Shown piece after piece: positions 1 to 64,000 of a stretch of DNA of 64,000 bases. Location of the stretch: positions 11,192-75,191 of the forward strand of contig CAYPBQ010000002.1 in assembly GCA_964409035.1 (NCBI GenBank). Direction: 5' to 3'. The position numbers and the translations under genes were made by a program. Within the stretch, counting starts at the first letter, position 1, and the number at the start of each line of letters is the position of its first letter. The notes beneath the pieces are model-generated. The model saw nothing but the letters and a program-made list of their open reading frames with translations. It was not told the DNA's origin and did not search any database. The stretch comes from an uncultured Candidatus Saccharibacteria bacterium. GTDB lineage: Bacteria; Patescibacteriota; Minisyncoccia; Phycocordibacterales; UBA12088.

Positions 1-1089
1 GGAGCAAGAATCTCTATTGGATCAGTAGAGCAGAGTATTAGAGGCATTAGACATAATCAGCATAGACCTGATGTCATTGTCTGTGACGACTTGGAAGATT
101 CAGAATCAGTTAAGACTCAAGAGAGCAGAGATAAATTATTTGAGTGGCTAACAGGTGATGTACTACCCGCTGGAGACAAGAATACTCGGATGATCTTCAT
201 AGGTACACCACTACATCAGGATTCTTTACTCATGCGACTTAAGGGTATCTTTAAAGATGGTGATCCAAAAAGTGTATTCAGACAGTACCCAATTGTTGAC
301 GAAAATAATATTCCGTTATGGTCTGGAAAGTTTCCCTACGAAGAAGATATAGAGATGGAGAAAGCTAAATGCTTTAATCTTTTAGCTTGGCAAAGAGAAT
401 ATCTACTCCAAATCGTTGAGAGAGAAGATCAAGTTATTCAGAGAGGATGGATACAGTACTATGATGTGCTTCCACCTGATAACTTCCACACATATAGAGC
501 TGTTGGTATTGATCTAGCCATATCACTTAAAGATAGTGCAGATTACACTGCTATGGTACCTGCCCTAGTTCAAGGGCGAGGGCAAAATTTGAGGATATAC
601 ATTTTACCTAATATTGTTAACAAAAGACTAACGTCTCTTGAAACCATTGAGCAAGCTAAAATGGTATCGTCTGTACTTAATAGGCCCAAACTATTTGTTG
701 AAACTAATGGATATCAAGCTTCAATAATAGAGCACCTCAAAAAGGAGAACTGTAATGTTGTAGGTGTACGTTCTGTGGGTGATAAATATGACAGATTAAG
801 TGCTGTTAGTTTTCTGATAGAGAGTGGTCAAGTATTGTTTCCTAAAACTGGAGTAGACCAACTCATTAATCAGTTAACTGGTTTTGGTTCAGAAAGACAC
901 GATGACTTAGCTGATGCTTTTTCGATACTACTTTCTAAAGTTATCGAGAACAGTCATAGATCGGTATCATTTGGAGTATTTCCACCTAGAGATGACAGTG
1001 ACCTCAATCATCTAAGTAGTAGAGAGAAGCATGCTATTGTGGAGAAAAGAAATGTCATACGAAATGCTCCAAGATGGGATGCGATTTAG
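1..1089 (+). CDS. Phage terminase large subunit (5'-partial; the ORF runs in from upstream of the window), nuclease-domain half
   Basis: Frame is open from nt 1 (..VIVCDDLEDSE.. Walker-B-like). RNaseH-like terminase nuclease motifs are present: VGIDLA, ETNGYQ, DDLADAF. Confidence 0.6.
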   Translation, partial: GARISIGSVEQSIRGIRHNQHRPDVIVCDDLEDSESVKTQESRDKLFEWLTGDVLPAGDKNTRMIFIGTPLHQDSLLMRLKGIFKDGDPKSVFRQYPIVDENNIPLWSGKFPYEEDIEMEKAKCFNLLAWQREYLLQIVEREDQVIQRGWIQYYDVLPPDNFHTYRAVGIDLAISLKDSADYTAMVPALVQGRGQNLRIYILPNIVNKRLTSLETIEQAKMVSSVLNRPKLFVETNGYQASIIEHLKKENCNVVGVRSVGDKYDRLSAVSFLIESGQVLFPKTGVDQLINQLTGFGSERHDDLADAFSILLSKVIENSHRSVSFGVFPPRDDSDLNHLSSREKHAIVEKRNVIRNAPRWDAI

Positions 1090-1641
1090 TTATCTCCCTA
1101 GATCAACAAGAGCTGATTTTCCACCAAACATACTTCCGTTGTATTGGAATTGCAGTCTAGTAGCACCTCTTTTGATTTCAAACCCAACCCAGCCAGTTCT
1201 TTTACTTTGAGCGATAACAGAACCATCTAATCCAAATCCTGGATTTTCCATGGCTTTGTTTGTAACAGCAACTTGGTAACTATTCTTTTCTGCATCACGG
1301 ATAAACATCTGACCCAAAGTTGTTACGTACTGTTGTGATGATCCAGTATTTTCTATAGTCACATTCAAATTAACCCACTCGTTACCATCAGCTGGCTTAG
1401 TGTACTGACCACCTTGTGAATATTCCACTTTGTTAACTGTCACAATTGAATTACCTAATTTAATTTGATCACCAACTTTAAAGGTCGTGCTTTTCTCAAC
1501 TGTATTATTTGAAGTAGAAGTATTTTCTCCAACTTTTTGAGGAGAACTATCTCCATTTGATCCAATAACTATTAAAACAATTACGACAATACCCCAAAAC
1601 CACCACTTTTTATAGAATTTCTTTTTAGTCTCTTTTTCCAT
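1090..1641 (-). CDS. DUF4352-like membrane-anchored protein, of a type common in prophages
   Basis: N-terminal TM helix, Thr/Ser-rich linker and a beta-rich C-terminal domain resembling DUF4352. Confidence 0.45.
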   Translation of the reverse strand: MEKETKKKFYKKWWFWGIVVIVLIVIGSNGDSSPQKVGENTSTSNNTVEKSTTFKVGDQIKLGNSIVTVNKVEYSQGGQYTKPADGNEWVNLNVTIENTGSSQQYVTTLGQMFIRDAEKNSYQVAVTNKAMENPGFGLDGSVIAQSKRTGWVGFEIKRGATRLQFQYNGSMFGGKSALVDLGR

Positions 1642-1968
1642 TTAGATTAAGTTAACTATTAATATAGTGGTATACAAAAAACCTACCACTAGGTGGCCCG
1701 AAGGCCCATACCGGTTTCCCGATATGACGTCGTAAACGAGCCTAATGATAGGTTTTCTGTTTACGACGATTTGATGCCATGCCAGTGATTACTCACTGGT
1801 TTAGGCATGCTTTGCTATTTAGTTGTTAATGAACATTATATTCCATTTTTCCCTCTAATCCAACCCTATCGCATATCACTTGTTTTGCTAAGACCTAATG
1901 CGACCATGAGACGAAAAACTAGTTCTGCATAGCTATGCAGGGTTCTTGGTTTTGTCATTAATATATGT

Positions 1969-3306
1969 ATGGAAACACATATACAATCGCATATAAAACC
2001 AACAGGCTTAATAGGTAAAGAAGTAATTTTACCAACAGTAAAAATTAAGTACTGTTTATATGCTAGAAAATCAACTGAATCAGATGAAAGGCAAGCATTG
2101 AGTATTGATTCTCAAGTTAAAGAAATGCTCACTATCGCTGAAAGAGAAAATTTAGAAATAATTGATATTCGTCGTGAATCGCATTCGGCTAAGGATTCAG
2201 GGCAGAGACCTGTTTTTAAGGAACTTCTGGAAGACATTAGACGAAAGAGATTTAACGGAATTTTGACATGGGCTCCTGATAGATTGAGTCGTAATGCTGG
2301 AGATTTGGGGTCGCTTGTGGATTTAATGGATGAGAAACAACTACTTGAGATTCGCACATATGGACAACATTTTCACAACTCACCAAATGAAAAGTTTTTG
2401 TTAATGATTTTGTGTTCACAAGCTAAACTGGAAAACGACAACAAGAGTATAAATGTAAAAAGAGGTTTAAAAACTAGAGTTGAAATGGGACTTTGGCCAT
2501 CTGTCGCTCCCACAGGATATTTAAATAGTAAAAATGTAGGAGAGAAAGGAGTTATCTATATTGATCCACAGAGAGCACCTATTATCAGAAAAATGTTTGA
2601 AAAAGTGGCATATGAAAAGTGGAGTGGAAGAAAAATATACAATTGGCTCAAATTTGATTTGAATCTTAAGACGGCTAGTGGAAATAAAAACCTGACGCTA
2701 AGTAATGTATACATGATTCTACAAAACCATTTCTATTATGGAACATATGAATATCCTAAAGAGTCTGGTAACTGGTATAGAGGGAAACACGAACCTCTAA
2801 TTACTAAAGAATTATTTGACCAAGTGCAAGAGCAGATAAAGAGATCTGTTATTAGAGTAGAGAATAAAGAATTTGCATTTACTAAACTAATGATTTGTGG
2901 ACTATGTTCTTCTGGTATCACCCCAGATGAGAAGTTTAAAAAACAAAAAGACGGTAGTGTTCACAGACATGTTTATTATGGTTGTAATGGGTCTAAAGAT
3001 AGAGATTGCAAAGGTGGGTATATAAATGAAATTGATTTGATAAAACAGTTTGAAGAATTAATGGAAACTATCAACATAGATGAGATTGGGATAAAAGAGA
3101 AAATCAAAAATGAGGTTCAGAGATTTAAGAAATTTAATCAAATAGTTCTCAATTCAAAAGACAAGATTGAAGTTGGAGATATTGATATACGGAATTACTG
3201 CAAATACATCTTGAGAAACGGAACTGATGGAGAGAAAAGAGAGTTGTTGGGGTGTTTAAAGGGTAAGATTACTTTAAATAATAAGGTCATTTCTCTCTAT
3301 GTTTAA
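1969..3306 (+). CDS. Large serine recombinase (resolvase/invertase N-domain, recombinase domain and C-terminal Zn-ribbon)
   Basis: YARKSTESDERQALSIDSQ catalytic Ser region, DRLSRN motif, and a C-terminal Cys cluster (CGLCSS..YYGCNG). Confidence 0.8.
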   Translation: METHIQSHIKPTGLIGKEVILPTVKIKYCLYARKSTESDERQALSIDSQVKEMLTIAERENLEIIDIRRESHSAKDSGQRPVFKELLEDIRRKRFNGILTWAPDRLSRNAGDLGSLVDLMDEKQLLEIRTYGQHFHNSPNEKFLLMILCSQAKLENDNKSINVKRGLKTRVEMGLWPSVAPTGYLNSKNVGEKGVIYIDPQRAPIIRKMFEKVAYEKWSGRKIYNWLKFDLNLKTASGNKNLTLSNVYMILQNHFYYGTYEYPKESGNWYRGKHEPLITKELFDQVQEQIKRSVIRVENKEFAFTKLMICGLCSSGITPDEKFKKQKDGSVHRHVYYGCNGSKDRDCKGGYINEIDLIKQFEELMETINIDEIGIKEKIKNEVQRFKKFNQIVLNSKDKIEVGDIDIRNYCKYILRNGTDGEKRELLGCLKGKITLNNKVISLYV

Positions 3307-3631
3307 TATGCTCATACATGATAAACGCCATACGTTTGAAACCAGCATGAGCTTTTAAGATTTCCTGCTTAGTCGGCTCACGACCTAGGACATCAGCGAG
3401 AGCCTCCCTAGTAAGCTCCATAAGATCATCCTCGTTTTGAGGAAGCGACTCTCTTACTACACCACATCCTTTTTTACAAATATATTTACCATTATCCTCA
3501 CCGTAACCCCTCTCTATTTTATGCCAGCCGTCAGGATGAGTGCAACAGGCATCGCACACAGTTATATGATTTTCATCATATATATACTGCCTCGTCCCAT
3601 TACATTTTTTACACACTCCTAGTTTTGCCAT
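3287..3631 (-). CDS. Small Cys-rich (Zn-ribbon-like) hypothetical protein
   Basis: CKKC...CDACC...CKKGC motifs. Convergent with the recombinase gene. Confidence 0.4.
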   Translation of the reverse strand: MAKLGVCKKCNGTRQYIYDENHITVCDACCTHPDGWHKIERGYGEDNGKYICKKGCGVVRESLPQNEDDLMELTREALADVLGREPTKQEILKAHAGFKRMAFIMYEHIKHREK

Positions 3632-3652
3632 ATTGTTTTGAATTTTCTTTGA

Positions 3653-4810
3653 TTATTGTAACAAACCCTTTAGTTTATTTTTTACAATCACAAAAGGATC
3701 TTTTTCAGAATCAAGTAACGAGTCTCCTCTTTTAAAATCGCTAGTTAATGGATTAATAGGTGTACCATTTTCAAACATAGCGTATTGGAGATGAGGACCT
3801 GTTGAGATGCCTGTTGAGCCAACATACCCTATAATATCTCCCTGATTGACACTCACTCCATTTTTAACACCCTTGGCTATGCTTGAGAGATGAGCATACT
3901 GCGTAAGATAACCTCCATGTTTTAATTCTACAGTAATACCCAAACCTCCTTTTGAACCAGCAGTTGTAACTTTACCATCAGCAGTAGCGATCACAGGAGT
4001 TCCTGTATTTGCAGCATAATCAATCGCCCTGTGTGCAGTAACTTGTTTAGTTACTGGATTCACGCGACTGTAGCTGTAACCTGAACTGATTTGAGCATAA
4101 CTAAGGGGTGATTTAAGAAATTGACGAGCCAGAGATTCTCCATTTTCATTATAAAATTTATCGTTATAACGAAATGCCGTATATGTTTTGCCGTCGTTCG
4201 TAAACTTTGCTCCTAAGACTTTTCCAGCCCCAGCTGGTTTTCCATCAAGTGTTCGCCTTTCATAGACTAGAGAAAATGAATCGCCCTCTCGTATATCAGT
4301 AGCAAAATCAATATCGCTTGAAAAGATACTAGCGAGTTCCATAGTGGCCTTATCTTCAACTCCTGTGTTTTGAGCTGTGAGAAACAATGAGTCTGCAATA
4401 ATTCCTTTTGCAGTAACTACTTTGATATCATATTCAATAGGTTTAGCGACCACTTCAAAAGCATTCTCTTTTTTTTCAACTACAACAACCTCATCGCTTG
4501 AAAGTGGATATTCGATTGAAGCAAGTGCTTTCTTCACGAAGATTAATTTAAGAACCTTTCCGGTTTGAATTTTTGTAAAATCAAACACATCTTTTGAAGA
4601 ACTAAGAATAGTCAGGGCTTGGTCGTATGATACGTCAAAAGACCCTAAAACCTTCGTAAACGTATCACCTGACTGTATTTCATACTCTACAACCTCTCTA
4701 TTTGCTATTTGTTGTGTAGAAATGTCTTGATTTATGTCATTTTTTGATCCAACGAAGGGGGCGGCTACAAGGATAATGCCTCCGATGACCAAGGAAATTA
4801 TTTTCTCCAT
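3653..4810 (-). CDS. M23 family metallopeptidase (LytM-like) with an N-terminal signal/TM
   Basis: C-terminal HRAIDYA...GSTGISTGPHLQYAM signature of M23 peptidases. Confidence 0.75.
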   Translation of the reverse strand: MEKIISLVIGGIILVAAPFVGSKNDINQDISTQQIANREVVEYEIQSGDTFTKVLGSFDVSYDQALTILSSSKDVFDFTKIQTGKVLKLIFVKKALASIEYPLSSDEVVVVEKKENAFEVVAKPIEYDIKVVTAKGIIADSLFLTAQNTGVEDKATMELASIFSSDIDFATDIREGDSFSLVYERRTLDGKPAGAGKVLGAKFTNDGKTYTAFRYNDKFYNENGESLARQFLKSPLSYAQISSGYSYSRVNPVTKQVTAHRAIDYAANTGTPVIATADGKVTTAGSKGGLGITVELKHGGYLTQYAHLSSIAKGVKNGVSVNQGDIIGYVGSTGISTGPHLQYAMFENGTPINPLTSDFKRGDSLLDSEKDPFVIVKNKLKGLLQ

Positions 4811-5026
4811 GAACCACTCATCTTAGCAGAAATAGGTCACTTTTTCAACCCAAAAACGAGCCTTATTTTAGGGGCTATAATGATAAATAATTTAATCACC
4901 AAGAAAAAACAAAGGAGCTGTAAAAGCCCTTTTTGCCGTTTTTTTGCCCTTATCGCGAGCTTTGCACAAGGATTAACCTTTTAGCCTCTTGCCTAGTTGG
5001 ACGAGCCGTTAGACGATTCTTTTAGA

Positions 5027-5353
5027 TTAGCCAAAAATTAAAACTTTATCTGAACTCTCCACCATTTTGAGTAAGTCGGGCATCGTGAAAACTGGACATA
5101 CACTACTTTCTTCCTTCCCACGAACTTTAAGACAACTACCACAAGCATAAATCTCGCCTTTTAATTCTTTGAACTCCGACATTTTCTTTGAAATATCAAA
5201 ATCTTTAGTATCGGGAATGGTATATAATTCTGACCCCTCGCTCATTAAAAAGATTTCTACTTGATGTCCAGCTTTAAGCGAAGTAATTCCAAGACGAAAT
5301 GTATTCCATATATGCTCTGGTTTATTTGATTGTAAAATCATTCCTAGTTTCAT
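5027..5353 (-). CDS. DsrE/DsrF-like family protein
   Basis: About 108 aa with a DsrE-like fold signature and a conserved Cys (YACGSC). Confidence 0.45.
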   Translation of the reverse strand: MKLGMILQSNKPEHIWNTFRLGITSLKAGHQVEIFLMSEGSELYTIPDTKDFDISKKMSEFKELKGEIYACGSCLKVRGKEESSVCPVFTMPDLLKMVESSDKVLIFG

Positions 5354-5359
5354 AATAGT

Positions 5360-5602
5360 TTAACTTAAATCTTTCTTCTTTTCTTCAAACTCTTTCTTAT
5401 CAATTTCGCCCTTGGCATATCTTTCTTTCAAAATATCTAATGCGTTTTTACTACCATCCACTCCATTGGTTTTACTATTACGAACAAGCCAGACAATGAA
5501 ATAAATGATTGCTCCCCAAAATAAAAGCATCATAATTCCACCTCCAAACCAGCCCATCATATTGCCCCAACCTCCAAAACCATTATATATTCCATACATC
5601 AT
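5360..5602 (-). CDS. SHOCT-domain small membrane protein
   Basis: Gly/Met-rich TM segment followed by a C-terminal [27 protein letters not shown] motif. Confidence 0.55.
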
Positions 5603-5731
5603 AGTTTTTATAGTTAATACTAATAATTTTTATTCTTACAACATTTTACCATAAAATAAATCTTCCATTGGAATACCTAACGCTTTGATGAGTTCAATTT
5701 TTTTGGCTGCAAAGATGATTGTTTTTTCATA

Positions 5732-6130
5732 CTAATTAAAATTTACTGCGAAATTATACATTCCCATCGAGCATACGCCCTGAACTTTCTCACCGGATTT
5801 TGGATTACCTAAGTCAATTATTTCCTCTCCTGTAGGCTGTAAGACTTTTTGGAATCCAGCTGAACGAATGGCGAGCGATGCAGAGCAATCGTAGGTGCCG
5901 TCGGTTTTTACCACTAACTTAGTTGGCATTCCTCCCTTAAGTTGGGTAGTGCGCGGAGAATAACCGCCCTTTGCCGTTATAGTCACATACTGCACACCGT
6001 CTCTAATCTCAACATTCTGAGATTGCGTAACTTCACCACCCGAGGATGCCGATCTGTCAGAGACAAAGTAAAGAGTCCCACCGATAAGGACGACACTGAC
6101 GATAATGGATATGATTGTGTTTTTTTGCAT
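5732..6130 (-). CDS. Cupredoxin-like domain protein (membrane-anchored, putative copper-binding)
   Basis: TM anchor. Cupredoxin_1-like C-terminus with Cys..Met ligand pattern (GVCSMGMYNF). Adjacent to copA. Confidence 0.5.
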   Translation of the reverse strand: MQKNTIISIIVSVVLIGGTLYFVSDRSASSGGEVTQSQNVEIRDGVQYVTITAKGGYSPRTTQLKGGMPTKLVVKTDGTYDCSASLAIRSAGFQKVLQPTGEEIIDLGNPKSGEKVQGVCSMGMYNFAVNFN

Positions 6131-6145
6131 AGATTAATTAATAAA

Positions 6146-7153
6146 TTATATGTTAAATAAGGGATCGATGATACCGAGCCCCGCGAGACCTGCGAGAAGC
6201 GCAAAAGCTCCAAGTCCAATCACCACAACTCCTGCGGATTTAAAAAAGAGTGGAGCGTGCTTTGATTGTGCGAATGAAGCCGAACCGAACGACAGGAGTG
6301 CAAGCACCGGAAGTGTGCCGAGAGCGAATGCAGTCATAATGAGAAGCCCTGAGAGAAACGAACCGCTTGAAAGTGCCGCAACCTGCATCGCCTGAGTAAA
6401 CCCACAAGGCAGAAAAAATGTACCGACACCCACGAGAAATGGAGCTATTGTCTTGTGCTCCACTTTACGAAAGAAGCTGAAAAAGCCGGAGGGCAAAGTG
6501 ACCACATTCTTCTGAAAGACCCCCACCAGATTAAGTCCCAACACAATCATCACAACAGAAGCAACGATTCCAAGTATTGCAGTGAATGTAAAACTTATTC
6601 CAATCGCGCTTCCGATAGCACCGAGAACACCGCCAAGCACCGCAAAACTTATTAACCGTCCTCCGTGGAAAAGCATCATCGGTTTTACATCACTTATTTT
6701 GTCTTGAGATACTGTTGCAGAAAGAGAAAGAACAAGCCCTCCAACAACCGCAAGACAGCTTGAGACGGACGCAACAAGGCCAATGATAAAGCTGGTGATT
6801 GGCGTGACTGTTCCACCAAGACCGAAATTTAGTATTCCTGATTTCTGGACGATAAAAAACAAAGCTATAAATGCAAGACCAATCGGCAATGCCTGCCAAA
6901 TGACCCCGTTATCTTTCTTCTCTCCAGCCTGCTTCTCAACAGAAAGAGAATAGCCATTGTGTTTTATTTTTTCAGTTAATATCTCTGCGAGTTTGTGCTG
7001 ACTCTCATCGAGGACAGTGTCGATTGACACAATTTCGCGCTTCAAATCGACATTGGCATGACTAATACCAATCTGCTCATTCAGAGTGTCTTCAATCAAG
7101 ATTTTACATGATGCACAGTGGGTGCCGGTGACATGTAATGTGAGTGTTTTCAT
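6146..7153 (-). CDS. HMA (heavy-metal-associated) domain fused to a DsbD/CcdA-like polytopic membrane domain
   Basis: N-terminal GTHCASC metal-binding motif. Multi-TM region with single Cys residues in separate helices (SSCLAV, LPCGFTQ). Confidence 0.6.
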   Translation of the reverse strand: MKTLTLHVTGTHCASCKILIEDTLNEQIGISHANVDLKREIVSIDTVLDESQHKLAEILTEKIKHNGYSLSVEKQAGEKKDNGVIWQALPIGLAFIALFFIVQKSGILNFGLGGTVTPITSFIIGLVASVSSCLAVVGGLVLSLSATVSQDKISDVKPMMLFHGGRLISFAVLGGVLGAIGSAIGISFTFTAILGIVASVVMIVLGLNLVGVFQKNVVTLPSGFFSFFRKVEHKTIAPFLVGVGTFFLPCGFTQAMQVAALSSGSFLSGLLIMTAFALGTLPVLALLSFGSASFAQSKHAPLFFKSAGVVVIGLGAFALLAGLAGLGIIDPLFNI

Positions 7154-7156
7154 AAA

Positions 7157-9457
7157 TTATAGTTTCGTATTCTTAAGCCGAAGCGAGTTCGTGACGACCG
7201 TGACGCTCTCAAATGCCATAATCGCTCCTGCAACGGCTGGGCTTAAGGTCCAACCAAAAAACGGAAAGAGGACACCGGCCGCGACAGGAATGCCGACCGA
7301 GTTATAGCCGAACGACCAAATCAAGTTTTGCCATATTGTTCGGTTGGTTTTTTTCGCAAGATTTACAGCTTCAGCCACTTTGCCGATGTCACCTTTAAGG
7401 AGCACGATATCGGAACTTTCAATGGCAATGTCCGAACCATCGCTCATCGAGATTGCTACATCAGCCTGTGCAAGTGCCGGAGAATCATTGACCCCGTCAC
7501 CGATCATGGCGACCTTAATGCCTTTCTTTTGCAGATCGCCAATAATCTTAAGTTTGTCCTCCGGTTTTACATCAGTGTATACTTCATCAATACCAAGACT
7601 TTTAGCGACCGCTTCTCCCGTCTTTTTGTGATCACCAGTTGCCATGATCACCTTGAGTCCAAGTCGTTTGAGCTTTTCAATTTCTACTTTCGCTTCTGCT
7701 TTGATAGTGTCGTGAATTTTTATGAGCGACATCACTTCTTTATCGTTTGAGAGATACAGCTCACGACCGCTCTCGAAGCGTCCATCATGGAAGTCTTTGC
7801 GTATCTGCTTTTCAGACTGGCCTATCGTTTCTCCGATATAATCGATTGATCCGAGGTAATAAGTCGCGCCATCGTATGTAGCCTTAAGACCTTTGCCGGG
7901 CAGTTCCGTAATATCGGAAACTTTAACCTCTTTTGCTTTTGTTTCTTTGAGCCATGTAGCAACGCTTGCCGAGACCGGATGCTTTGATGACTTTGTCATC
8001 GAGTAAATAAGAGACTGTTTGAAATTGGTATCGTCGATATCGCACACGTGGTTCTCGTCCTTGCAGAATATGCCCTCAATCGAAAGCTTGTTTTCAGTAA
8101 GTGTTCCAGTCTTGTCGAAGACGATCGCCGTTACCTTTGCAAGCTTTTCAAGACTCTCTGCATTCTTGATGAGGATGCCGCGACGTGCGCCTGTACCCAC
8201 ACCGGTAATAATGGCCGTAGGAGTAGCGAGACCAAGCGAACACGGACAAGCGATAACGAGCACGGCCATAGTTGTGGAGAGTGCGAAAGCAAACGCTTTG
8301 GCCATACCAAATGTTCCGGGCGCAAAAATCATCCACGAGGCAAAGGTGATCACGGCAATCACGAGCACGATATAAACAAAATAGCCAGAAATCCTATCAG
8401 CAATTTTTTCAATTGGAGCCTTTGAATTTTGAGCATTCTCCACAATGGTGATGATATGTGCAAGCGCCGTATCTTTGGTGTCTTTCAGAACCTCCACCTT
8501 AAGCAATCCTTGAAAATTCTGGGTCCCTGCAAAAACCACTTCTCCCGAAATCTTATCGACCGGCACCGATTCTCCTGTCAGATTGGATTCATCGATGCTC
8601 GATGATCCGAATACAATCTTGCCATCGACCGGAATACGCTCATTCGGTTTGACGATCACGACATCACCGACCTCGACTTTCTCAATAGGAATCTCAATCT
8701 CTTTTCCGTCACGCTCAACCAGAGCCGTTTTGCTGGTAAGTTCAGCCAGTTTTTGAAGCGATTCGTTCGTCTTTCTTTTTGCTCTGGCTTCAAGAAATTG
8801 TCCGAGAGCGATGAGACCGATGACGATAATGACAACATCATAAAAATTTGACCCGACGTCCAAAAAATTAGAAAGAGGCTTTTCAAAGGCGGTTACTGCA
8901 AACGAATATATAAATGCAACGATCGTTGATATACCGACAAGCACGTCCATATTCGCAATGCCGGTTCGGAGGAATATCCACGTTGCCTTAATATACCTCC
9001 GGCCGATACCAAACAGGACGAATGTCGCAAAGATCGGCATGAGATGATGGAAGCCCTCGTATATCGTCTCTGGCATCTCCGGAATAATATTATTGCTGGA
9101 TAGAACGTCCCAAAACATCATGATGAAAGAAAAAATGACCATCGGGATGACAAATTTCATCTCAAGAGCCATTGATTTCTCCTTTGTGTCGCCTCCGCCG
9201 TGATCCATACGAGCATGATCCATTCCCGCCATCTCTTTCTTGGCTGTATCCTCAAACGTGTAGCCGAATGGTGAAATTGCGCTGTTGAGAGACTCGACAG
9301 GAACCGGTGCTCCAGAGAAAGTCACCTTTGCGTTTTCTTGGGTAAGTCCGACTGATACCGACTCGACGCCGGGAATTTTTGCAACCTTGTTTTGAATGAG
9401 CGAGACACAGCTCGCACAGTGCATTCCTTTTACTTTGTATATGTTTGATGTCGCCAT
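7157..9457 (-). CDS. copA: Copper-translocating P1B-type ATPase
   Basis: HMA motif GMHCASC, CPC transmembrane motif (CPCSLGLATP), DKTGTLT phosphorylation site and GDGVNDSPAL. Confidence 0.95.
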   Translation of the reverse strand: MATSNIYKVKGMHCASCVSLIQNKVAKIPGVESVSVGLTQENAKVTFSGAPVPVESLNSAISPFGYTFEDTAKKEMAGMDHARMDHGGGDTKEKSMALEMKFVIPMVIFSFIMMFWDVLSSNNIIPEMPETIYEGFHHLMPIFATFVLFGIGRRYIKATWIFLRTGIANMDVLVGISTIVAFIYSFAVTAFEKPLSNFLDVGSNFYDVVIIVIGLIALGQFLEARAKRKTNESLQKLAELTSKTALVERDGKEIEIPIEKVEVGDVVIVKPNERIPVDGKIVFGSSSIDESNLTGESVPVDKISGEVVFAGTQNFQGLLKVEVLKDTKDTALAHIITIVENAQNSKAPIEKIADRISGYFVYIVLVIAVITFASWMIFAPGTFGMAKAFAFALSTTMAVLVIACPCSLGLATPTAIITGVGTGARRGILIKNAESLEKLAKVTAIVFDKTGTLTENKLSIEGIFCKDENHVCDIDDTNFKQSLIYSMTKSSKHPVSASVATWLKETKAKEVKVSDITELPGKGLKATYDGATYYLGSIDYIGETIGQSEKQIRKDFHDGRFESGRELYLSNDKEVMSLIKIHDTIKAEAKVEIEKLKRLGLKVIMATGDHKKTGEAVAKSLGIDEVYTDVKPEDKLKIIGDLQKKGIKVAMIGDGVNDSPALAQADVAISMSDGSDIAIESSDIVLLKGDIGKVAEAVNLAKKTNRTIWQNLIWSFGYNSVGIPVAAGVLFPFFGWTLSPAVAGAIMAFESVTVVTNSLRLKNTKL

Positions 9458-9458
9458 A

Positions 9459-9734
9459 TTATTTTCTTTTTAGCTTATAAACCTTAAGCACCTCGTCCCG
9501 TGCTTTTTGTGATTGACCAGATGACATCTGGTGGTGCACACAATGATCGAGATGATTCTCAAGCAGGAGATCTTCAACATTCGAAAGCCCCTGCTTTACC
9601 GCAGAAGTTTGCGTGATAACGTCAACGCAGTAAGTGTCACTTTCGACCATCTTTTGAAGTCCTCTGACTTGCCCCTCTAAGAGTTTGAGGCGGCGAATGA
9701 CTTTCGCCTTACTTTTTTCATCCATGTATTTCAT
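9459..9734 (-). CDS. csoR: CsoR/RcnR-family metal-sensing transcriptional repressor
   Basis: 91 aa, DUF156-like helix bundle with conserved Cys/His (YCVDV...HLDHC). Immediately upstream of copA. Confidence 0.8.
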   Translation of the reverse strand: MKYMDEKSKAKVIRRLKLLEGQVRGLQKMVESDTYCVDVITQTSAVKQGLSNVEDLLLENHLDHCVHHQMSSGQSQKARDEVLKVYKLKRK

Positions 9735-9754
9735 ATGGACGTAGTATATACCCC

Positions 9755-10249
9755 CTAGGGGGTATTGTCAAAACAGAATGTGGATAGTTTTTTATTCTGG
9801 AAACGAGAAATAATGTACGAGCTCACGAGGATGGATACGATGGCAATTACCACACTACCCAGAACATCTATCGGATGATGCACTTTTGCAAGAACGCTTC
9901 CAATACCCACTATCATAGCTAAAGTACCTAAGAGAATTCCCATCTTCTTATGAAGTATAAAGATAATTCCTGCGATCAGTATTGCAAAAAGCGTATGCTC
10001 CGATGGAAAACCATTGTCTGCCACATGAGGAACAAGAGGAGAGATATTCTCAACCACAAAAGGTCTTGGACTGTAGACAATTGCGTTTAATGCCTTATCG
10101 ATCACTAATGCTACAATCGAGGACAATAATGCAAGTATGAGTATAGGTTTTCTATCCGCATATAACTTACTAACCAAAAAGACGATAGCAATCACTGCTA
10201 TCACTATGTAGAGATACTGAACGGAGAAAAAAACCAATTGATTGAACAT
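9755..10249 (-). CDS. PAP2 superfamily phosphatase (membrane)
   Basis: PAP2 motifs: KALN..SPRP, GFPSEHT, HHPIDV. Confidence 0.7.
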   Translation of the reverse strand: MFNQLVFFSVQYLYIVIAVIAIVFLVSKLYADRKPILILALLSSIVALVIDKALNAIVYSPRPFVVENISPLVPHVADNGFPSEHTLFAILIAGIIFILHKKMGILLGTLAMIVGIGSVLAKVHHPIDVLGSVVIAIVSILVSSYIISRFQNKKLSTFCFDNTP

Positions 10250-10254
10250 CTGGC

Positions 10255-10440
10255 TTACTTATCCTTCCAGGATTTTTTCAAGTCCTTCCAGAATCTCTTG
10301 TGAATTTCTATGGTGTCAGCAAGGTGCTTTTCGGCCAGATGCTTCACGTCACCACCAGCTTCTTCTATTATTTCTTGATGGATTCTAATTTCTTCTTGAG
10401 CGTGATCCTTTAATGCTTGTATCGCTTTTTTTAGATTCAT
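10255..10440 (-). CDS. Small hypothetical protein (61 aa, charged, helical)
   Basis: ORF only. Sits inside the operon-like array. Confidence 0.3.
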   Translation of the reverse strand: MNLKKAIQALKDHAQEEIRIHQEIIEEAGGDVKHLAEKHLADTIEIHKRFWKDLKKSWKDK

Positions 10441-10506
10441 ATAATTTTTATTAATTTGTAATGATTGTGGTCGGCTGTTTTCTAGGATTTAAGATCATGT
10501 AATAAC

Positions 10507-11130
10507 TTATTTATACCAGTTGGTATACCAATCCTGCATCTGCTGTATTTCCTCTGACTGTGATTTGATAATATTCTTTGCAAGTTGTTGCATCTCTGGT
10601 CTACCAGTACCGGATTCAAGCATTCGCGCCATCATAATGGCCATCTGATGATGAGGAATCATCTGCTCAATAAATTCCTTGTCAAAATCAGATGCGTTTT
10701 TTAGAACTTCAATGTCTTGAGTACTGCCCATATGCATACCGCCCTGCGACATCATTCCACCCATCCCTAGGTTCGCACCGCTTGGAACGCTTTTCCCAAA
10801 CCAATCCTGATACCATGCGCGCATTTCCTGATTTTCTGCAGTCTGAGCTTTGAGGATCGCCTGAGCCAATGTTTTAATCTCCGGACGAGTTGCTTTCTCC
10901 AAAGCCAGATTTGCCATGGCGATTGCTCCGTCATGGTGCGGGATCATTTGCTCGATGAAATGCTGATCAATAGAACTCGCAATTCCTTTACGTGCACTCG
11001 GATTTTGGCCATAGTTCCAAGACATCATTCCTCCATACCTCATAATGGGAGTAAAAAGTGTGGCAAGAATGAGCCCGATCACAATTCCTCCTATCCCGTA
11101 TATTATTTTGTTGTTTTGATTGTTGTTCAT
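10507..11130 (-). CDS. DUF305 domain protein (tandem repeat), copper-resistance associated
   Basis: Two copies of the FIEQMIPHH(D/Q)xAIxMA motif. Confidence 0.75.
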   Translation of the reverse strand: MNNNQNNKIIYGIGGIVIGLILATLFTPIMRYGGMMSWNYGQNPSARKGIASSIDQHFIEQMIPHHDGAIAMANLALEKATRPEIKTLAQAILKAQTAENQEMRAWYQDWFGKSVPSGANLGMGGMMSQGGMHMGSTQDIEVLKNASDFDKEFIEQMIPHHQMAIMMARMLESGTGRPEMQQLAKNIIKSQSEEIQQMQDWYTNWYK

Positions 11131-11140
11131 AGTGTTTTAG

Positions 11141-11341
11141 TTAATTATTTGAATTTGTAATTAATGTGCTTGTTGCTGATGGTTCTTGTACTGTTTTCCT
11201 AGAGCCGTTCCTATTGTCCCGAGTGATATATGCATAACTAAAAAGTAGAACAGCGAAAATTATTGTTATTGCGAGTTTCTTTGGTTCTATCTTTTCAGAA
11301 TGGTTGTGCATAATATCTTTAATCTTTAAGTGCCTCATCAA
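11141..11341 (-). CDS. Small membrane protein, hypothetical
   Basis: ORF with one TM segment. Confidence 0.25.
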   Translation of the reverse strand: MMRHLKIKDIMHNHSEKIEPKKLAITIIFAVLLFSYAYITRDNRNGSRKTVQEPSATSTLITNSNN

Positions 11342-11972
11342 TCAGTTTCTTGAAGGGTTCATATCCTTGTGGATTTTCAATTTTTTTACCGTTAAGGAAA
11401 AATGATGGAGTTCCTTGGAGATTGAGACTTACAGCTTCTTTATAACTATCGTCCACACGCTTTTTCACCTCATCACTAGTGACATCTTTTTTCCATTGCT
11501 CGATATTTACACCAGCTTCAATTGCATACTTTTCAAACTGATTTTGGTTTGTGAATTGACCTTCACCCCACTCCTTTTGTTTATTGAAAAGCACATCATG
11601 CATTTCCCAAAACTTTCCTTGTTTTCCTGCCGCTTCAACTGCATAAGCCGCCGTTTTAGAATTTTTGTGTCCTGGTAAAGGAAAATAACGAACCACAAAA
11701 AGAATAGATTCTTTGTACTCATCCTTTATCTGTCTAATCAAAGGATAGTACGCTCCACATGCTTCACATTCAAAATCAAGGTATTCAACAAGAACAACCT
11801 TTGCTGTAGTACTTCCGATAGCCCAATCATTTCCTTTGATTTCCAGTGTAGAAGCCTGAGTAGTATTAGTATTTTCAATTTTATCTTCTGATTTTTTGTA
11901 ACTTCCTTTTGCCATAAAGAATACTATGACAATAAGAACAACAATACCGATAATAACTTTAAGATGTTTCAT
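11319..11972 (-). CDS. DsbA-like thiol:disulfide oxidoreductase (thioredoxin fold, membrane-anchored)
   Basis: CEAC active site in a DsbA-like context. N-terminal TM. Confidence 0.75.
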   Translation of the reverse strand: MKHLKVIIGIVVLIVIVFFMAKGSYKKSEDKIENTNTTQASTLEIKGNDWAIGSTTAKVVLVEYLDFECEACGAYYPLIRQIKDEYKESILFVVRYFPLPGHKNSKTAAYAVEAAGKQGKFWEMHDVLFNKQKEWGEGQFTNQNQFEKYAIEAGVNIEQWKKDVTSDEVKKRVDDSYKEAVSLNLQGTPSFFLNGKKIENPQGYEPFKKLIDEALKD

Positions 11973-12429
11973 ATTTATCTTTATTTAGACTAATAAATGC
12001 AAGAACTGTAATAACTGCGAATGAGACGAGTCCCATAAACGGAATGGTTATAAAACCAAACCATTCAAAAAACTTGGTTGTGCATGATATTCCAAGTGTA
12101 CATGGAGCAATACTTTCAGGAAGTACTTTCCAATAAAGTAGATTGTGATAGATAGAAATTATAAAACCAGGAATTGCTAGAGCAAGAACGGAAATATAAA
12201 GTTTTCTATCGCCTCGCATAATACCAATAGCAGTAAGAATAACTATCGGATACATTGCAATACGCTGATACCAACAGAGAACGCACGGAGGTAAATTCAT
12301 TACCTCACTGAAAAACAGACTTCCTGCCATAGCTATACCTGCTTGTAGCAATATGCCATAATGAAGTGTTTCAACATAAATTTTGTTAATAATTTTTTGC
12401 ATAGTTTTAATTTTAGATTTTACAAACAA
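11959..12429 (-). CDS. Disulfide bond formation protein B (DsbB/BdbC family)
   Basis: CVLCWYQR motif in TM1 and a second Cys pair (CTLGISC). Confidence 0.75.
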   Translation of the reverse strand: MFVKSKIKTMQKIINKIYVETLHYGILLQAGIAMAGSLFFSEVMNLPPCVLCWYQRIAMYPIVILTAIGIMRGDRKLYISVLALAIPGFIISIYHNLLYWKVLPESIAPCTLGISCTTKFFEWFGFITIPFMGLVSFAVITVLAFISLNKDKYETS

Positions 12430-12952
12430 GAGGGTCTACTATTTTTTTAGCAGTTAGATAGATTGCAACTACAAGAAGTAAGACCCCTATAATTCCAAAT
12501 TCACTACCTCCAAGTGGAAGAAGTGCCAAAACACTTCCAGTACCGAAAAAAGTTAAACTAGTCAGAAGAAATGATCCACAAGCAGCACATCCGACTCCCA
12601 AGAGTCCGCTTAGAGCACCTAGAAATCCAGTAGCCACCCCACTTTGCCCAACTTCTTTGATTCTACGTTTCAGAAAGTATGTCATCATCGAAATGTACAC
12701 TCCAAATAAAATAGAAATCAAGATAGTGTAAGAAGCAGAAAACAAAGTGAAGTTAGTAGTGATAGAACCCAAGAGACTAAATGGTAATTCAATTTTAGTT
12801 GCAAGAGGTACATCTCCCGAAGTGACCAAACTTACGATTAAGTTAATGTTTGGCAGCCATACCGCAAACGCAAAAGCTACAATGCCTACAACTATTGTAA
12901 GAACTACATATACCACTTTTTGATATACCTCTTGTAAGGCTCGAATTAACAT
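12413..12952 (-). CDS. Polytopic membrane protein with a vicinal Cys motif (GVGCAACG), function unknown
   Basis: Four or more TM helices. CAAC lies in a helix. Sandwiched between dsbB and dsbA. Confidence 0.45.
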   Translation of the reverse strand: MLIRALQEVYQKVVYVVLTIVVGIVAFAFAVWLPNINLIVSLVTSGDVPLATKIELPFSLLGSITTNFTLFSASYTILISILFGVYISMMTYFLKRRIKEVGQSGVATGFLGALSGLLGVGCAACGSFLLTSLTFFGTGSVLALLPLGGSEFGIIGVLLLVVAIYLTAKKIVDPLVCKI

Positions 12953-12961
12953 ATTTTTCTG

Positions 12962-13696
12962 CTATTTATTTTGAAGTGCGAGATCAATTAGTTGCTTAAC
13001 AGATGCCAGAGGTTGAGAGCCTGAAAGTGGATATTTCTTTCCTTTTGGACCGACAACAATACTCCATGGGGTGCCTTGTCCACCAGTTGCTACTGCATTT
13101 TGAACATGCTCTTCAATTTTTTGTGCATACTTTCCACTTGTAAGACATTCGTTGAATTTATTTTTATCTAGACCAACATATTCCGCAATTTTTGGAAGCT
13201 CTGCTGGATCAAGACCATTGTTTGCAGGAGTAATTTCCATAAGACGATCTAGGTATGCCCAGAATTTATCGTTACCACCGAGTTCAGCGGCACATTCAGT
13301 TGCCTCAGCCTCTTTACGAGCTTTTGAGTGAAGTTGATCAAGTGGAAAGTGCCGATAGACCCACGCAACCTTGCCGTTCTTTCCATATTCATCCATGACC
13401 TGTTGCATAGTTGGATGGAATCTTTTACAGAAAGGACACTCTGTATCCGAGTATTCAACTATTTTTACTGGTGCATTTATATCGCCCCTAATATGATCTT
13501 CTGATGTCACAGGAATCATTTTATCCAAGTCACCAGTTTCTTGTACTATTGCTTGTCCTTGAGTATTTACTGCATTACTACTAGGGGTTTTACCGCTACT
13601 ATATGCTACAGCCCAAGCAATAAGGGCTCCTGCAATAACAATAGCAATTGGTATCGCTAGATTATTTTTTTGAATTATTTGTGTGGGTTCTTCCAT
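12962..13696 (-). CDS. DsbA-like thiol:disulfide oxidoreductase (second copy)
   Basis: CPFC active site in a thioredoxin-fold context. N-terminal TM. Confidence 0.75.
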   Translation of the reverse strand: MEEPTQIIQKNNLAIPIAIVIAGALIAWAVAYSSGKTPSSNAVNTQGQAIVQETGDLDKMIPVTSEDHIRGDINAPVKIVEYSDTECPFCKRFHPTMQQVMDEYGKNGKVAWVYRHFPLDQLHSKARKEAEATECAAELGGNDKFWAYLDRLMEITPANNGLDPAELPKIAEYVGLDKNKFNECLTSGKYAQKIEEHVQNAVATGGQGTPWSIVVGPKGKKYPLSGSQPLASVKQLIDLALQNK

Positions 13697-13761
13697 AGAG
13701 ACATAAAATTAAATTAATAAAACCACCATCAAAAAATTGAGGGTGTATTTAATTAATGCCA

Positions 13762-14178
13762 CTAGAAAAGTTTGGGGTTCAGAATACCTTGAGAAAAAGC
13801 TTCTTGAAGATAGTCAGATACTGAAATATTCCTTGAGTAAAAACGGTTTATCCCCAGTTCTAGTCGTGAAAAATTCTCTAGAGAAAGTTTATTAAAATAT
13901 TTTAATCCAAGTAAAGCCAGTAGGGTTAGAAGTATGGAAAGAATTATCGACAAGATGTCTTTTGAAGGAAGTGTAGTAAACATACTTTGCCACTCTTCTA
14001 GATGCTCCAGTGGGTTCATGCTACATATAGACATTGAATGACCAGAGAATGGACATCTTGTCATTGTCCCGCCTATATCCATACCAACCTGTGATATGCC
14101 GAAAACTGCAACTAAGATAAAGATAGTGGCTATAAACGAAAAAATATTTTTGACTACCGTGCTTTTGAGAATAAACAT
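13762..14178 (-). CDS. Membrane protein with a Cys cluster (CPFSGH..C..C), hypothetical
   Basis: TM helices plus the Cys-rich loop. No recognisable family. Confidence 0.35.
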   Translation of the reverse strand: MFILKSTVVKNIFSFIATIFILVAVFGISQVGMDIGGTMTRCPFSGHSMSICSMNPLEHLEEWQSMFTTLPSKDILSIILSILLTLLALLGLKYFNKLSLENFSRLELGINRFYSRNISVSDYLQEAFSQGILNPKLF

Positions 14179-14368
14179 GAATAAAGTATATCAGATTTTA
14201 TTCAACAAAAAAATCACCTATCCAGGCGATTTTTTTGTCTTGAATACTGCTCTCAGCAGGTATGCGACGACGGAATAGATGGCTTATGCGGTTTCTCCGT
14301 CCTAGACGGGTCGCTCTTTACTTCATCAAAATATCATTATTTTGACGCGTCTTGAGCGTCGCACGAGC

Positions 14369-14442
14369 TGGCTGCCGGACTTGGACTCGAACCAAGATAC
14401 ACGCCTCCAGAGGGCGTAGTCCTACCATTAGACGATCCGGCA
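14369..14442 (-). tRNA. tRNA-Gln (anticodon CUG), CCA encoded
   Basis: Manual cloverleaf: acceptor TGCCGGA/TCCGGCA, anticodon stem ACGCC/GGCGT, loop CTCTGGA, T-loop TTCGAGT. Confidence 0.7.
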
Positions 14443-14546
14443 AAGATATGCGTAATAACCCAGATACGCAACATACGCTATTTGCGCACATGGACTATAG
14501 CATATTGCTCATGTGGTCGCATCCCACACCAAAACGTGAAGATACC

Positions 14547-15074
14547 CTAAAAGAGGTAGTGGTATACAAATGAGGTGATGATATCTGCCTCAGGTCCACG
14601 CGTTATTATGGCCCCAAGCGCGCCGGTTATCACCAAAGAAATAAATCCAATAGCAGCAACTACCGGCGCAAACCATCCATCAGTCATATGAAGCGCGAGG
14701 GCATACTTGATGTCGTATATTTTTTTGAAAAGAATCCATCTACTAATCACAAATAGCTTAAATGCGGTTCCGTGAGAAAGTCTGAGCGCATACGCACTAG
14801 CAAGAATCGCAAATATAAGAAAGGTGATAATGGCAAACGCTTCGTGTGTTTCTATCACCTCATGAATAACCTCTTGCTCACCAAGCATTTCCTCTGCGTA
14901 CATTCCAAAAAGGATGGTAGGAAGCGTAGTGATAGCGCCAAATATAACTAACACACCCTTTATCAGCACCAGCTTTTCGTGTCTTCGAAAAAAGATATAG
15001 CTAGCGCACTCAATAAGTGCATACAGTGAGAGAAGCGCTATTGGAAAGTGGACTAGAAGTGGATGAAGGTTCAT
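14547..15074 (-). CDS. DUF2231-like membrane protein
   Basis: N-terminal LHPLLVHFPIAL motif. Polytopic. Confidence 0.45.
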   Translation of the reverse strand: MNLHPLLVHFPIALLSLYALIECASYIFFRRHEKLVLIKGVLVIFGAITTLPTILFGMYAEEMLGEQEVIHEVIETHEAFAIITFLIFAILASAYALRLSHGTAFKLFVISRWILFKKIYDIKYALALHMTDGWFAPVVAAIGFISLVITGALGAIITRGPEADIITSFVYHYLF

Positions 15075-15081
15075 ACGAACA

Positions 15082-16764
15082 TTATACTCCTTTCTTAATT
15101 TTAGCTGCCTTTATAAATGCACTAAAAAGAGGATGTGGAGAAAGTGGGCGAGCTAAAAACTCTGGGTGAAATTGCGTGCCAAGCATAAATGGATGTTCTT
15201 CTTTTGAGAGCTCGGTAATTTCCATAAGAGTGCCGTCTGGGGATACTCCAGAAAAGATGAGCCCTGCCCTTTCGAGGCGTTCAATGTATTCTGGATTTAC
15301 CTCGTAGCGGTGACGGTGCCGCTCTACTACGCTGTCACTTCCGTATGCAGCGCGCGCAATGGTTCCCTTCTTCAAGTTTGCTGGGTAATCACCAAGGCGC
15401 ATAGTGCCCCCGTAGTCACTATTTTTCATTTTTTCTTTTTGGTCTGGCATTATGTCAATGACAAGATCGCCTGCGTTTGGCTTTATCTCGCGGGTGTGCG
15501 CGCCTGGTATATGCGCCTTATTGCGGGCGTACTCTATAACCATAAGTTGCATACCGTAGCAAAGTCCAAAATAAGGTATCTTCTTTTTTCGAGCATACTC
15601 AATGACATTTATTTTGCCTTCGATGCCAGTCTCCCCAAAACCTCCTGGTACCAAAATGCCGTCGTAGCTATCAAGTACAAAGAGCCCTTTCCCGTCTTCA
15701 AAATCTTGCGCAGAGATGTAGTCAATCTTTGGAATAACCCCAAGCGCATACGCAGAATACTTGAGTGCCTCAAGTACAGATATATACACGTCCGAAAGAA
15801 CAAAATCCCCCGAGCCAAAATATTTGCCCACAACGGCTATGCTTACCACATGCTTTGCATTTTTCTTTTTGGCGGTAAATGCTTTCCACTCTTTTAGGTC
15901 TGCAGTGTGTCCGCACGAAAGTGTGAGAAGCTCACAAAGCCGCTCGGTGAGCTGGTCTTTTTCAAAATTGAGAGGAACATCATACACACTCTCAACATCT
16001 GGCGCAGAAATAATATTTTCCTCCTGCACATTGCAAAAGGTTGCAATCTTCTCTTTTCTCTTTTTATCTATAGCAACAGGTGCTCGCGCGATAATAATAT
16101 CCGCAAATACTCCCGCGCTATTAAGTTCACGCGCGGCGTGCTGCGTGGGTTTTGTTTTCATTTCTCCAATGGAGCCTGGCACAGGAAGATACGACACAAG
16201 CACTGTTCCCACATTCTTTGGTTCGCGTATTTTGAGAAGGCGGATTGCTTCAAGAAAAAGGATGTTTTCATACTCACCCACGGTGCCTCCTATCTCAATA
16301 ATAACCACATCAGCGTGAGCAGTTTCTCCTGCCTTTTTTATTCGGGCGATTACCTCGTTAGGTATGTCTGGTACTACTTGCACATTTTTACCCTTGTACT
16401 CAAGATTTCGCTCCTTTTCAATAACGGCGCGATACACACTCCCCGTGGTCATGTAGTTGATACTTGGTATCGAGGTATTGAGAAAACGCTCATAGTTGCC
16501 CATGTCTTGATCTGTCTCGAGCCCATCATGGAGAACAAACACTTCACCATGCTCGGTTGGATTCATGGTACCGGCATCAACATTGATGTACGGGTCTATC
16601 TTCATCGCGGTAACGGTAAGTCCGCGAGATTTAAGCAACATAGCAATAGAGGAAGAAGTGATCCCCTTACCAACTCCGCTCATTACCCCACCCACTACAA
16701 AGAGGTACTTTGTTGGAGTTTTTTTAGCAGACGATCGTGAAGTTCGGGCGGGCGGCATTTTCAT
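15082..16764 (-). CDS. pyrG: CTP synthase
   Basis: GGVMSGVGKG P-loop, a synthetase domain and a C-terminal glutamine amidotransferase domain (GLCYGMQ, HPEF). Confidence 0.95.
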   Translation of the reverse strand: MKMPPARTSRSSAKKTPTKYLFVVGGVMSGVGKGITSSSIAMLLKSRGLTVTAMKIDPYINVDAGTMNPTEHGEVFVLHDGLETDQDMGNYERFLNTSIPSINYMTTGSVYRAVIEKERNLEYKGKNVQVVPDIPNEVIARIKKAGETAHADVVIIEIGGTVGEYENILFLEAIRLLKIREPKNVGTVLVSYLPVPGSIGEMKTKPTQHAARELNSAGVFADIIIARAPVAIDKKRKEKIATFCNVQEENIISAPDVESVYDVPLNFEKDQLTERLCELLTLSCGHTADLKEWKAFTAKKKNAKHVVSIAVVGKYFGSGDFVLSDVYISVLEALKYSAYALGVIPKIDYISAQDFEDGKGLFVLDSYDGILVPGGFGETGIEGKINVIEYARKKKIPYFGLCYGMQLMVIEYARNKAHIPGAHTREIKPNAGDLVIDIMPDQKEKMKNSDYGGTMRLGDYPANLKKGTIARAAYGSDSVVERHRHRYEVNPEYIERLERAGLIFSGVSPDGTLMEITELSKEEHPFMLGTQFHPEFLARPLSPHPLFSAFIKAAKIKKGV

Positions 16765-16769
16765 AACTA

Positions 16770-17756
16770 TCAGACATTGAGGTAGCGCTTAACCGCTAGG
16801 TAACTTGAAACCGCGCCAAGCATAATACCTGCACCCACCAAAATGAGGAACAAGACACCGAAGTTGTGCGTGTAGTATTGGAATAGGTCTATCGTTGAAT
16901 CAAAGTACTCACGAGTCTTTGGACCAAGCGCAAGTGCGATTGGATAAAAGAGGATGAGTGTAAGTAGTCCAGCAAACGCACCGTACATAATACCCTGAAA
17001 TACAAATGGCCCACGGATATACTGATTAGACGCACCAACAAGACGCATCACAGTTATCTCATCGCGTGCGGTGTATATCGCAAGGCGGATAGTGGTAAAG
17101 GTAATAAGGATAGAGGCGATAACCAATACCACAGTAACTGCAAGACCTAATGCTTCTGCGCTCTTGATGATGTCAGAGAGGCGGTCTATGGCAACTTTGT
17201 TTTTGAAATAATTCACCTCATCAATGATAGGAGTACCGTCTTTTGATAGCGCGTTGGTGTCGTCAGAGAGAAATTCTGCAATACCCTCATACTGAGAGGG
17301 TTCTTTAGCCTTAATTGAAAGAGCTGCTCCAAGAGGGTTATCCCCTAATTCTTCAAGTGCCTGAAGCATAAGCTGATCATTTGCGTGGCGCTCTTTAAAG
17401 CGCGTGAGTGCATCCTCGCTTGAGATATATTCGACTCGCTCTACCTGTGGCAAGCCTTCTATTTGTCGTTGAATAGTTTGTATGTCTTCAGTTGATGCAT
17501 TTACTGTGAAGTACACATTTATATCCACCTTGTCTCTGAATATCTGAAGCGCGGTGCTAAGCATTGCGTTTACAAATATGAGAGAGCCTATCACAAACAG
17601 TGTGACAGTCATTACCAAAATAGCAGCAAGTGATACAAAGCTATTGCGCCAAAAGCCGACAAAGCCTGCCTGTATTATTCTTTTTGTATTTATCCAAAGC
17701 ATGTGTGTGTTATAGAGAATACTTACCCTCCTTATCATCACGAACCACTCTTCCAT
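16770..17756 (-). CDS. ftsX: Cell-division ABC transporter permease FtsX
   Basis: FtsX topology: N-terminal TM, periplasmic loop and three C-terminal TMs. Downstream of ftsE. Confidence 0.85.
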   Translation of the reverse strand: MEEWFVMIRRVSILYNTHMLWINTKRIIQAGFVGFWRNSFVSLAAILVMTVTLFVIGSLIFVNAMLSTALQIFRDKVDINVYFTVNASTEDIQTIQRQIEGLPQVERVEYISSEDALTRFKERHANDQLMLQALEELGDNPLGAALSIKAKEPSQYEGIAEFLSDDTNALSKDGTPIIDEVNYFKNKVAIDRLSDIIKSAEALGLAVTVVLVIASILITFTTIRLAIYTARDEITVMRLVGASNQYIRGPFVFQGIMYGAFAGLLTLILFYPIALALGPKTREYFDSTIDLFQYYTHNFGVLFLILVGAGIMLGAVSSYLAVKRYLNV

Positions 17757-18390
17757 TATCCATAGTGATTACCCTCCTGCGTATCGAGTCTACCACGCCC
17801 TTGTTGTGGGTTGTAAGGACAACAGTGGTACCAAGATCATTTATCTTTTTGAGAATCTGTACTACCTCGTAGGTATTGATAGGATCAAGGTTGCCAGTAG
17901 GCTCATCAGCAATAATCATCTCTGGTTGATTTACTATCGCGCGCGCGATAGCAACACGCTGTTTTTCTCCTCCAGAAAGTTCGTGAGGAAAATTCCACAT
18001 CTTGTCACCTAGGTCAACAAGATCAAGTACGTGTGGCACATCCGCTGCTATCTCCTCATCTTCCCTTCCTGCGGCCTCCATAGCAAAGGCGATATTTTCA
18101 AATGCGGTTTTATTGGGGAGTAGTCTAAAATCTTGAAACACTGTTCCGACCTTTCTGCGGTACTCATTGAGGGACTTTCGTGGAATCTGATGTATATCAA
18201 CTGAATGGAAAAATACTCTTCCATCTGAAGGAGCGTCTTCCGCTAACAACATTTTAAGTAAGGTTGTTTTACCTGCGCCTGAGTGACCTACTACCGATAC
18301 AAATTCGCCCGGCTCAATGGAGAGAGAGACGTTATCAAGTGCCACAGAATTATCATTATATATTTTTGAAACTCGGTCGAAATATATCAT
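17710..18390 (-). CDS. ftsE: Cell-division ABC ATPase FtsE
   Basis: GHSGAGKTT Walker A, LSGGEKQR signature, IIADEPTGNLD Walker B. Confidence 0.9.
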   Translation of the reverse strand: MIYFDRVSKIYNDNSVALDNVSLSIEPGEFVSVVGHSGAGKTTLLKMLLAEDAPSDGRVFFHSVDIHQIPRKSLNEYRRKVGTVFQDFRLLPNKTAFENIAFAMEAAGREDEEIAADVPHVLDLVDLGDKMWNFPHELSGGEKQRVAIARAIVNQPEMIIADEPTGNLDPINTYEVVQILKKINDLGTTVVLTTHNKGVVDSIRRRVITMDNGRVVRDDKEGKYSL

Positions 18391-18440
18391 GGATAAATTG
18401 ACAATTGATGTACATGCCCTTGTTAGAGTATGTACTGATT

Positions 18441-19331
18441 TTACCCCACTTGAGACATGCCGTCTATAAACATTTGTATATCACCTTCTTCAAGGACGCT
18501 GTCAACATTGCCGGTTTCGATAGAGGTGCGGTGATCTTTTACCAACTGATATGGGTGAAGTACGTAGGAGCGTATTTGGCTGCCCCATTCAATCTTGCCT
18601 ACATCCGTAGAAAGCTCGGCGATGGTCTCCTTTCTTTCTCGTTCCATAAGGGTAAAAAGCTTAGCGCTGATCATGGCAATCGCCTTTTCTTTATTAGCAT
18701 TTTGATACCGCTCGCCATCCACATGAGCAGATACTCCTGTGGGGATATGCACAACTCGCACCGCAGTCTCACGCTTGTTTACATTTTGCCCACCTGGACC
18801 AGAAGATTTGGTATATGAGATATCAAGATCAGATTCTGGTATATCCATGACACCGGTCTTTTCAATCACAGGCAACACCTCAATAAGTACAAATGAGGTT
18901 TGACGCTTTCCACCCGCATTAAATGGTGAGATACGCACCAACCTATGCACGCCGTATTCATGCTTGAGCTCCCCATAGGCTCCCTTTCCAGAAACTTCAA
19001 TTGAAAGATTTCGATACCCACCATGATCATTTTCATGAAGATGAAGCACGTGCACATTCCAATTCTTTTTTGCACAAAATTTTTGATACATGCGTAGCAA
19101 CATGCCAGCAAAATCTTCTGCATCATCTCCACCCGCGCCTGCATAGATAGAAAGTATGGCACCACCTTTATCATATTTACCTACTCCCTCTCGTGCATCT
19201 TTAAGCTCTTCATATTCCTTCAAAAGTGCTTGCGCTCTCTTTGGATCACTCCAAAAATCACTCGCATACATTGCGGACTCGATTTCCTTAATTCGAATCT
19301 CTATTGCATCTTTATTCATGTGTATATCCAC
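18441..19331 (-). CDS. prfB: Peptide chain release factor 2 (in-frame, no programmed frameshift)
   Basis: SPF tripeptide (RISPFNAGG) and GGQ motif (SGPGGQNVN). Confidence 0.9.
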   Translation of the reverse strand: MDIHMNKDAIEIRIKEIESAMYASDFWSDPKRAQALLKEYEELKDAREGVGKYDKGGAILSIYAGAGGDDAEDFAGMLLRMYQKFCAKKNWNVHVLHLHENDHGGYRNLSIEVSGKGAYGELKHEYGVHRLVRISPFNAGGKRQTSFVLIEVLPVIEKTGVMDIPESDLDISYTKSSGPGGQNVNKRETAVRVVHIPTGVSAHVDGERYQNANKEKAIAMISAKLFTLMERERKETIAELSTDVGKIEWGSQIRSYVLHPYQLVKDHRTSIETGNVDSVLEEGDIQMFIDGMSQVG

Positions 19332-19358
19332 ACTACCACATTACACTAGTGGCAAATG

Positions 19359-19431
19359 AGCCACCTCCCAGAATCGAACTGGGGACCTACGCGTTACGAA
19401 TGCGTTGCTCTGCCAACTGAGCTAAGGTGGC
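19359..19431 (-). tRNA. tRNA-Thr (anticodon CGU)
   Basis: Manual cloverleaf: acceptor GCCACCT/AGGTGGC, anticodon loop TTCGTAA, T-loop TTCGATT. One A-C mismatch at the base of the anticodon stem. Confidence 0.65.
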
Positions 19432-19472
19432 TACTATGTTATAAGTGATATCACAACACACTTGTTATTATG

Positions 19473-19545
19473 AGCCGATGTCCGGGATTGAACCGGAGAC
19501 CTCCCCCTTACCATGGGGGTGCTCTACCAACTGAGCTACATCGGC
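19473..19545 (-). tRNA. tRNA-Thr (anticodon GGU)
   Basis: Acceptor GCCGATG/CATCGGC, anticodon stem CCCCC/GGGGG, loop ATGGTAA, T-loop TTCAATC. Confidence 0.75.
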
Positions 19546-19637
19546 ACGTACCATATATTTAGTACGACCTAGAGCGCATGGTATCTAAAAAAGGACAAGA
19601 ATGCAAAGTATCATGCTATATAGTAGAGTAATCGGGT

Positions 19638-20444
19638 ATGGAACCAATAACATTTGCCATTATTGGCGCACTTGCAGTCGTTGCTGTGTCGGGGATTGGT
19701 ATTTTAGTAGCATTATCAATCAATCACACCCTACTACACAGGGCGCTACACTATCTACCTAGCTTTGCTGCGGGAGTGTTTATAGTGGTAATTTTAGGAC
19801 TTGCGGAAGAAGCTCATCACACGCTTTCCCTTACTCAAGCCTCACTGCTTGGTCTTGGTGGCTTTTTGCTTCTTGCGGGCGTGTCCTTTTTTGCTCCAGA
19901 TGCGGCGCAAGGACACAGCGAGAATTGTGAGCACACACACGGCAATGGCCGCGCAAAAGCAAGGCGATTATTTATTGCAGATGGGATTCATAATGTGGGT
20001 GATGGCATTATTTTAGTACCAGCCTTTGCAGCAAGCACAGAGCTTGGACTTGCGGTACTTTTTGGCATTATCGTACACGAGGCAGTACAAGAGCTTTCTG
20101 AATTTTTTGTATATAAAGAAGCTGGCATACCCACCAAAGAGGCACTACTAATAAATGCACTCAGCGCATCTAGCATCATTATTGGTGTTGGCATCGGGGC
20201 ACTTATGCCCGACCATGAAGTATTGGAAGCATCTATTATTGCTGTGGCTGCGGGATCATTTCTTTTCGTGGTTGTTCGTGACCTTCTCCCTCACTCTATC
20301 GCAAGAGGTAGAAAGGACTTTATTATTCACATTGGAGTTGGAGCTCTTGGAGTATTGCTCATGCTACTCGTCTCACATCTAGCACCTCATATTCATGAAG
20401 AAGATGAAGATCACGATTCTGAGCTACATGAAATGATGGCTTAA
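19638..20444 (+). CDS. ZIP-family divalent metal (zinc) transporter, ZupT-like
   Basis: Eight TM. His-rich loop (HSENCEHTHGNG). HNVGDG and HEAVQE motifs in TM4/5. Confidence 0.65.
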   Translation: MEPITFAIIGALAVVAVSGIGILVALSINHTLLHRALHYLPSFAAGVFIVVILGLAEEAHHTLSLTQASLLGLGGFLLLAGVSFFAPDAAQGHSENCEHTHGNGRAKARRLFIADGIHNVGDGIILVPAFAASTELGLAVLFGIIVHEAVQELSEFFVYKEAGIPTKEALLINALSASSIIIGVGIGALMPDHEVLEASIIAVAAGSFLFVVVRDLLPHSIARGRKDFIIHIGVGALGVLLMLLVSHLAPHIHEEDEDHDSELHEMMA

Positions 20445-20989
20445 GCCTTTTTGAGAGAAAGATACGAGAGCGCGAGAAGCGCAGCAAATGTGGTAACCGC
20501 CACCATAGGAAAGGTGATGTATCCAAACACCACCCAAGTAACCTCTGCGCATGAGGCTTCAAGAATGGTAGCCCCACAAGGTATAGATGCTTCGGTACCT
20601 GTGATAAGTGTGTAGTACTGAAGAATAGAGTGATATATCGCAATCGTTATTCCTATAACTGATAGCGCTATCGCGTATGGAGCTATAAGAATCTCTTGCT
20701 TTCTCCATAATGACATACCAAAGAGTACGGCAAGAGGGTACATAAAAATGCGCTGGTACCAACACAGAGGGCATACCGTGAGCAAATACAAATACTGAAA
20801 AACTAGGCTTGCAACAATAGCAATCGAAGTGAGTATGAATGCCATCCACACATACTCGCGATACGTATAGGATGCTATAAACGCACGCAGTGAAGGTATA
20901 AAAAACCACCCTATAACACCAAGCACAATAACCACCTGCATAACAAACATTCCAATTCCAACAAACACTGAAAAATTCTCAAGTGACAT
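20441..20989 (-). CDS. DsbB/BdbC-family disulfide oxidoreductase (second paralog)
   Basis: CPLCWYQR motif plus a second Cys pair (CGATILEASC). Confidence 0.65.
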   Translation of the reverse strand: MSLENFSVFVGIGMFVMQVVIVLGVIGWFFIPSLRAFIASYTYREYVWMAFILTSIAIVASLVFQYLYLLTVCPLCWYQRIFMYPLAVLFGMSLWRKQEILIAPYAIALSVIGITIAIYHSILQYYTLITGTEASIPCGATILEASCAEVTWVVFGYITFPMVAVTTFAALLALSYLSLKKA

Positions 20990-21041
20990 ATACCTGAATT
21001 ATATACTTTTTTACCCAAAATCGTAGCGGTAGGCTTAATGT

Positions 21042-21062
21042 GCTGCGCGAGTGATGGGACTT
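21042..21062. repeat. Partial copy of the tRNA-Asp 3' end (direct repeat, copy 1)
   Basis: tgcgcgagtgatgggacttgg is identical to the 3' acceptor/T-stem segment of the tRNA-Asp about 360 bp away. Confidence 0.7.
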
Positions 21063-21216
21063 GGTCAGGAGTAAATTTTCTTTGAAAATTTCTCACGACC
21101 CTAGCTCACCTGTTTCGCTTTGCTCAACATGGCTCCGCTTTTCAAGTCCCACCGCAGGCAAAGCAGTTTGCCTGCTTCCCTCACTCATAATAAAACCGCC
21201 TCAATGGCGGTTTTAT

Positions 21217-21234
21217 TCTGCGCGAGTGATGGGA
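21217..21234. repeat. Partial copy of the tRNA-Asp 3' end (direct repeat, copy 2)
   Basis: tgcgcgagtgatgggact is identical to the tRNA-Asp 3' end. Preceded by a hairpin terminator (aaaaccgcc..ggcggtttt, about 21189-21213). Confidence 0.7.
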
Positions 21235-21405
21235 CTGACCCGCTATTACTAAGCTCGTAAACTCGCTAAGTACGCTGGTCGCACCTCGCCGACAATTTTA
21301 CTTCGCTCTGCTACGTAAAATCGTAGACCGGCTCCGGCGTTCAAGTCCCCTCACTTCCGTCGCAAATGCAACAACAGCAAAGCATTCGCTTTGCTGTTGG
21401 CATAT

Positions 21406-21479
21406 TGCGCGAGTGATGGGACTTGAACCCACGACCTCTCCCGTGACAGGGGAGCGCTCTAACCAGCTGAGCTACACCC
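21406..21479 (-). tRNA. tRNA-Asp (anticodon GUC)
   Basis: Acceptor GCGGGTG/CACTCGC (one G-U pair), anticodon loop CTGTCAC, T-loop TTCAAGT. Confidence 0.75.
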
Positions 21480-21953
21480 GCAACTACCGCATAGGTAATG
21501 CGTGTAGCGAGAGTATATATATATTTTGGCTATTTCGCAAACGTTGTAATGAGTCTGTGGATAAGGATAGAAATCCAAGAAATCCCAAAAACAAGCCCAA
21601 TAATAAGACAAGTTGGAATAAATTCGACAGGAAAGAGTGTGTTATCCCCTGTCCAAATAGTCACAATCCCTAGTGTTGCGGTGATACTAGTAAAGCTCAA
21701 AAACCCATTGCGTAAATATAATACTGTATTCATGCAGTATATAACTGCAGCTTTAAGTAAGAGTTACAATAAGGAATGTCTGACACCACGTTCACTTGTG
21801 CCTTTGGGAGGGATCGAATCTTACAGATTCAGTACACCTTTTGGCTATTTTTTTCGCATGCTCAAAAATACCTCAAAAGGTCTTCAATCCCGCGTGACGC
21901 TTTTTAAAAGAAAAAGCTACGCCCCGCCCTTACTGTAGCCATTCTAATTTTTT

Positions 21954-22027
21954 GTGTCGGCGGGAGGGATCGAACCTCCGACCTCAGCTTTATGAGTGCT
22001 GTGCTCTAACCATCTGAGCTACGCCGA
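21954..22027 (-). tRNA. tRNA-Met (anticodon CAU; elongator-type or Ile-lysidine)
   Basis: Acceptor GTCGGCG/CGCCGAC, anticodon stem CAGCA/AGCTG, loop CTCATAA, T-loop TTCGATC. Confidence 0.7.
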
Positions 22028-22131
22028 CATCGTGTTATGACCATACCAAAATTTAGGATTTTTTCAATGATTACGCGCGCTGTGTAAATGTAAGTGGGAC
22101 CGGTCCAAACTACGGACCGGTCCCACGAGGG

Positions 22132-22764
22132 CTATACCCCTATTGCTTTTTTTATTGACAGGAACGAATTTCTTTCATTATACCTCCGGGAGAAATCATC
22201 AGCTAAGGCCTGAGAAGCGCCGCCAGAATTTCGTGATTTCTGCACCGCATTAATATCACTGATCAACTCACGCGCTTCCAGCAAGAAGCGATGAGCCTGA
22301 CAGGTGTGTCCAGGTTCGTCATGGTACTCACTCACATAACAATCACACCTTCCACCCTGTGCTGGTTTTTTGGCCAGCTTTTCTTTTTCCGGCATCAATT
22401 CTTGTACTTTCTGGAATATTTGCAGAAGTTCATCTATGGGTCTGACCATATTCGCATTCCAAAAGACAATTTCCTTAGATCGTCTTGAATAACACTGAAT
22501 AATGCAGTTTGGGTAAAATCTCAACACTTCATTTCCAAGCGTAGCCAAGAGGACAAACAATTCGCTGCCGTGGTCATTATATGTTCCCCCCACCAGCTCA
22601 ATAAGTACATATTGCTCTTTCCTTGTGACTTCATTAATAGTAGTTCGTACGATGATATCCTTTCCCAGAATTGACGTAACGAAACTATCGAGATTTCGTA
22701 AATCCCCATTCGAAAGATTTGAGACGGATACTGTCACGACGGGGAGAAACCCTGAAGCGTTCAT
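22132..22764 (-). CDS. Hypothetical protein (210 aa) with a Cys/His cluster (CDCY..H..HTCQAH)
   Basis: ORF only, no recognisable family. Bracketed by tRNA genes and a perfect-hairpin terminator. Confidence 0.45.
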   Translation of the reverse strand: MNASGFLPVVTVSVSNLSNGDLRNLDSFVTSILGKDIIVRTTINEVTRKEQYVLIELVGGTYNDHGSELFVLLATLGNEVLRFYPNCIIQCYSRRSKEIVFWNANMVRPIDELLQIFQKVQELMPEKEKLAKKPAQGGRCDCYVSEYHDEPGHTCQAHRFLLEARELISDINAVQKSRNSGGASQALADDFSRRYNERNSFLSIKKAIGV

Positions 22765-22839
22765 TGAGCAAATCCTCCATTACTCATCCATGATTGAATG
22801 AGCTACTAGGGATGAGCGTACTATAACTAGCTAAAATGT

Positions 22840-22865
22840 AAAAGCGTCCAAATTTGGACGCTTTT
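22840..22865. terminator. Bidirectional intrinsic terminator (perfect hairpin)
   Basis: aaaagcgtccaaatttggacgctttt: 10-bp stem with A and T tracts on both sides. Confidence 0.6.
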
Positions 22866-22873
22866 ACCACGTG

Positions 22874-22944
22874 TTGCGGGGACCGGATTTGCACCGATGG
22901 CTCGAGGTTATGAGCCTCGCGAGATACTTCTTCTCCACCCCGCA
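22874..22944 (-). tRNA. Atypical tRNA-like element with a CAU anticodon (possible pseudo- or unusual tRNA)
   Basis: Folds as acceptor TGCGGGG/CCCCGCA, D-stem GAGA/TCTC, anticodon stem CGAGG/CCTCG, loop CTCATAA. The D-loop lacks GG and the T-loop is TGCAAAT (G55). Confidence 0.4.
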
Positions 22945-23028
22945 ATAATACCTTTTAAACACACCTACATAAGGCTTGTGAAGCGAACTATACACTTTTT
23001 TATAGCAAAAGGCAACGTAATATTTTCG

Positions 23029-23634
23029 CTACTCAACAAAGTAAAACTCTGAAAAGACTTGCTCGTATAGATTCATTGCACGGAGTGCTTCACGCCTAGT
23101 GAGAATAAAGTCACTACCGCGGTGAGCAATTTCATTCCTAATTTTATGAGCATCCCACGCTTCTTGTATTTTAGGAAAGTCGCCACGCTCGACATTTTTC
23201 AACTTTTCTCCAAGTGAGTTTCCTTGATATCCAGCGCTTGTAATAAGCTGGTCAAGCATGATGTCTGCTTCAATAATAGCTTGCCTCCAATCACTTGGAT
23301 TATGTGAATCAACCATTTGTCGTATTCTCTGCCACTTATCTGTAGCAAGCATCTGTGGCTCACGCTTTTTTATAGAAGAAAACAGCACCGCTTCCTCATA
23401 CTCCTCTAAATCCTTAATACGATAGTAGTAATATATGATTCCAAAAAGTAGTAGTAGCGAAATGAAACCTGAAATGAGACTAAAAATAAACCACGCCTCC
23501 GCAAATAGCGAGCCGCTAGCATCTCCACCTCCCCCACCAGACCCAGAAAATGCAAAGAAAATTTGTCCCGTTACAACCAAATACAGTAACCGAAACAAAT
23601 ACTCAATATTGAGAAAGTTTAAGCCGTAATCCAT
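23029..23634 (-). CDS. Membrane protein with a Gly-rich loop and a cytoplasmic helical domain, hypothetical
   Basis: Two TM segments flanking SGSGGGGGD. No family recognised. Confidence 0.45.
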   Translation of the reverse strand: MDYGLNFLNIEYLFRLLYLVVTGQIFFAFSGSGGGGGDASGSLFAEAWFIFSLISGFISLLLLFGIIYYYYRIKDLEEYEEAVLFSSIKKREPQMLATDKWQRIRQMVDSHNPSDWRQAIIEADIMLDQLITSAGYQGNSLGEKLKNVERGDFPKIQEAWDAHKIRNEIAHRGSDFILTRREALRAMNLYEQVFSEFYFVE

Positions 23635-23668
23635 TATAGTTTTATTCTACTATAAAGTCTGTGGTACC

Positions 23669-25090
23669 CTAAGCGCCAAGGTCTTTTGCTAGTGTGAAGA
23701 GGTGCGATTCGTTAGTGTGGGCAGCCAAAAATTGTATACCAAGAGGAAGCGCCACTCCCCCTACGTTTACCTCGCCAGACGGAATAGATATTCCAGGAAT
23801 ACCAGCAATATTTGCGGGTACGGTAAATATATCTTCAAGATACATTGAGAGTGGATCATTAGTTTTCTCACCAAATGCAAATGCGGGACCAGGAGTGGTT
23901 GGTGTTGCAATAACATCAACCTTAGAAAAGGCATCGATAAATTCTTTTTTTATTTGATTTCTTACCGCAACCGCCTTTGCGTAATAGGCATCGTAATATC
24001 CTGATGATAGTACATAGGCACCAAGGAGTATGCGTCTTCTAACCTCATTACCAAATCCTTTTGTGCGAGTTTGTATAAAATCATCTATTCCATCCTTTCC
24101 TTCAACATGAAGACCGTACCTAATACCATCAAATCGTGACAAGTTGGTAGAAACCTCTGCAGGCATAATTATGTAATACACCGCAAGACTCTTTGGTGCT
24201 GTTGGCAAGTCTATATCAACAATGGTATGCCCCTTTGCCACTAACGAATTAAGCGCATTCTCAAACACATTTGTCGCTTCCGCTGACAATCCGTTTTTTA
24301 TAAAAGCTCTAGGTACTCCAATAGTAAGAGGCTTACTCACTGCCACCTCTTCTTGTGAAGCATAGTCAGGTATGGTGGTGTGATCCATATCATCACTACC
24401 ACGGACCGCATCAAAAAGAATTTTTGTATCTTCTATCGTCTTGGCAAATGGACCAATAACATCAAGTGATGACCCCATTGCAATAAGCCCGTATCGAGAT
24501 ACCGATCCATAAGTGGGTTTAAGTCCTACCACTCCACAAAAACTTGCCGGCTGCCGAATAGACCCGCCTGTATCTGAGCCATATGAACCAAGCACCATAC
24601 CAGCTGCAACCGCAGCCGCACTACCGCCAGATGATCCACCTGGTACCCTGTTGCTATCACGCGGATTAGTTGTTTTTTTGTATGCAGAATTTTCTGTTGA
24701 AGAGCCCATGGCAAATTCGTCGCAATTGGTTCTTCCTACAAGCACCGCGCCTTGCGCTGTTAGCTTATCAACAACCGTTGAGCTATAACTAGCCACATAT
24801 CCCTCTAAAATTTTTGAGCTTGCGGTTGCCAGAAATCCTTTTCTAAGAATATTGTCTTTAAGTGCAATTGGGATACCGGTAAGTGGATGAATATCCCCTG
24901 ATGCAATCATCGCATCAGCACGAGCAGCCTGTTCTAGTACATCGCTATACACCTCAAGGAATGCACCTACAGTGCTGTCGTTATCAGCAATCATCTTTAG
25001 TGATGCCTCAGCCAAAGTTACCGCTGAGTATTTTTTCTCATCGAGATCCTTTCTTGCTTGCGCTATTGAAAGAGTGCGGAGGTCTATCAT
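23669..25090 (-). CDS. gatA: Glutamyl-tRNA(Gln) amidotransferase subunit A
   Basis: Amidase signature GGSSGGSAAAVAAG. Full length. Confidence 0.95.
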   Translation of the reverse strand: MIDLRTLSIAQARKDLDEKKYSAVTLAEASLKMIADNDSTVGAFLEVYSDVLEQAARADAMIASGDIHPLTGIPIALKDNILRKGFLATASSKILEGYVASYSSTVVDKLTAQGAVLVGRTNCDEFAMGSSTENSAYKKTTNPRDSNRVPGGSSGGSAAAVAAGMVLGSYGSDTGGSIRQPASFCGVVGLKPTYGSVSRYGLIAMGSSLDVIGPFAKTIEDTKILFDAVRGSDDMDHTTIPDYASQEEVAVSKPLTIGVPRAFIKNGLSAEATNVFENALNSLVAKGHTIVDIDLPTAPKSLAVYYIIMPAEVSTNLSRFDGIRYGLHVEGKDGIDDFIQTRTKGFGNEVRRRILLGAYVLSSGYYDAYYAKAVAVRNQIKKEFIDAFSKVDVIATPTTPGPAFAFGEKTNDPLSMYLEDIFTVPANIAGIPGISIPSGEVNVGGVALPLGIQFLAAHTNESHLFTLAKDLGA

Positions 25091-25094
25091 GGAT

Positions 25095-25370
25095 TTACAT
25101 TATCTTTTTTACAACCACATGATCGCCTTCCCGCCTATGAGCAAGCGATAGAAGTGTCTCTGTATGAGCGCCCGAAGCATGAGGCTCGTTATCGTCTCTA
25201 AAAACATTATGCACACCAGTCACCTCATCAGTAGTTGGCTCCACCTCTCCTAGCTCACTTACATAATTTAAAATCGAAGAAAACTCACCGATGAGGCGCT
25301 CTTTCTCTTCTTCTGATAGCTCAATCCGTGAAAGCGCTGCCAGAGTTTCTACATCCTTCTTCTCTATCAT
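25095..25370 (-). CDS. gatC: Glutamyl-tRNA(Gln) amidotransferase subunit C (start taken at the internal Met MIEKKD; the longer ORF would overlap ligA)
   Basis: LSRIELSEEEKERL motif typical of GatC. Immediately upstream of gatA. Confidence 0.75.
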   Translation of the reverse strand: MIEKKDVETLAALSRIELSEEEKERLIGEFSSILNYVSELGEVEPTTDEVTGVHNVFRDDNEPHASGAHTETLLSLAHRREGDHVVVKKIM

Positions 25371-25395
25371 ATGGCGTATCCTAGCACGAAGCGTG

Positions 25396-27456
<2,061 letters not shown>

Positions 27457-27465
27457 TCAAATGGC

Positions 27466-27891
27466 CTATTTGTAGCGCTCAACAATACCTCTCTCTACCC
27501 TAAATCCAGTGGTAACCGAGCAGGTGGTATTGTAGCCTCGAGAACGTATTTCGCCCGTGACATTGTTAACCGACACCACCGCACAACCTCGCCCTGGTAT
27601 ATCAAGGGTGAAATTATTACTACCAGGCCCCACGTTAAATGACTGACTAAGGCACGTGATGGTTTTCCCCTCATCAAATGCTCCTTGTATTGCCCAATAG
27701 AGCGCGCAATCAGAACCAGATTTTGCTGCATAGAGGGCAATCTGTGATACCTCACCAAAATTCGCAAGACGAAGTTCTTTGGTCATTATCTGCATAACCG
27801 AAGCGCTTACTGAAAGCACAAGCGTGATAATAAGCATTGCATACAAGAGAGTAAAACCATTATTTAACGTATGAGGTTTATGTGTGGACAT
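27466..27891 (-). CDS. Pseudopilin-like minor pilin (N-terminal hydrophobic helix, non-canonical GFTLLY motif)
   Basis: N-terminus NNGFTLLYAMLIITLVL resembles the prepilin helix but lacks the E5 residue. Cys pairs in the C-terminus. Confidence 0.45.
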   Translation of the reverse strand: MSTHKPHTLNNGFTLLYAMLIITLVLSVSASVMQIMTKELRLANFGEVSQIALYAAKSGSDCALYWAIQGAFDEGKTITCLSQSFNVGPGSNNFTLDIPGRGCAVVSVNNVTGEIRSRGYNTTCSVTTGFRVERGIVERYK

Positions 27892-27893
27892 GC

Positions 27894-28487
27894 TTATGAT
27901 TCTAGTTCTGCTTCGCGCTTTGCCTTTGCTGCATTAAAGTCATACATGATTCTAGAAACGGTCATTGATTTAGTTCCTGATGGTACTTCCCATGTCAAAA
28001 TAACTTCAATAAGATTTTCATCCAAGTTACCATTTGGTTGTGTTACTCGTATTGTTCTTGTGTACTCAGATACTCCCCATCCACTGTTGTACCCATAAAA
28101 TGATCCTGTAGAATCCTTTCTCATTGGTGGACACAAGGCAGTACATCTTGATATTGCGTTAGAGGGAGTAGCCGCTGGAGCCACCGTAGTATCCATGATG
28201 CATCCATAGGTGCCACCACAGTTGGTACGCGCGTAGGTAAATCCAGATGTTCCATTTTTTGTGTCATTGTCTCGTATATTTGTGAGAAGCTCCATGGCAT
28301 CCTGCCCTAAAAAGAACGCGGTAATTTGCTCACGAGTATACGAAGCAGAATTAAGTGATCGCTGTACCAGCGCCATAGGGCCAACCAAAGAGACAATAAG
28401 TACTGCCACCGCCACAAGTGTCTCAATGAGTGTAAAGCCCGCTTGATTATGGCCTTCTACACTTTTATGTGGGTGTTGCTTCGTCAT
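27894..28487 (-). CDS. Type IV pilin-like / pseudopilin (start at the internal Met preceding AGFTLIETL)
   Basis: Prepilin cleavage/methylation motif Q-AGFTLIETLVAVAVL. Abuts the upstream gene exactly when the internal start is used. Confidence 0.65.
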   Translation of the reverse strand: MTKQHPHKSVEGHNQAGFTLIETLVAVAVLIVSLVGPMALVQRSLNSASYTREQITAFFLGQDAMELLTNIRDNDTKNGTSGFTYARTNCGGTYGCIMDTTVAPAATPSNAISRCTALCPPMRKDSTGSFYGYNSGWGVSEYTRTIRVTQPNGNLDENLIEVILTWEVPSGTKSMTVSRIMYDFNAAKAKREAELES

Positions 28488-28488
28488 G

Positions 28489-30090
28489 CTAGAACTCAGT
28501 CTCATTAGTGACAGAACCGGAAGTATTTCTGACTTCTGTTGTTGGAGCCAAACAACTATTTGAGCACGGTCCACCAGTTGAGCATAATCTGCAATCAAGA
28601 CCTGTAGTGCTCATACCTGGGTCAACACATCCAGTTACTGCACATGGTTGACCAGGTATACATATTGCGCAGTTTATAACTGTGGTGGTAGTACCGCCCC
28701 CACTATTTACCACATCAAGGCAAAGTGGAGAGCAGCTACCCCCTGAAGTACAAGGTCTGCAATCAAGGTTATACACGATATAGGTATCTCTTTTGTACAC
28801 ACTTACCCGCTTTATGCTTCCGCTATTTGGTGTACCGAATCCTCCAACCCAATATGAATTATTTCCGTAATTCATAGTAGTTGAGACAGTTGGCTCGGCC
28901 TGGCTTGCAGTAGTGAGATTACTTGGGAGTGGATGAAATGCCTTTAACTGACAATTGATTCCGTTTTGCGTGGTAGCAGGAAGCGATCCATTGGTATACG
29001 GAGCATTACCTGCGTATGCCCGTATCGACATCAAGTCTTCACACTTGTTACCTGAGTAATCCTCAGCAACAACTTTTAGATCGTATGAAAATGTTAAATT
29101 AGTATTTCTGAAATCCAGTAACACATAACGTCCGTTCGTTTTGCAATACCCCTTCCCACTAACACTTCCGCTAAAGTCACAGTCCCACAATGGACTAGCG
29201 CTCCACTGACCTGTTACTTGTGTTGCAATAGTAGTACAAGCAGGATCATACGTACTTGGACTGTTTGAATCAGGACCTTCACCCTTTTCACATCTGCCGT
29301 TTGCATTTGTGTTACCTGGGGTTGTGGTAGTGGTGGTACAATCAGGTGAACTTGAATTTTCGTTGTAGAAACATCTACCATCTCCTGAAACTGGATTATT
29401 AGGCACGGTACTAGAAGGACAATCGAGAGGATGTGTCTGATACGACTCTCCATAGTTACACTGACCATTACCACTAAGCTCACCTGGATTATACGTATAG
29501 GTATAAGCAACCGTGGTATCAACTGGTAGCGCCTCGGATACAGTAGTTTGTATATTAAATGCTGTCTTTGTGCCATTGCGCTCTCCTGCTTCACCTCTTA
29601 CTACAATAAAGGCGCGTCGTTGATTATCACCTAATCCAGTTACAAAAAACCTTCCGTATGAGAGATTCACGTTAGGAGCAGTCATCGCAACAAATGGACC
29701 TGATGCGCCAGTTTTAGAGAGGAGTAGTTGTCCTGAAGGAGAAAATGAGTACACCCACTGATCTGCGGTGGTGCCAGTATTTCCACCCCGAGGTTCAAAG
29801 GCGATATAAGTCCCTCCCCCCTGACAATCTTGCTCAGTTGCAATTGAGGAATTGTTTATACTATTTGCACAGTGATAATTGCTTCCATCTCTGATAGTTC
29901 GAGACATCGAATCAAGTGCTGCATTGAGATTATTAAACACGAGCTTTTGTGAGCGGGCCTTTTCATTGCCAGTCATAAGAGAAACAAATGAACCGACAGT
30001 AACGAGCGCCACCACACTGAAGAGCGCAAGCGCAACCAATGTCTCCACTAATGTGTACCCCTTTGTATAAGTAGCAGATGATATTTTCAT
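28489..30090 (-). CDS. Large pilin-like protein (533 aa) with a prepilin N-terminus and Cys-rich tandem modules (candidate tip adhesin)
   Basis: KGYTLVETLVALALF prepilin motif. The C-terminus has two copies of LDCR(P/L)C(T/S)xGG(S/P)CS..C plus many other Cys. Confidence 0.6.
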   Translation of the reverse strand: MKISSATYTKGYTLVETLVALALFSVVALVTVGSFVSLMTGNEKARSQKLVFNNLNAALDSMSRTIRDGSNYHCANSINNSSIATEQDCQGGGTYIAFEPRGGNTGTTADQWVYSFSPSGQLLLSKTGASGPFVAMTAPNVNLSYGRFFVTGLGDNQRRAFIVVRGEAGERNGTKTAFNIQTTVSEALPVDTTVAYTYTYNPGELSGNGQCNYGESYQTHPLDCPSSTVPNNPVSGDGRCFYNENSSSPDCTTTTTTPGNTNANGRCEKGEGPDSNSPSTYDPACTTIATQVTGQWSASPLWDCDFSGSVSGKGYCKTNGRYVLLDFRNTNLTFSYDLKVVAEDYSGNKCEDLMSIRAYAGNAPYTNGSLPATTQNGINCQLKAFHPLPSNLTTASQAEPTVSTTMNYGNNSYWVGGFGTPNSGSIKRVSVYKRDTYIVYNLDCRPCTSGGSCSPLCLDVVNSGGGTTTTVINCAICIPGQPCAVTGCVDPGMSTTGLDCRLCSTGGPCSNSCLAPTTEVRNTSGSVTNETEF

Positions 30091-30111
30091 AGTTTACTTT
30101 AGTGTAACAGA

Positions 30112-30696
30112 TTATCGTGGTACTGAAATCTGTCCTGTTGTGTATATTTCAACCAACTGCTCATACCCTTGCGAGCTCTTGAGATAAAATTGCCCACGAG
30201 GGTATTCTGCGGTAGCGCCAGCAACCCTGATTACTGCTTCTGGGTTAGGTCGTTGAAAGGTCACTACAAGTGCTGAGGAAGTACTGCAGCTTGCCGAACC
30301 AGCATTGTTAAGTACGCACACCCGATCAAGTCCAATACCTGGCGGGAATGCAAGCGTCTCAATAACCGTATCAACCCCACTTGAATACTGCCTGTCTTGG
30401 TCTATATCACTAAAAAACGTCACCGTACCGCCATTAAGACCTGCTGCATAAACGCCGTAGCCAACATCAAAATCACTTCCTTCTCCACGCACCGCAACTC
30501 CATATGACTGTGCCTGTCGCAACATTACGGCAAGCTCATAGCCAACATTGGTGAGCTGTAAGTTGCCCCTTCCTGAGGCTCCGCCTGCAAGTACCATTAT
30601 TGAAACAGTAATAAATATAGACATTACTACCAATACCTCAACAAGAGTAAATGCCTTGGTACTAGATGAAGAGAAGAGTTGGAAGTGTGAATGCAT
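30112..30696 (-). CDS. Pseudopilin (prepilin-type N-terminal domain)
   Basis: KAFTLVEVLVVMSIF motif. Confidence 0.6.
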   Translation of the reverse strand: MHSHFQLFSSSSTKAFTLVEVLVVMSIFITVSIMVLAGGASGRGNLQLTNVGYELAVMLRQAQSYGVAVRGEGSDFDVGYGVYAAGLNGGTVTFFSDIDQDRQYSSGVDTVIETLAFPPGIGLDRVCVLNNAGSASCSTSSALVVTFQRPNPEAVIRVAGATAEYPRGQFYLKSSQGYEQLVEIYTTGQISVPR

Positions 30697-31459
30697 TGAT
30701 AGAGAAAAATAACACTAGTAGAAATCCAATCGCGAGAAATGGTGCGAACGGTACTTCACTATGTATTGTAAGTGAGTTCCTCATAAACTGAAAGCCATAA
30801 CGCTTAATAAGTAAAAGCGCCACACTTACCACCGCCCCAATCCAGAAGGCAAGCATAAATGAAGAAAGCGCGCCCACAATACCAAGAAACCACCCAATAC
30901 CAAGTGCAAGTTTTGCATCAGCAAAGCCAATCCACGCACCCTTTGATATGACCCACAGCGCCGCAAATGGAAATGCGGCAAGTGCGCCACTAAGTAGTAG
31001 TAGTGGATCAGGGTGCATCACTAGACTTCCCTCTTCTATATACACAGATGCAAGCGCTAACACATTAAAGGTATAAACAAATGCATCTGGGATAATTTTG
31101 TGCCGTATGTCGTACACCACTATCGCAACAAGTGCTGAAAGTGCAGCAACCAGAATACCTCCATCAATGAGATTATTTGTAATAAACGGAACAGATGCAA
31201 ACAACACTCCCGTTATAATCTCAACAAGTAGGTATTGTATTGATAGGGCTTTTTTGCACGTACGACACCTCCCTCGCAAAAATAGGTAAGAAAAAAGCGG
31301 CACTAGCTCATATGCCTGAAGTGTACGCATACAATGCGGACAATGTGACCTGCCGGTTATTTTTTCTCCTTTTTCAAAGCGTAGTACCAGCACATTGATA
31401 AAACTCCCAATACTCACGCCAAGGAGGAATAAAAATCCAATTACCACTTCAAATTCCAT
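30662..31459 (-). CDS. pilD: Prepilin peptidase (A24 family) / N-methyltransferase
   Basis: N-terminal Cys tetrad (CPHC...CRTC) and a polytopic A24 peptidase domain. Confidence 0.85.
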   Translation of the reverse strand: MEFEVVIGFLFLLGVSIGSFINVLVLRFEKGEKITGRSHCPHCMRTLQAYELVPLFSYLFLRGRCRTCKKALSIQYLLVEIITGVLFASVPFITNNLIDGGILVAALSALVAIVVYDIRHKIIPDAFVYTFNVLALASVYIEEGSLVMHPDPLLLLSGALAAFPFAALWVISKGAWIGFADAKLALGIGWFLGIVGALSSFMLAFWIGAVVSVALLLIKRYGFQFMRNSLTIHSEVPFAPFLAIGFLLVLFFSINAFTLPTLLFI

Positions 31460-31532
31460 ATGTACAATAATAACACAAAAGCCCTCAATGAATTTTCATG
31501 AGGGCTTTTGTAACTTGTGTGTAGTGTAGAAA

Positions 31533-31970
31533 CTACGGTCTTACACAGAAACCAGGGTCAGCACAGTTTATTGATCCAGCTGTACCAGTATCTATATCAT
31601 TTGCCACTGCTGGGCTTCCAGCATTCTCAAGTGTCGCACCAAGTACGTATGTTGAGTATGGAGACGCTGATGTATAACCATATGCAGCACGTGTAGTTGG
31701 GTCAGTAGGAATAGTACTGATGAAGGTACCAAGCGTTGTTCCTGAAGGACATCCGTTTGCTGTACCGACTGCAACCGTGCTTGGATATGCTCCGCAAGAA
31801 TCGAAGTATAGCTCAAACGCGAGTTGGAGCTGCTTGATGTCTGTAACGCGTGTAGCATCCCTACCCTTTGATCTTGCGCTATTTAGTGACGCCAACACTA
31901 CGCTAGATAGAATTCCGATAATCGCGATCACCACCAAGAGCTCGATGAGGGTAAATCCTTTTTGCTTCAT
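31533..31970 (-). CDS. pilA: Type IVa major pilin
   Basis: MKQKGFTLIELLVVIAIIGILSSVV with a canonical G/FTLIE processing site. Confidence 0.85.
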   Translation of the reverse strand: MKQKGFTLIELLVVIAIIGILSSVVLASLNSARSKGRDATRVTDIKQLQLAFELYFDSCGAYPSTVAVGTANGCPSGTTLGTFISTIPTDPTTRAAYGYTSASPYSTYVLGATLENAGSPAVANDIDTGTAGSINCADPGFCVRP

Positions 31971-32000
31971 AAAATATTTACTAAAATAATACTAATAATA

Positions 32001-32513
32001 CTAATCGCAGTCGGTCGAGATACTGCCAGAAGGACCTTCTAGGCTATGCATACCGGAGGAAAGTCCACCGGATCCGACTTCGAGATAGAAACACACCTGA
32101 TAGTCCTCTGAGGTAGCACCCGCATCCCCATCAGCTGTACTAATAGAGTACTGACACTGTGCAGTACCGCCGCTTTCACACGCAGTAGTACCAACAGGAT
32201 CAGTATATCGTGAAAGTTCTGAGAAATTACCAGGGCCAGTACATGCAGTGAGCATATCGTCCGCATCATCACATCCCTCAATTTCAACAGCAGCATCATC
32301 TGAGGTAATAGACATTACCTTAGCAATCTCGCGCATGTCTGCCATACGAGTTGCGTCGCGAGCCTTTGCTCGGGCGCTATTGAGTGAGGCAAGTACCACA
32401 CTAGAGAGGATACCAATAATCGCAATCACTACCAAAAGCTCAATAAGGGTGAAGCCTTTGTTGGCTTTCTTAGAAAATTCCACTGAAGCACTTCGCCCTG
32501 TGGTTGTATTCAT
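32001..32513 (-). CDS. Type IVa pilin (second paralog)
   Basis: KGFTLIELLVVIAIIGILSSVVLASLNSAR. The N-terminus is nearly identical to pilA. Divergent Cys-containing C-terminus. Confidence 0.8.
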   Translation of the reverse strand: MNTTTGRSASVEFSKKANKGFTLIELLVVIAIIGILSSVVLASLNSARAKARDATRMADMREIAKVMSITSDDAAVEIEGCDDADDMLTACTGPGNFSELSRYTDPVGTTACESGGTAQCQYSISTADGDAGATSEDYQVCFYLEVGSGGLSSGMHSLEGPSGSISTDCD

Positions 32514-32621
32514 AATGTATAATACTCTACAAATTTATTCTCTATTAGTAAAAACTCTTTACTTCATTAGTATACAAGGAATATTTTTTTTACTTAGTGC
32601 CGTATGTGGATAACTTTTACG

Positions 32622-33827
32622 CTACACACCAGTAGAAACGTTATAGATAGGGATAAGCACAGATGCAAGAAGTACTCCTACTCCTAGTCCAAGAAGTACG
32701 ATCATGGCTGGCTCAATAAGATCAACTAGCGCATCTACGGCGTTTTTAACCTCACGCTGATAGAAGCTAGCAAGTGTCTTTAATATTTTACCAAGCTCTC
32801 CTGACTCCTCACCCACACGGACCATACCCACCACAATACTAGGTATTTCGTCATACTGCCCTATTGCCTTTGATAGTGCATTACCATTTTTTACCATTGT
32901 CATTGACTCTTTAAGAATGTGCTCGTAGATAACATTGTCTATAGTGTCAGCAGTAATTTCAATAGCCCGAACCATGGGGATACCGCTTGAAAGCATTGTT
33001 GAGAGGTTGTCTGAAAAGCGAGCGAGGTATAATTTCCTATACAAACTACCGAAGTAAGGAGTTCCAAGCTTAATGGAGTCAACCGCATGTCTTCCAGAAT
33101 CTGTTTTTGCGTACCTCCAGAAGAAAAATCCACCTACGGCAAGCCCGATAAAAATAAACACTCCATAGCTCACAAAGAATCCCGAAAGCGCGAGTACCAC
33201 CTTGGTATAGAGAGGTATTTCTTGTCCTGAATCAACCAAAATCTGACCGATACGAGGAATAACATAGGTAAGCATGAGCACCATCACGGCAATAAAGGTC
33301 GCAATAACGAACGCAGGATATATAAGGGCGCTTTTAGCCTTTGAGGTAAGCTCATAGGTTCTATCAAGATAGTCCGCAAGATACATGAAAGTTTCATCTA
33401 GCTTTCCAGTCTCTTCTCCTGCCTTTACCATGTTTACATAAAAAAGACTGAATGCATTTGGATGCTTTGAGAGCGCCTTTGATATTGATGATCCAGACTG
33501 AAGATCATCAGCAACCTCCATAAGTACCCTTTGGAGAGACTCGTTAGTACTTTCAATTGCAAGCAGTCTGAAGACTCGAAGCGCAGAAACTTGCGCCTCA
33601 AAGAGTGTGGCTATCTGCCTGGAAATAATAACAATGTCCTTATTTGATACTCCACTAAAAAAATCAACTTTAAACTCAAATACACTTTTTGCTTCAGCAG
33701 ATTCTATGGAAGAGATGACAAGATCACGTCGTTGCAGTGATGCAATAGCAACATCCTCATTGATTGCATCAATGGTTCCTTCTCGCTCCTTTCCTTCTTT
33801 ATCTACTGCTTGATATGAAAATAACAT
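32622..33827 (-). CDS. pilC: Type IV pilus platform protein (GspF/T2SSF family)
   Basis: Two T2SSF repeats with the characteristic three-TM topology. Confidence 0.9.
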   Translation of the reverse strand: MLFSYQAVDKEGKEREGTIDAINEDVAIASLQRRDLVISSIESAEAKSVFEFKVDFFSGVSNKDIVIISRQIATLFEAQVSALRVFRLLAIESTNESLQRVLMEVADDLQSGSSISKALSKHPNAFSLFYVNMVKAGEETGKLDETFMYLADYLDRTYELTSKAKSALIYPAFVIATFIAVMVLMLTYVIPRIGQILVDSGQEIPLYTKVVLALSGFFVSYGVFIFIGLAVGGFFFWRYAKTDSGRHAVDSIKLGTPYFGSLYRKLYLARFSDNLSTMLSSGIPMVRAIEITADTIDNVIYEHILKESMTMVKNGNALSKAIGQYDEIPSIVVGMVRVGEESGELGKILKTLASFYQREVKNAVDALVDLIEPAMIVLLGLGVGVLLASVLIPIYNVSTGV

Positions 33828-33834
33828 AATATGG

Positions 33835-34938
33835 TTATAGCATTCCCTCTAGGAGTTTTGGATTAATAGAGTGTCGATACGCATTCTCAACGGTAATTTC
33901 ACCCTTTCGTACTAAATCCGCAAGCGATCTATTCATGGTTATCATGCCTTGATCGGATGATGTCTCAATCACCGTATTAAGCTCGTGCGTCCTTCTCTCT
34001 CTAATTAGATTGGCAATGGCGCTATTGTTGATGAGCAGTTCGCACGCTGGGATAAGTCCTCCTGCTATGCGTGGCACTAGGCGCTGCGAGAATATACCAA
34101 GCAAGCTGGCTGCAAGCTGAGTTCTGATTTGATCTTGCTGCCCACCCGGAAATGAATCGATTATGCGGTCTATTGTTTGTGCTGCATTGTTGGTATGGAG
34201 CGTTGAGAGTACAAGATGTCCAGTTTCTGCTGCAGTAACCGCGGTACCGATAGTCTCAGCATCACGCATCTCTCCTACCAAAATAACATTAACGTCTTGT
34301 CTGAAGCTTGATACTAGTGCTGTTTTAAAGTCGCGGGTATCTATACCGACTTCACGCTGATCTATAATTGACTGCTTTTGTTGATATACATACTCAATTG
34401 GATCCTCAATGGTGACAATGTGCTCTGATCGCGTTGCGTTGATAAGATCAACCATTGCTGCAAGTGTGGTTGATTTACCCTGACCAACTGGCCCCACCAC
34501 CAAAAAGAACCCCTGCTCCTTATTCGCAAATGTTTCGAGTATTGGAGGAAGACCTAATTCGCTAATTGATTTTATTTCTGATGGGATAAGACGTAGCGCA
34601 ATTGAAACCGCCCCCTGCTGTACTGAGGCATTTCCTCTAAAACGTGTTGCGGATTTATATGTGTAAGAAAAATCAATTTCTTGATCGGAAACAAATGTCT
34701 CAAATTGCTTAGGTAATACAAGCTCTTTAAGAAATCCAAGAGTATCCTCTGGAGTAAGTACATCCATTTTTACAAGTGGAATAAGTGACCCAGACACACG
34801 TATAGAAGGTTGATACCCGACAGATAAATGTAAGTCAGATGCCCCTTCAACCATGGTGGTCTCAACAAGAGATACAAGAGTACGCTTGTAGTCTTTTTTC
34901 TTTAATCCAACTAGTTCAAGTGCTCCTTTAGGTTCCAT
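33835..34938 (-). CDS. pilT: Twitching-motility / pilus retraction ATPase
   Basis: 367 aa. GPVGQGKSTT Walker A, Asp box and His box of the PilT/GspE superfamily without the N-terminal GSPII_E_N extension. Confidence 0.85.
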   Translation of the reverse strand: MEPKGALELVGLKKKDYKRTLVSLVETTMVEGASDLHLSVGYQPSIRVSGSLIPLVKMDVLTPEDTLGFLKELVLPKQFETFVSDQEIDFSYTYKSATRFRGNASVQQGAVSIALRLIPSEIKSISELGLPPILETFANKEQGFFLVVGPVGQGKSTTLAAMVDLINATRSEHIVTIEDPIEYVYQQKQSIIDQREVGIDTRDFKTALVSSFRQDVNVILVGEMRDAETIGTAVTAAETGHLVLSTLHTNNAAQTIDRIIDSFPGGQQDQIRTQLAASLLGIFSQRLVPRIAGGLIPACELLINNSAIANLIRERRTHELNTVIETSSDQGMITMNRSLADLVRKGEITVENAYRHSINPKLLEGML

Positions 34939-34953
34939 AGAATAACTATACCA

Positions 34954-35355
34954 CTAGCTATGCTTTTTCTTATACACTTCAAGCACCTTTGCAAGAACTT
35001 CTGATGGTACTGAGTTTGCCTTTATGATGTAACCGTCTGCACCTAATTTTTCTGCCTTCTCGATATCTGACTCCTGCCCTTGGTTTGATAACATTATTAT
35101 AACTGGATTGCCTCCTAATTTTTCTGCCTTTACAGTCTCAAGAATCTTTAGCCCATCAACTTCTGGCATCACCACATCAAGAATGAGTGCGTCTGCGACA
35201 AAACCATCACGAAGCTTTTCAAGTACCTGCACACTATCAAGACAGCCCTCAACTTCAATCCCCGCTTCTTTAAACTTAATGCTATACATTTCAAGTAGAA
35301 ATTGATCATCATCTACTACAAGAATCTTTTTTGGTTTTATATCTGTATCTGTCAT
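34954..35355 (-). CDS. Single-domain response regulator (CheY-like receiver) embedded in the pil locus
   Basis: DDD acidic pocket (VVDDDQ), phospho-acceptor Asp (ILDVVMP), conserved T and K. Confidence 0.8.
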   Translation of the reverse strand: MTDTDIKPKKILVVDDDQFLLEMYSIKFKEAGIEVEGCLDSVQVLEKLRDGFVADALILDVVMPEVDGLKILETVKAEKLGGNPVIIMLSNQGQESDIEKAEKLGADGYIIKANSVPSEVLAKVLEVYKKKHS

Positions 35356-35360
35356 AGGTA

Positions 35361-37172
35361 TTATTGTGTTTCCACTTCTTCAGGTAATGCCGCGGTAGAT
35401 GGGGTTGCCAGATTTTCAATATCAGGAGTATCGTCTGACAGTATTCCACCGAGCGTATTTATTTCTTCAAACGGAATAATCTTTTCGAACGCTTTTAATA
35501 TAGCATCCTCTTTCATGGTAAGCATGCCCGAGCCTCTGGCAATTTTCCATATTTCTTGCTCATTAGCACTTGAAAGAATGGCGTGTTCAATATCATGACT
35601 CATAGGTAGTAATTCATACACACCAACTCTACCCCTCGTACCGCTTGGACAATCGCCTGATGGGTCTATTCCCCACATTGATTTACCAGTTGGGATAGTA
35701 GATCGATACTTTTCAGGTAAATCTTCAAATTGCTTATCAATCATCATCTTGATACTTCCTTCAATTGGCATTTCTTTGCCGGTACCTGGGCATAGCCTGC
35801 GTACCAATCGCTGTCCAATCACAAGCTGAAGTGTAGGAGCAATAAGGTAGGGATCTACTCCCATATCAATAAGACGTGGAATAACTCCTATGGCGCTATT
35901 GGTGTGAATGGTAGAAAACACTAGGTGTCCAGTAAGTGATGCCTGTACCGCAAGTTGGGCGGTTTCTTTATCGCGGATCTCTCCTACCATAATAATGTCT
36001 GGGTCCTGACGAAGGATAGAACGAAGTCCTGATGCGAATGTATAGCCAATCTCTGGACGTACTTGCGATTGACTTACCCCCTCGATGTTATATTCAACTG
36101 GATCTTCTAGTGAGAGCACGTTTTGCGTTTCTCTATCTACATTCCATAGCATCGCCTGAAGTGAGGTAGACTTTCCTGATCCAGTCGGGCCCGTAATAAG
36201 AATGAGTCCGTACGGCTTATCAATCGCCTCTCGAATGATGCTTAGCTGCGATGGATTAAATCCAAGAGACTCAATAGGCTTTGCTCCTGTCTCTCTATCG
36301 AGAATACGCATCACCACCTTTTCGCCGTATACCGCAGGAAATGTAGAGACACGGAAGTCAATTTTTCTATTACTGATAGTTGCTGAAAATCTTCCGTCTT
36401 GAGGTTTTCGCTTTTCATCAAGCTTCATGGAAGCAAGAATTTTGATACGAGCAACAACGGCACGATGCACCTTTGGAGGAAGCACAATAGAGGTGTATAG
36501 CACACCATCAAGCCTAAAACGTACTCGTACTCGCTCGCCGGTGTGTTCGATATGAATATCTGACGCCTTTCCTTCAACTGCATTTCGCAGCAGAGTTGCA
36601 ACAATTTTGGTTACCGGCGCATCTTCTTTAATTGCATCCAATTTATCGCCCTTTTCTATTGTTGGTGCCTGATCAAGGTTATGCTCTTCTTGGTCACCTT
36701 TAAGTTCGGTCTCAAGATCATCAAGCGCCTTCCCCACCGTACCAGAGAGACCCTTGTACATGTCCATTACCTTTTGGTAATCAGTCTGTCCAATCAAAAA
36801 TATTTTGTACGGCATGTTCACCTTCGCAGAGATAAAGTTAAGCGCATCAAGTGCTTCAATATTCTCAGGATCAAGCATGCCAATCTCAAGCACACCCTCT
36901 GCTACCCCCAAAGGAACAAGTCGATAGTGCGCCGCAGACTCTTCAGGTATGTACTGCAACACTTCGTACGGGATAAGTGTATCCTGTCTAATCTCGCGTT
37001 GAGGAAGCTCATAATGCGAGCCCTTTGCATTCAAAATATCCGTAGCAGATATTCCACGTTTTATGAGTAGATCTTCTATTGGTTCACCAGTTGATCGTGA
37101 CTCACCATCAATAGAAGCCACATCAGCTTCATCGATAATGCCTTTTTCTTTTAAGAGCTCAAGTACATTCAT
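35361..37172 (-). CDS. pilB: Type IV pilus assembly (extension) ATPase
   Basis: N-terminal GSPII_E_N repeats. GPTGSGKST Walker A and a tetracysteine-like region (CPGTG...C..C). Confidence 0.9.
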   Translation of the reverse strand: MNVLELLKEKGIIDEADVASIDGESRSTGEPIEDLLIKRGISATDILNAKGSHYELPQREIRQDTLIPYEVLQYIPEESAAHYRLVPLGVAEGVLEIGMLDPENIEALDALNFISAKVNMPYKIFLIGQTDYQKVMDMYKGLSGTVGKALDDLETELKGDQEEHNLDQAPTIEKGDKLDAIKEDAPVTKIVATLLRNAVEGKASDIHIEHTGERVRVRFRLDGVLYTSIVLPPKVHRAVVARIKILASMKLDEKRKPQDGRFSATISNRKIDFRVSTFPAVYGEKVVMRILDRETGAKPIESLGFNPSQLSIIREAIDKPYGLILITGPTGSGKSTSLQAMLWNVDRETQNVLSLEDPVEYNIEGVSQSQVRPEIGYTFASGLRSILRQDPDIIMVGEIRDKETAQLAVQASLTGHLVFSTIHTNSAIGVIPRLIDMGVDPYLIAPTLQLVIGQRLVRRLCPGTGKEMPIEGSIKMMIDKQFEDLPEKYRSTIPTGKSMWGIDPSGDCPSGTRGRVGVYELLPMSHDIEHAILSSANEQEIWKIARGSGMLTMKEDAILKAFEKIIPFEEINTLGGILSDDTPDIENLATPSTAALPEEVETQ

Positions 37173-37222
37173 ACTAGCGTTACCATTAGTATACTACGAG
37201 CACACAAAAGAGTTATGCAATA

Positions 37223-37600
37223 TTACCTAGCCCTACCTGGACTAAAGACATTATTAGAGTTGCTCTGCGCTTGCACTTGTCCACTTATCGGTGCAAATGG
37301 GTTTGGTCGTCCAATTTTTTGTGGCTCAATTTTTTGTGTCATGTCAACAAGCACCCGAAGAGCTGGGTCTTGAAACACACTTGCGTCGAGTCTGATTCTT
37401 TGAAGTTGAAGCAGCTCATTTAATAGCTCTTGCTCTAGTACTGCAGCGGTTCCTCCCCCTGCTACTAATGCTGGATTAGCGACAGCCGCGCTCGATGAGA
37501 AAAATGTCGCATATACATAGTAACCACCTGCTAGCACGAGTATGAGTATGAGTATTCCTTTATACGCAAGAAGTTTTTGTAACATAATTATGGAAGCCAA
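37223..37600 (-). CDS. Pilus assembly accessory protein (PilP-like?), hypothetical
   Basis: N-terminal TM and Ala/Gln-rich periplasmic segment. Position after pilO. Confidence 0.3.
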   Translation of the reverse strand: MASIIMLQKLLAYKGILILILVLAGGYYVYATFFSSSAAVANPALVAGGGTAAVLEQELLNELLQLQRIRLDASVFQDPALRVLVDMTQKIEPQKIGRPNPFAPISGQVQAQSNSNNVFSPGRAR

Positions 37601-38256
37601 TATGTATTTATACCGATATCGTAGGTGTAGGTAGTAGAGCCAGAATCACTTGAAGGATCAATACTTAAACTTGTGATGTCTACAATTCTCAAACTTCTCT
37701 CAAGATCATTCATGAAAGAAATAAACTCTTCGTAAGTAGCTTCAACAGTAAATGTCATACCAACTGAGCGATATACCGGGGCTGGGCCTGCTGGCGCGCC
37801 TGTAGTTACCATGCCATCACTAAATCCTGCACCACCTACACCAGAGGCATCAGGGGCAAATCCAGCAGGCGCTCCAACTTGTTGAGTTGGTGCAGGGGTT
37901 CCACTTTGCGCTGTGCTTCCCTCAGATTCACTGCTATCTCCGCTAAATCCAAAGTCATCTAGTGTGAGTCCGTGCTGTTTAGCAATACTCTCTATATCAA
38001 GAATTAGTCGAACATTATCTATTTGATCAGGAAGCATTTTTTGTAGACGCTCCAAATCAGTATCATTAAATGTATTGTATCGTGAAAGGAGTTCGTCTCT
38101 TGCAGATTGAAGCTCTTTTGCTTTGGTGAGTGCTTGATCGTAACGATCATTCTCTGCTATAAGCGCTTGCACACTTTTGTAGGTAGGATCGACGTACGTA
38201 AAAAATAATCCGCCGGCAACAAGTATGAAAAATATTGGCATGAATACTCCGGACAT
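37588..38256 (-). CDS. pilO: PilO-like pilus assembly protein
   Basis: N-terminal TM, coiled coil and a ferredoxin-like C-terminus. Sits in the pilM-N-O order. Confidence 0.5.
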   Translation of the reverse strand: MSGVFMPIFFILVAGGLFFTYVDPTYKSVQALIAENDRYDQALTKAKELQSARDELLSRYNTFNDTDLERLQKMLPDQIDNVRLILDIESIAKQHGLTLDDFGFSGDSSESEGSTAQSGTPAPTQQVGAPAGFAPDASGVGGAGFSDGMVTTGAPAGPAPVYRSVGMTFTVEATYEEFISFMNDLERSLRIVDITSLSIDPSSDSGSTTYTYDIGINTYWLP

Positions 38257-38303
38257 ACTAGTGTTGTGAGGCTATTATATTGTTGATAAGTGTATGCATG
38301 GTA

Positions 38304-39029
38304 TTAAAATCCGAAATCATCGATGTTAAGATCATCAACATTTGCATCACCAGCATCCAAAAGCGCGTCATTAGGATTAAATGTTGCGTCAGCTGCAGAC
38401 GCAGGCATTGATGACTCAACTCCAGCCAGCGCCTCAAATAGGGCTAGGTTCTTTATAAAGGAAACAGTCTGCGGTTCAAGAGAGGCTTTGAATGCAAAAG
38501 TGATGGTACCGTCATTTGAATCAAGATCGCTCACCACTGGCTCGATGAGGAAATTATTTTCACCATATGCATCTGACTGTAGTGCTACCGCCTCAAAATT
38601 TGTAGCGATTCCTGCCATGCTTATGGTTGGAAATCCGTTATCGTTAGAGTAATCAAATGAATCGTACCGCACTGACTCAAGCGTTACCTGCTCGAGTATG
38701 CCAAATATCGCTGATGGAGCGACGTGCATTTCAAGGATTTCTTTAGCTGCCTGTATGCGTGTATCAAGACGAGTAAGCTCTCTAATAAGCGCAGGTTGAA
38801 ATGCATCACGCGCACGCTCTAGTGTGTCCTTCTTTGTGGCTATGCTCTCTGTAAGGTATCGCTCATAAAGAAACAATCCCGCAGAAAGACCTACCGCAGC
38901 AAGAAAAACAATAAGACTGATAAATGAACCTAGCCCTAGTCCTACCCTCTTGCGAGGCGTGCGCTGAGGGGCAACTGATGACTCGAGTGATTGCTTCGGT
39001 ATAAATGATGTCTTGAATTTTGGCTCCAC
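38304..39029 (-). CDS. pilN: PilN-like pilus assembly protein
   Basis: Short cytoplasmic N-terminus, TM and a periplasmic domain. Immediately downstream of pilM. Confidence 0.5.
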   Translation of the reverse strand: MEPKFKTSFIPKQSLESSVAPQRTPRKRVGLGLGSFISLIVFLAAVGLSAGLFLYERYLTESIATKKDTLERARDAFQPALIRELTRLDTRIQAAKEILEMHVAPSAIFGILEQVTLESVRYDSFDYSNDNGFPTISMAGIATNFEAVALQSDAYGENNFLIEPVVSDLDSNDGTITFAFKASLEPQTVSFIKNLALFEALAGVESSMPASAADATFNPNDALLDAGDANVDDLNIDDFGF

Positions 39030-39092
39030 AGTAATTGTAGTATACGCTAGGAGTGGTAATTAACTATAAGCAACCTGTTGAAAACTTATTTG

Positions 39093-40289
39093 TTACTCTT
39101 CTTCTTGTAACTTGCGAAGCGCTAACCCTACCGCAACCGCAAAATCTGGACCTGCACCTTTTAACACCTCTTCAAGAAATGCCGGTGATTGAACTTTTTG
39201 AAATGGATCAGCAAGCACCACCTCCATATCAAAGCGTTCTGTCGCAAAACCCTTTAATCCCTGTATTGATGCTCCAGCTCCGGTAAACACAATTTTATTT
39301 ACATTTTTGTTATAGCGTTTTTGGTAGCTGAGGATAGATCGCTTTGCTTCAGAGAAAATAAATTCCATGGTGAGCTGTGCGGTTTGAGACACGCTCTTTC
39401 CTTCTATGCCTGTGCCGCCACCTAGTAAGCCTAAGTCTCGTTTCATTTTTTCTGCTTTATCAATAGGAACCCCCAATGAACGAGAGAGTGAAAGAGTGAT
39501 GTCTTGGGATCCTTTGCTAATGATATGTGACACACGCACAATGCCATATTCAACAACATAGAGTTTGGTTGATGAGGCGCCAATATCTATAACTACAAAT
39601 GGCGCTGTCCCCCTATCCATCACCGCTCTAATAGAACTGAAAATTTCTATTTCAAAAAATGCTGGCTTTAATCCTGACAGGGTGAGTACCTCGGCGTACT
39701 TTCTAAGCATTTCGTTATGAATTGCAACAAGTAATACGGTAATGGTACTAGTAGGAGTTTTTGGCGCTTGCTCTTGAGGAGTAGCAGCAGCAGGTCCTGA
39801 GATTTGCTCAGCTTTTTGCTCTGGTGAATCCTTGGAAAAAAATCTTGCGTCATCATTTGGAATGACAAACCAGTCAAGTTGGACTTCTGTTATTGGAACC
39901 GGGATATACTTGCGCGCCTCAATAGGAATCATCTTTGCTAGCTGTGCCTGATCTAATGCTGGCATTTCAATAAGGGTGATAAGACTTGAAGCAAATGGGA
40001 TCGATACCCCGCAATCCATTGTGGTGACATTTGCCTCTTGCATCAAATCTTTAAGCGCCTCAGATAATTTATCAGCGGGTAGATTGGTTGAGCGGCCGGT
40101 TTCAAGTGAGGCATACGGACCTAATGCAATTTCTCCATAAGTCTCAAGTAGCGCCACCCCCTTCTCCTTTCTAAGTTGCACCACCTTTATAGAAGAATTT
40201 CCAATATCAACACCAAGCACGCTCTTTCCAGCTGAACTGAAAAGTCCCGTTCCAAGTGAACCCATTAATTTGGAAAACATTCCCGCCAT
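39093..40289 (-). CDS. pilM: Type IV pilus assembly ATPase-like protein PilM (actin-like fold)
   Basis: LGVDIGNSSIKVV phosphate-1 motif, VIDIGASSTK phosphate-2 motif. FtsA/PilM family. Confidence 0.85.
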   Translation of the reverse strand: MAGMFSKLMGSLGTGLFSSAGKSVLGVDIGNSSIKVVQLRKEKGVALLETYGEIALGPYASLETGRSTNLPADKLSEALKDLMQEANVTTMDCGVSIPFASSLITLIEMPALDQAQLAKMIPIEARKYIPVPITEVQLDWFVIPNDDARFFSKDSPEQKAEQISGPAAATPQEQAPKTPTSTITVLLVAIHNEMLRKYAEVLTLSGLKPAFFEIEIFSSIRAVMDRGTAPFVVIDIGASSTKLYVVEYGIVRVSHIISKGSQDITLSLSRSLGVPIDKAEKMKRDLGLLGGGTGIEGKSVSQTAQLTMEFIFSEAKRSILSYQKRYNKNVNKIVFTGAGASIQGLKGFATERFDMEVVLADPFQKVQSPAFLEEVLKGAGPDFAVAVGLALRKLQEEE

Positions 40290-40340
40290 TGTCGTATATA
40301 TGCCTTTTTAGTATAGCACCCTAAGGCTATTATAAGAGTA

Positions 40341-40994
40341 TTGATTGTTTATATGTATATAATAGAGCGACTACTTAGTATCCTATTCCCCTACTCAGAC
40401 AAGGTGGCGCATGTAACTAGCATGCCACTTGAAGTGCTCTTTAGTAAAATTATCCCACGCATAATTGAGGATAAGACTTGTATTTCTTTCTACTCATACC
40501 ACGACCCATTAGTACGCGCGCTAGTGTATGCAGCAAAGTTTGAAGGCTCAAAAGAGGCTGCGTATCGTATCGCTCTTCTTATGAATGAAGCGCTGAAAGA
40601 AATATTGTTTGAAAAAACTCTATTTGACGGCATCAATGCTCCTTTAATAATACCAGTTCCTCTTGGTAAGGCTCGCATGAAAACACGAGGCTTTAACCAA
40701 GCGGAACGCATTGCGAACAATCTTTCACTATTTCTTCCTCAGTTGGGTACTGTTACCACAAATGTGCTTGTTCGCAATCGCGACACCAAGAAGCAGTCAC
40801 ACATAAGGAGTGAAGGCGCTCGAGCTGAAAATGTCCGTGAGGCATTTTCAATACCACTCAGAGAGCAAGTGCAAGGTAGACATGTTATACTCATCGATGA
40901 CGTTGTCTCAACAGGAAGCACTCTCAGTGAGTGCGGTAAGGTACTCAAAGAAGCTGGCGCTACGCTAGCAATAAGCATAGTTTTTGCACGGTGA
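40341..40994 (+). CDS. comFC: ComF family competence protein (phosphoribosyltransferase domain)
   Basis: PRTase motif VILIDDVVSTGSTL near the C-terminus. ComFC/GntX architecture. Confidence 0.75.
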   Translation: MIVYMYIIERLLSILFPYSDKVAHVTSMPLEVLFSKIIPRIIEDKTCISFYSYHDPLVRALVYAAKFEGSKEAAYRIALLMNEALKEILFEKTLFDGINAPLIIPVPLGKARMKTRGFNQAERIANNLSLFLPQLGTVTTNVLVRNRDTKKQSHIRSEGARAENVREAFSIPLREQVQGRHVILIDDVVSTGSTLSECGKVLKEAGATLAISIVFAR

Positions 40995-41003
40995 GCAATA
41001 CAG

Positions 41004-41402
41004 ATGCTAGGCATAATTAACCCACACCACTACATGCTACGCACATTACATACAACTCTCTCAACAAAAACCAAGATGGCAATAGGGCTACCACTTGTTG
41101 CGCTTATTCTTATCGGGTTGTCTATTCATACCTATTATGCGTGGCATGACAAGCAATACTTTGGTGAAATCGTACAAGTCACTGATACCTCCATTACCAT
41201 CTCTGATAAGCGAATCGGCACAAGGACATTAGAAATACATCCAGACACCATTATTAAAAAAGGAAGGGTGTCTGAGATAACCCTCGCAAAGGGTATGAGC
41301 GTAATCATTACTACAAGCAGGGGCGATAATCAGCACGCAAGCTTTATCCGCGTCGTCGAGCATTCGCCTCGCAAAAGTTCTCCTTTTGACGTCATCAATT
41401 AA
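41004..41402 (+). CDS. Hypothetical membrane-anchored protein
   Basis: ORF with an N-terminal TM. Start overlaps the end of comFC. Confidence 0.35.
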   Translation: MLGIINPHHYMLRTLHTTLSTKTKMAIGLPLVALILIGLSIHTYYAWHDKQYFGEIVQVTDTSITISDKRIGTRTLEIHPDTIIKKGRVSEITLAKGMSVIITTSRGDNQHASFIRVVEHSPRKSSPFDVIN

Positions 41403-41986
41403 TGCTCATGAATCTCATACCCGCCTCACTCACGAAATATAAGGCGTTACTATTTATCATCCCATTCTTGGGCTTTTCAATATTATTTTACTCCCTGTCT
41501 CCAGAGGTGATAATCGAATACATAGGGGTGGAGAATGCGTATCTATTTATTGGTATATTAGCGTTTTTGGGTGGAGTTACGACCTTTAGTGGTATTCCGT
41601 ACCATATTGTATTAATGTCACTTGCTCTTGGTGGGCTAAATCCATTTATACTTGGGGCTGTAACCGCGGGTGCTGTTATGGCAGGAGACGCTACCTCATA
41701 TTATTTAGGAACACAAACCCGATCACTATTATCTAAGAGAATGGATGAGTGGCTTGAAAGTCTTAGAATGGTGTACACAAACTATCCTCGTCTCCTTCCT
41801 GCAGTATTTTTTCTCTATGGATGTTTTATCCCCTTTTCAAATGATGTAATCACCATCCCCATGGGTATGCTTGGCTACCCCTTTTGGAAAGTTATCATTC
41901 CACTCGGTCTTGGAAATCTTATATTCAATACCACCCTTGCCCTCCTTGCGGTGTACGCCTACAACTACCTTGAATATTTCTTTTAG
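41402..41986 (+). CDS. DedA/VTT-family-like membrane protein
   Basis: Polytopic. GDATSYYLG resembles the DedA signature. Confidence 0.4.
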   Translation: MLMNLIPASLTKYKALLFIIPFLGFSILFYSLSPEVIIEYIGVENAYLFIGILAFLGGVTTFSGIPYHIVLMSLALGGLNPFILGAVTAGAVMAGDATSYYLGTQTRSLLSKRMDEWLESLRMVYTNYPRLLPAVFFLYGCFIPFSNDVITIPMGMLGYPFWKVIIPLGLGNLIFNTTLALLAVYAYNYLEYFF

Positions 41987-42045
41987 CCCAGTCACTACTT
42001 CACTTCGTTCAACAGAAGCCCGTCCGCTACGCGGACGGCTCCCCT

Positions 42046-44346
42046 TTAATTTTGAGTTACAGTATTAGAAAACTGTTCTTCAAGTATTTGATAATGTTCA
42101 GGAAACACAGTTTTCATCATCTCAAGTAAATACTGAATATTTTTTTGTGCCTCGGGGACTAATGAAGGATCAAAACCGTCACCAGTGATATGTGATTGGT
42201 GATTAGTAAACTTATAGATCGCGGTTTTCTTATTCTCGTCAAAAACAAGTTTTTCCATTTTCTTGTATGGATTTTCACCATTAGGTACTCTAAACATTAA
42301 GAATGTATCGAGAACTTTTCTGGCAATATTCGGTATGTGGTAAACGGAAGCAATACTCCCGTCAGTTTCAAATGTATACAAAACCTTAAACAAATAGTGG
42401 TACTCACTCTCGTGATCTTTCAGCTCTTTATCGAGTTCTGAAATAAATGCTGTTCTTCCGTTGGTCGCAGAATACTGATTTTTTATCATATAAAATCGAC
42501 TGTTTTTCTGTACACTTCTGTGATTGATCCAACCAAGAACCAATTTCAAGAAACTAAAATTATGCGTGAGTATGAATACTTGCTTTGCATCTTTCACTGC
42601 ATTTCTAAGAAACGCGAATGCTTGAAACAAAGAGTTCGAATCAAGACTTGAGATGGGATCATCTACAACAACTATACCATTTGCTATGTCAAAATTTTGA
42701 TCCTTCAAATGCACGACAAAATACACGAATGCAATAGCTGTTTTTTCTCCCTCACTCAGATTTTTCGCTATGACTTTGTTTCTTTTTACAACATACCCGC
42801 CCTCAGGGGACACCTCAAAAATGATTTCAGCTCTTCCTAAAAATGTTTGTATTTGCTCATTAAGAGTACCGCACGCCTTATGTTCGGAAGATATTTTCCC
42901 TTTGTTTTCAGTTATCTGTTTCTTTAATTTGGTTATACCCAAAAGAGCATCAGTGCCATCGCCATTCTCAAGCTTTAAAATTTCCTTACCATATTCCTCA
43001 ATCTCTTTATCAAGATTTTTTACTTCGTCAAAAATCTCACTCAAATGATGATTTTTTAATAGTTCAACAGCTTTATCTTTTTCTGTTTGGAAATTATCGC
43101 TTTTCTGATTATGTTGCTTGATCGTCTCATTGACAGAATCAAGAGAAGTTTGAAAATTATTGCTCAACGATCTAGAGAAAGGTACGTTCTCGGTGGTTTT
43201 TTGTTTTTTAGTATTCAAAATCTCAACCATTGACGATAGTTCAGAGCAATAATTTTCTCTTTCTTGATTGTAGGTTATAGCTTGTGATGTGAATTGTGTT
43301 TGTAAATCAGTATAAAATTGAGCCTTATTTGGAAGTTGGGCATTTCCAACTTTTTGAATACTCTGTTGTAGATTAGTAACTTTTATTTCTATCTTTTCCT
43401 TTAGTTTCTTGTCAGCTTCGTTAAAATGACCCAACAATGTATCAATTCTTCCATTCGGAAGAATTGAACCGCAAAACTCACATTGTTTACTTTCGGTTGT
43501 GTGTAAAATCAAACCTTTTTCTACCCACTCAGAAATATTCTGATTTTCAGTAAGATGACTGATAACATTTATCTCTACTGTTTCTTTGCATATATTTGAA
43601 ACTTCTTCATAGAGAACAGATAAACCAAGACCTACCTCAAATTCAATTTCTGGTATCTTATCTTTCTGCTCTTGTTTGATGACCGCCTGTTGCTTTGTAA
43701 CCTCATCTGCACTTAAAATTTTCTTTTCTGTTATAGTTGCAAAATCCTTTTCAGCGTCAGGTTTTCTATAATTTCTAGTGGATGATCCAACAAGATTCGC
43801 ACCAATTATTTTTGCTACTTCAGTAAATTTATTACCGTTGTCGTTTTCTTTTTTTATTTTTTCAGCTTCTATGGAACTCTTTTGGGTTTCAAGATTGTTC
43901 AAGGTATTTTCATCAACCTTAATCTGATCAGCAATTTCTTTATTCTCTTCCCCAAGAATAAAAATAGGATTTGCCTTTCCGCTAATTAACTGCACATTCT
44001 TCTGAATGTAATCTTGATTGAATACGCGAATCTTTTTGTTCAGTTGGGTATTTTCTTTGCAATTACCATTTTCGTGTTCAATATCGTACTCAAGATAAGA
44101 AAATTCGGGCGTATTACCAACTTCTAAACATGCAAATAGCTTTGAGAGTGTTGTTTTTCCAGAACCATTCCAGCCGTAAAAAAGATTGTATTTACCAAGG
44201 TCATCCAAATTATTATCCCATGTGTAATCAGAGAATAATCCAAGATTTTTAATTTTCTTTAGCTTCTTTAGCATATCTTTTGAAAAACAAACAAATGTTC
44301 GTGCATTATCAGCAAGAAATTTGATTCTTTTGATTTTGTAACCCAA
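42046..44346 (-). CDS. AAA_13-type ABC ATPase with a coiled-coil zinc hook (RloC/PrrC-like candidate anticodon nuclease)
   Basis: GWNGSGKTT Walker A, long coiled coil containing CEFCG (CxxC), LSEGEKTAIAF signature, IVVVDDPISSLD Walker B, ILTHN H-loop, and about 170 aa of unassigned C-terminal domain. Co-directional with the RM genes and overlapping the last of them. Confidence 0.55.
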   Translation of the reverse strand: MGYKIKRIKFLADNARTFVCFSKDMLKKLKKIKNLGLFSDYTWDNNLDDLGKYNLFYGWNGSGKTTLSKLFACLEVGNTPEFSYLEYDIEHENGNCKENTQLNKKIRVFNQDYIQKNVQLISGKANPIFILGEENKEIADQIKVDENTLNNLETQKSSIEAEKIKKENDNGNKFTEVAKIIGANLVGSSTRNYRKPDAEKDFATITEKKILSADEVTKQQAVIKQEQKDKIPEIEFEVGLGLSVLYEEVSNICKETVEINVISHLTENQNISEWVEKGLILHTTESKQCEFCGSILPNGRIDTLLGHFNEADKKLKEKIEIKVTNLQQSIQKVGNAQLPNKAQFYTDLQTQFTSQAITYNQERENYCSELSSMVEILNTKKQKTTENVPFSRSLSNNFQTSLDSVNETIKQHNQKSDNFQTEKDKAVELLKNHHLSEIFDEVKNLDKEIEEYGKEILKLENGDGTDALLGITKLKKQITENKGKISSEHKACGTLNEQIQTFLGRAEIIFEVSPEGGYVVKRNKVIAKNLSEGEKTAIAFVYFVVHLKDQNFDIANGIVVVDDPISSLDSNSLFQAFAFLRNAVKDAKQVFILTHNFSFLKLVLGWINHRSVQKNSRFYMIKNQYSATNGRTAFISELDKELKDHESEYHYLFKVLYTFETDGSIASVYHIPNIARKVLDTFLMFRVPNGENPYKKMEKLVFDENKKTAIYKFTNHQSHITGDGFDPSLVPEAQKNIQYLLEMMKTVFPEHYQILEEQFSNTVTQN

Positions 44347-45056
44347 AAACCAGTTGCCTTACAATTAAACTGCCTTTTTATTATGTCTTCTTTTAAGACA
44401 AAACCTGAGTCTAAAAATTTCTGCATTACCTTAAATGCAAGTGGTTGATACATTTTGTTTCTGCGTGTATCTCCCATTAAAATCGCACAAAACTTACCAG
44501 GTTTTAATACTCGGTATAATTCCTTTGCCACCTTCTCTATTTCATTAACGAATTCATCAATGTCGTGTATTCCAGACAAATCTTCTTCAATTTTTCCTTC
44601 ACTATATTTTATTATGTCTGCATAAGGAGGATGAGTTAAAACAAAATCAATCTCATTATCTTTAATAAAGCTCATGTTTCGAGCATCGCATTTTACTACT
44701 CTTTGTTTTGCCTTATTATCAACCTCAAACTCAAGAGATTTTTTAGTTCTCTCTAGTGCTTCTTCATTAACATCAACACAAGTAATGTGGCGATTTAAAA
44801 TCTTTGCTTCTATCGCCGTAGTTCCTCCACCAATCATACAATCGAGCAAATGATCTTTTTCTTTTGAGTAACGCAAAATAAGATTTCGCGCTACTTCTGG
44901 CGACCAATTTCCACGCCAATCAGATTTATGTGTAGCCCAATTACCACGACGAGGAAAAGCCCACACCGTTGTGCATTCTAGTTCAAATTCATCAGGGTGT
45001 AGTTTATTATCTGACATATATTTACCATACGAGTTTATCCAAAATTCCAGCTTCAA
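44268..45056 (-). CDS. DNA N4/N6 methyltransferase (second methylase of the RM cassette, DpnA/M.MboC-like)
   Basis: Motif I DCMIGGGTT, motif IV LTHPPY (a (D/S)PPY variant). Confidence 0.7.
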   Translation of the reverse strand: MKLEFWINSYGKYMSDNKLHPDEFELECTTVWAFPRRGNWATHKSDWRGNWSPEVARNLILRYSKEKDHLLDCMIGGGTTAIEAKILNRHITCVDVNEEALERTKKSLEFEVDNKAKQRVVKCDARNMSFIKDNEIDFVLTHPPYADIIKYSEGKIEEDLSGIHDIDEFVNEIEKVAKELYRVLKPGKFCAILMGDTRRNKMYQPLAFKVMQKFLDSGFVLKEDIIKRQFNCKATGFWVTKSKESNFLLIMHEHLFVFQKIC

Positions 45057-45879
45057 GCATATTTAAATTAAAAACATAGTCATTGTGATTATATGTTTCC
45101 TCAAGAGGTCTTTTTGTTGTAAACCAACCAAGTCCATCAGTGATCCAAATGAAATCTATATTTTGATCTTTGAGTTCTGTGTGCAAACTCTTAAACTCTC
45201 CGCACACTGCCTTGAGTTTTGAACCACCACCATTATAGAAATTCACCTCAAACAATTTAACCTTTTTATTTTTAGGGTTGAAAACAGCAAAATCAAAACT
45301 GCGTTCTGATTTATCAACTTTTACATCTACACCCCATTTGCTTTTTATTGCGGTTGATCGTGCTTGTGATAAGTATTCGAAACCATTTTTATTACAAAGC
45401 TCACTAACAAATGATTCTGCGATTTCTTCCATCAAAGATCCTCCGCGATTCTTGCGACCATTACTATCAAGACCGACTTCAACACCCATAACATAATCTA
45501 CTAAATTTTTTATTCCATCTTTTTGAAATAGGCGGGCAAGTCCAGATTTTTCTAAAAATTCATAGTACTTTTCTGAATCTTTTTCTGTACCAGAAAAATC
45601 AAAGAATTCAGAACTTTTAGTAACTTTATCAAAAATCTCTAGCTTATTTTCTCTAACTGCTAAAAGTACTGGTAGCGCCTTAACAATATCTGGATTTGAG
45701 CTATAAAGTTTTTTGAATTCATCTTTTAAATTCTCCTTACCCAAGAGATAGTTTAGTTTGTTTAGAGTAATTTCGAGTTCGGAAGAATTTGCAAAAACCT
45801 TTTTCCAATTCACAAAGTAATCCCATGTTTTAATTGAGCTTTTGAATGTTGTTATTAAATTATTAAAATCTTTTTGCAT
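45022..45879 (-). CDS. Type II restriction endonuclease, DpnII/MboI family (GATC) candidate
   Basis: About 285 aa located between two methylase genes as in the MboI/DpnII cassettes. Size and composition match R.DpnII. No independent motif proof. Confidence 0.55.
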   Translation of the reverse strand: MQKDFNNLITTFKSSIKTWDYFVNWKKVFANSSELEITLNKLNYLLGKENLKDEFKKLYSSNPDIVKALPVLLAVRENKLEIFDKVTKSSEFFDFSGTEKDSEKYYEFLEKSGLARLFQKDGIKNLVDYVMGVEVGLDSNGRKNRGGSLMEEIAESFVSELCNKNGFEYLSQARSTAIKSKWGVDVKVDKSERSFDFAVFNPKNKKVKLFEVNFYNGGGSKLKAVCGEFKSLHTELKDQNIDFIWITDGLGWFTTKRPLEETYNHNDYVFNLNMLEAGILDKLVW

Positions 45880-45883
45880 ATAT

Positions 45884-46843
45884 TTAGTAATTAGTTACTA
45901 GTACCTCTGTAATTTTTCCTCTTTTGGAAGCATCAGAGTTAATGGCGCGACCCGCCTGTACTTTTGTAATACGGAGACCTTTTGGTTCCGAGTAAATTTT
46001 ATTTATTAATGGTGTATTAGAATTTGAAAGCATAACAAAACAACCACGTTTGTGTAATTCTACAAATGTATCTCTTAGTTCGATTTGTTCTTTATCTAAA
46101 AATGATTCACTGGTGTAAGAAGTAAACGAGGCAGTTTTACTTACTGGATAATACGGTGGATCAAAGTAAACAAAATCTCCTTTCCTTGCCTTTTTTAACA
46201 CCTCTTTATAATCCTGTTTTTTTATCTCAACATTTTTCAATGCTTTTGATGCTTTTCTAAGATTATTTTCATCGCAAATAAGAGGATTTGTGTATTTACC
46301 AAACGGAACATTAAACCAGCCTTTGCTATTCACACGATACATTCCATTAAAACAAGTTCTATTCAGATAGATAAAACGAGAAGCAATATTCAAATCGGAA
46401 AGTTTTTCTGGGTCTTGAGCGCGAACTTTTAGAAAGTATTCTTTGTCTAACTTATGTTTTTTTAGTGATTTTATTAGATTTTCAACATCATTTTTAATCA
46501 CATTATAAGTAGCGACAAGTTCGTTATTTAAATCAGAAAGATATGCTGTTTCAGGAAGTAAATCAAAGAATACTGCACCACCACCAACAAACGGCTCAAA
46601 GTAAGTATTCGTAATAGGGTCGAAATTTTCTGGCGGATATAATCCAAGATCACGGAATTGTTTGAGTAATTGTCTTTTCCCACCAACCCATTTTACAAAC
46701 GGCTTTGGTTTCTCTTCGAGCAACTTCGCAATATCCTCAAACATATGTTCCTTGCTTGCTGCATGAAAAAGACGACGCGCGTAAATAGCATTTATTGAAA
46801 AAGTGTCTGCAATTTTTGTAATAATTTGGTTTTGAGTAGTCAT
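45884..46843 (-). CDS. Dam-family (D12 class) N6-adenine DNA methyltransferase
   Basis: KWVGGKRQLL (Dam motif), FVGGGAVFF (motif I) and DPPY (motif IV). Confidence 0.85.
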   Translation of the reverse strand: MTTQNQIITKIADTFSINAIYARRLFHAASKEHMFEDIAKLLEEKPKPFVKWVGGKRQLLKQFRDLGLYPPENFDPITNTYFEPFVGGGAVFFDLLPETAYLSDLNNELVATYNVIKNDVENLIKSLKKHKLDKEYFLKVRAQDPEKLSDLNIASRFIYLNRTCFNGMYRVNSKGWFNVPFGKYTNPLICDENNLRKASKALKNVEIKKQDYKEVLKKARKGDFVYFDPPYYPVSKTASFTSYTSESFLDKEQIELRDTFVELHKRGCFVMLSNSNTPLINKIYSEPKGLRITKVQAGRAINSDASKRGKITEVLVTNY

Positions 46844-46845
46844 AA

Positions 46846-47073
46846 TTATTTCAAAAGTTGATCTACGTTCATTCCAAGCACTTTGGCAACCTTTTCCATT
46901 GTGCTAATGGTAAGATTTTGTTTGCCATTCTCAACATTACTAATATACGCTCGATCTAACCCTAACTCTCGGCAAATGTCGCCTTGCGACATGCCTTTTT
47001 CGAGCCGTATCTTTTTCATGTTATCGCCAAATTTTTGTGCTGTTGTTTTTGCCATAGTGTTATCGTTGTGCAT
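46846..47073 (-). CDS. XRE-family HTH regulator, probable RM controller (C) protein
   Basis: 75 aa. HTH_3 (QGDICRELGLDRAYISNVENG). First gene of the RM operon. Confidence 0.7.
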   Translation of the reverse strand: MHNDNTMAKTTAQKFGDNMKKIRLEKGMSQGDICRELGLDRAYISNVENGKQNLTISTMEKVAKVLGMNVDQLLK

Positions 47074-47827
47074 GTTTAAGTATCCATTTAGTATGTTCGT
47101 TCTTTGACCTTGACCAATCTGCGATCAATTTCTTTGCTTCTTTTGGGTTTACTTTCACCCAGTCACGCACATGATTGGCTACTGATTTTTTGACAAACTT
47201 TATCTCGTCCTCTTTAAGCAATTCGAGAATTTCAAAAATTGGTTTAGGATTCTCGTTCCAAACATCGAGTTTTGTTGCCCACGGAAGCTTTGGACGAAGT
47301 CCCTCACTTGCAAGTCGGCGAAGGTGAAAATTTTTACTCTTTGCCCACTTGGCGCATACTGCGAGCGTCTTAGCGGGGTACTTGCGGGCATATGGACGAA
47401 TTGCATATTCCCCCGTATTTCTTTTGGTAATTTCTTCGATTGCTTTCATTGATAGTGCAAAGTGTTCGAGTCCGTATTTCTCTACAAATTTACCAACCGG
47501 CATGAGCCAGTAGAAATTTGTAAACATGCCTGTTTCTTCTTGGTTTTCGGGTCCGAGTATTTGCAAAAGAATATCGAGTGCTTCCGGGTATTTATCTGGG
47601 AGATATTGCTTGAGTAAACTTGCAAGGATTTCTATCCTTTGCGTGTAACTCTTGCCGACAACTTGTTTCTTAGTATCTCGTACAAAATTCTTGCTATCAA
47701 ACTTTTGATAAACAGTCGATATCTTTTTCGCAAGCAATGCAGCCAAATTTTCACCGAACGCTTCGGTGATTGATATTTTGCCAGTTTTTGGATTTACGAA
47801 ATTATTTTGTGCTGTGGATTTCGCCAT
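47060..47827 (-). CDS. DNA alkylation repair protein (AlkD/AlkC-like HEAT-repeat glycosylase family)
   Basis: All-helical, about 255 aa, with a repeat pattern and W/R-rich DNA-binding helices like the DNA_alkylation family. Confidence 0.5.
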   Translation of the reverse strand: MAKSTAQNNFVNPKTGKISITEAFGENLAALLAKKISTVYQKFDSKNFVRDTKKQVVGKSYTQRIEILASLLKQYLPDKYPEALDILLQILGPENQEETGMFTNFYWLMPVGKFVEKYGLEHFALSMKAIEEITKRNTGEYAIRPYARKYPAKTLAVCAKWAKSKNFHLRRLASEGLRPKLPWATKLDVWNENPKPIFEILELLKEDEIKFVKKSVANHVRDWVKVNPKEAKKLIADWSRSKNEHTKWILKHAQR

Positions 47828-48141
47828 GCTGTTTGGAAACTCATCAACATTGCTAATTATAGCATTCTATTGTGTTTTAACTTAATGGTAAGCCATGATA
47901 CAAGTTCGCAAAACAGCATCGTATGAAGTGGCGGAACAAACCCTAAAAAATTTCCTTTCCATTTTTTGGCTAGCACACCACACACCCACCGAAGAGGAAA
48001 TTTTTGGTTTTTTGAGCCGAGCATGCGAGATGCACGTGTCATTCGGCAAAATCATCCGGATTTTGACTCAAATACACTTGAACTTTGTTCAATACACATC
48101 ACAAAACTAGGAAATAGCGCGAAGCATTTGGTGACTATGTT

Positions 48142-48231
48142 TGGCGGAGAGTGAGGGATTCGAACCCTCGAGGGGTTTTACCCCCTACCTCGTTAGCAGT
48201 GAGGCGCTTTCGGCCACTCAGCCAACTCTCC
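48142..48231 (-). tRNA. tRNA-Ser (anticodon GCU), long variable arm, CCA encoded
   Basis: Acceptor GGAGAGT/ACTCTCC, anticodon loop CTGCTAA, variable arm GGGGG/CCCCC, T-loop TTCGAAT. Confidence 0.8.
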
Positions 48232-48290
48232 AATTTGTGGAGATACCATACCATGAATAGGTATCAGATTGAAAGCGCCTCTTCTGCGTA

Positions 48291-48674
48291 TTACGCTGTA
48301 AGACCCAAAAGCTCTTGCGCCTTGTGTACTATCTCTTCAAGAAAAACTGAAGACTTTACAAGATAATCATTTGCCCCCGCAGCAAGCGCTTCTTCACGCT
48401 CTGAATCCTGAGCATTATTTGAGACAATAACCACCGGCACTTCTTTGTGAATACCTGCACGAATCTCTTTGAGAAGCTCAATACCATTCTCCCCAGGTAG
48501 CCCAATATCAAGACACACCAAATCAATTGATTCTGATTCTAAATACTTTTTAGCATCAATTGCATTAGAGGCGTGAAGCACCTTAAATACCGTACTTAGC
48601 TTTCTTCCTAAAATATCAGAAATAAAAATATCGTCCTCTACCACCAGCACCGTTCGTTTAATTGTTTCAGTCAT
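48291..48674 (-). CDS. Single-domain response regulator (orphan receiver)
   Basis: VLVVEDD acidic pocket, phospho-acceptor LDIGLPG, and T/K residues. Confidence 0.75.
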   Translation of the reverse strand: MTETIKRTVLVVEDDIFISDILGRKLSTVFKVLHASNAIDAKKYLESESIDLVCLDIGLPGENGIELLKEIRAGIHKEVPVVIVSNNAQDSEREEALAAGANDYLVKSSVFLEEIVHKAQELLGLTA

Positions 48675-48799
48675 TGGAGTACTTCTATTATTTTATAAGT
48701 ACGTCATTCTGTCTAGGGCTAGCACCCACAGTGTTATGGGTGGCTCTTTCTGCCAGCATCAGCTACAATGACAGGCGCATTACACATTGAAATAACATC

Positions 48800-49234
48800 A
48801 TGAAATCATTACTTGTCATACCAATCATTTCTGTTCTTGCTGTTATTGGCTACCTCTATGCTGGAAAAGAGCCAAGTGGTCGAGCATCCACAACAGATGA
48901 TATGAATACACAAACAGCACTTATCATCGCCGCTACAAGTACGCCCCCTACCCCCTCGGTACAAACATTCAACCTAACTGGAAAGGATTATGAATTTTCA
49001 CTGAAGGAAATGCGGGTTAAAAAGGGTGATACCGTGCGAATTAACTTTGAAAGTATTGATGGTATACACAATTGGACGCTCGATGAATTTAATGTCACGA
49101 CCGAATCGGTAGGTTCTGGCACACTCACTTCGGTAGAATTTGTCGCGGATAAAACTGGCGCTTTTGAATACTATTCTTCTTTTGAAGAAGATGAGGCGCG
49201 TGGCATGGTGGGGCAACTGTTTGTAGAAGAATAG
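48800..49234 (+). CDS. Cupredoxin-like domain protein with degenerate copper site
   Basis: Aligns with the 5732..6130 paralog (..KKGDTVRINF.., ..GAFEYYSSF....GMVGQLFV), but Ser replaces the Cys ligand and there is no His. Confidence 0.45.
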   Translation: MKSLLVIPIISVLAVIGYLYAGKEPSGRASTTDDMNTQTALIIAATSTPPTPSVQTFNLTGKDYEFSLKEMRVKKGDTVRINFESIDGIHNWTLDEFNVTTESVGSGTLTSVEFVADKTGAFEYYSSFEEDEARGMVGQLFVEE

Positions 49235-49250
49235 TGGGATAGTGAGGTAT

Positions 49251-49286
49251 AGCAAACGCCGCCGCCCATGGGCGGCGGCGTTTGCT
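49251..49286. terminator. Strong GC-rich hairpin terminator
   Basis: agcaaacgccgccgcc-catg-ggcggcggcgtttgct: perfect 16-bp stem. Confidence 0.6.
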
Positions 49287-51453
49287 ATACTTCACCCATC
49301 TAATGCTACACCATCCGCTACAACACCATCTGCGACTCGACACCGCTCATATAAAAGCTCTCGAAAGGCTCGGTATAAAAACGGTGCACGACCTACTCAC
49401 CTTTTTGCCTACTCGGTATGAAGATATTTCACTTATTAAAAAAGTAGTATCACTGAGAAAAGGTGATGAAGCGGTGGTCTATGGCAAAGTGACAGGACTA
49501 ACAACTAAAAAATCTTTTAAACGAGGACTTCCGATATCTGAAGGAGTTATTGATGATGGCTCTGCAAAGATGAAGATACGCTGGTTCCACCAACCATATA
49601 TTGCAAAAATGATTCCTGAAGGATCGTTAGTAAAACTTAGCGGAGTAGTAAGCGGCGATGAAGACAAGCTATACCTTGCTAACCCAGAGATAGAACGCAC
49701 TGATGATCTTCCTATAGACTCACATGATTCACTTTTTGATAATGCAGATGGAACGCTATACGCCGTGTATCGAGAAACAAAAGGTGTCACGTCAAAATGG
49801 TTTCGACACGCGATAAAAAAACTTCTCACCAATGAATTACTGCAATCACTTGTAGACCCTATCCCAGAGGATATACTCGCACGCTACCATCTTCCATCTT
49901 TTGCCACCGCTCTCGTCTGGGCGCACATGCCAAAAACTGAGAAAGACACCATCTCGGCACGGAAGCGTTTTTCATTTGAAGAAATTTTGTCCATACAACT
50001 TGCGCGGGCAAAAGATAGACACGACCTATCATTAACTCCCTCCTTTGGAATACAAACCACACCGCAAGATGTCGATCTATTTATGCGAGAACGGTTCAGC
50101 TTTGCGCCAACCAATGCGCAAACACATGCAGTGAAGACTATACTCAGCGATCTTTCGGGCGCACACCCCATGGCAAGGCTATTAGAGGGAGATGTTGGGA
50201 GCGGCAAAACCGCTGTTGCTGCAGCAACCATGTACGCAGTTGTTGCAACTGCCCCAAAGGATAACCGTTACAGCACACTCCAGTGTGCATACATGGCCCC
50301 CACCGAGCTTCTTGCTCGACAACAGTTTGATGCTCTCACACAGCTATTTAATCATTTACCTATTTCTATCGGACTTATCACCTCTCATGATTGTAGAAAA
50401 TTTCCATCTAAGGTAGATGGTGCGAGCGCCACAAAGGTTTCAAAAAATCAGCTAATGATGTGGGTAAAGAAGGGTGATGTTGCAATAGTGGTGGGGACAC
50501 ATGCGCTACTTCAAAAGAGTGTAGAGTTTAAAAATTTAGCGTATGTCATTATTGATGAGCAGCATCGCTTTGGTACCGCACAGCGACAAAAGCTCATTCG
50601 CAAAGACCACGTCGCTCCTCATCTTCTTTCAATGAGCGCGACCCCTATCCCCCGTACACTCGCGCTTACCATGTACGGCGACCTTGATATTAGCGTGCTC
50701 GATGAAATGCCAAAAGGAAGAAAGCCCGTAATTACAGAAGTGGTTGCGCCAAAAGATAGAAACGAAGTGTACCAAAAAATTATTGCCGAGCTTTCGCGTG
50801 GTAAACAGGCATATGTAATATGCCCACGCATAGATGAACCTGATCCCACCAAGGAATCAGTGCTTCTTGCAAAATCAGTGATAGCAGAAGCACAACACCT
50901 ACAAAAGACAGTGTTCAAAAACTATACTGTCGCATGGGTACACAGCAAACTAACACCTAAAGAAAAGGAAGATGTTATGGAACGATTTGCCGCGCACAAG
51001 GTAGATGTGTTGGTTGCAACTAGCGTGGTTGAGGTGGGGGTAAATGTACCAAACGCTACGAGTATTATTATTGAAGGCGCAGAACGTTATGGTCTTGCCC
51101 AACTTCATCAATTACGAGGAAGAGTAATCAGATCAAGCGAGCAAGCGTATTGTTACCTCTTTTCTGAATCATCAAGTAAAAAATCCAAAGAAAGATTGCG
51201 GGCACTCTCTGAAGCTAAAAATGGTTTCGCTCTCGCTGAGGCAGACCTCGCCCTACGCGGAGCAGGAGAGCTTATTGGTATCAAACAATCAGGCCTCACC
51301 GACAGGGGCATGGATGCCCTCAAAAACCTAAAAATGGTTGAGGCGGCACGAGATGAAGCTCGAAGACTTGTAGAAGAAGACCCCACATTAAAAAGTATTC
51401 CTCTTTTAAAAGAAAGGAGCGACGAGCTCATTCGCAGGCTCCATTTTGAGTAG
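49282..51453 (+). CDS. recG: ATP-dependent DNA helicase RecG (true start probably a few codons inside the ORF)
   Basis: Wedge/OB N-terminus. GDVGSGKTAVA Walker A, DEQH box (VIIDEQHRFG), helicase C motifs. Confidence 0.9.
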   Translation: MLYFTHLMLHHPLQHHLRLDTAHIKALERLGIKTVHDLLTFLPTRYEDISLIKKVVSLRKGDEAVVYGKVTGLTTKKSFKRGLPISEGVIDDGSAKMKIRWFHQPYIAKMIPEGSLVKLSGVVSGDEDKLYLANPEIERTDDLPIDSHDSLFDNADGTLYAVYRETKGVTSKWFRHAIKKLLTNELLQSLVDPIPEDILARYHLPSFATALVWAHMPKTEKDTISARKRFSFEEILSIQLARAKDRHDLSLTPSFGIQTTPQDVDLFMRERFSFAPTNAQTHAVKTILSDLSGAHPMARLLEGDVGSGKTAVAAATMYAVVATAPKDNRYSTLQCAYMAPTELLARQQFDALTQLFNHLPISIGLITSHDCRKFPSKVDGASATKVSKNQLMMWVKKGDVAIVVGTHALLQKSVEFKNLAYVIIDEQHRFGTAQRQKLIRKDHVAPHLLSMSATPIPRTLALTMYGDLDISVLDEMPKGRKPVITEVVAPKDRNEVYQKIIAELSRGKQAYVICPRIDEPDPTKESVLLAKSVIAEAQHLQKTVFKNYTVAWVHSKLTPKEKEDVMERFAAHKVDVLVATSVVEVGVNVPNATSIIIEGAERYGLAQLHQLRGRVIRSSEQAYCYLFSESSSKKSKERLRALSEAKNGFALAEADLALRGAGELIGIKQSGLTDRGMDALKNLKMVEAARDEARRLVEEDPTLKSIPLLKERSDELIRRLHFE

Positions 51454-51518
51454 TTGACACATAGCAATTTATTGTGGTATAATATATTTAGCTGTTCCCC
51501 AACCCTTAGGAGACTCTG

Positions 51519-52067
51519 ATGAGCAAGCTGTTCTCTTTTCTTTTATCCGCAGTGATTCTGTGTGGGGTGTTTGGATTGGAGTGGAAAAAAGCTAAGATAG
51601 ATGGAATTGCCTATGCAGTATATTCTCAAAGCGATTCCTTGCGTAAAAATTTTGAAGAAATTGTTTTATGCGCAGAGGATATCAGATCAGGAAAAACTGA
51701 CTGCCAGAAAAGTTTTCAACAAATATTTGCTGGTAGAGACGCGGCTATTAGAGATTCTTGGCCGGGTACATTTGACATCCTAGAGACCAGCCCACACTGG
51801 GCATGGGTACGAAGAGGTGACTACGACAGATTCAATGCGGCAATAGCTGCATATGGGCGCGACAGATTAAGAAACAAATGTATCCCCATCATAACGTATA
51901 TGTATACGGAAGGGAGAACAACCTTCAATTTTGATCACCGTTACCGCTGTAACGATGATCCTCCTAGGCCACCTTCGGGTGGCCTTTCTTTTATATTAAC
52001 TACAACTAGCTGTGCGCCCGCTTGGACTCGAACCAAGGACCCCAAAGGTATAAGCTTTGTGCTCTAA
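51519..52067 (+). CDS. Hypothetical secreted protein (3' end doubtful)
   Basis: Signal-peptide-like N-terminus. The ORF tail reads through a hairpin terminator (51967-51986) and into the tRNA. Confidence 0.35.
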   Translation: MSKLFSFLLSAVILCGVFGLEWKKAKIDGIAYAVYSQSDSLRKNFEEIVLCAEDIRSGKTDCQKSFQQIFAGRDAAIRDSWPGTFDILETSPHWAWVRRGDYDRFNAAIAAYGRDRLRNKCIPIITYMYTEGRTTFNFDHRYRCNDDPPRPPSGGLSFILTTTSCAPAWTRTKDPKGISFVL

Positions 52068-52086
52068 CCAACTGAGCTACGGGCGC
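52013..52086 (-). tRNA. tRNA-Ile (anticodon UAU)
   Basis: Acceptor GCGCCCG/CGGGCGC, perfect anticodon stem CAAAG/CTTTG, loop CTTATAC, T-loop TTCGAGT. Confidence 0.65.
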
Positions 52087-52111
52087 AAACTACTGCCATA
52101 GAGCATAGCAC

Positions 52112-53452
52112 ATGAATACAAGCTGTACAGCATATGGATTGACAATAAGCCATTTTTTGTGCTATAATATTCCTCGAGTAGAACCGTACCACCAAATGGT
52201 GGTACCACAGGAGGTCTTTGACATGACGAGACTGGTAATCCGTCTTTTTTCACTTTTAACTCTCTTGCTTTTTGGAGGGTGCGCTGGCGCCCTCTCCCCC
52301 GAACAGCTTCAGGCGCGCAATGCGCGCTTGGAGCAAGCCTTTACAGAGATAAATCCCGATTCGGGAACTACCTACTTAGCTGGAAGCAGCCAGAGTTTTC
52401 AGGCAAACCATGCCCTTATTGAAGGGCGATCCATCTGCGGCGATCCCAGGTACACACAAGAAGCGTGCACCAAAGCCATGGCAAAGGGAATCAAGTTGGC
52501 GGAACAGGCGGATTCAAGAAGGATAAAAGGGGAGGCAAGTACTATTGCGAAAATAGAGGATAGGCATTTAGCTATATTACTGAATCGCATGCCTCCCCTC
52601 ATGGGCAAGTTGGTAGATCGGGAGTTACTCCCCAATGGAACCAGAACTGCAGTGTACGAATCCCCAGGAGGGAGATTCACCCTTCAAGGAGAGGACCTAC
52701 CTGATGTCCTCCTTCCGGAGGACATGCCTAAGGAATACGGGGATGCATCTCTCAAGGCAGTGGGGAGGTTGATTGGACAAATGCGGGATTATCCCGCGGT
52801 GGCAGGCCTCACCCCCGAGGAGGCGGTGAATCTCTATGCAGCAAGAAGACTTGACGGAGAGAAGTCCGCGTCACGGCAGGTCGCCGAGACGCCTCGTAGG
52901 GGTACAGAACCCCTCTATCTAGAGCTTGATCCAAGTAGGATCAGGAGAGGTGGCAATGACTACGAGCTAGATGGTGGTTCCTACACCATCGAGGATGGGG
53001 AGAATAGGATATGTCTCCCCGTCCGTGGCCAGGTGGGCGAAGGTGCATGTCTCATCGCAGTCCGCAGGGACCGCAACGTGCAGTTGTGTGACACCAATAG
53101 GATCAACTGCACACAGCAGTTGACGTTACCTGTGGGGAACGTGAGGAGGATAAGCCCCCTCTCGCGGAACATGCGGCTCCCCACGTCACTTGGGGACACG
53201 GAGCCCGTCTCCGTGACCATTGCTGGGGAAGAACTCCCCGGAAGCTTCCGCTACAATCTTCCAGGCACAGAAATCGGCAGAACATCAAGGCCGGTTCCGA
53301 TTCAAGATCGGCGATTGGGGCGGTGCGTCCCTACGGGCTCACTTCAGGGTGGAAGTAATTTTCCACTCTACACATGTGAGAATGCGCCAAATGCAATGTT
53401 TACGTACAACGGGTCAGAGATGACCCGCGTGCGCGAACAGAGAAGAAGATGA
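52112..53452 (+). CDS. GC-rich hypothetical lipoprotein (likely start near 52226 at MTRLVIRLF..LLFGGC)
   Basis: Signal peptide with a Cys (LLFGGC). Visibly higher G+C and Arg/Gly/Pro-rich composition than its neighbours. No family recognised. Confidence 0.5.
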   Translation: MNTSCTAYGLTISHFLCYNIPRVEPYHQMVVPQEVFDMTRLVIRLFSLLTLLLFGGCAGALSPEQLQARNARLEQAFTEINPDSGTTYLAGSSQSFQANHALIEGRSICGDPRYTQEACTKAMAKGIKLAEQADSRRIKGEASTIAKIEDRHLAILLNRMPPLMGKLVDRELLPNGTRTAVYESPGGRFTLQGEDLPDVLLPEDMPKEYGDASLKAVGRLIGQMRDYPAVAGLTPEEAVNLYAARRLDGEKSASRQVAETPRRGTEPLYLELDPSRIRRGGNDYELDGGSYTIEDGENRICLPVRGQVGEGACLIAVRRDRNVQLCDTNRINCTQQLTLPVGNVRRISPLSRNMRLPTSLGDTEPVSVTIAGEELPGSFRYNLPGTEIGRTSRPVPIQDRRLGRCVPTGSLQGGSNFPLYTCENAPNAMFTYNGSEMTRVREQRRR

Positions 53453-53478
53453 AACTGAGCTAAAGGGCGAAAGCCCAA

Positions 53479-53514
53479 GGGGCGCAGGACAAATGTCCTG
53501 CGCCCCTATTTTTT
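53479..53514. terminator. Bidirectional intrinsic terminator between convergent genes
   Basis: ggggcgcaggac-aaat-gtcctgcgcccc followed by tattttttg. Confidence 0.65.
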
Positions 53515-53548
53515 GTACGGTATAGTCTTTTGCCCACCTGCTCTTTTC

Positions 53549-55501
53549 CTAATTAGCTATCGTTACCACTTCATCAATAATAGTTTCCTTTTTCTTTGGC
53601 GTGATGCCGTTTTCTTTCAGAAGCGCTTCAAATTCTTCTCTCTCAAGAGTCTCCACTTCAATAAGCCTTTTAGCTATCGCATCAAGTACCGGCCTATGCT
53701 TGTGTATCACTTCTTTTGCTCTCTCCATTGCCCCATTTACCAAACTTGATACTTCTTCATCAATACGCGCGCTCACCTTTTCTGAATACTCCTTTTCATA
53801 CATGGTCTTTCCATAGAGTGGTTGACCATTATCACTCTCAAGCGCTACAGGGCCAAGCGAGTCGCTCATTCCCCAACGAGTTACCATATTGCGTGCCAAG
53901 CTAGAGACGTGCTGAATATCAGATGATGGGCCGGTGGTTAGGTCACCAAAGACCTCACGCTCAGTTACATACCCTCCTAGCGCCATTGCCATATCATCAA
54001 GAAACTCTTTCTTTGAATGCATCTTTTTATCTTCAAGTGGGAGCTTCAGTACATACCCTGCAGCACGCCCTCTCGAGATAATTGAAATTTTATGTACCGG
54101 ATCAGCATGTACGAGTACGCTTGCAACAAGTGCATGCCCTGCCTCATGGTACGCGGTAATTTCTTTTTCCTTCTTTGAAAGAATATGGCTCTTGCGCTCT
54201 GGCCCAAGCATCACCTTTTCAATAGAGCGAATAAGATCATACTGTGTCACCTCTTTTCTATTCTCTCGTGCGGTAAGGATTGCCGCTTCGTTCATAAGCG
54301 AGTACAGCTCCGCGCCAGAAAATCCTGGGGTTCGCTCTGCGATTACTTTTAGATTTGTATCCGCGTGAAGTGGTTTTTTCTTTGCGTGTACAAGTAGTAT
54401 TTGCTCACGATCTTTTCTATCAGGAAGATCAATAGTGACCCGCCTATCAAATCTTCCAGGTCGAAGTAGTGCTGGATCAAGTACATCGGGCCGGTTAGTT
54501 GCTGCCATCACTATCACTTTTTCATTTGGCTCAAAACCGTCCATCTCAACAAGTATTTGGTTTAGTGTTTGCTCTCTCTCGTCATTACCTCCCCCCACGC
54601 CAGTACCACGCACCCGCCCTACTGCATCAATCTCATCAACAAAGATAATTGCAGGCGCGCTCTTTTTTGCCATGTCAAAAAGATCACGCACTCGACTTGC
54701 ACCAACACCCACAAACATCTCAACAAACTCCGATCCCGATATAGAGAAAAATGGCACGCCCGCCTCACCAGCTACTGCTCTTGCAAGGAGCGTCTTTCCA
54801 GTACCTGGAGCTCCCATGAGGATGATACCCTTTGGAATACGCGCACCAATTTCAAGAAATTTTTTCGGATTTTTAAGGAAGTCTACAATCTCCATAAGCT
54901 CTTCCTTTGCCTCTTTTGCCCCCGCTACATCAGCAAAGGTTACTCGCTGATTGCTATCATTTGGGTCTATCATGCGCGCTTTGCTCTGCCCAAAGGAAAA
55001 TGCCTGCATCCCTGCCCCTCGGACTTGTCGCGCAAAAAACCACACCAAGAAAAGGATGACGCCAACAAGAAAGAGTGATGGAGCGAGGGTAAGGAACCAA
55101 AACTTAAAGCCCGACTCACTTTTAATATCAACCGCAACTGTAGCAAGCGCCTCAGCGGTTACCCCGTAGTTTTTTAGCGTGTCGGTAAGGGCGGTATTTA
55201 CCTCCTTTTTAGAGGTGAGTGACTTTTCAGCGGTATCGGTAATAAAAAGCTCATCACCACGTACTTCAATGCTTGCTATTTCTCCGCCAGATATTTTAGA
55301 GGCTAGTTCAGAAAGAGAGATTTCTTCCGACTTTGTACCCTGCTCGCTAAGATATGTAAAAATACTTACCGTGAGAAATAATGCCAAAATTACTGACACC
55401 ACATTAAGCCAAAACTGATTCCCCGATCCCATCCCTGAGAGTGGAGAATTATCCTTTTTTTGTGTTGGGAGCTTTTTGCCTCCTCGTTGTTTTTCGCTCA
55501 T
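53549..55501 (-). CDS. ftsH: ATP-dependent zinc metalloprotease FtsH
   Basis: Two N-terminal TMs. AAA Walker [12 protein letters not shown] region, HEAGHAL zinc-binding motif. Confidence 0.95.
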
Positions 55502-55613
55502 ATAGGGCTTACTCTATCACAAACTCTCGTAGTTGCGAGTAATATATACTCGTTGAAAGGAGAGTGTATCTGTGGTATGGTACCTGATGTAGCTATTTCT
55601 AATTGTATACGTT

Positions 55614-56216
55614 TTGAAACAAGAAGATCGAGTTCGCATTAATGAAAACATCCGAGCCAGTGAGCTTAGAGTGATTGCCGCCGATGGCGGTAATATTGGC
55701 GTTATCACCCTCAGTGAAGCGCTAGCTAAAGCAAAAGAGGCTAGGCTTGATCTTATCGAGATATCTCCCCTTGCCGTACCACCTGTAGCCAGAATCATGG
55801 ACTACGGAAAGTTTCAGTATGAACAAAAGAAGAAGGCTAAAGAGATAAAACAACGATCGGTAGTCACCGAGACAAAGAACATGCAGGTAAAGATAGGTAC
55901 CGGCGACCACGATAAAGAATTGAAAGCAAGTCGAGTAGATGAGTGGCTAAAAGAAGGTCACCGTATCAAAATTGATCTCTTCCTTTTTGGTAGATATAAG
56001 TACATGGACGAAAAGTTCCTCAAAGAGCGATTAAATCAGTTTATGACGGTAATTAAAGAACCGTATAAAATTGCTGAAGAAATGAAGAAGAGCCCAAAGG
56101 GCTACAGTCTGACTATTGAGAGAGATAAGAGTGGCAAGCGAAAGGTTGTCGAAGGGCAAGAAACAGCAGAAAATAGCCCTCTAAAAGAACCTGTTCCAGA
56201 CGGTGGACAAATATAA
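55614..56216 (+). CDS. infC: Translation initiation factor IF-3 (non-AUG start codon)
   Basis: RINENIRASELRVIAADGGNIGV and LDLIEISPLAVPPVARIMDYGKF motifs. The first codon reads TTG, not ATG. Confidence 0.9.
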   Translation: MKQEDRVRINENIRASELRVIAADGGNIGVITLSEALAKAKEARLDLIEISPLAVPPVARIMDYGKFQYEQKKKAKEIKQRSVVTETKNMQVKIGTGDHDKELKASRVDEWLKEGHRIKIDLFLFGRYKYMDEKFLKERLNQFMTVIKEPYKIAEEMKKSPKGYSLTIERDKSGKRKVVEGQETAENSPLKEPVPDGGQI

Positions 56217-56305
56217 AAAATCGGGTATAGTGGGTAAGCTATTTTTGCTTATCTGTAGGGTAGATACAAACGCATACGACAGGCAGTAGCGGTGTCAAAA
56301 ACACT

Positions 56306-56509
56306 ATGAAGTCAAACAAATCATTCAGCAAAAGAATAAAGGTAACCCGAACAGGAAAGCTAATCACAAGGAAGATTGGCCAGGGTCACAATAACTCCAA
56401 AGAATCTACCAGAGAAAAGCTTGCAAAAGGCCGAACTCAGCAGATTCAAATGACCGCAAAATCAAGAGCTCGGTTCCTTCCGGGTCTTCCAGGTAAATCA
56501 AGTAAATAA
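56306..56509 (+). CDS. rpmI: 50S ribosomal protein L35
   Basis: 67-aa basic protein (KSNKSFSKRIKVTRTGK). Lies between infC and rplT. Confidence 0.8.
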   Translation: MKSNKSFSKRIKVTRTGKLITRKIGQGHNNSKESTREKLAKGRTQQIQMTAKSRARFLPGLPGKSSK

Positions 56510-56514
56510 TCAGT

Positions 56515-56856
56515 ATGTCACGAGTAAAAAGAGGAACAACTAAACTAAAGAGCCGACGCTATACCCTAGCAAAGATGAAAGGTGGCAGATTTGGTATTGG
56601 TTCAAAAGAGCGAGCTACACAGGAGGCTATCTTTCATGCTGCAGAACACTCATTTAGCCACCGAAAGGACAAAAAGGGTGACTTTAGACGTCTTTGGACA
56701 GTTCGCCTTAATGCAGCGCTTCGCCCTCTCAACTTTTCATACAGTGTTTTTATTAAGAAGCTAAAGACAAAAGAGATTGGACTTAACCGAAAGGTACTAT
56801 CTGAGATTGCCGTGGAATCTCCTGAGAGCTTCAAGCGAATTGTTTCTTCACTCTAA
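56515..56856 (+). CDS. rplT: 50S ribosomal protein L20
   Basis: MSRVKRGTT...RRLWTVRLNAA. Classic L20. Confidence 0.9.
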   Translation: MSRVKRGTTKLKSRRYTLAKMKGGRFGIGSKERATQEAIFHAAEHSFSHRKDKKGDFRRLWTVRLNAALRPLNFSYSVFIKKLKTKEIGLNRKVLSEIAVESPESFKRIVSSL

Positions 56857-56876
56857 AAGGCGTATTTAATTACCAC

Positions 56877-56907
56877 AAAAAAACGCACCATTAGGTGCGT
56901 TTTTTTG
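56877..56907. terminator. Bidirectional intrinsic terminator
   Basis: aaaaaaacgcacc-atta-ggtgcgttttttt. Confidence 0.65.
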
Positions 56908-57277
56908 TGAGTAGCCACGCAATACATCCACCGAGGAGCCCCACACATATGTCGAGTATAGTATCAAACACAAAACCCGGCTCAACCGCATTTGATATAC
57001 CTCCATATAGCTCAAACATCTCCCAAAACCCAGCAACCACCGCAACAGCGCAAATAGTAAGCAACCACTCTCGGGACTTGGTAACAAATGTACCATCAAC
57101 CACATACCTCAATAGCCACATAGTAGATAATCCGATAAAAAATCCCCCAAGAAAGTGAACAACAATATCAAACCACCAATACAGCCAATACCAGTAGTAC
57201 AAAAAAGCACTGTGATGGAGTACCGCGATAACAAGCGACACACCAAAGAGAGTCATTATGTGAACCATTCTACTCAT
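56891..57277 (-). CDS. Trp/Tyr-rich small membrane protein, hypothetical
   Basis: Four TM helices. No family recognised. The 5' proximal hairpin overlaps its 3' end. Confidence 0.35.
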   Translation of the reverse strand: MSRMVHIMTLFGVSLVIAVLHHSAFLYYWYWLYWWFDIVVHFLGGFFIGLSTMWLLRYVVDGTFVTKSREWLLTICAVAVVAGFWEMFELYGGISNAVEPGFVFDTILDICVGLLGGCIAWLLTKKRT

Positions 57278-57491
57278 GGGTGCATAGTATCACACGCAAA
57301 AGCCACTCAAAAGAGTGGCATCTACGTATCGCCAAACATATGTTGCCTTGGAAAAACAAGGTGGGCGATCGCAAACAAGAAGCAAACCTCTTGAAGATAT
57401 AGACCAGCCCTAGGATATAACCAAGAAGGACAATATGTCTGGCGACAAGAGTAGTATATCACGATGCGCCCCCATTCAATTTTATCGAAAA

Positions 57492-58097
57492 CTATTCGAG
57501 AATACCGTCAAGGTTTACGTCGTACAGTATCTTTTCCCACACCGTTTTATAGTTCATGATGTCGTTCTCTGAGAACCATACTTGGATTTCTCGCTCTGCC
57601 TCTTCAGGACTTTCAGAGCAGTGTATAAGGTTTCGTACTGCTGAGTTGCGGTAGGTTGCGTGTGAGTATGAGTCTACAGTAAGGTCCCCTCGTATTGTTC
57701 CAATATCTGCAGTTTTTGGCTCAGTGGTACCAACATGCTTAACCACTACCCCTACTGCTTGATTTCCTTCTACTACTGCTGCAAGCACTGGACCTGCCGT
57801 CATGAACTTTACATTACCCTCCATGATATCTCTTCCGTACTCAATAGCTGGCTTATCAACCACCACACCGCGAGCGGTAAGTTGCTCAACAACCCCCTGC
57901 CCCTTGCGTTCACACCACGCGTCATCTTTGTTGTAGTGAGCAAGCACTTGTTCTCGTGTAGGAACAAAAAACTTAAATGCAGTAAACTTTAGTCCTGTTC
58001 GTTCAATGCGTGAAAGCACCTCTCCCACTAGCCCACGTTGAATGGTGTCTGGCTTGAGAATAATAAGTGTTCGCTCCTTTTCAAATTGTCTATTCAT
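57492..58097 (-). CDS. ndk: Nucleoside diphosphate kinase (long form)
   Basis: ERTLIILKPD N-terminus, NxxH active-site region (NLIHCSES). Confidence 0.75.
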   Translation of the reverse strand: MNRQFEKERTLIILKPDTIQRGLVGEVLSRIERTGLKFTAFKFFVPTREQVLAHYNKDDAWCERKGQGVVEQLTARGVVVDKPAIEYGRDIMEGNVKFMTAGPVLAAVVEGNQAVGVVVKHVGTTEPKTADIGTIRGDLTVDSYSHATYRNSAVRNLIHCSESPEEAEREIQVWFSENDIMNYKTVWEKILYDVNLDGILE

Positions 58098-58197
58098 GTA
58101 TGTACTTACTAATTAATTGAACGCACTATAGCTAAAAACAGCGGTAGTGTAAACCATGTTGGGTATAAAAAGTCATGTCTCATGTTGAGACCCGATT

Positions 58198-58629
58198 CTA
58201 TTGGTTAAAATAATAAATAATGAAGATGCCTATAAATATAATAGCACCTCCCATAATCGTTGAGGGTGAAATGCTCTGCTTGTATAAAATATAACTAAAT
58301 ATGGCAATAAATATTGGGTAGGAAATTTCAACTAGCCCAGCTAACGTGGCATTTTTCTCCGCTATTGAAAAGCCAATAAATAATTCTGCTATTAGCAAAA
58401 AAGTGGTGCCCGCTAAAAAGTACCACATGAGAGTCTTTGATGAGCTAAGCTCAAGTAGATCAGGTTTAAACGCACCGATGGTAATTGCAATCAAAAGACT
58501 AATTATACCGACAAAAATTGCCGTCAACCCAAGTGTGGTGAAAACAGACATTTTCTTATACATCTGCTCACTGGTGATGTATGACAAGCCCCAAAATAAT
58601 GACCCAAACAATGCGTATACGATCCACAT
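58198..58629 (-). CDS. EamA-like small membrane transporter (DMT superfamily half)
   Basis: Four TM helices with an EamA-like pattern. Confidence 0.4.
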   Translation of the reverse strand: MWIVYALFGSLFWGLSYITSEQMYKKMSVFTTLGLTAIFVGIISLLIAITIGAFKPDLLELSSSKTLMWYFLAGTTFLLIAELFIGFSIAEKNATLAGLVEISYPIFIAIFSYILYKQSISPSTIMGGAIIFIGIFIIYYFNQ

Positions 58630-58648
58630 ATCTATAGTATAAATCAGT

Positions 58649-59422
58649 TTATTCTATGGTAAGAATGATAGGTCCAGTTTCTGTAATAGCGATTGTGTGC
58701 TCGTACTGCGCGCTTCGTGAGCCATCTTTTGTGCGCACGGTATATCCATCTCTATCTACTACAAACCTATTAGAGCCCTCAATAACAATTGGCTCGATCG
58801 CAAGCACCATATTTGGCACAAGACGCGCGCCCTTACCAAATCCTGTCACGTTAGGAATATGAGGGTCCTCGTGCACCTTGTACCCTACCCCGTGCCCACC
58901 ATACTCCTCTGCCAATGAAAAACCGGTACCAATGACTGAATCTTCAATTGCGCTACTAATGTCACTTACATAATTATTAGGCAATGCTGCAGCTATCGCC
59001 CTTTCAAGTGCTCGCTTAGTTACCTTAATAAGCGCTGCCGCCTTTTCATCAATATGTCCTACTCCTACGGTTATAGTTGCGTCTACCACTAAACCCTTTC
59101 GTACCAATCCCATATCCAATGAAACTATATCCCCATCTTGTAGTGTTTGAGGCTTCTCATTAGGAATACCGTGGACCACCACATCATTTATCGAAATGCA
59201 GGCACTTGCAGGGAACGGGCGCGGAGCACCCTGTGGTTTATAGTGCAAAAATGCTGGAGTATCTCCCTCTGCGCGTATAAGCGCTTCAGCGAGGTCATTT
59301 AACTCACTTGTACTCACTCCCGCAACCGCTGCTCTCCCTACCTCGTTAATAACTGTAGCAAGGCGCTTACCTGCGCTTTTAAGTATCTCAATATCTTCAG
59401 GTTTCTTAAGAGAAATTGCCAT
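58649..59422 (-). CDS. map: Methionine aminopeptidase type I
   Basis: Pita-bread-fold metal ligands (D..D..H..E..E pattern; VVHGIP, DIVSLDMG). Confidence 0.9.
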   Translation of the reverse strand: MAISLKKPEDIEILKSAGKRLATVINEVGRAAVAGVSTSELNDLAEALIRAEGDTPAFLHYKPQGAPRPFPASACISINDVVVHGIPNEKPQTLQDGDIVSLDMGLVRKGLVVDATITVGVGHIDEKAAALIKVTKRALERAIAAALPNNYVSDISSAIEDSVIGTGFSLAEEYGGHGVGYKVHEDPHIPNVTGFGKGARLVPNMVLAIEPIVIEGSNRFVVDRDGYTVRTKDGSRSAQYEHTIAITETGPIILTIE

Positions 59423-60014
59423 TTGCGAATTTTATCTTTGAGATTATTTCTTGGTGAACTTCTTCAACAGAATTATCTCCATGAATCCTTATGAGGCGGT
59501 AGTCATCTCGCCAATCATAGTAGTCAATAATAGGGAGCACCCTTCCTCTATACCACGCCAACCGCTCTTTAATACCCTCAGGTGTATCGTCATGGCGACC
59601 ACGAGCAAGTAATCTTTCGTATGCGGTGTCATCGTCAATATCTAGGAAGATAACAATCGCAGGTAATCTATCATAAAACTTTAGCGCGGTGTGGAGTATT
59701 TGTGCCTCAAACAATGAACGAGGAAAACCATCAATAAGAATATGCTCTGAGCCACCAAACTTATGGATAAAGCCCTGCGACCAAAGTGATACAGAGAGAA
59801 ACTCTGGCTGAAGTTTTCCTTCTTCCATACTTGCCTTTATCAGCTTTGCTGTGTAGCTATCCCCCTCCATCAACTCTCTAAAACCTGCCCCCGTTTCAAA
59901 TCGAAACACCGCACCATCGGTGCTTTTCTCTTTTAGGAAGGCTTCGAGTAAGTTGGCTTGCGTCCCCTTACCCGCTCCCTGCATTCCTATGAATATTATT
60001 GTTTGTGCAACCAT
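59406..60014 (-). CDS. adk: Adenylate kinase (start taken at the internal Met MVAQTIIFIG)
   Basis: GMQGAGKGTQ P-loop. LID region with RxDD. Confidence 0.9.
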   Translation of the reverse strand: MVAQTIIFIGMQGAGKGTQANLLEAFLKEKSTDGAVFRFETGAGFRELMEGDSYTAKLIKASMEEGKLQPEFLSVSLWSQGFIHKFGGSEHILIDGFPRSLFEAQILHTALKFYDRLPAIVIFLDIDDDTAYERLLARGRHDDTPEGIKERLAWYRGRVLPIIDYYDWRDDYRLIRIHGDNSVEEVHQEIISKIKFANGNFS

Positions 60015-60077
60015 ACGCTTACAATAACAAAAAAAGTGGCTTAATGAAACTGCAAAAGTATGGTTTGATGGTGAGGT

Positions 60078-60644
60078 ATGAAGAAACAAATAATTACCAT
60101 TGCTGGAAAGCCAGGTAGCGGAAAATCAACTACCGCTGACTTGCTCGCAAAAAAATTGGGTTTTGATAGATACTCCTCGGGTGATTTTATGCGAACTATC
60201 GCCAGCAATCACCACATGACCCTTGCGGAGCTTGGAGAATACGCAAGGACCCACCCAGAGATTGACCTTGAGATTGATGCTGAAAATATAAAGGCAGGTA
60301 CAAAAGACAAGATAGTGATTGACGCGCGTCTTGCCTTTCATTTTATTCCTGAATCATACAAAGTGTACCTTGATCTTGACCTCGCGCAGTCTGCAGCTCG
60401 CATTTACAATAATCAAACAGAAGCACGGATACAAAGCGGTGAGACACCAAACACACAAGAGGAGCTTGAGGCGTTACTCAAAGCACGTCTAGAGAGCGAG
60501 CGCGAACGGTACAGTACGCTCTATGGCATAAATCACCTCGATTTATCTAACTATGACTTGGTAATAAATACTGAAAAACTATCCCCTGAAGAGATAGTTG
60601 GACAGATTATGGCTGGCTATAATGCCTTTATAGAAAGCAAATAA
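60078..60644 (+). CDS. cmk: Cytidylate kinase, archaeal/short type
   Basis: IAGKPGSGKST P-loop, LGFDRYSSGDFMR. About 188 aa, like the Cytidylate_kin2 family. Confidence 0.7.
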   Translation: MKKQIITIAGKPGSGKSTTADLLAKKLGFDRYSSGDFMRTIASNHHMTLAELGEYARTHPEIDLEIDAENIKAGTKDKIVIDARLAFHFIPESYKVYLDLDLAQSAARIYNNQTEARIQSGETPNTQEELEALLKARLESERERYSTLYGINHLDLSNYDLVINTEKLSPEEIVGQIMAGYNAFIESK

Positions 60645-60648
60645 CCTT

Positions 60649-61932
60649 CTAGTACTCTCTTATTGAAAGCTGCGCCTCTACTTTTCTGATGAGGTCAAGC
60701 ACTACAGAAACAGCAATGAGTAGAGAGGTTCCACCAATCGCAAAGGCGGTGATGCCTGTTGCCGCTTGCATCGCAAGAGGAAGCACTGCGATAAGTCCAA
60801 GGAATAGCGCGCTCACGAGTGTAAGACGAGTAAGAATATCTCCAATATATTCTGAAGTACTTACCCCTGGGCGAACACCAGGAACAAATGCTCCTGACTT
60901 CTGAAGATTCTTTGCGATTTGGTCGGGATCAAAGGTAACAGCGGTATAGAAGTAGGTAAAGATAAAGACAAGCACAAAGTAAATACCTGCGTATACCCAC
61001 TGATTAGCCAAAAACTCAGTTACCGCAGTACCTACGTTATTTATCCATGTAATACCAACGCTTTGAGCAAAATTAAAGAGCATCTGTGGAAGTAGCAACA
61101 TTGAGAGCGCAAAGATGATAGGAATTACTCCCGCCTGATTGAGGCGAATAGGGAGATAGGTTGATACCCCACCAGAAATTTGTCCTGATCGTGCCTGCTT
61201 TGCGTAGGTGATAGGAATTGGTCGCTCAGCCTCAGTGATAACCACCACCGCGTAGGTGATAATTATTGCCGCAAGGGAGAAGCCGAGATAGAGCGGCAAT
61301 TGTGATACATCAAATGAGAATAGTAGTTGATTAACGGTAGTAGGGAGACTTGCCACAATACCAGCAAATATAAGAAGTGATACGCCATTACCTATACCAA
61401 ATTCTGTAATAAGCTCTCCAAGCCACATAAGTAGAAGTGAGCCGGCAGATATAACTAGTACGTTTACAATAAATGTAAGGATGTCGGCATTAGCAACGAT
61501 ACCCTGCCTAGTAAGAAGTACGAGGAAACCAAATCCCTGAGTAAGCGCAAGCGGTACCGCAAGCCACCTCGAGTACATGGCAAACTTTTTTCTTCCTATT
61601 TCTCCTTCCTCACTATATAGCGCCTTAAGTTTTGGCGACATGATAGTAAGCAACTGCATAATGATCGACGCAGTAATATAAGGCGAAAGACCGAGCATTA
61701 CTATAGAAAGATTTGCAAGTCCTCCTCCTGAAAATATGTTGAGCAATCCAAGAAATTGGTTGTTATTGAAAAACTCTTCGAGCGCCACTACGTCAATGCC
61801 AGGTATTGGAATAACTGCAAGCGCTCGAAATACAAGCAACATACCAAGCACAAACAATAACCTGTTCCGAATGGAAGGATCCTGTACTGCGAGTTTTAGC
61901 TTGTGTAGAAACGTTTTTATCATAGAAGCCAT
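60649..61932 (-). CDS. secY: Preprotein translocase subunit SecY
   Basis: Ten TM helices. Conserved GIMP-like region (LGLSPYITASIIMQLL). Confidence 0.95.
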   Translation of the reverse strand: MASMIKTFLHKLKLAVQDPSIRNRLLFVLGMLLVFRALAVIPIPGIDVVALEEFFNNNQFLGLLNIFSGGGLANLSIVMLGLSPYITASIIMQLLTIMSPKLKALYSEEGEIGRKKFAMYSRWLAVPLALTQGFGFLVLLTRQGIVANADILTFIVNVLVISAGSLLLMWLGELITEFGIGNGVSLLIFAGIVASLPTTVNQLLFSFDVSQLPLYLGFSLAAIIITYAVVVITEAERPIPITYAKQARSGQISGGVSTYLPIRLNQAGVIPIIFALSMLLLPQMLFNFAQSVGITWINNVGTAVTEFLANQWVYAGIYFVLVFIFTYFYTAVTFDPDQIAKNLQKSGAFVPGVRPGVSTSEYIGDILTRLTLVSALFLGLIAVLPLAMQAATGITAFAIGGTSLLIAVSVVLDLIRKVEAQLSIREY

Positions 61933-61934
61933 TC

Positions 61935-62387
61935 TTATGAGAGAATGGTGCCCCCAACCTTTGTAATTGCCTCCTTAGCAGTTGCTGAAACCGCACAGTT
62001 AGCAATCTGTAGCTTCTTAGTGAGTGTACCACGTCCAAGAATCTTTATAAGTGGGAGCTTCCCTTTAGTCCTTGGTACCATACCCTTTTTAAGGAGAGAA
62101 AGTGGAGACACAGAATCACCTGCAGCAAAGTTCTTTTCTAGAGTATCAAGGTTGATCGCGATAGCGCGCTTTACTTCATTGTTTACTCCCTTAGCGCGAT
62201 TTACTCCATGACCACGAAGCTTTGGCAGCTTTTTGATCATGTCACGAATCTCAGGACGAATACGTGACCCAGCGCGCGCAGTCTGACCCTTACCTCCCTT
62301 GCCAGATGTTTTTCCACGCTTTCCACCGCGACCCACTCGGCGAGCCTTCTTGTTTTCGTTTATTCTTGAAAGGTTATGTAGCTGCAT
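61935..62387 (-). CDS. rplO: 50S ribosomal protein L15
   Basis: Gly/Arg/Lys-rich N-terminus (RRVGRGGKRGKTSGKGGKG). Position before secY. Confidence 0.9.
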   Translation of the reverse strand: MQLHNLSRINENKKARRVGRGGKRGKTSGKGGKGQTARAGSRIRPEIRDMIKKLPKLRGHGVNRAKGVNNEVKRAIAINLDTLEKNFAAGDSVSPLSLLKKGMVPRTKGKLPLIKILGRGTLTKKLQIANCAVSATAKEAITKVGGTILS

Positions 62388-62389
62388 AC

Positions 62390-62983
62390 TTATTTTGTTT
62401 TAAGCGCTTGAAGTGCCTCTATTGCTGCAACTGCGTTGTTGAGCTTGTTTTTACTGCGTGAAAGAATTTTTGAGGTGACATCAGTAACACCCGCAAACTC
62501 AAGCACGGTGCGCACTGAGCTACCTGCCACTAGTCCGCGTCCTGGTGCTGGTCTAAGTTCGATAACTGATGATGCGTACTTTGATCCAACAGGATGAGGA
62601 ATTGACTTTGATTCTGTCATTGCAACAGTAATCATATTTCTCTTGCACTCTCGTAGTGCCTTCTCAATTGCAAGTGCAGTATCGCTTGCCTTTCCTGTAC
62701 CTACACCAACTCTTCCATTTCTATCTCCCGCCACCATTGCAACAGAAAAACTAAATCGTCTTCCTCCTCCCATCACGCGAGTTACGCGTCGTATGCTGAT
62801 GAGCTTTTGATCAAATTCAGGACGAACCCTCTCTCTGGTACCACGACGTGGTCGCTTTGGCATGCGTCTGTTTCTAGGGCGATCACCTTGTGGAGCGCTC
62901 TTAGGAGCGCCTGCATCCACAACAGGAGGTGTCTGCGCTACGCCTTCGTTAGTACCAGTGATTGTTTTCGTTTCTTCTGTCAT
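62390..62983 (-). CDS. rpsE: 30S ribosomal protein S5 (with N-terminal basic extension)
   Basis: dsRBD-like IRRVTRVMGGGRRFSFSV, and S5 C-terminal domain. Confidence 0.9.
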   Translation of the reverse strand: MTEETKTITGTNEGVAQTPPVVDAGAPKSAPQGDRPRNRRMPKRPRRGTRERVRPEFDQKLISIRRVTRVMGGGRRFSFSVAMVAGDRNGRVGVGTGKASDTALAIEKALRECKRNMITVAMTESKSIPHPVGSKYASSVIELRPAPGRGLVAGSSVRTVLEFAGVTDVTSKILSRSKNKLNNAVAAIEALQALKTK

Positions 62984-62995
62984 AAGGTGTAGTGA

Positions 62996-63343
62996 TTAAA
63001 AATTGAGTCCTCCCTTTCTTGCGCCTTCAGCAAGCGCCTTTACCGCGCCGGTGTATATGTAACCACCTCTATCAAAAACTACCGCAGTAACACCTGCTGC
63101 CTTTGCGTGCTTTGCTACTTCTTCACCAACCACGCTTGCGCTCTCTAGTTTTGGAGTAGTCATTTTAAGTGAAGATGCAGCAGCAAGGGTCATTCCCTTA
63201 GTATCATCAATTATCTGCGCATAGATATATCCATTTGACTTGTATACAGAAAGTCGAGGACGCTCAGCAGAACCAACAACCTTAGACCTGATTCGTCCTT
63301 GGCGTCTCTTTCGTGTTGCTGCTTTGTGAATGGTTTTTTTCAT
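62996..63343 (-). CDS. rplR: 50S ribosomal protein L18
   Basis: [18 protein letters not shown]. Confidence 0.9.
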
Positions 63344-63346
63344 ATA

Positions 63347-63880
63347 CTATACATTCTTCTTACCCTCTTTCATGCGAACATACTCGCCCGAGTAACGAAT
63401 ACCCTTTCCCTTGTATGGTTCAGGCTTCTTTGTAGCACGAATGTTTGCTGCAAATTGTCCAAGCGCGTCTTTGTCTGCTCCCGTTATGGTAATAACGTTC
63501 TTTTCAATGGTGACATTTAGACCCTTTGGTATATCAAAAATAACTGGGTGAGAAAATCCTAGTGCAAACTTGATAGTGTTACCTACGAGCTCTGCCTTAT
63601 ATCCCACTCCCTGGACTTCAAGCTTCTTTTCAAATCCCTTAGTAACTCCTTCAATAAGATTTGCAATATGTGCCATAGTGGTGCCCCACATAGCTTTTGC
63701 AAAAAGATTGTTAACCGTTGGCTTTGCGCTTACAACATTATTTTCTACACTCACTGCTATCTCGCTTCGAATAGGCTTTGTGAGCTCTCCCTTAGGACCC
63801 GAAACAACTACAGCCCCCTCCTTGAGGGTTATGGTGACACCTTGTGGTATCTGCAATTCTTGTTTACCGACTCTGCTCAT
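63347..63880 (-). CDS. rplF: 50S ribosomal protein L6
   Basis: MSRVGKQELQIPQGVTI. Two L6 repeats. Confidence 0.9.
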   Translation of the reverse strand: MSRVGKQELQIPQGVTITLKEGAVVVSGPKGELTKPIRSEIAVSVENNVVSAKPTVNNLFAKAMWGTTMAHIANLIEGVTKGFEKKLEVQGVGYKAELVGNTIKFALGFSHPVIFDIPKGLNVTIEKNVITITGADKDALGQFAANIRATKKPEPYKGKGIRYSGEYVRMKEGKKNV

Positions 63881-63887
63881 ATTTGTA

Positions 63888-64000
63888 TTACCAGACTGTA
63901 AAGAGAGCTTCCCCTCCGATATTGCGCTTTCGCGCTTGAGTATCAGAGAGTATTCCCTCTGGGGTTGATAGTATCATCGCACCAAATCCTTCCTTAACTC
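63888..64000 (-). CDS. rpsH: 30S ribosomal protein S8 (3' end only; gene continues beyond the window)
   Basis: The reverse-strand frame ends ..RNIGGEALFTVW*, the canonical S8 C-terminus, directly upstream of rplF. Confidence 0.7.
   Translation of the reverse strand, partial: VKEGFGAMILSTPEGILSDTQARKRNIGGEALFTVW

Follow-up and report, generated by a model that had tools for sequence, protein, structure and literature searches.

A copper-resistance island beside a tRNA-Gln gene in a Patescibacteria genome appears to be a patchwork of metal-linked modules

We analyzed a 64,000-nt stretch of DNA (the window) from a tiny, uncultured Patescibacteria bacterium (CPR, Parcubacteria/Paceibacteria-like). 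Positions 5027-14178 hold 15 minus-strand open reading frames with about 330 nt of intergenic sequence in total and three overlapping gene pairs. The first-pass annotation had described a tight, one-strand block of about 9 kb here, which our analysis bears out, and all of its domain names were upheld by Pfam. The minus strand also carries other genes from 3287 to 19331, including pyrG, ftsX, ftsE, and prfB. Because these housekeeping neighbours are minus-strand too, the shared strand is uninformative on whether the block is a single system. Base composition was found to be mosaic, with GC and GC3 differing by 2-5 SD between modules of the block. The Dsb genes, a SHOCT/DsrE pair, and adjacent phage-like genes lie 2-5 SD under the core GC, and the copper core is core-like.

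The island is bounded by a tRNA-Gln(CTG) gene (14369..14442, minus strand), followed by a conserved unannotated element (14200..14368, minus strand), directly after which the island genes start. The element consists, in order, of a variable hairpin, a conserved hairpin (CTATTCCG...GCATACCTGC-TGAGA-GCAGTATTCA), and an intrinsic terminator, and it matched no Rfam family. A low-GC module (9755-14178), all on the minus strand, is then read in the following order. Its first gene, h138 (13762..14178), encodes a 138-aa protein with two TM helices, no Pfam hit, and a conserved Cys/His/Met motif (NCPF-GHSM-IC-M-NP-EH). Next come a DsbA-like thioredoxin-fold protein with a CPFC active site and an N-terminal membrane anchor (12962..13696; Pfam) and CAAC179 (12413..12952), a 179-aa membrane protein from an unannotated family with no Pfam hit, whose invariant residues are G121-C122-A-A-C125-G126 (GCAACG) and C177. 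In 62 of 62 loci, CAAC179 comes after a DsbA-like gene, and it is a putative membrane partner of the DsbA-like protein. These are followed by a DsbB of the BdbC type with CVLC and a second Cys pair (11959..12429; Pfam; PRK03113 at 117 bits, cut-off 124) and a second, membrane-anchored DsbA/BdbD-like oxidoreductase with a CEAC active site (11319..11972; Pfam). An earlier description of two DsbA/DsbB pairs is inaccurate because only one DsbB is present; the other candidate membrane partner is CAAC179.

The remainder of the module comprises h66 (11141..11341), a conserved 66-aa ORF that travels with h61 in relatives; a membrane-anchored DUF305/CopM-family metallochaperone with two repeats (10507..11130; Pfam E=2.5e-45; NF049983 at 114 bits, cut-off 90); h61 (10255..10440), a conserved 61-aa coiled-coil protein that adjoins a P1B ATPase in relatives; and a PAP2 phosphatase resembling undecaprenyl-diphosphate phosphatases, under the curated cut-off (9755..10249; Pfam). 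A promoter-like site before h138 (14224..14195), recognized by consensus match only, suggests that the module is transcribed from its own promoter, without a CsoR operator. The module would provide envelope thiol-disulfide chemistry and external copper binding and, by analogy with the Scs system, may counter metal-catalysed mis-oxidation. Since no terminator was found between the PAP2 gene and csoR, transcripts of this upstream module may read through into the copper genes.

The copper cassette lies downstream on the same strand. It begins with CsoR (9459..9734; Pfam E=7e-25), a Cu(I)-sensing repressor whose ligands C36, H61, and C65 were read from the sequence, and CopA (7157..9457; Pfam and sequence), a P1B-type Cu(I) ATPase with one HMA domain and CPC, DKTGT, and YN motifs. 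A sigma-70-type promoter (TTGACA-17-TATACT, 11 of 12 matches; 9743..9771, minus strand) precedes csoR, and a predicted CsoR operator, the perfect 18-bp palindrome ATACCCCCTAGGGGGTAT, sits between its -35 and -10 hexamers (9748-9765). This operator-like site occurs once in the window, directly before csoR. It is kept there by 60 of 65 relatives, and operators are found upstream of csoR only. Neither h138 nor the DsbA-like gene has a CsoR operator in front of it in the window, and the same holds in relatives. The first-pass annotation had proposed a single system, with operators to be looked for upstream of copA and of the gene at 5027. The predicted site supports this for the csoR-copA-HMA/DsbD_2-cupredoxin genes, with copA in a unit with csoR, but not for the Dsb genes, and no other site was found in the window. 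Binding of Cu(I) would free CsoR from the operator and switch on the genes for CsoR, CopA, the HMA-DsbD_2 protein, and the CupA-like protein, and CopA would then export Cu(I) with ATP.

The four-gene cassette is conserved and occurs in many genomic contexts. Across 80 loci, the cupredoxin was present in 77, CopA in 73, and CsoR in 67, and both the neighbours and the flanking tRNAs varied between loci. We regard the copper core (5732-9771) as a self-contained, horizontally spreading cassette. Beyond it are low-GC genes for a SHOCT-domain membrane protein (5360..5602, minus strand; Pfam) and a small DsrE-like thiol protein with CGSC (5027..5353, minus strand; Pfam E=1e-8), which may form an extra accessory pair of the island; at one other locus (L123), the DsrE-like gene sits within the copper operon. 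An endolysin-like M23 peptidase gene (3653..4810, minus strand; Pfam/PHROG) accompanies thiol/metal modules in relatives. This suggested that the peptidase is probably part of the island, which therefore probably reaches past 5027-14178.

To characterize the HMA-DsbD_2 membrane protein (6146..7153, minus strand; Pfam HMA E=3.5e-30, DsbD_2 E=1.6e-8), we analyzed its predicted layout and conserved residues. The predicted layout is a cytoplasmic HMA domain (C13xxC16), then a single linker TM helix, then a six-TM core that ends in an outward C-terminus; the K+R count of the loops is 13.6 inside vs 1.7 outside. In the AlphaFold2 prediction there are seven TM helices, and the two that carry Cys are broken. 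Among 137 cluster representatives, C13/C16 are kept in 96%, and C133 and P249-C250 in 100%. The fusion had been called unusual, which our census refutes: at a threshold of E<=1e-30, at least 545 species-representative genomes encode it, in 448 clusters at 50% identity. An earlier account of the CsoR meta-regulon in gut Firmicutes (PMC4938975) had already noted HMA-DsbD_2 proteins, under COG2836.

The last cassette gene encodes a cupredoxin with an N-terminal signal anchor (5732..6130, minus strand; Pfam Cupredoxin_1). Its invariant residues in 196 sequences are C82, C120, M122, and M124 (C...CxMGM), without His. The match of the window protein to CupA (E=2.6e-4) pairs the Cys and CxMxM residues of the two, the family profile matched CupA at E=2e-16, and a modelled homologue gave a Foldseek TM-score of 0.85 to 4f2e. 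These matches point to a CupA-type protein with a Cu(I) site. It is predicted to face outward, and its pairing with the HMA-DsbD_2 fusion is obligate. The CupA-type nature of the cupredoxin and this pairing were missed by the first-pass annotation. CupA was previously thought to be restricted to a few streptococci (PMC7558416).

In other Patescibacteria, triple fusions HMA-DsbD_2-Cupredoxin_1 exist, with the cupredoxin at the C-terminus. Because the two proteins form a single polypeptide in these CPR lineages, we suggest that HMA-DsbD_2 and the membrane-anchored, outward CupA-like protein act as one unit. This unit could be a cysteine relay that starts at the cytoplasmic CxxC, crosses the membrane by way of the two invariant Cys embedded there, and ends at the external Cys2/Met2 site. 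We infer that it passes Cu(I) outward; transfer of reducing equivalents only is less likely. With either cargo, copper would end on a chaperone outside the membrane and not on envelope thiols. The direction and the cargo are deduced from conserved residues and predicted topology. The transmembrane domain had no match to solved CcdA, by sequence or among the top Foldseek hits, and this, together with the cytoplasmic location of CupA in Streptococcus pneumoniae, counts against the relay model. The most interesting parts of the island are uncharacterised membrane cysteine proteins that seem to move copper or electrons across the membrane.

We then examined evidence for mobility. A second copy of the island (L095) is 97.8% identical inward from the 5' end of tRNA-Gln, and its upstream genes are unrelated. 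Logan contigs break within tRNA-Gln from both sides, and the junction could be an assembly branch point. On the other side of the block are the 3' part of a terminase large-subunit gene (TerL; 1..1089, plus strand; Pfam on fragment 91-1089; phrog_38 E=5e-83) and a large serine recombinase of the integrase type (1969..3306, plus strand; Pfam; phrog_95 E=2e-64), in agreement with the phage-derived recombinase module reported earlier. The serine recombinase, DUF4352, TerL, TerS, and methylase genes form a compact unit running about 5 kb past the window start, and the order serine recombinase-TerL-TerS-methylase recurs. A serine recombinase lies <=300 nt from the copper cassette in 11 loci (11 species), and those abutting it in L014 and L020 are 94% identical to the window's. 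This unit, as a repeated companion of the cassette, probably moves it. The earlier proposal of an accessory, mobile block is supported by the GC/GC3 mosaic, the tRNA-Gln position, the L095 copy, and the recombinase at the cassette in 11 species. Searches for att repeats and an empty site found none, and there were no relatives of the cassette in IMG/VR or GenBank phages; these negatives and the possible assembly branch point count against mobility.

In relatives, the module order differs and the modules are mostly apart, and each appears to recur with thiophilic-metal resistance genes. On sequence evidence, the copper-resistance island is not a single operon: its modules were acquired separately and lie patched together in a hot spot linked to a tRNA. 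We consider it reasonably likely that the block as a whole, relay included, is a mosaic accessory island of recurrent metal-linked modules downstream of tRNA-Gln.

A rather unlikely alternative to copper transfer is that HMA-DsbD_2 is a CcdA-like electron conduit, carrying reducing equivalents outward to keep the CupA-like cysteines or the DsbA-like proteins reduced, for Cu(I) binding or Cu(II) reduction. Pfam does assign the transmembrane domain to DsbD_2, and the two invariant Cys, which lie in broken helices and of which one belongs to a P-C motif, recall CcdA/DsbD, which have the same arrangement. However, CcdA draws its electrons straight from thioredoxin and needs no fused domain, and HMA domains bind Cu(I) and, to our knowledge, have no role as electron donors. 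The external partner carries a full Cu(I) ligand set, and solved CcdA went unmatched in the sequence and fold searches. A passage of PMC7558416 citing PMC5646241 states that CupA reduces Cu(II) via its cysteines in vitro, and ScsB is a DsbD-like reductant transporter of a copper-induced system (PMC10907172), both of which favour the conduit.

For the thiol module, chance landing at an integration hot spot, with the Dsb genes as ordinary oxidative-folding machinery beside a copper operon after tRNA-Gln, appears improbable. In its favour, only 5 of 80 copper cassettes have the Dsb module within 10 kb; promoter and composition are also distinct between modules, and the region after tRNA-Gln gathers different insertions in different species. 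However, of the 26 loci found via CAAC179 alone, 22 have a CsoR-family or CopA-like (P-type ATPase) gene no more than 10 kb downstream; by our estimate, chance would give about 2% if a genome near 1 Mb held a single locus of this kind. The same thiol module also accompanies three different metal gene sets (a P1B-2-type ATPase; an HMBD-ATPase with YHS; HMBD-MauE), and h138 has its conserved Cys/His/Met motif. The co-clustering of copper and Dsb genes noted earlier thus holds from the CAAC179 side and is rare from the copper side. By these genomic counts, the association of copper genes with envelope thiol-disulfide genes exceeds chance and resembles that in Scs, yet it is modular.

The opposite view, that all fifteen genes are one copper-responsive polycistronic system coupling Cu(I) efflux to envelope cysteine repair, is quite improbable. 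Tight spacing on a common strand, the lack of a terminator-like site between PAP2 and csoR, and the recurrence of the thiol module beside metal genes speak for it. However, the sole operator and the strong promoter sit inside the block, h138 and the DsbA-like gene have no operator, composition jumps between modules, the modules are reordered and mostly separate in relatives, and the housekeeping neighbours use the same strand, so the single regulatory unit proposed by the first-pass annotation is not supported. It is very unlikely that a functional prophage infecting CPR bacteria carries the block as cargo. In favour of this reading are TerL, TerS, the serine recombinase of the integrase type, the DUF4352 protein, which is Sie-like, and the endolysin-like M23 peptidase; the same neighbours are seen again in at least 8 species. 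Against it, the searches detected no portal, capsid, or tail genes, the three ORFs past the methylase lack Pfam and PHROG hits as well as conservation elsewhere, the phage-like stretch spans only about 6-8 kb before host-like MgtE genes at host GC, and the phage collections held no cassette relative.

The mosaic island shares features with several known systems. Like the CsoR-regulated copZA/copA operons of B. subtilis, M. tuberculosis, and S. lividans, it has the C-H-C ligand set of CsoR and an operator overlapping the promoter, with a P1B Cu(I) ATPase downstream. The validated S. lividans copZA operators (PMC3902906), ATACCCCCTAGGGGTA, are one G-tract base apart from the window's. Unlike these operons, the window lacks a free CopZ, whose place is taken by the membrane protein HMA-DsbD_2 and the CupA-like cupredoxin, and its cassette moves among genomes within an uncultured phylum. 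The COG2836 proteins of gut Firmicutes (PMC4938975) share the HMA and DsbD_2 architecture and predicted CsoR control, but carry DUF2318 besides and have no reported cupredoxin partner; their function is predicted, as here.

CcdA/DsbD transporters share the six-TM core with one essential Cys per half, of which one belongs to a P-C motif, but HMA-DsbD_2 belongs to Pfam DsbD_2, not DsbD, and has HMA fused where those have thioredoxin-fold or Ig-fold periplasmic domains. The copper-induced ScsABCD system likewise co-locates DsbA-like proteins with copper-resistance genes and ties copper stress to envelope thiol protection. No ScsA/B/C/D orthologues were identified, and the window's DsbA-like proteins match ScsC structures at the superfamily level only (E=3e-8 to 4e-4). 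Unlike the setting of CcdA/DsbD and ScsABCD, the host here is likely monoderm. The MerP-MerT-MerA(NmerA) mercury relay also combines an HMA CxxC, membrane-embedded cysteines, and a further Cys site across the membrane, but here the polarity is reversed, with HMA inside, and the context is copper. MerC and the CAAC179 family have the GCAAC motif in common; hhalign aligned only 18 columns, at 20% probability.

The S. aureus plasmid/SCCmec copB-mco and copXL loci (PMC6191537, PMC5947656) are likewise CsoR-controlled cargo that spreads horizontally, confers copper hyper-resistance, and includes an extracytoplasmic copper-binding protein, but their gene set differs, and the carrier here is a serine-recombinase/terminase unit by tRNA genes in CPR bacteria. 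CupA of Streptococcus pneumoniae (PDB 4f2e, 4f2f), encoded within a copA operon, shares the cupredoxin fold, the N-terminal membrane anchor, and Cys...Cys-x-Met-x-Met Cu(I) ligands that align residue for residue. CupA is cytoplasmic, whereas the window's protein is predicted to face outward, the opposite topology. In S. pneumoniae, CupA pairs with the cupredoxin-type metal-binding domain of a CopA under CopY; in the window, the CupA-like protein pairs with HMA-DsbD_2, to which it is fused in relatives, CopA has an ordinary HMA domain, and the regulator is CsoR.

The block at 5027-14178 on the minus strand is a CsoR/CopA copper-resistance island with Dsb-like accessories. It contains fifteen ORFs, three of whose junctions overlap, with a spacer sum of about 330 nt. 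All the domain calls of the first-pass annotation were borne out by Pfam, which identified DsrE, SHOCT, Cupredoxin_1, HMA+DsbD_2, a P1B ATPase with one HMA domain, CsoR, PAP2, and DUF305, together with two DsbA-like thioredoxin-fold proteins and one DsbB on the thiol side. A 179-aa CAAC membrane protein (CAAC179), a 138-aa Cys-containing membrane protein (h138), and small ORFs of 61 aa (10255-10440) and 66 aa (11141-11341) had no Pfam match. Based on NCBIfam, the DUF305 protein is a two-repeat CopM-family metallochaperone (114 bits against a cut-off of 90), the DsbB is of the BdbC type, and the PAP2 protein resembles undecaprenyl-diphosphate phosphatases with a score under the cut-off. On one side the block is flanked by tRNA-Gln(CTG) at 14369-14442, beyond which lie DUF2231, pyrG, ftsX, ftsE, and prfB. 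The opposite flank contains genes for an M23 peptidase and a large serine recombinase with a 114-aa ORF between them, then a DUF4352 gene and the 3' portion of a gene for the terminase large subunit; a LOOT RNA (RF03000; 1695-1807, minus strand; 83 bits against a gathering score of 46) is located between the DUF4352 and serine recombinase genes. Co-directionality is not special to the block, because every gene from 3287 to 19331 is on the minus strand.

We analyzed the regulatory sites of the block. The CsoR protein (9459-9734) matched PF02583 (E=6.8e-25), and the Cys-His-Cys Cu(I) ligand set C36, H61, and C65 could be read from its translation. A near-consensus promoter, TTGACA-17-TATACT, is located at 9771..9743, and between its -35 and -10 boxes, about 13 nt 5' of the csoR start codon, is a perfect 18-bp palindrome, ATACCCCCTAGGGGGTAT (9748-9765). 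This palindrome, directly before csoR, was the one CsoR-type operator recovered from the 64 kb by the operator check that had been proposed earlier. It is an almost exact match to the S. lividans CsoR operators ATACCCCCTAGGGGTA and GTACCCCCTAGGGGTATAC, which have been biochemically validated, and to the streptomycete consensus (PMC3902906). The promoter/operator layout 5' of csoR was kept in 60 of 65 related loci. Further CsoR operators were found neither in the window nor 5' of the Dsb genes in relatives, and in the loci retrieved via the thiol module operators occurred before csoR only, never before Dsb genes. From the operator position in the window and its relatives, direct CsoR control is predicted for csoR, copA, HMA-DsbD_2, and the cupredoxin gene, and perhaps for SHOCT-DsrE. 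Downstream of these genes there is a terminator-like site at 4929..4915, and the nine genes upstream of csoR have their own promoter-like site at 14224..14195. The block had been read as a single system, which does not agree with an operator and promoter placed mid-block and a separate promoter-like site for the upstream nine genes. A search of the PAP2-csoR interval found no terminator, so read-through from the upstream genes is possible.

To describe the spread of the copper cassette, we searched with the HMA-DsbD_2 fusion (6146-7153) using a word index. The search gave more than 6,600 matches, and the best 120, which were inspected, had 84-100% identity and carried both domains in all cases. 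The family comprises 448 cluster representatives (50% identity, E<=1e-30), with relatives in at least 545 species-representative genomes, nearly all labelled Patescibacteria, Parcubacteria, or Paceibacterota. The earlier view of the fusion as unusual is therefore wrong, given this broad distribution. The architecture is also known as COG2836 from the predicted CsoR meta-regulon of gut Firmicutes (PMC4938975). Neighbors were counted with tblastn over the 80 best loci. Homologues of the cupredoxin (77/80), CopA (73/80), and CsoR (67/80) were found in most loci, while DUF305 (24/80), serine recombinase (17/80), terminase (8/80), and Dsb gene (4-5 of 80) homologues were found in fewer and a PAP2 homologue in none (0/80). 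The genes around the cassette varied between loci, and the flanking tRNAs included Gln, Ser, Asn, Thr, Gly, Arg, Ala, and Leu. In loci that also carry pyrG/ftsX, identity to the window was 52-67% for pyrG and 40-51% for ftsX, compared with 70-88% for HMA-DsbD_2; the higher identity of the fusion fits horizontal spread.

The CopA protein (7157-9457) has CPC, YN, DKTGT, and one HMA domain, and its TM6 reads M-A-F-E-S, the P1B-1 motif being MxxSS. Two types of CopA were found in the cassette across loci L005-L084, one about 45% identical to the window protein in most loci and the other 74-86% identical in six. Across both types, the neighboring CsoR and fusion proteins stay 70-90% identical to those of the window. 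This points to replacement of genes within the cassette and adds to the signs of mosaic exchange.

The window cupredoxin (5732-6130) has 132 aa and no histidine, which rules out a blue-copper protein. Among solved structures, it is closest to S. pneumoniae CupA (E=2.6e-4), followed by the CopA metal-binding domain (E=3.7e-3), and the CupA match rises to E=2e-16 with the cupredoxin family profile. Cys82 and C120-S-M122-G-M124 align onto the Cu(I) ligands of CupA, and C82, C120, M122, G123, and M124 are invariant among 196 family members. The modelled cupredoxin domain of a homologue superposes on 4f2e with a TM-score of 0.85. The protein thus has the features of the CupA type, namely the fold, the Cys...Cys-x-Met-x-Met binuclear Cu(I) site, and an N-terminal TM anchor, the TM peak of this signal-anchor being at residues 5-23.

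HMA-DsbD_2-family proteins of at least 420 aa occur in 53 of the top 150 cluster representatives, and precomputed Pfam strings of 120 relatives include HMA, DsbD_2, and Cupredoxin_1 in a single chain; the two genes of the window thus represent a split version of one protein. The fusion protein itself (DsbD_2 match, Pfam E=3.5e-30) has an HMA CxxC that is 96% conserved, and its membrane cysteines C133 and P249-C250 are 100% conserved among 137 representatives. An AlphaFold2 model of a triple fusion (pLDDT 79, pTM 0.68) has seven membrane helices between the HMA and cupredoxin domains, with breaks in both of the helices that carry the cysteines. Family-wide, K+R counts are 2.8, 2.9, 5.0, and 2.9 for the N-linker and even loops, and 1.0, 0.2, 0.1, and 0.3 for the odd loops and C-tail. 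Together, the seven-helix model and this charge distribution predict that the HMA domain is cytoplasmic and that the C-terminus and the fused cupredoxin are outside; the signal-anchor of the stand-alone cupredoxin is consistent with the same, outer side.

Three Cys stations would then be arranged across the membrane, a cytoplasmic CxxC, a membrane Cys pair, and an external Cys2Met2 site; on our reading, they together pass Cu(I) along by ligand exchange, as a relay. In the main alternative, the DsbD_2 core would carry electrons only, as CcdA does, and keep the external site reduced. The six-TM core of the fusion resembles CcdA/DsbD in its broken helices and in having two invariant Cys in pseudo-symmetric halves, but solved CcdA was not among the family-profile sequence matches at E<=1, nor in the top 50 Foldseek matches, which were dominated by the cupredoxin domain.

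The thiol module comprises h138 (13762-14178), a DsbA-like protein (12962-13696), CAAC179 (12413-12952), DsbB (11959-12429), and a second DsbA-like protein (11319-11972). Two DsbA/DsbB pairs had been proposed; we found a single oxidative-folding pair (11319-11972 and 11959-12429), in which the DsbB has the CxxC plus a second Cys pair, and the other DsbA-like protein is without a DsbB. For both DsbA-like proteins, the matches include actinobacterial DsbA and BdbD and, more weakly, ScsC structures. At least 900 homologues of CAAC179 were found, all of which lack both a Pfam domain and a name, and GCAACG and a C-terminal Cys are invariant in the family; the AlphaFold2 model of CAAC179 has a mean pLDDT of 60, too low to support a fold search. 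In the h138 family, two membrane helices flank a conserved NCPF-GHSM-IC-M-NP-EH motif. On haloarchaeal plasmids, too, CAAC179 homologues sit after a thioredoxin-domain gene, and the DsbA-like/CAAC179 pair therefore spans bacteria and archaea. On the Halorussus halophilus plasmid NZ_CP044526.1 (L176, 3997-5477), the homologue has 37% identity and overlaps the end of the thioredoxin-domain gene by 4 nt.

The link of this module to metals was scored on assessable subsets of 80 metagenome loci retrieved via CAAC179. A DsbA-like gene ends at most 120 nt 5' of CAAC179 in all 62 assessable loci. A CsoR-family or CopA-like (P-type ATPase) gene was found within 10 kb in 22 of the 26 loci having at least 5 kb of downstream sequence, with the P1B-type CPC motif confirmed in only part of the ATPase matches; by our own estimate, the chance expectation for such proximity is a few percent (one such locus in a ~1-Mb genome). 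Seen from the copper side, the Dsb module was present in only 5 of 80 cassette loci. The copper-thiol link thus looks weak from the cassette side and strong from the CAAC179 side. The proposed coupling of copper efflux to envelope thiols holds as a neighborhood association between modules and not as one operon.

Three CAAC179 contexts were picked solely by contig extent, and metal genes were found in each. In L089, a ~140-aa protein, a DsbA-like protein, CAAC179, a second DsbA, and a 61-aa protein are followed by a P1B ATPase, PAP2, and M23; the ATPase is of the Zn/Cd type based on its CPC and ADTG motifs. In L091, the thiol module is followed by M23, DoxX, DUF305, CsoR, SHOCT, YHS, and an HMBD-ATPase. 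In L093, CsoR and HMBD-MauE come next after the module, and the surroundings include Fic, RadC, ParB, and restriction-modification genes. The order thiol module, 66-aa/61-aa ORFs, CPC+ADTG P1B ATPase, PAP2, and M23 was observed in six loci (L089, 9427-11376; L097, L102, L104, L138, and L140). The window has the 61-aa ORF next to PAP2 with no Zn/Cd-type ATPase, which suggests that the ATPase was lost or replaced. M23, PAP2, and the 61-aa and 66-aa ORFs accompany the thiol module in relatives, and the functional island therefore probably reaches 3653. Other CsoR-headed CPR operons include HMBD-MauE (L093, 7711-9293) and SHOCT-YHS-DUF2933-HMBD-ATPase (L091, 9310-12543). Given these operons, a cytoplasmic metal-binding domain fused to a membrane thiol/redox protein seems to be a recurring theme.

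Gene composition was mosaic. The 35 core ORFs have a GC of 0.443 +/- 0.023 and a GC3 of 0.378 +/- 0.046. Compared with these ORFs, the copper core and DUF305 were core-like (z -0.5 to +0.7), and the Dsb genes, the 66-aa ORF, SHOCT, DsrE, M23, recombinase, DUF4352, and terminase genes were 2-5 SD below the core in GC/GC3. On the extended contig, the low-GC stretch extends about 5 kb past the window start on the left and stops ahead of two MgtE genes, which gives an island of roughly 19 kb. A second low-GC stretch at 42000-47000 (0.32-0.34 versus 0.44), with four large minus-strand ORFs, adjoins tRNA-Ser at 48142-48231 and may be another island.

The metagenome contig L095 matches window 14443..9567 with 97.8% identity, and the match begins exactly at the tRNA-Gln 5' end. 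Upstream of this point L095 has KefB-like exchanger, GIY-YIG, DUF305, META, holin-like, and SWIB genes (GC 0.34-0.39), whereas the window has DUF2231-pyrG. Independent assemblies of two runs break within tRNA-Gln from either side; the island and pyrG are on one 189-kb contig in the NCBI record. A tRNA-Gln lies directly 5' of the cassette or of the conserved element described below in eight loci, and a tRNA-Ser adjoins them in several others. In 11 loci a serine recombinase is located at most 300 nt from the cassette; the convergent stop codons are often less than 20 nt apart, and two of these recombinases are 94% identical to that of the window. Like tRNA-linked islands, the region combines an adjacent tRNA gene, an integrase, atypical composition, and variable presence. 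The first-pass annotation had considered the block accessory and mobile, and this is supported by the GC/GC3 mosaic, the L095 copy, the tRNA linkage, and the adjoining recombinases. Att-type direct repeats and partial tRNA copies were found neither in the window nor in eight loci, and when a probable left end (L087, 16400-17250) was compared with the tRNA end, nothing beyond chance matches of at most 10 nt was seen. Serine recombinases need just a 2-bp core, so the missing repeats are weak negative evidence. For the empty site, an exact look-up of the DUF2231 protein gave only 2-kb contigs ending inside the tRNA.

Between tRNA-Gln and the block is a conserved element of ~110-170 nt (14200-14368, minus strand) made up of a variable hairpin, a conserved hairpin, and a terminator, which was also found in thirteen other loci including L095. 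The conserved hairpin reads CTATTCCG-N5-GCATACCTGC-TGAGA-GCAGTATTCA, and in two loci UA is replaced by CG in a compensatory change. RNAalifold recovered only this short hairpin and the terminator; the variable hairpin, which MAFFT was unable to align, looks covarying. No Rfam family matched the element, even at E<=10. The metal and thiol modules begin directly after it, and L096 retains its 3' half alone, beside a Dsb module. The element may encode a small RNA or serve as a recombination site.

The order serine recombinase-(DUF4352)-TerL-TerS-N6/N4 methylase was found in at least 8 species, with no structural genes detectable nearby. This compact unit occupies 1-3306 of the window and 8336-13737 of L087, and is present in six further loci. 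Rather than a prophage that has decayed at random, it seems to be a conserved minimal mobile element, perhaps of a satellite-like kind. A live prophage is unlikely: terminase and integrase are present, but portal, capsid, and tail genes were not detected. For relatives of the cassette, an IMG/VR scan returned an HMA-fragment match only, GenBank phages gave no match, and plasmids gave only distant TauE/SafE-named proteins.

A tentative joint reading, which we hold to be possible rather than probable, places a Cu(I) relay and an h138-DsbA-CAAC179 redox/metal system on one phage-satellite-like carrier. In the relay, HMA-DsbD_2 and the outward CupA-like domain would form an ATP-independent thiolate relay, through which Cu(I) would cross the membrane from ligand to ligand by exchange and be loaded onto an external chaperone; the unit is widespread in Patescibacteria. 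The h138-DsbA-CAAC179 set would be a new membrane redox/metal-handling partner system for DsbA-like proteins; if so, it would join DsbB and VKOR as a third solution, common to bacteria and haloarchaea and dedicated to thiophilic-metal stress. The compact integrase-terminase-methylase element without structural genes may be a phage-satellite-like CPR vehicle.

Patescibacteria are tiny, mostly uncultured episymbionts with minimal genomes, and to our knowledge little has been reported on their metal tolerance and envelope protein folding; we know of nothing of this sort characterized so far in the lineage. Hundreds of their species share a horizontally moving copper cassette with a regulator site nearly identical to the actinomycete one. 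These findings overturn no current model but extend models to a new lineage and new parts, of which the HMA-DsbD_2/outward CupA-like unit, the h138-DsbA-CAAC179 module, and the compact carrier are noteworthy. The HMA-DsbD_2/CupA-like pair is a clear candidate for new copper biochemistry, in which a known Cu(I) chaperone site appears, in the model, relocated to the membrane exterior. For DsbA-CAAC179-h138, an unannotated family of at least 900 members, the fixed gene order and metal-gene neighborhood give a testable role.

We compared the block with known systems. Scs, a copper-induced system, is the well-studied precedent for a copper-thiol link (PMC10907172, PMC8900818, PMC5524982). In ScsABCD, a DsbD-like ScsB with periplasmic domains is encoded jointly with ScsC, ScsD, and ScsA. 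The block contains no such architecture, ScsC structures match at the DsbA-superfamily level only, and the window Dsb genes have no upstream CsoR operator. CAAC179 was rejected as a MerC: hhalign gave a probability of 20% over 18 columns around GCAAC, with no Pfam MerC match, a likeness at the motif level only. In streptococci, CupA is located in the cytoplasm and supplies a cupredoxin-type CopA domain (PMC7558416), whereas the window CupA-like domain is predicted to be outside and the window CopA has an HMA domain. A cytoplasm-facing CupA role would not fit here, because of this HMA domain and because fusion to the C-terminus of an N-in seven-TM protein would put the domain outside. Compared with a Mer-type relay, the relay formed by HMA-DsbD_2 and the CupA-like protein would run in the reverse direction.

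Follow-up and report, generated by a model that had tools for sequence, protein, structure and literature searches.

The minus-strand gene at 42046..44274 of the window (the whole 64,000-nucleotide stretch that was analysed) clearly encodes, by sequence criteria, an ordinary member of the RloC family and no new effector. The gene closes a low-GC operon that was acquired horizontally and has the order HTH protein, Dam methylase, DpnII, N6_N4 methylase and rloC. We consider it likely that the protein is a tRNA-cutting enzyme that would be triggered by DNA ends and would back up restriction. RloC is found in defence catalogues, and in the published view it is rarely linked to restriction-modification (RM) genes and works independently. 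The modestly new part of the data presented here is the type II RM operon context, which recurs in close relatives. This context leaves the kind of system unchanged.

The rloC gene and its GATC operon

An uninterrupted minus-strand open reading frame of 766 aa with a TTG start covers 42046..44346. The frame described in an earlier note on this DNA is thus real, though rloC probably starts further in, at Met25 of the 766-aa frame (ATG at 44274), which gives a product of 742 aa. Public gene calls contain an identical 742-aa product from this ATG, homologs are 734-744 aa long with an N-terminus of MIKK or MLKK that aligns with Met25, and the PADLOC profile match likewise begins at residue 25 (766-aa numbering). 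On these three grounds the TTG at 44346 was dropped.

Pfam AAA_13 matches the protein with E 6.3e-132 over profile positions 4-711 of 713, PADLOC PDC-S06 matches with E 6.2e-251, and homologs of 51-92% identity carry the JGI name 'wobble nucleotide-excising tRNase' (= RloC). It is because of these matches and names that we place the protein among the ordinary RloC members, and 'RloC-family anticodon nuclease' can replace "AAA family ATPase" in the annotation of the gene. The proposal, made before any database search, that the protein is of the RloC type and has a CxxC hook on an ABC ATPase resembling Rad50 agrees with AAA_13, PDC-S06 and the motif conservation described below. PADLOC matches to MADS, Lamassu and JetC were set aside as generic ABC/SMC similarity. 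For MADS (mad1-8), mad3 matches RloC with E 5.5e-9 and mad2 matches M2 with E 1.9e-16, far weaker than the matches to PDC-S06 and MTase_II, and PADLOC detected no further mad genes in the operon. Sequence searches of the PDB, made with the whole protein and with a profile of its C-terminal part, returned a weak EcfA ABC match, then zero, and no PrrC or RloC structure. Relatives on viral contigs are all distant (<=31% identity).

The genes and the putative terminator of the locus are the following.

42020..42038, minus strand: terminator-like GC-rich hairpin, 8 nt past the rloC stop and between convergent genes (pattern scan, consensus match only; stem of 8 bp with 7 GC pairs)
42046..44274, minus strand: rloC-like gene, 742 aa (ATG at 44274; stop codon 42046-42048)
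44268..45017, minus strand: M2, N6_N4-class DNA methylase in a DpnA/MboC-like position (Pfam N6_N4_Mtase E 3.6e-24; PADLOC MTase_II E 6.7e-93)
45022..45879, minus strand: DpnII-family (GATC) restriction endonuclease (Pfam DpnII E 1.8e-95, full length)
45884..46843, minus strand: M1, Dam-class (D12) N6-adenine methylase (Pfam MethyltransfD12 E 6.5e-63; NCBIfam TIGR00571 dam E 4.6e-87)
46846..47055, minus strand: 69-aa HTH (controller-like) protein at the cassette head (Pfam HTH_3, HTH_19 and HTH_31, matched by the public call of this gene, which is identical)
47060..47827, minus strand: DNA_alkylation-repair-like HEAT protein, separated by 4 nt from the HTH gene downstream of it (Pfam PF08713 E 2.3e-7)

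The HTH, Dam-class D12, DpnII and N6_N4 matches identify the upstream genes as the GATC-type cassette that had been recognized before. By its family matches the cassette is a DpnII/MboI-type type II RM system, and its GATC specificity would follow from family membership. It shares two methylases and an endonuclease (Dam-class, N6_N4, DpnII) with known DpnII/MboI-type cassettes, and the order M1(Dam)-R-M2(N6_N4) is typical of MboI-like systems. We know of no described DpnII/MboI-type cassette with an RloC gene.

The earlier note had rloC co-directional with the last RM gene and overlapping it. Both points hold, but the extent of the overlap had to be corrected: since rloC starts at ATG 44274, the M2 stop and the rloC start overlap by 7 nt (ATGCTAA) and not by 79 nt. 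A 4-nt ATGA overlap is found in relatives. Neighbouring genes of the operon overlap or are separated by 2-4 nt, and the hairpin follows rloC. This arrangement makes it very likely that rloC shares a transcript with M2 and is translationally coupled to it. The GC content of the operon genes is 0.32-0.34, compared to ~0.43 in the flanks, and the island adjoins a tRNA-Ser gene. Convincing direct repeats (att sites) flanking the island were not found, and a promoter scan gave no more sites than shuffled sequence. It is uncertain whether the DNA_alkylation-repair-like gene belongs to the operon; it is missing from the otherwise identical cassette at the related locus L083, and its GC content of 0.40 is intermediate. 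The HTH gene was also found in L083 and in a further locus, L084.

ATPase head, zinc-hook motif and predicted nuclease domain

Motif residues are numbered on the 766-aa frame unless marked as 742-aa numbering. Conservation was read from 39 homologs of 47-92% identity (the close clade) and from 75 relatives of 25-48% identity. The protein comprises the following features.

44149..44175, minus strand: Walker A / P-loop GWNGSGKTT (K64, T65), residues 58-66 (translation)
42838..43950, minus strand: long, mostly alpha-helical insert (coiled-coil arms) splitting the ABC head (AlphaFold2; residues ~109-479, 742-aa numbering)
43471..43482, minus strand: zinc-hook motif CEFC (C289, C292; CEFCG residues 289-293), within H-x6-CEFCGSILP-x9-HFNEAD
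42742..42759, minus strand: ABC signature LSEGEK, residues 530-535 (translation)
42640..42672, minus strand: Walker B and D-loop VVVDDPISSLD (VVVDDP residues 559-564; conservation, EcoPrrC spacing)
42559..42573, minus strand: H-loop / linchpin His ILTHN (T594, H595), residues 592-596 (conservation)
42049..42429, minus strand: predicted C-terminal all-alpha anticodon-nuclease (HEPN-type) domain
42307..42321, minus strand: R676-K-V-L-D680, Arg and acidic residue of the catalytic triad (matches the published R-x3-E)
42190..42213, minus strand: K712-F-T-N715-H-Q-S718-H719, catalytic His block, 38 residues past D680

Walker A, CEFC(G), signature, Walker B and H-loop were all found in the order first described, and their cited residues are invariant or nearly so across the 39 homologs; in LSEGEK the L, the S and both E are invariant and the G nearly so. 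The 75 relatives, too, all have the Walker B Asp pair and the H-loop His (75/75 each), and the Walker A Lys occurs in 73/73 relatives with a residue at this position, the alignment having a gap in 2 of the 75. Judging from the full-length AAA_13 match and this conservation, the motif matches are beyond chance. Our comparison with GkaRloC and EcoPrrC draws on published motif definitions, residue numbers, mutational tables and zinc-hook alignment text. All ATPase residues that are essential in EcoPrrC are found here with equal spacing: K46/T47 have their counterpart in K64/T65, the spacing DD-x2-SS-x-D of D215/D216/S219/S220/D222 is identical in the Walker B/D-loop, and T250/H251 correspond to T594/H595 (PMC3025547).

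In the AlphaFold2 model (pLDDT 83.4) the insert comprises roughly 370 residues and is mostly helical, with long helices at 109-160, 286-310, 322-358, 374-437 and 447-479 (742-aa numbering), and CEFC falls in a non-helical segment flanked by helices. Its Cys pair is invariant in 39/39 homologs and 75/75 relatives, and the published RloC zinc-hook alignment matches the flanks seen here, for example CAFCGSDLP...HFNQE (PMC2610378 supplement). We read CEFC as the RloC zinc-hook motif, with zinc binding predicted. Compared as a whole with the PDB, the model is best matched by the heads of Rad50, Lamassu LmuB and SMC. An ABC head, an antiparallel coiled coil and an apical CxxC hook are common to Rad50/SbcC, LmuB, the retron type I-A ATPase and the protein described here. 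However, Rad50/SbcC and the SMC-like defence ATPases have no fused HEPN domain and work with separate nucleases (Mre11, SbcD, LmuA), and identity to them is 9-17%. The operon contains no Mre11/SbcD partner gene; instead, the predicted HEPN domain is fused at the C-terminus.

To this C-terminal part the earlier note could assign no motif, and it considered a different effector. It is, however, where the published RloC/PrrC catalytic motif and a match to the PADLOC PrrC model (residues 506-749, E 1.4e-9) are located. The C-proximal motif of RloC reads Arg-x3-Glu-x36-52-His, in which the His is frequently preceded by Ser (Davidov & Kaufmann 2008), and R676-x3-D680-x38-S718-H719 fits this motif with Asp conservatively replacing Glu. 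The triad is conserved in both sets, as had been proposed for a check: position 676 is Arg in 75/75 relatives, positions 718 and 719 are invariant (75/75), and the acidic position 680 is E in 63 and D in 12 of the relatives, with D in 23 and E in 16 of the close-clade homologs. The spacing of the His block equals that of EcoPrrC R349-x2-N352-x2-S355-H356. K712-x6-H719, with its invariant His, would be the HEPN basic-x(4-6)-His motif, mapped by spacing to EcoPrrC R349...H356. Asn715 is invariant within the close clade; position 712 is K in 37/39 clade homologs, and K in 28 and Arg in 44 of the 75 wider relatives. Compared to the studied enzymes, D680 replaces the Glu of EcoPrrC and GkaRloC, and K712 replaces Arg349 of EcoPrrC. 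An exhaustive search for relatives of the C-terminal 263 aa yielded 3281 representative clusters at E <= 0.001, of which 554 reach <= 1e-30; among the 150 matches listed all were of RloC length or fragments, with no PrrC-length bridge. Foldseek of the C-terminal model found no significant match in the PDB, which is without any PrrC/RloC nuclease structure.

The missing Foldseek match could be taken to mean that the domain is dead or repurposed, and that the protein is an SMC/Rad50-like DNA sensor or an RM accessory and not a tRNase. This would also agree with the mutational data for EcoPrrC, where E324D and R349K, the counterparts of D680 and K712, each abolish toxicity in yeast toxicity assays. 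We regard such a loss as very improbable. The Arg, the Ser-His pair and Asn715 are invariant in the clade, Arg and Ser-His also in the 75 diverse relatives. Because the D and K states recur under strong conservation (K 37/39, acidic 39/39), a working and not a decaying active site is expected. In the alignments Asp680 and Lys712 appear as common natural states of the family, and as far as the sequences tell, the C-terminal domain of this RloC requires no new explanation.

With 742 aa the protein falls within the published 658-897 aa of RloC (GkaRloC, AbaRloC; COG4694; DefenseFinder 'RloC'; PADLOC PDC-S06), which is roughly twice the size of PrrC. It shares with RloC the ABC head, the coiled-coil insert with a central CxxC, closely matching zinc-hook flanks and the C-terminal R-x3-acidic-x38-SH domain, and it is near-collinear: K40, C265/C268, D538 and R652/D656/H695 (742-aa numbering) stand against K44, C291, D572 and R692/E696/H737 of GkaRloC. 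It differs in the Asp for the catalytic Glu and the Lys for the Arg349 equivalent, and in being the overlapping end gene of a type II GATC operon, while the studied RloCs are unlinked to RM genes or, in the case of GkaRloC, located in a transposon beside an hsdR relic. A further difference is the host, which, judging by the names of the closest homologs, appears to be a small-genome bacterium of the Patescibacteria type. The likeness to PrrC (EcoPrrC, type Ic EcoprrI locus) comprises ABC motifs of identical spacing, a homologous nuclease domain (by the PADLOC PrrC match), a gene in or attached to an RM operon and, presumably, a function as second-line defence. Unlike the 742-aa protein with its roughly 370-aa insert, PrrC has about 341-416 aa and no coiled-coil/zinc-hook insert, and its gene always accompanies type Ic hsd genes, whereas the neighbours here are of the type II DpnII type. 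PrrC nicks tRNA, is silenced by an RM protein and is activated by the phage Stp peptide, while the RloC family excises the wobble nucleotide.

Genomic neighbourhoods of related rloC genes

Type II restriction or methylase genes adjoin 16 of the 29 clade loci, and these represent at least six endonuclease families; the neighbours are DpnII, DpnI, AlwI, TdeIII/HinfI, MutH-like, M.EcoRI-like and TaqI-like. The other 13 loci comprise two within type I loci, six that are intact and have no RM or defence neighbour, three beside other defence genes only and two that are disrupted or partial near a contig edge. In 13 loci, again with at least six endonuclease families, rloC is the 3'-terminal gene and immediately follows a methylase or endonuclease gene that is read in the same direction. 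Thus, homologs are often RM-linked (16/29 to type II and 2 to type I), which agrees with the earlier note and not with a distribution independent of RM loci. More distant relatives are found in type I loci or alone, which matches the literature, and no DpnII-type genes were detected beside 80 species-representative relatives.

In the RloC papers rloC is described as 'rarely' RM-linked (8/73, all type I or III). The statement that linkage to a type II system is not the described configuration therefore stands as far as it calls the arrangement unusual; it is not unrecorded, as a 'Type IIS restriction system' is listed adjacent to the RloC of Petrotoga mobilis (Table S1, 2008 RloC paper).

Proposed trigger and mode of action

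Enzymatic activity and tRNA targets are inferred here by analogy. As in the Geobacillus and Acinetobacter enzymes, the nuclease would be held off by a zinc-hook/ATPase switch. It would then be turned on when ATP is hydrolysed and DNA ends are present, and as in the studied RloCs it would cut tRNA anticodon loops and excise the wobble nucleotide, so that translation in the infected cell would halt. In GkaRloC, the one RloC for which such regulation is known, the ATPase switches on the nuclease only if linear DNA is present, and mutating the zinc hook makes the enzyme constitutively active (PMC3458546). Double-strand break inducers activate RloC in A. baylyi (PMC3874168). By analogy, the trigger is probably linear DNA ends, and these ends are possibly made by the restriction enzyme when DpnII cuts unmethylated incoming DNA. 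If DpnII supplies the ends, RloC would back up restriction in a sense that goes beyond mere adjacency. RM coupling is not general to RloC, because RloC activation was unaltered in A. baylyi RM mutants (PMC3874168).

Compact operons of five genes are available in this clade, with rloC overlapping the final gene of a type II system that cuts frequently. Because of this overlap the clade seems a natural test case for the question whether restriction-made DNA ends activate an abortive-infection nuclease, and for small-genome Patescibacteria-type bacteria the operon would be an additional defence module. More speculatively, and with doubts that outweigh our confidence, RloC might in this mostly Patescibacteria-associated clade be an integral, translationally coupled end gene of type II (especially GATC) RM operons. 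It would then be a type II counterpart of PrrC-EcoprrI, controlled by endonuclease-made DNA ends or by contact with the second methylase, and restriction and translational shut-down would be one two-stage system.

An RM protein, most plausibly M2, might instead silence the nuclease by association in the manner of PrrC, which has this precedent with its type Ic system; RloC would then fire when a phage anti-restriction factor disables RM and not at DNA ends. The M2-rloC overlap pair speaks for such a guardian role. In loci L082 and L083 M2 is 92-96% identical and overlaps the rloC start there too, despite a differing cassette in L082, where DpnI lies upstream of M2-rloC and replaces Dam and DpnII. 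In L083 M2 (96%) is more conserved than M1 (80%), the endonuclease (83%) and RloC (83%). However, RloC relatives of 76-81% identity (L086, L095, L085) follow unrelated methylases or none, and the studied RloCs have an internal switch that requires no RM partner. We therefore rate this silencing as rather unlikely. Somewhat less unlikely, though still doubtful, is an autonomous RloC whose adjacency to RM genes would result from defence-island clustering and promoter hitch-hiking on mobile cassettes, without functional cross-talk. The low-GC island next to the tRNA-Ser gene is in line with this, as are the recombinases, rve integrases and Bro-N genes carried by related islands and the neighbours in the clade, which range over type II, type I, GmrSD, AbiV and STAND genes; the literature likewise stresses the mobility of rloC as single cargo (PMC3458546). 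Against such mere adjacency stand the constant 3'-end, same-strand position in the 13 loci with at least six endonuclease families and the overlapping stop and start codons, which argue for selected co-expression.

The rloC gene and its family

The window gene is an additional member of RloC, a family already catalogued and large: 3281 representative clusters match its C-terminal 263 residues at E ≤ 0.001. An open frame without interruption runs over window positions 42046 to 44346 (minus strand), coding for 766 aa if TTG is the start, and the motifs that an earlier sequence-only note had reported are all found in order.

Ordered motifs (766-aa numbering)
residues 58-66: GWNGSGKTT
residues 289-292: CEFC
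residues 530-535: LSEGEK
residues 559-569: VVVDDPISSLD
residues 592-596: ILTHN

The RloC-type assignment made there is supported by Pfam AAA_13, matched across essentially the entire profile (E 6.3e-132), and by the PADLOC defence candidate PDC-S06 (E 6.2e-251) and PrrC model (residues 506-749, E 1.4e-9). Homologs at 51-92% identity are named "wobble nucleotide-excising tRNase", which is RloC, by JGI and "AAA family ATPase" by NCBI. RloC was defined in 2008 by PrrC-like ABC motifs with a coiled-coil/CxxC insert, a length of 658-897 aa and a C-proximal Arg-x3-Glu-x36-52-His, with Ser often preceding the His (PMC2610378). The window protein has these motifs, with Asp in place of the Glu, and its zinc-hook region, HTTESKQCEFCGSILPNGRIDTLLGHFNEAD, closely resembles those of established RloCs aligned in the PMC2610378 supplement, such as ...CAFCGSDLP...HFNQE...

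The start codon is likely ATG at 44274 (Met25) and not TTG at 44346, because two public contigs with identical sequence carry gene calls for a 742-aa product from this ATG, almost all of the 120 best homologs are 732-777 aa long, the best PADLOC profile match starts at residue 25, and the equivalent ATG of related loci shares bases with the methylase stop codon (ATGA). In the window, a TGA-to-TGC change lengthens the upstream methylase M2 by one codon and the overlap reads ATGCTAA. As had been noted, rloC is co-directional with the methylase and overlaps its 3' end, but by 7 nt and not by 79.

Relatives at ≤41% identity, annotated 'AAA family ATPase', occur in 217 plasmid records, 149 of them conjugative plasmids. 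In two loci, L189 and L190 (NZ_CP102668.1, NZ_CP010360.2), the gene lies amid ssb, ParB, DUF932 and RadC in a setting that resembles a plasmid leading region.

The predicted nuclease site

The C-terminal domain had been called uncharacterised; it is instead the canonical RloC/PrrC nuclease domain, carrying R676-x3-D680-x38-S718-H719. Across 39 homologs (47-92% identity) the Arg and His never vary, 37 keep the Ser, and Asp (23) outnumbers Glu (16) at the acidic position. In a wider set of 75 relatives from species-representative genomes (25-48% identity), not one departs from the two zinc-hook cysteines, the Asp pair of Walker B, the His of the H-loop, or the Arg and Ser-His of the nuclease motif; 73 have the Walker A lysine, and the other two have an alignment gap there. 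A full-length AlphaFold2 model (pLDDT 83.4) predicts an ABC head, long helices that exit and re-enter it, and a wholly helical C-terminal domain. In the PDB the whole model most resembles Rad50, Lamassu LmuB, the heads of SMC proteins and an SMC-like ATPase from a retron. The predicted fold assignment is good but not airtight, since the C-terminal model gave no significant Foldseek match in the PDB and a sequence and C-terminal profile search found no PrrC or RloC nuclease structure there.

The ATPase residues essential in the E. coli anticodon nuclease EcoPrrC (K46/T47, D215/D216, S219/S220, D222, T250/H251; PMC3025547) all have counterparts at equal spacing, and the block K712-x2-N715-x2-S718-H719 is spaced identically to EcoPrrC R349-x2-N352-x2-S355-H356. 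However, the window protein has Asp where EcoPrrC and Geobacillus kaustophilus RloC have Glu, and Lys in place of EcoPrrC Arg349. A dead nuclease is thus conceivable, though unlikely, as D680 and K712 match E324D and R349K, each of which abolishes EcoPrrC toxicity (PMC3025547, Table 1). Yet the RloC family has each state as a naturally occurring, conserved variant: D occupies the acidic position in 12/75 relatives and K the Arg349-equivalent in 28/75, and in 37/39 members of the clade formed by the window RloC and its close relatives. We thus read the Asp/Lys pair as a probable working version of the site and not as a sign of decay.

Linkage to type II restriction-modification

Six minus-strand genes, spaced by 2-4 nt or overlapping, end with rloC, and a GC-rich hairpin lies 3' of its stop codon.

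Gene cluster in the window
47060-47827, minus: DNA_alkylation-like gene
46846-47055, minus: 69-aa HTH controller-like gene
45884-46843, minus: Dam-class D12 methylase (M1)
45022-45879, minus: DpnII-family endonuclease (R)
44268-45017, minus: N6_N4 methylase (M2)
42046-44274, minus: rloC, terminal gene

Among 29 clade loci (RloC 38-95% identical to the window protein), there are 13 in which the gene immediately upstream, on the same strand, belongs to a type II RM system or encodes a DNA methylase.

Upstream genes in these loci
window, L083/84, L090, L091, L109: DpnII cassette as in the window
L105: Dam, MutH-family ORF, M2
L082: DpnI, M2
L086: D12 methylase, AlwI, N6_N4
L093: TdeIII, D12, N6_N4
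L099: HinfI/TdeIII-type M and R
L095: EcoRI-type methylase; GmrSD downstream
L097: TaqI_C-containing ORF
L092: methylase fragment

Three further loci have such genes at a few kb (L088, L089, L101), two are type I loci (L094, HsdM-RloC-HsdS...HsdR; L108), three have defence genes of another kind alongside (AbiV at L103 and L104, STAND at the P0063 locus), and eight have no such neighbours; among these eight, the gene is disrupted in L096 and L100 and only partly on the contig in L107. The two disrupted genes, both metagenomic (L096:499-2724, L100:8001-10209), are split by frameshifts or stop codons and could be pseudogenes or assembly errors.

DpnII-type genes were not found near any of 80 relatives that are more distant and come from species-representative genomes. 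Type I components lie within 10 kb in 16 of them (both M and R in 12), and of the 89 neighbouring genes that lie within 300 nt in the same direction, the largest families are HsdS (11) and ResIII/HsdR (10 and 5), with a single N6_N4 methylase. This type I pattern agrees with published linkage, which is to type I or III RM in 8/73 RloCs and is described as rare (PMC2610378, PMC3458546). Type II linkage is therefore a real trait that recurs in the clade and came about with six or more endonuclease families; the DpnII cases are mutually non-independent. The earlier note took linkage to an MboI/DpnII-type system not to be the described configuration. Type II linkage is unusual beside the published type I/III cases, yet not wholly unrecorded, as one "Type IIS restriction system" neighbour is listed for Petrotoga mobilis (PMC2610378, Table S1). 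The sole, modest novelty is that type II RM operons of the clade have repeatedly taken up rloC as their last gene.

In L109, RloC is far more diverged than its DpnII cassette; its identity is very uneven along the protein (N-terminal part 38%, C-terminus 64%), and the contig has 2x coverage. L105:5568-10232 has a MutH-family ORF (PF02976) in place of DpnII, between a Dam 74% identical to the L083 M1 and an M2 at 82%, with an RloC just 47% identical to that of L083. In L082:5237-9220 a DpnI-family gene (methyl-dependent, GmATC) precedes an M2 and an RloC each 92% identical to the window's; the Dam/DpnII part looks swapped for DpnI, with the M2-rloC pair retained. If M2 methylated duplex GATC, this combination would destroy its own host.

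In G. kaustophilus RloC the ATPase turns on the nuclease only when linear DNA is present, and mutants of the zinc hook are constitutively active (PMC3458546). Given this switch known from studied RloCs, which we infer for the window protein, the simplest account of the pairing with a frequent-cutting endonuclease would be that restriction-made ends trigger RloC. The DpnII-type enzyme would cut unmethylated incoming DNA, the ends would turn on the nuclease, and its activity would add translational arrest to restriction. The A. baylyi enzyme is activated by double-strand-break inducers, RM mutants included (PMC3874168). A PrrC-like arrangement, in which an RM protein silences RloC, would instead fit the tight and conserved M2-rloC coupling, the one observation that speaks for it, and rloC may also travel with RM genes without cross-talk.

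The acquired island and its surroundings

The RM genes and rloC have a GC content of 0.32-0.34 against ~0.43 in the flanks, and a tRNA-Ser(GCT) gene (48142-48231) borders this low-GC island (~42.0-47.9 kb). In L083, a related 742-kb genome, cassette and rloC occupy the equivalent place, recG to comF/pilM, adjoining a large serine recombinase. These features mark the block as an island gained by horizontal transfer. In L087 the same interval holds rloC together with Bro-N and an integrase of the rve type, and the interval looks like an integration hot spot. Bro-N domain genes lie a few genes from rloC in L082, L087 and L092, with rve-type integrases in two of these.

A 29-nt direct repeat (83% identical; 47033-47061 and 47805-47833) covers the first ~8 codons of the HTH gene (MAKTTAQK) and the DNA_alkylation-like gene (MAKSTAQN), and may be a scar from insertion of the latter at the cassette head. 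Low-GC stretches at 1-6000 and 10000-14000 (0.35-0.38 vs ~0.44) may be further acquired islands. The 52-54 kb block has the window's maximum GC (0.51), and ARAGORN places a tRNA-Ile with anticodon TAT at 52012-52086. A 27+27-nt palindrome, 96% complementary and without spacer (49242-49295), overlaps the start of the recG ORF (49282).
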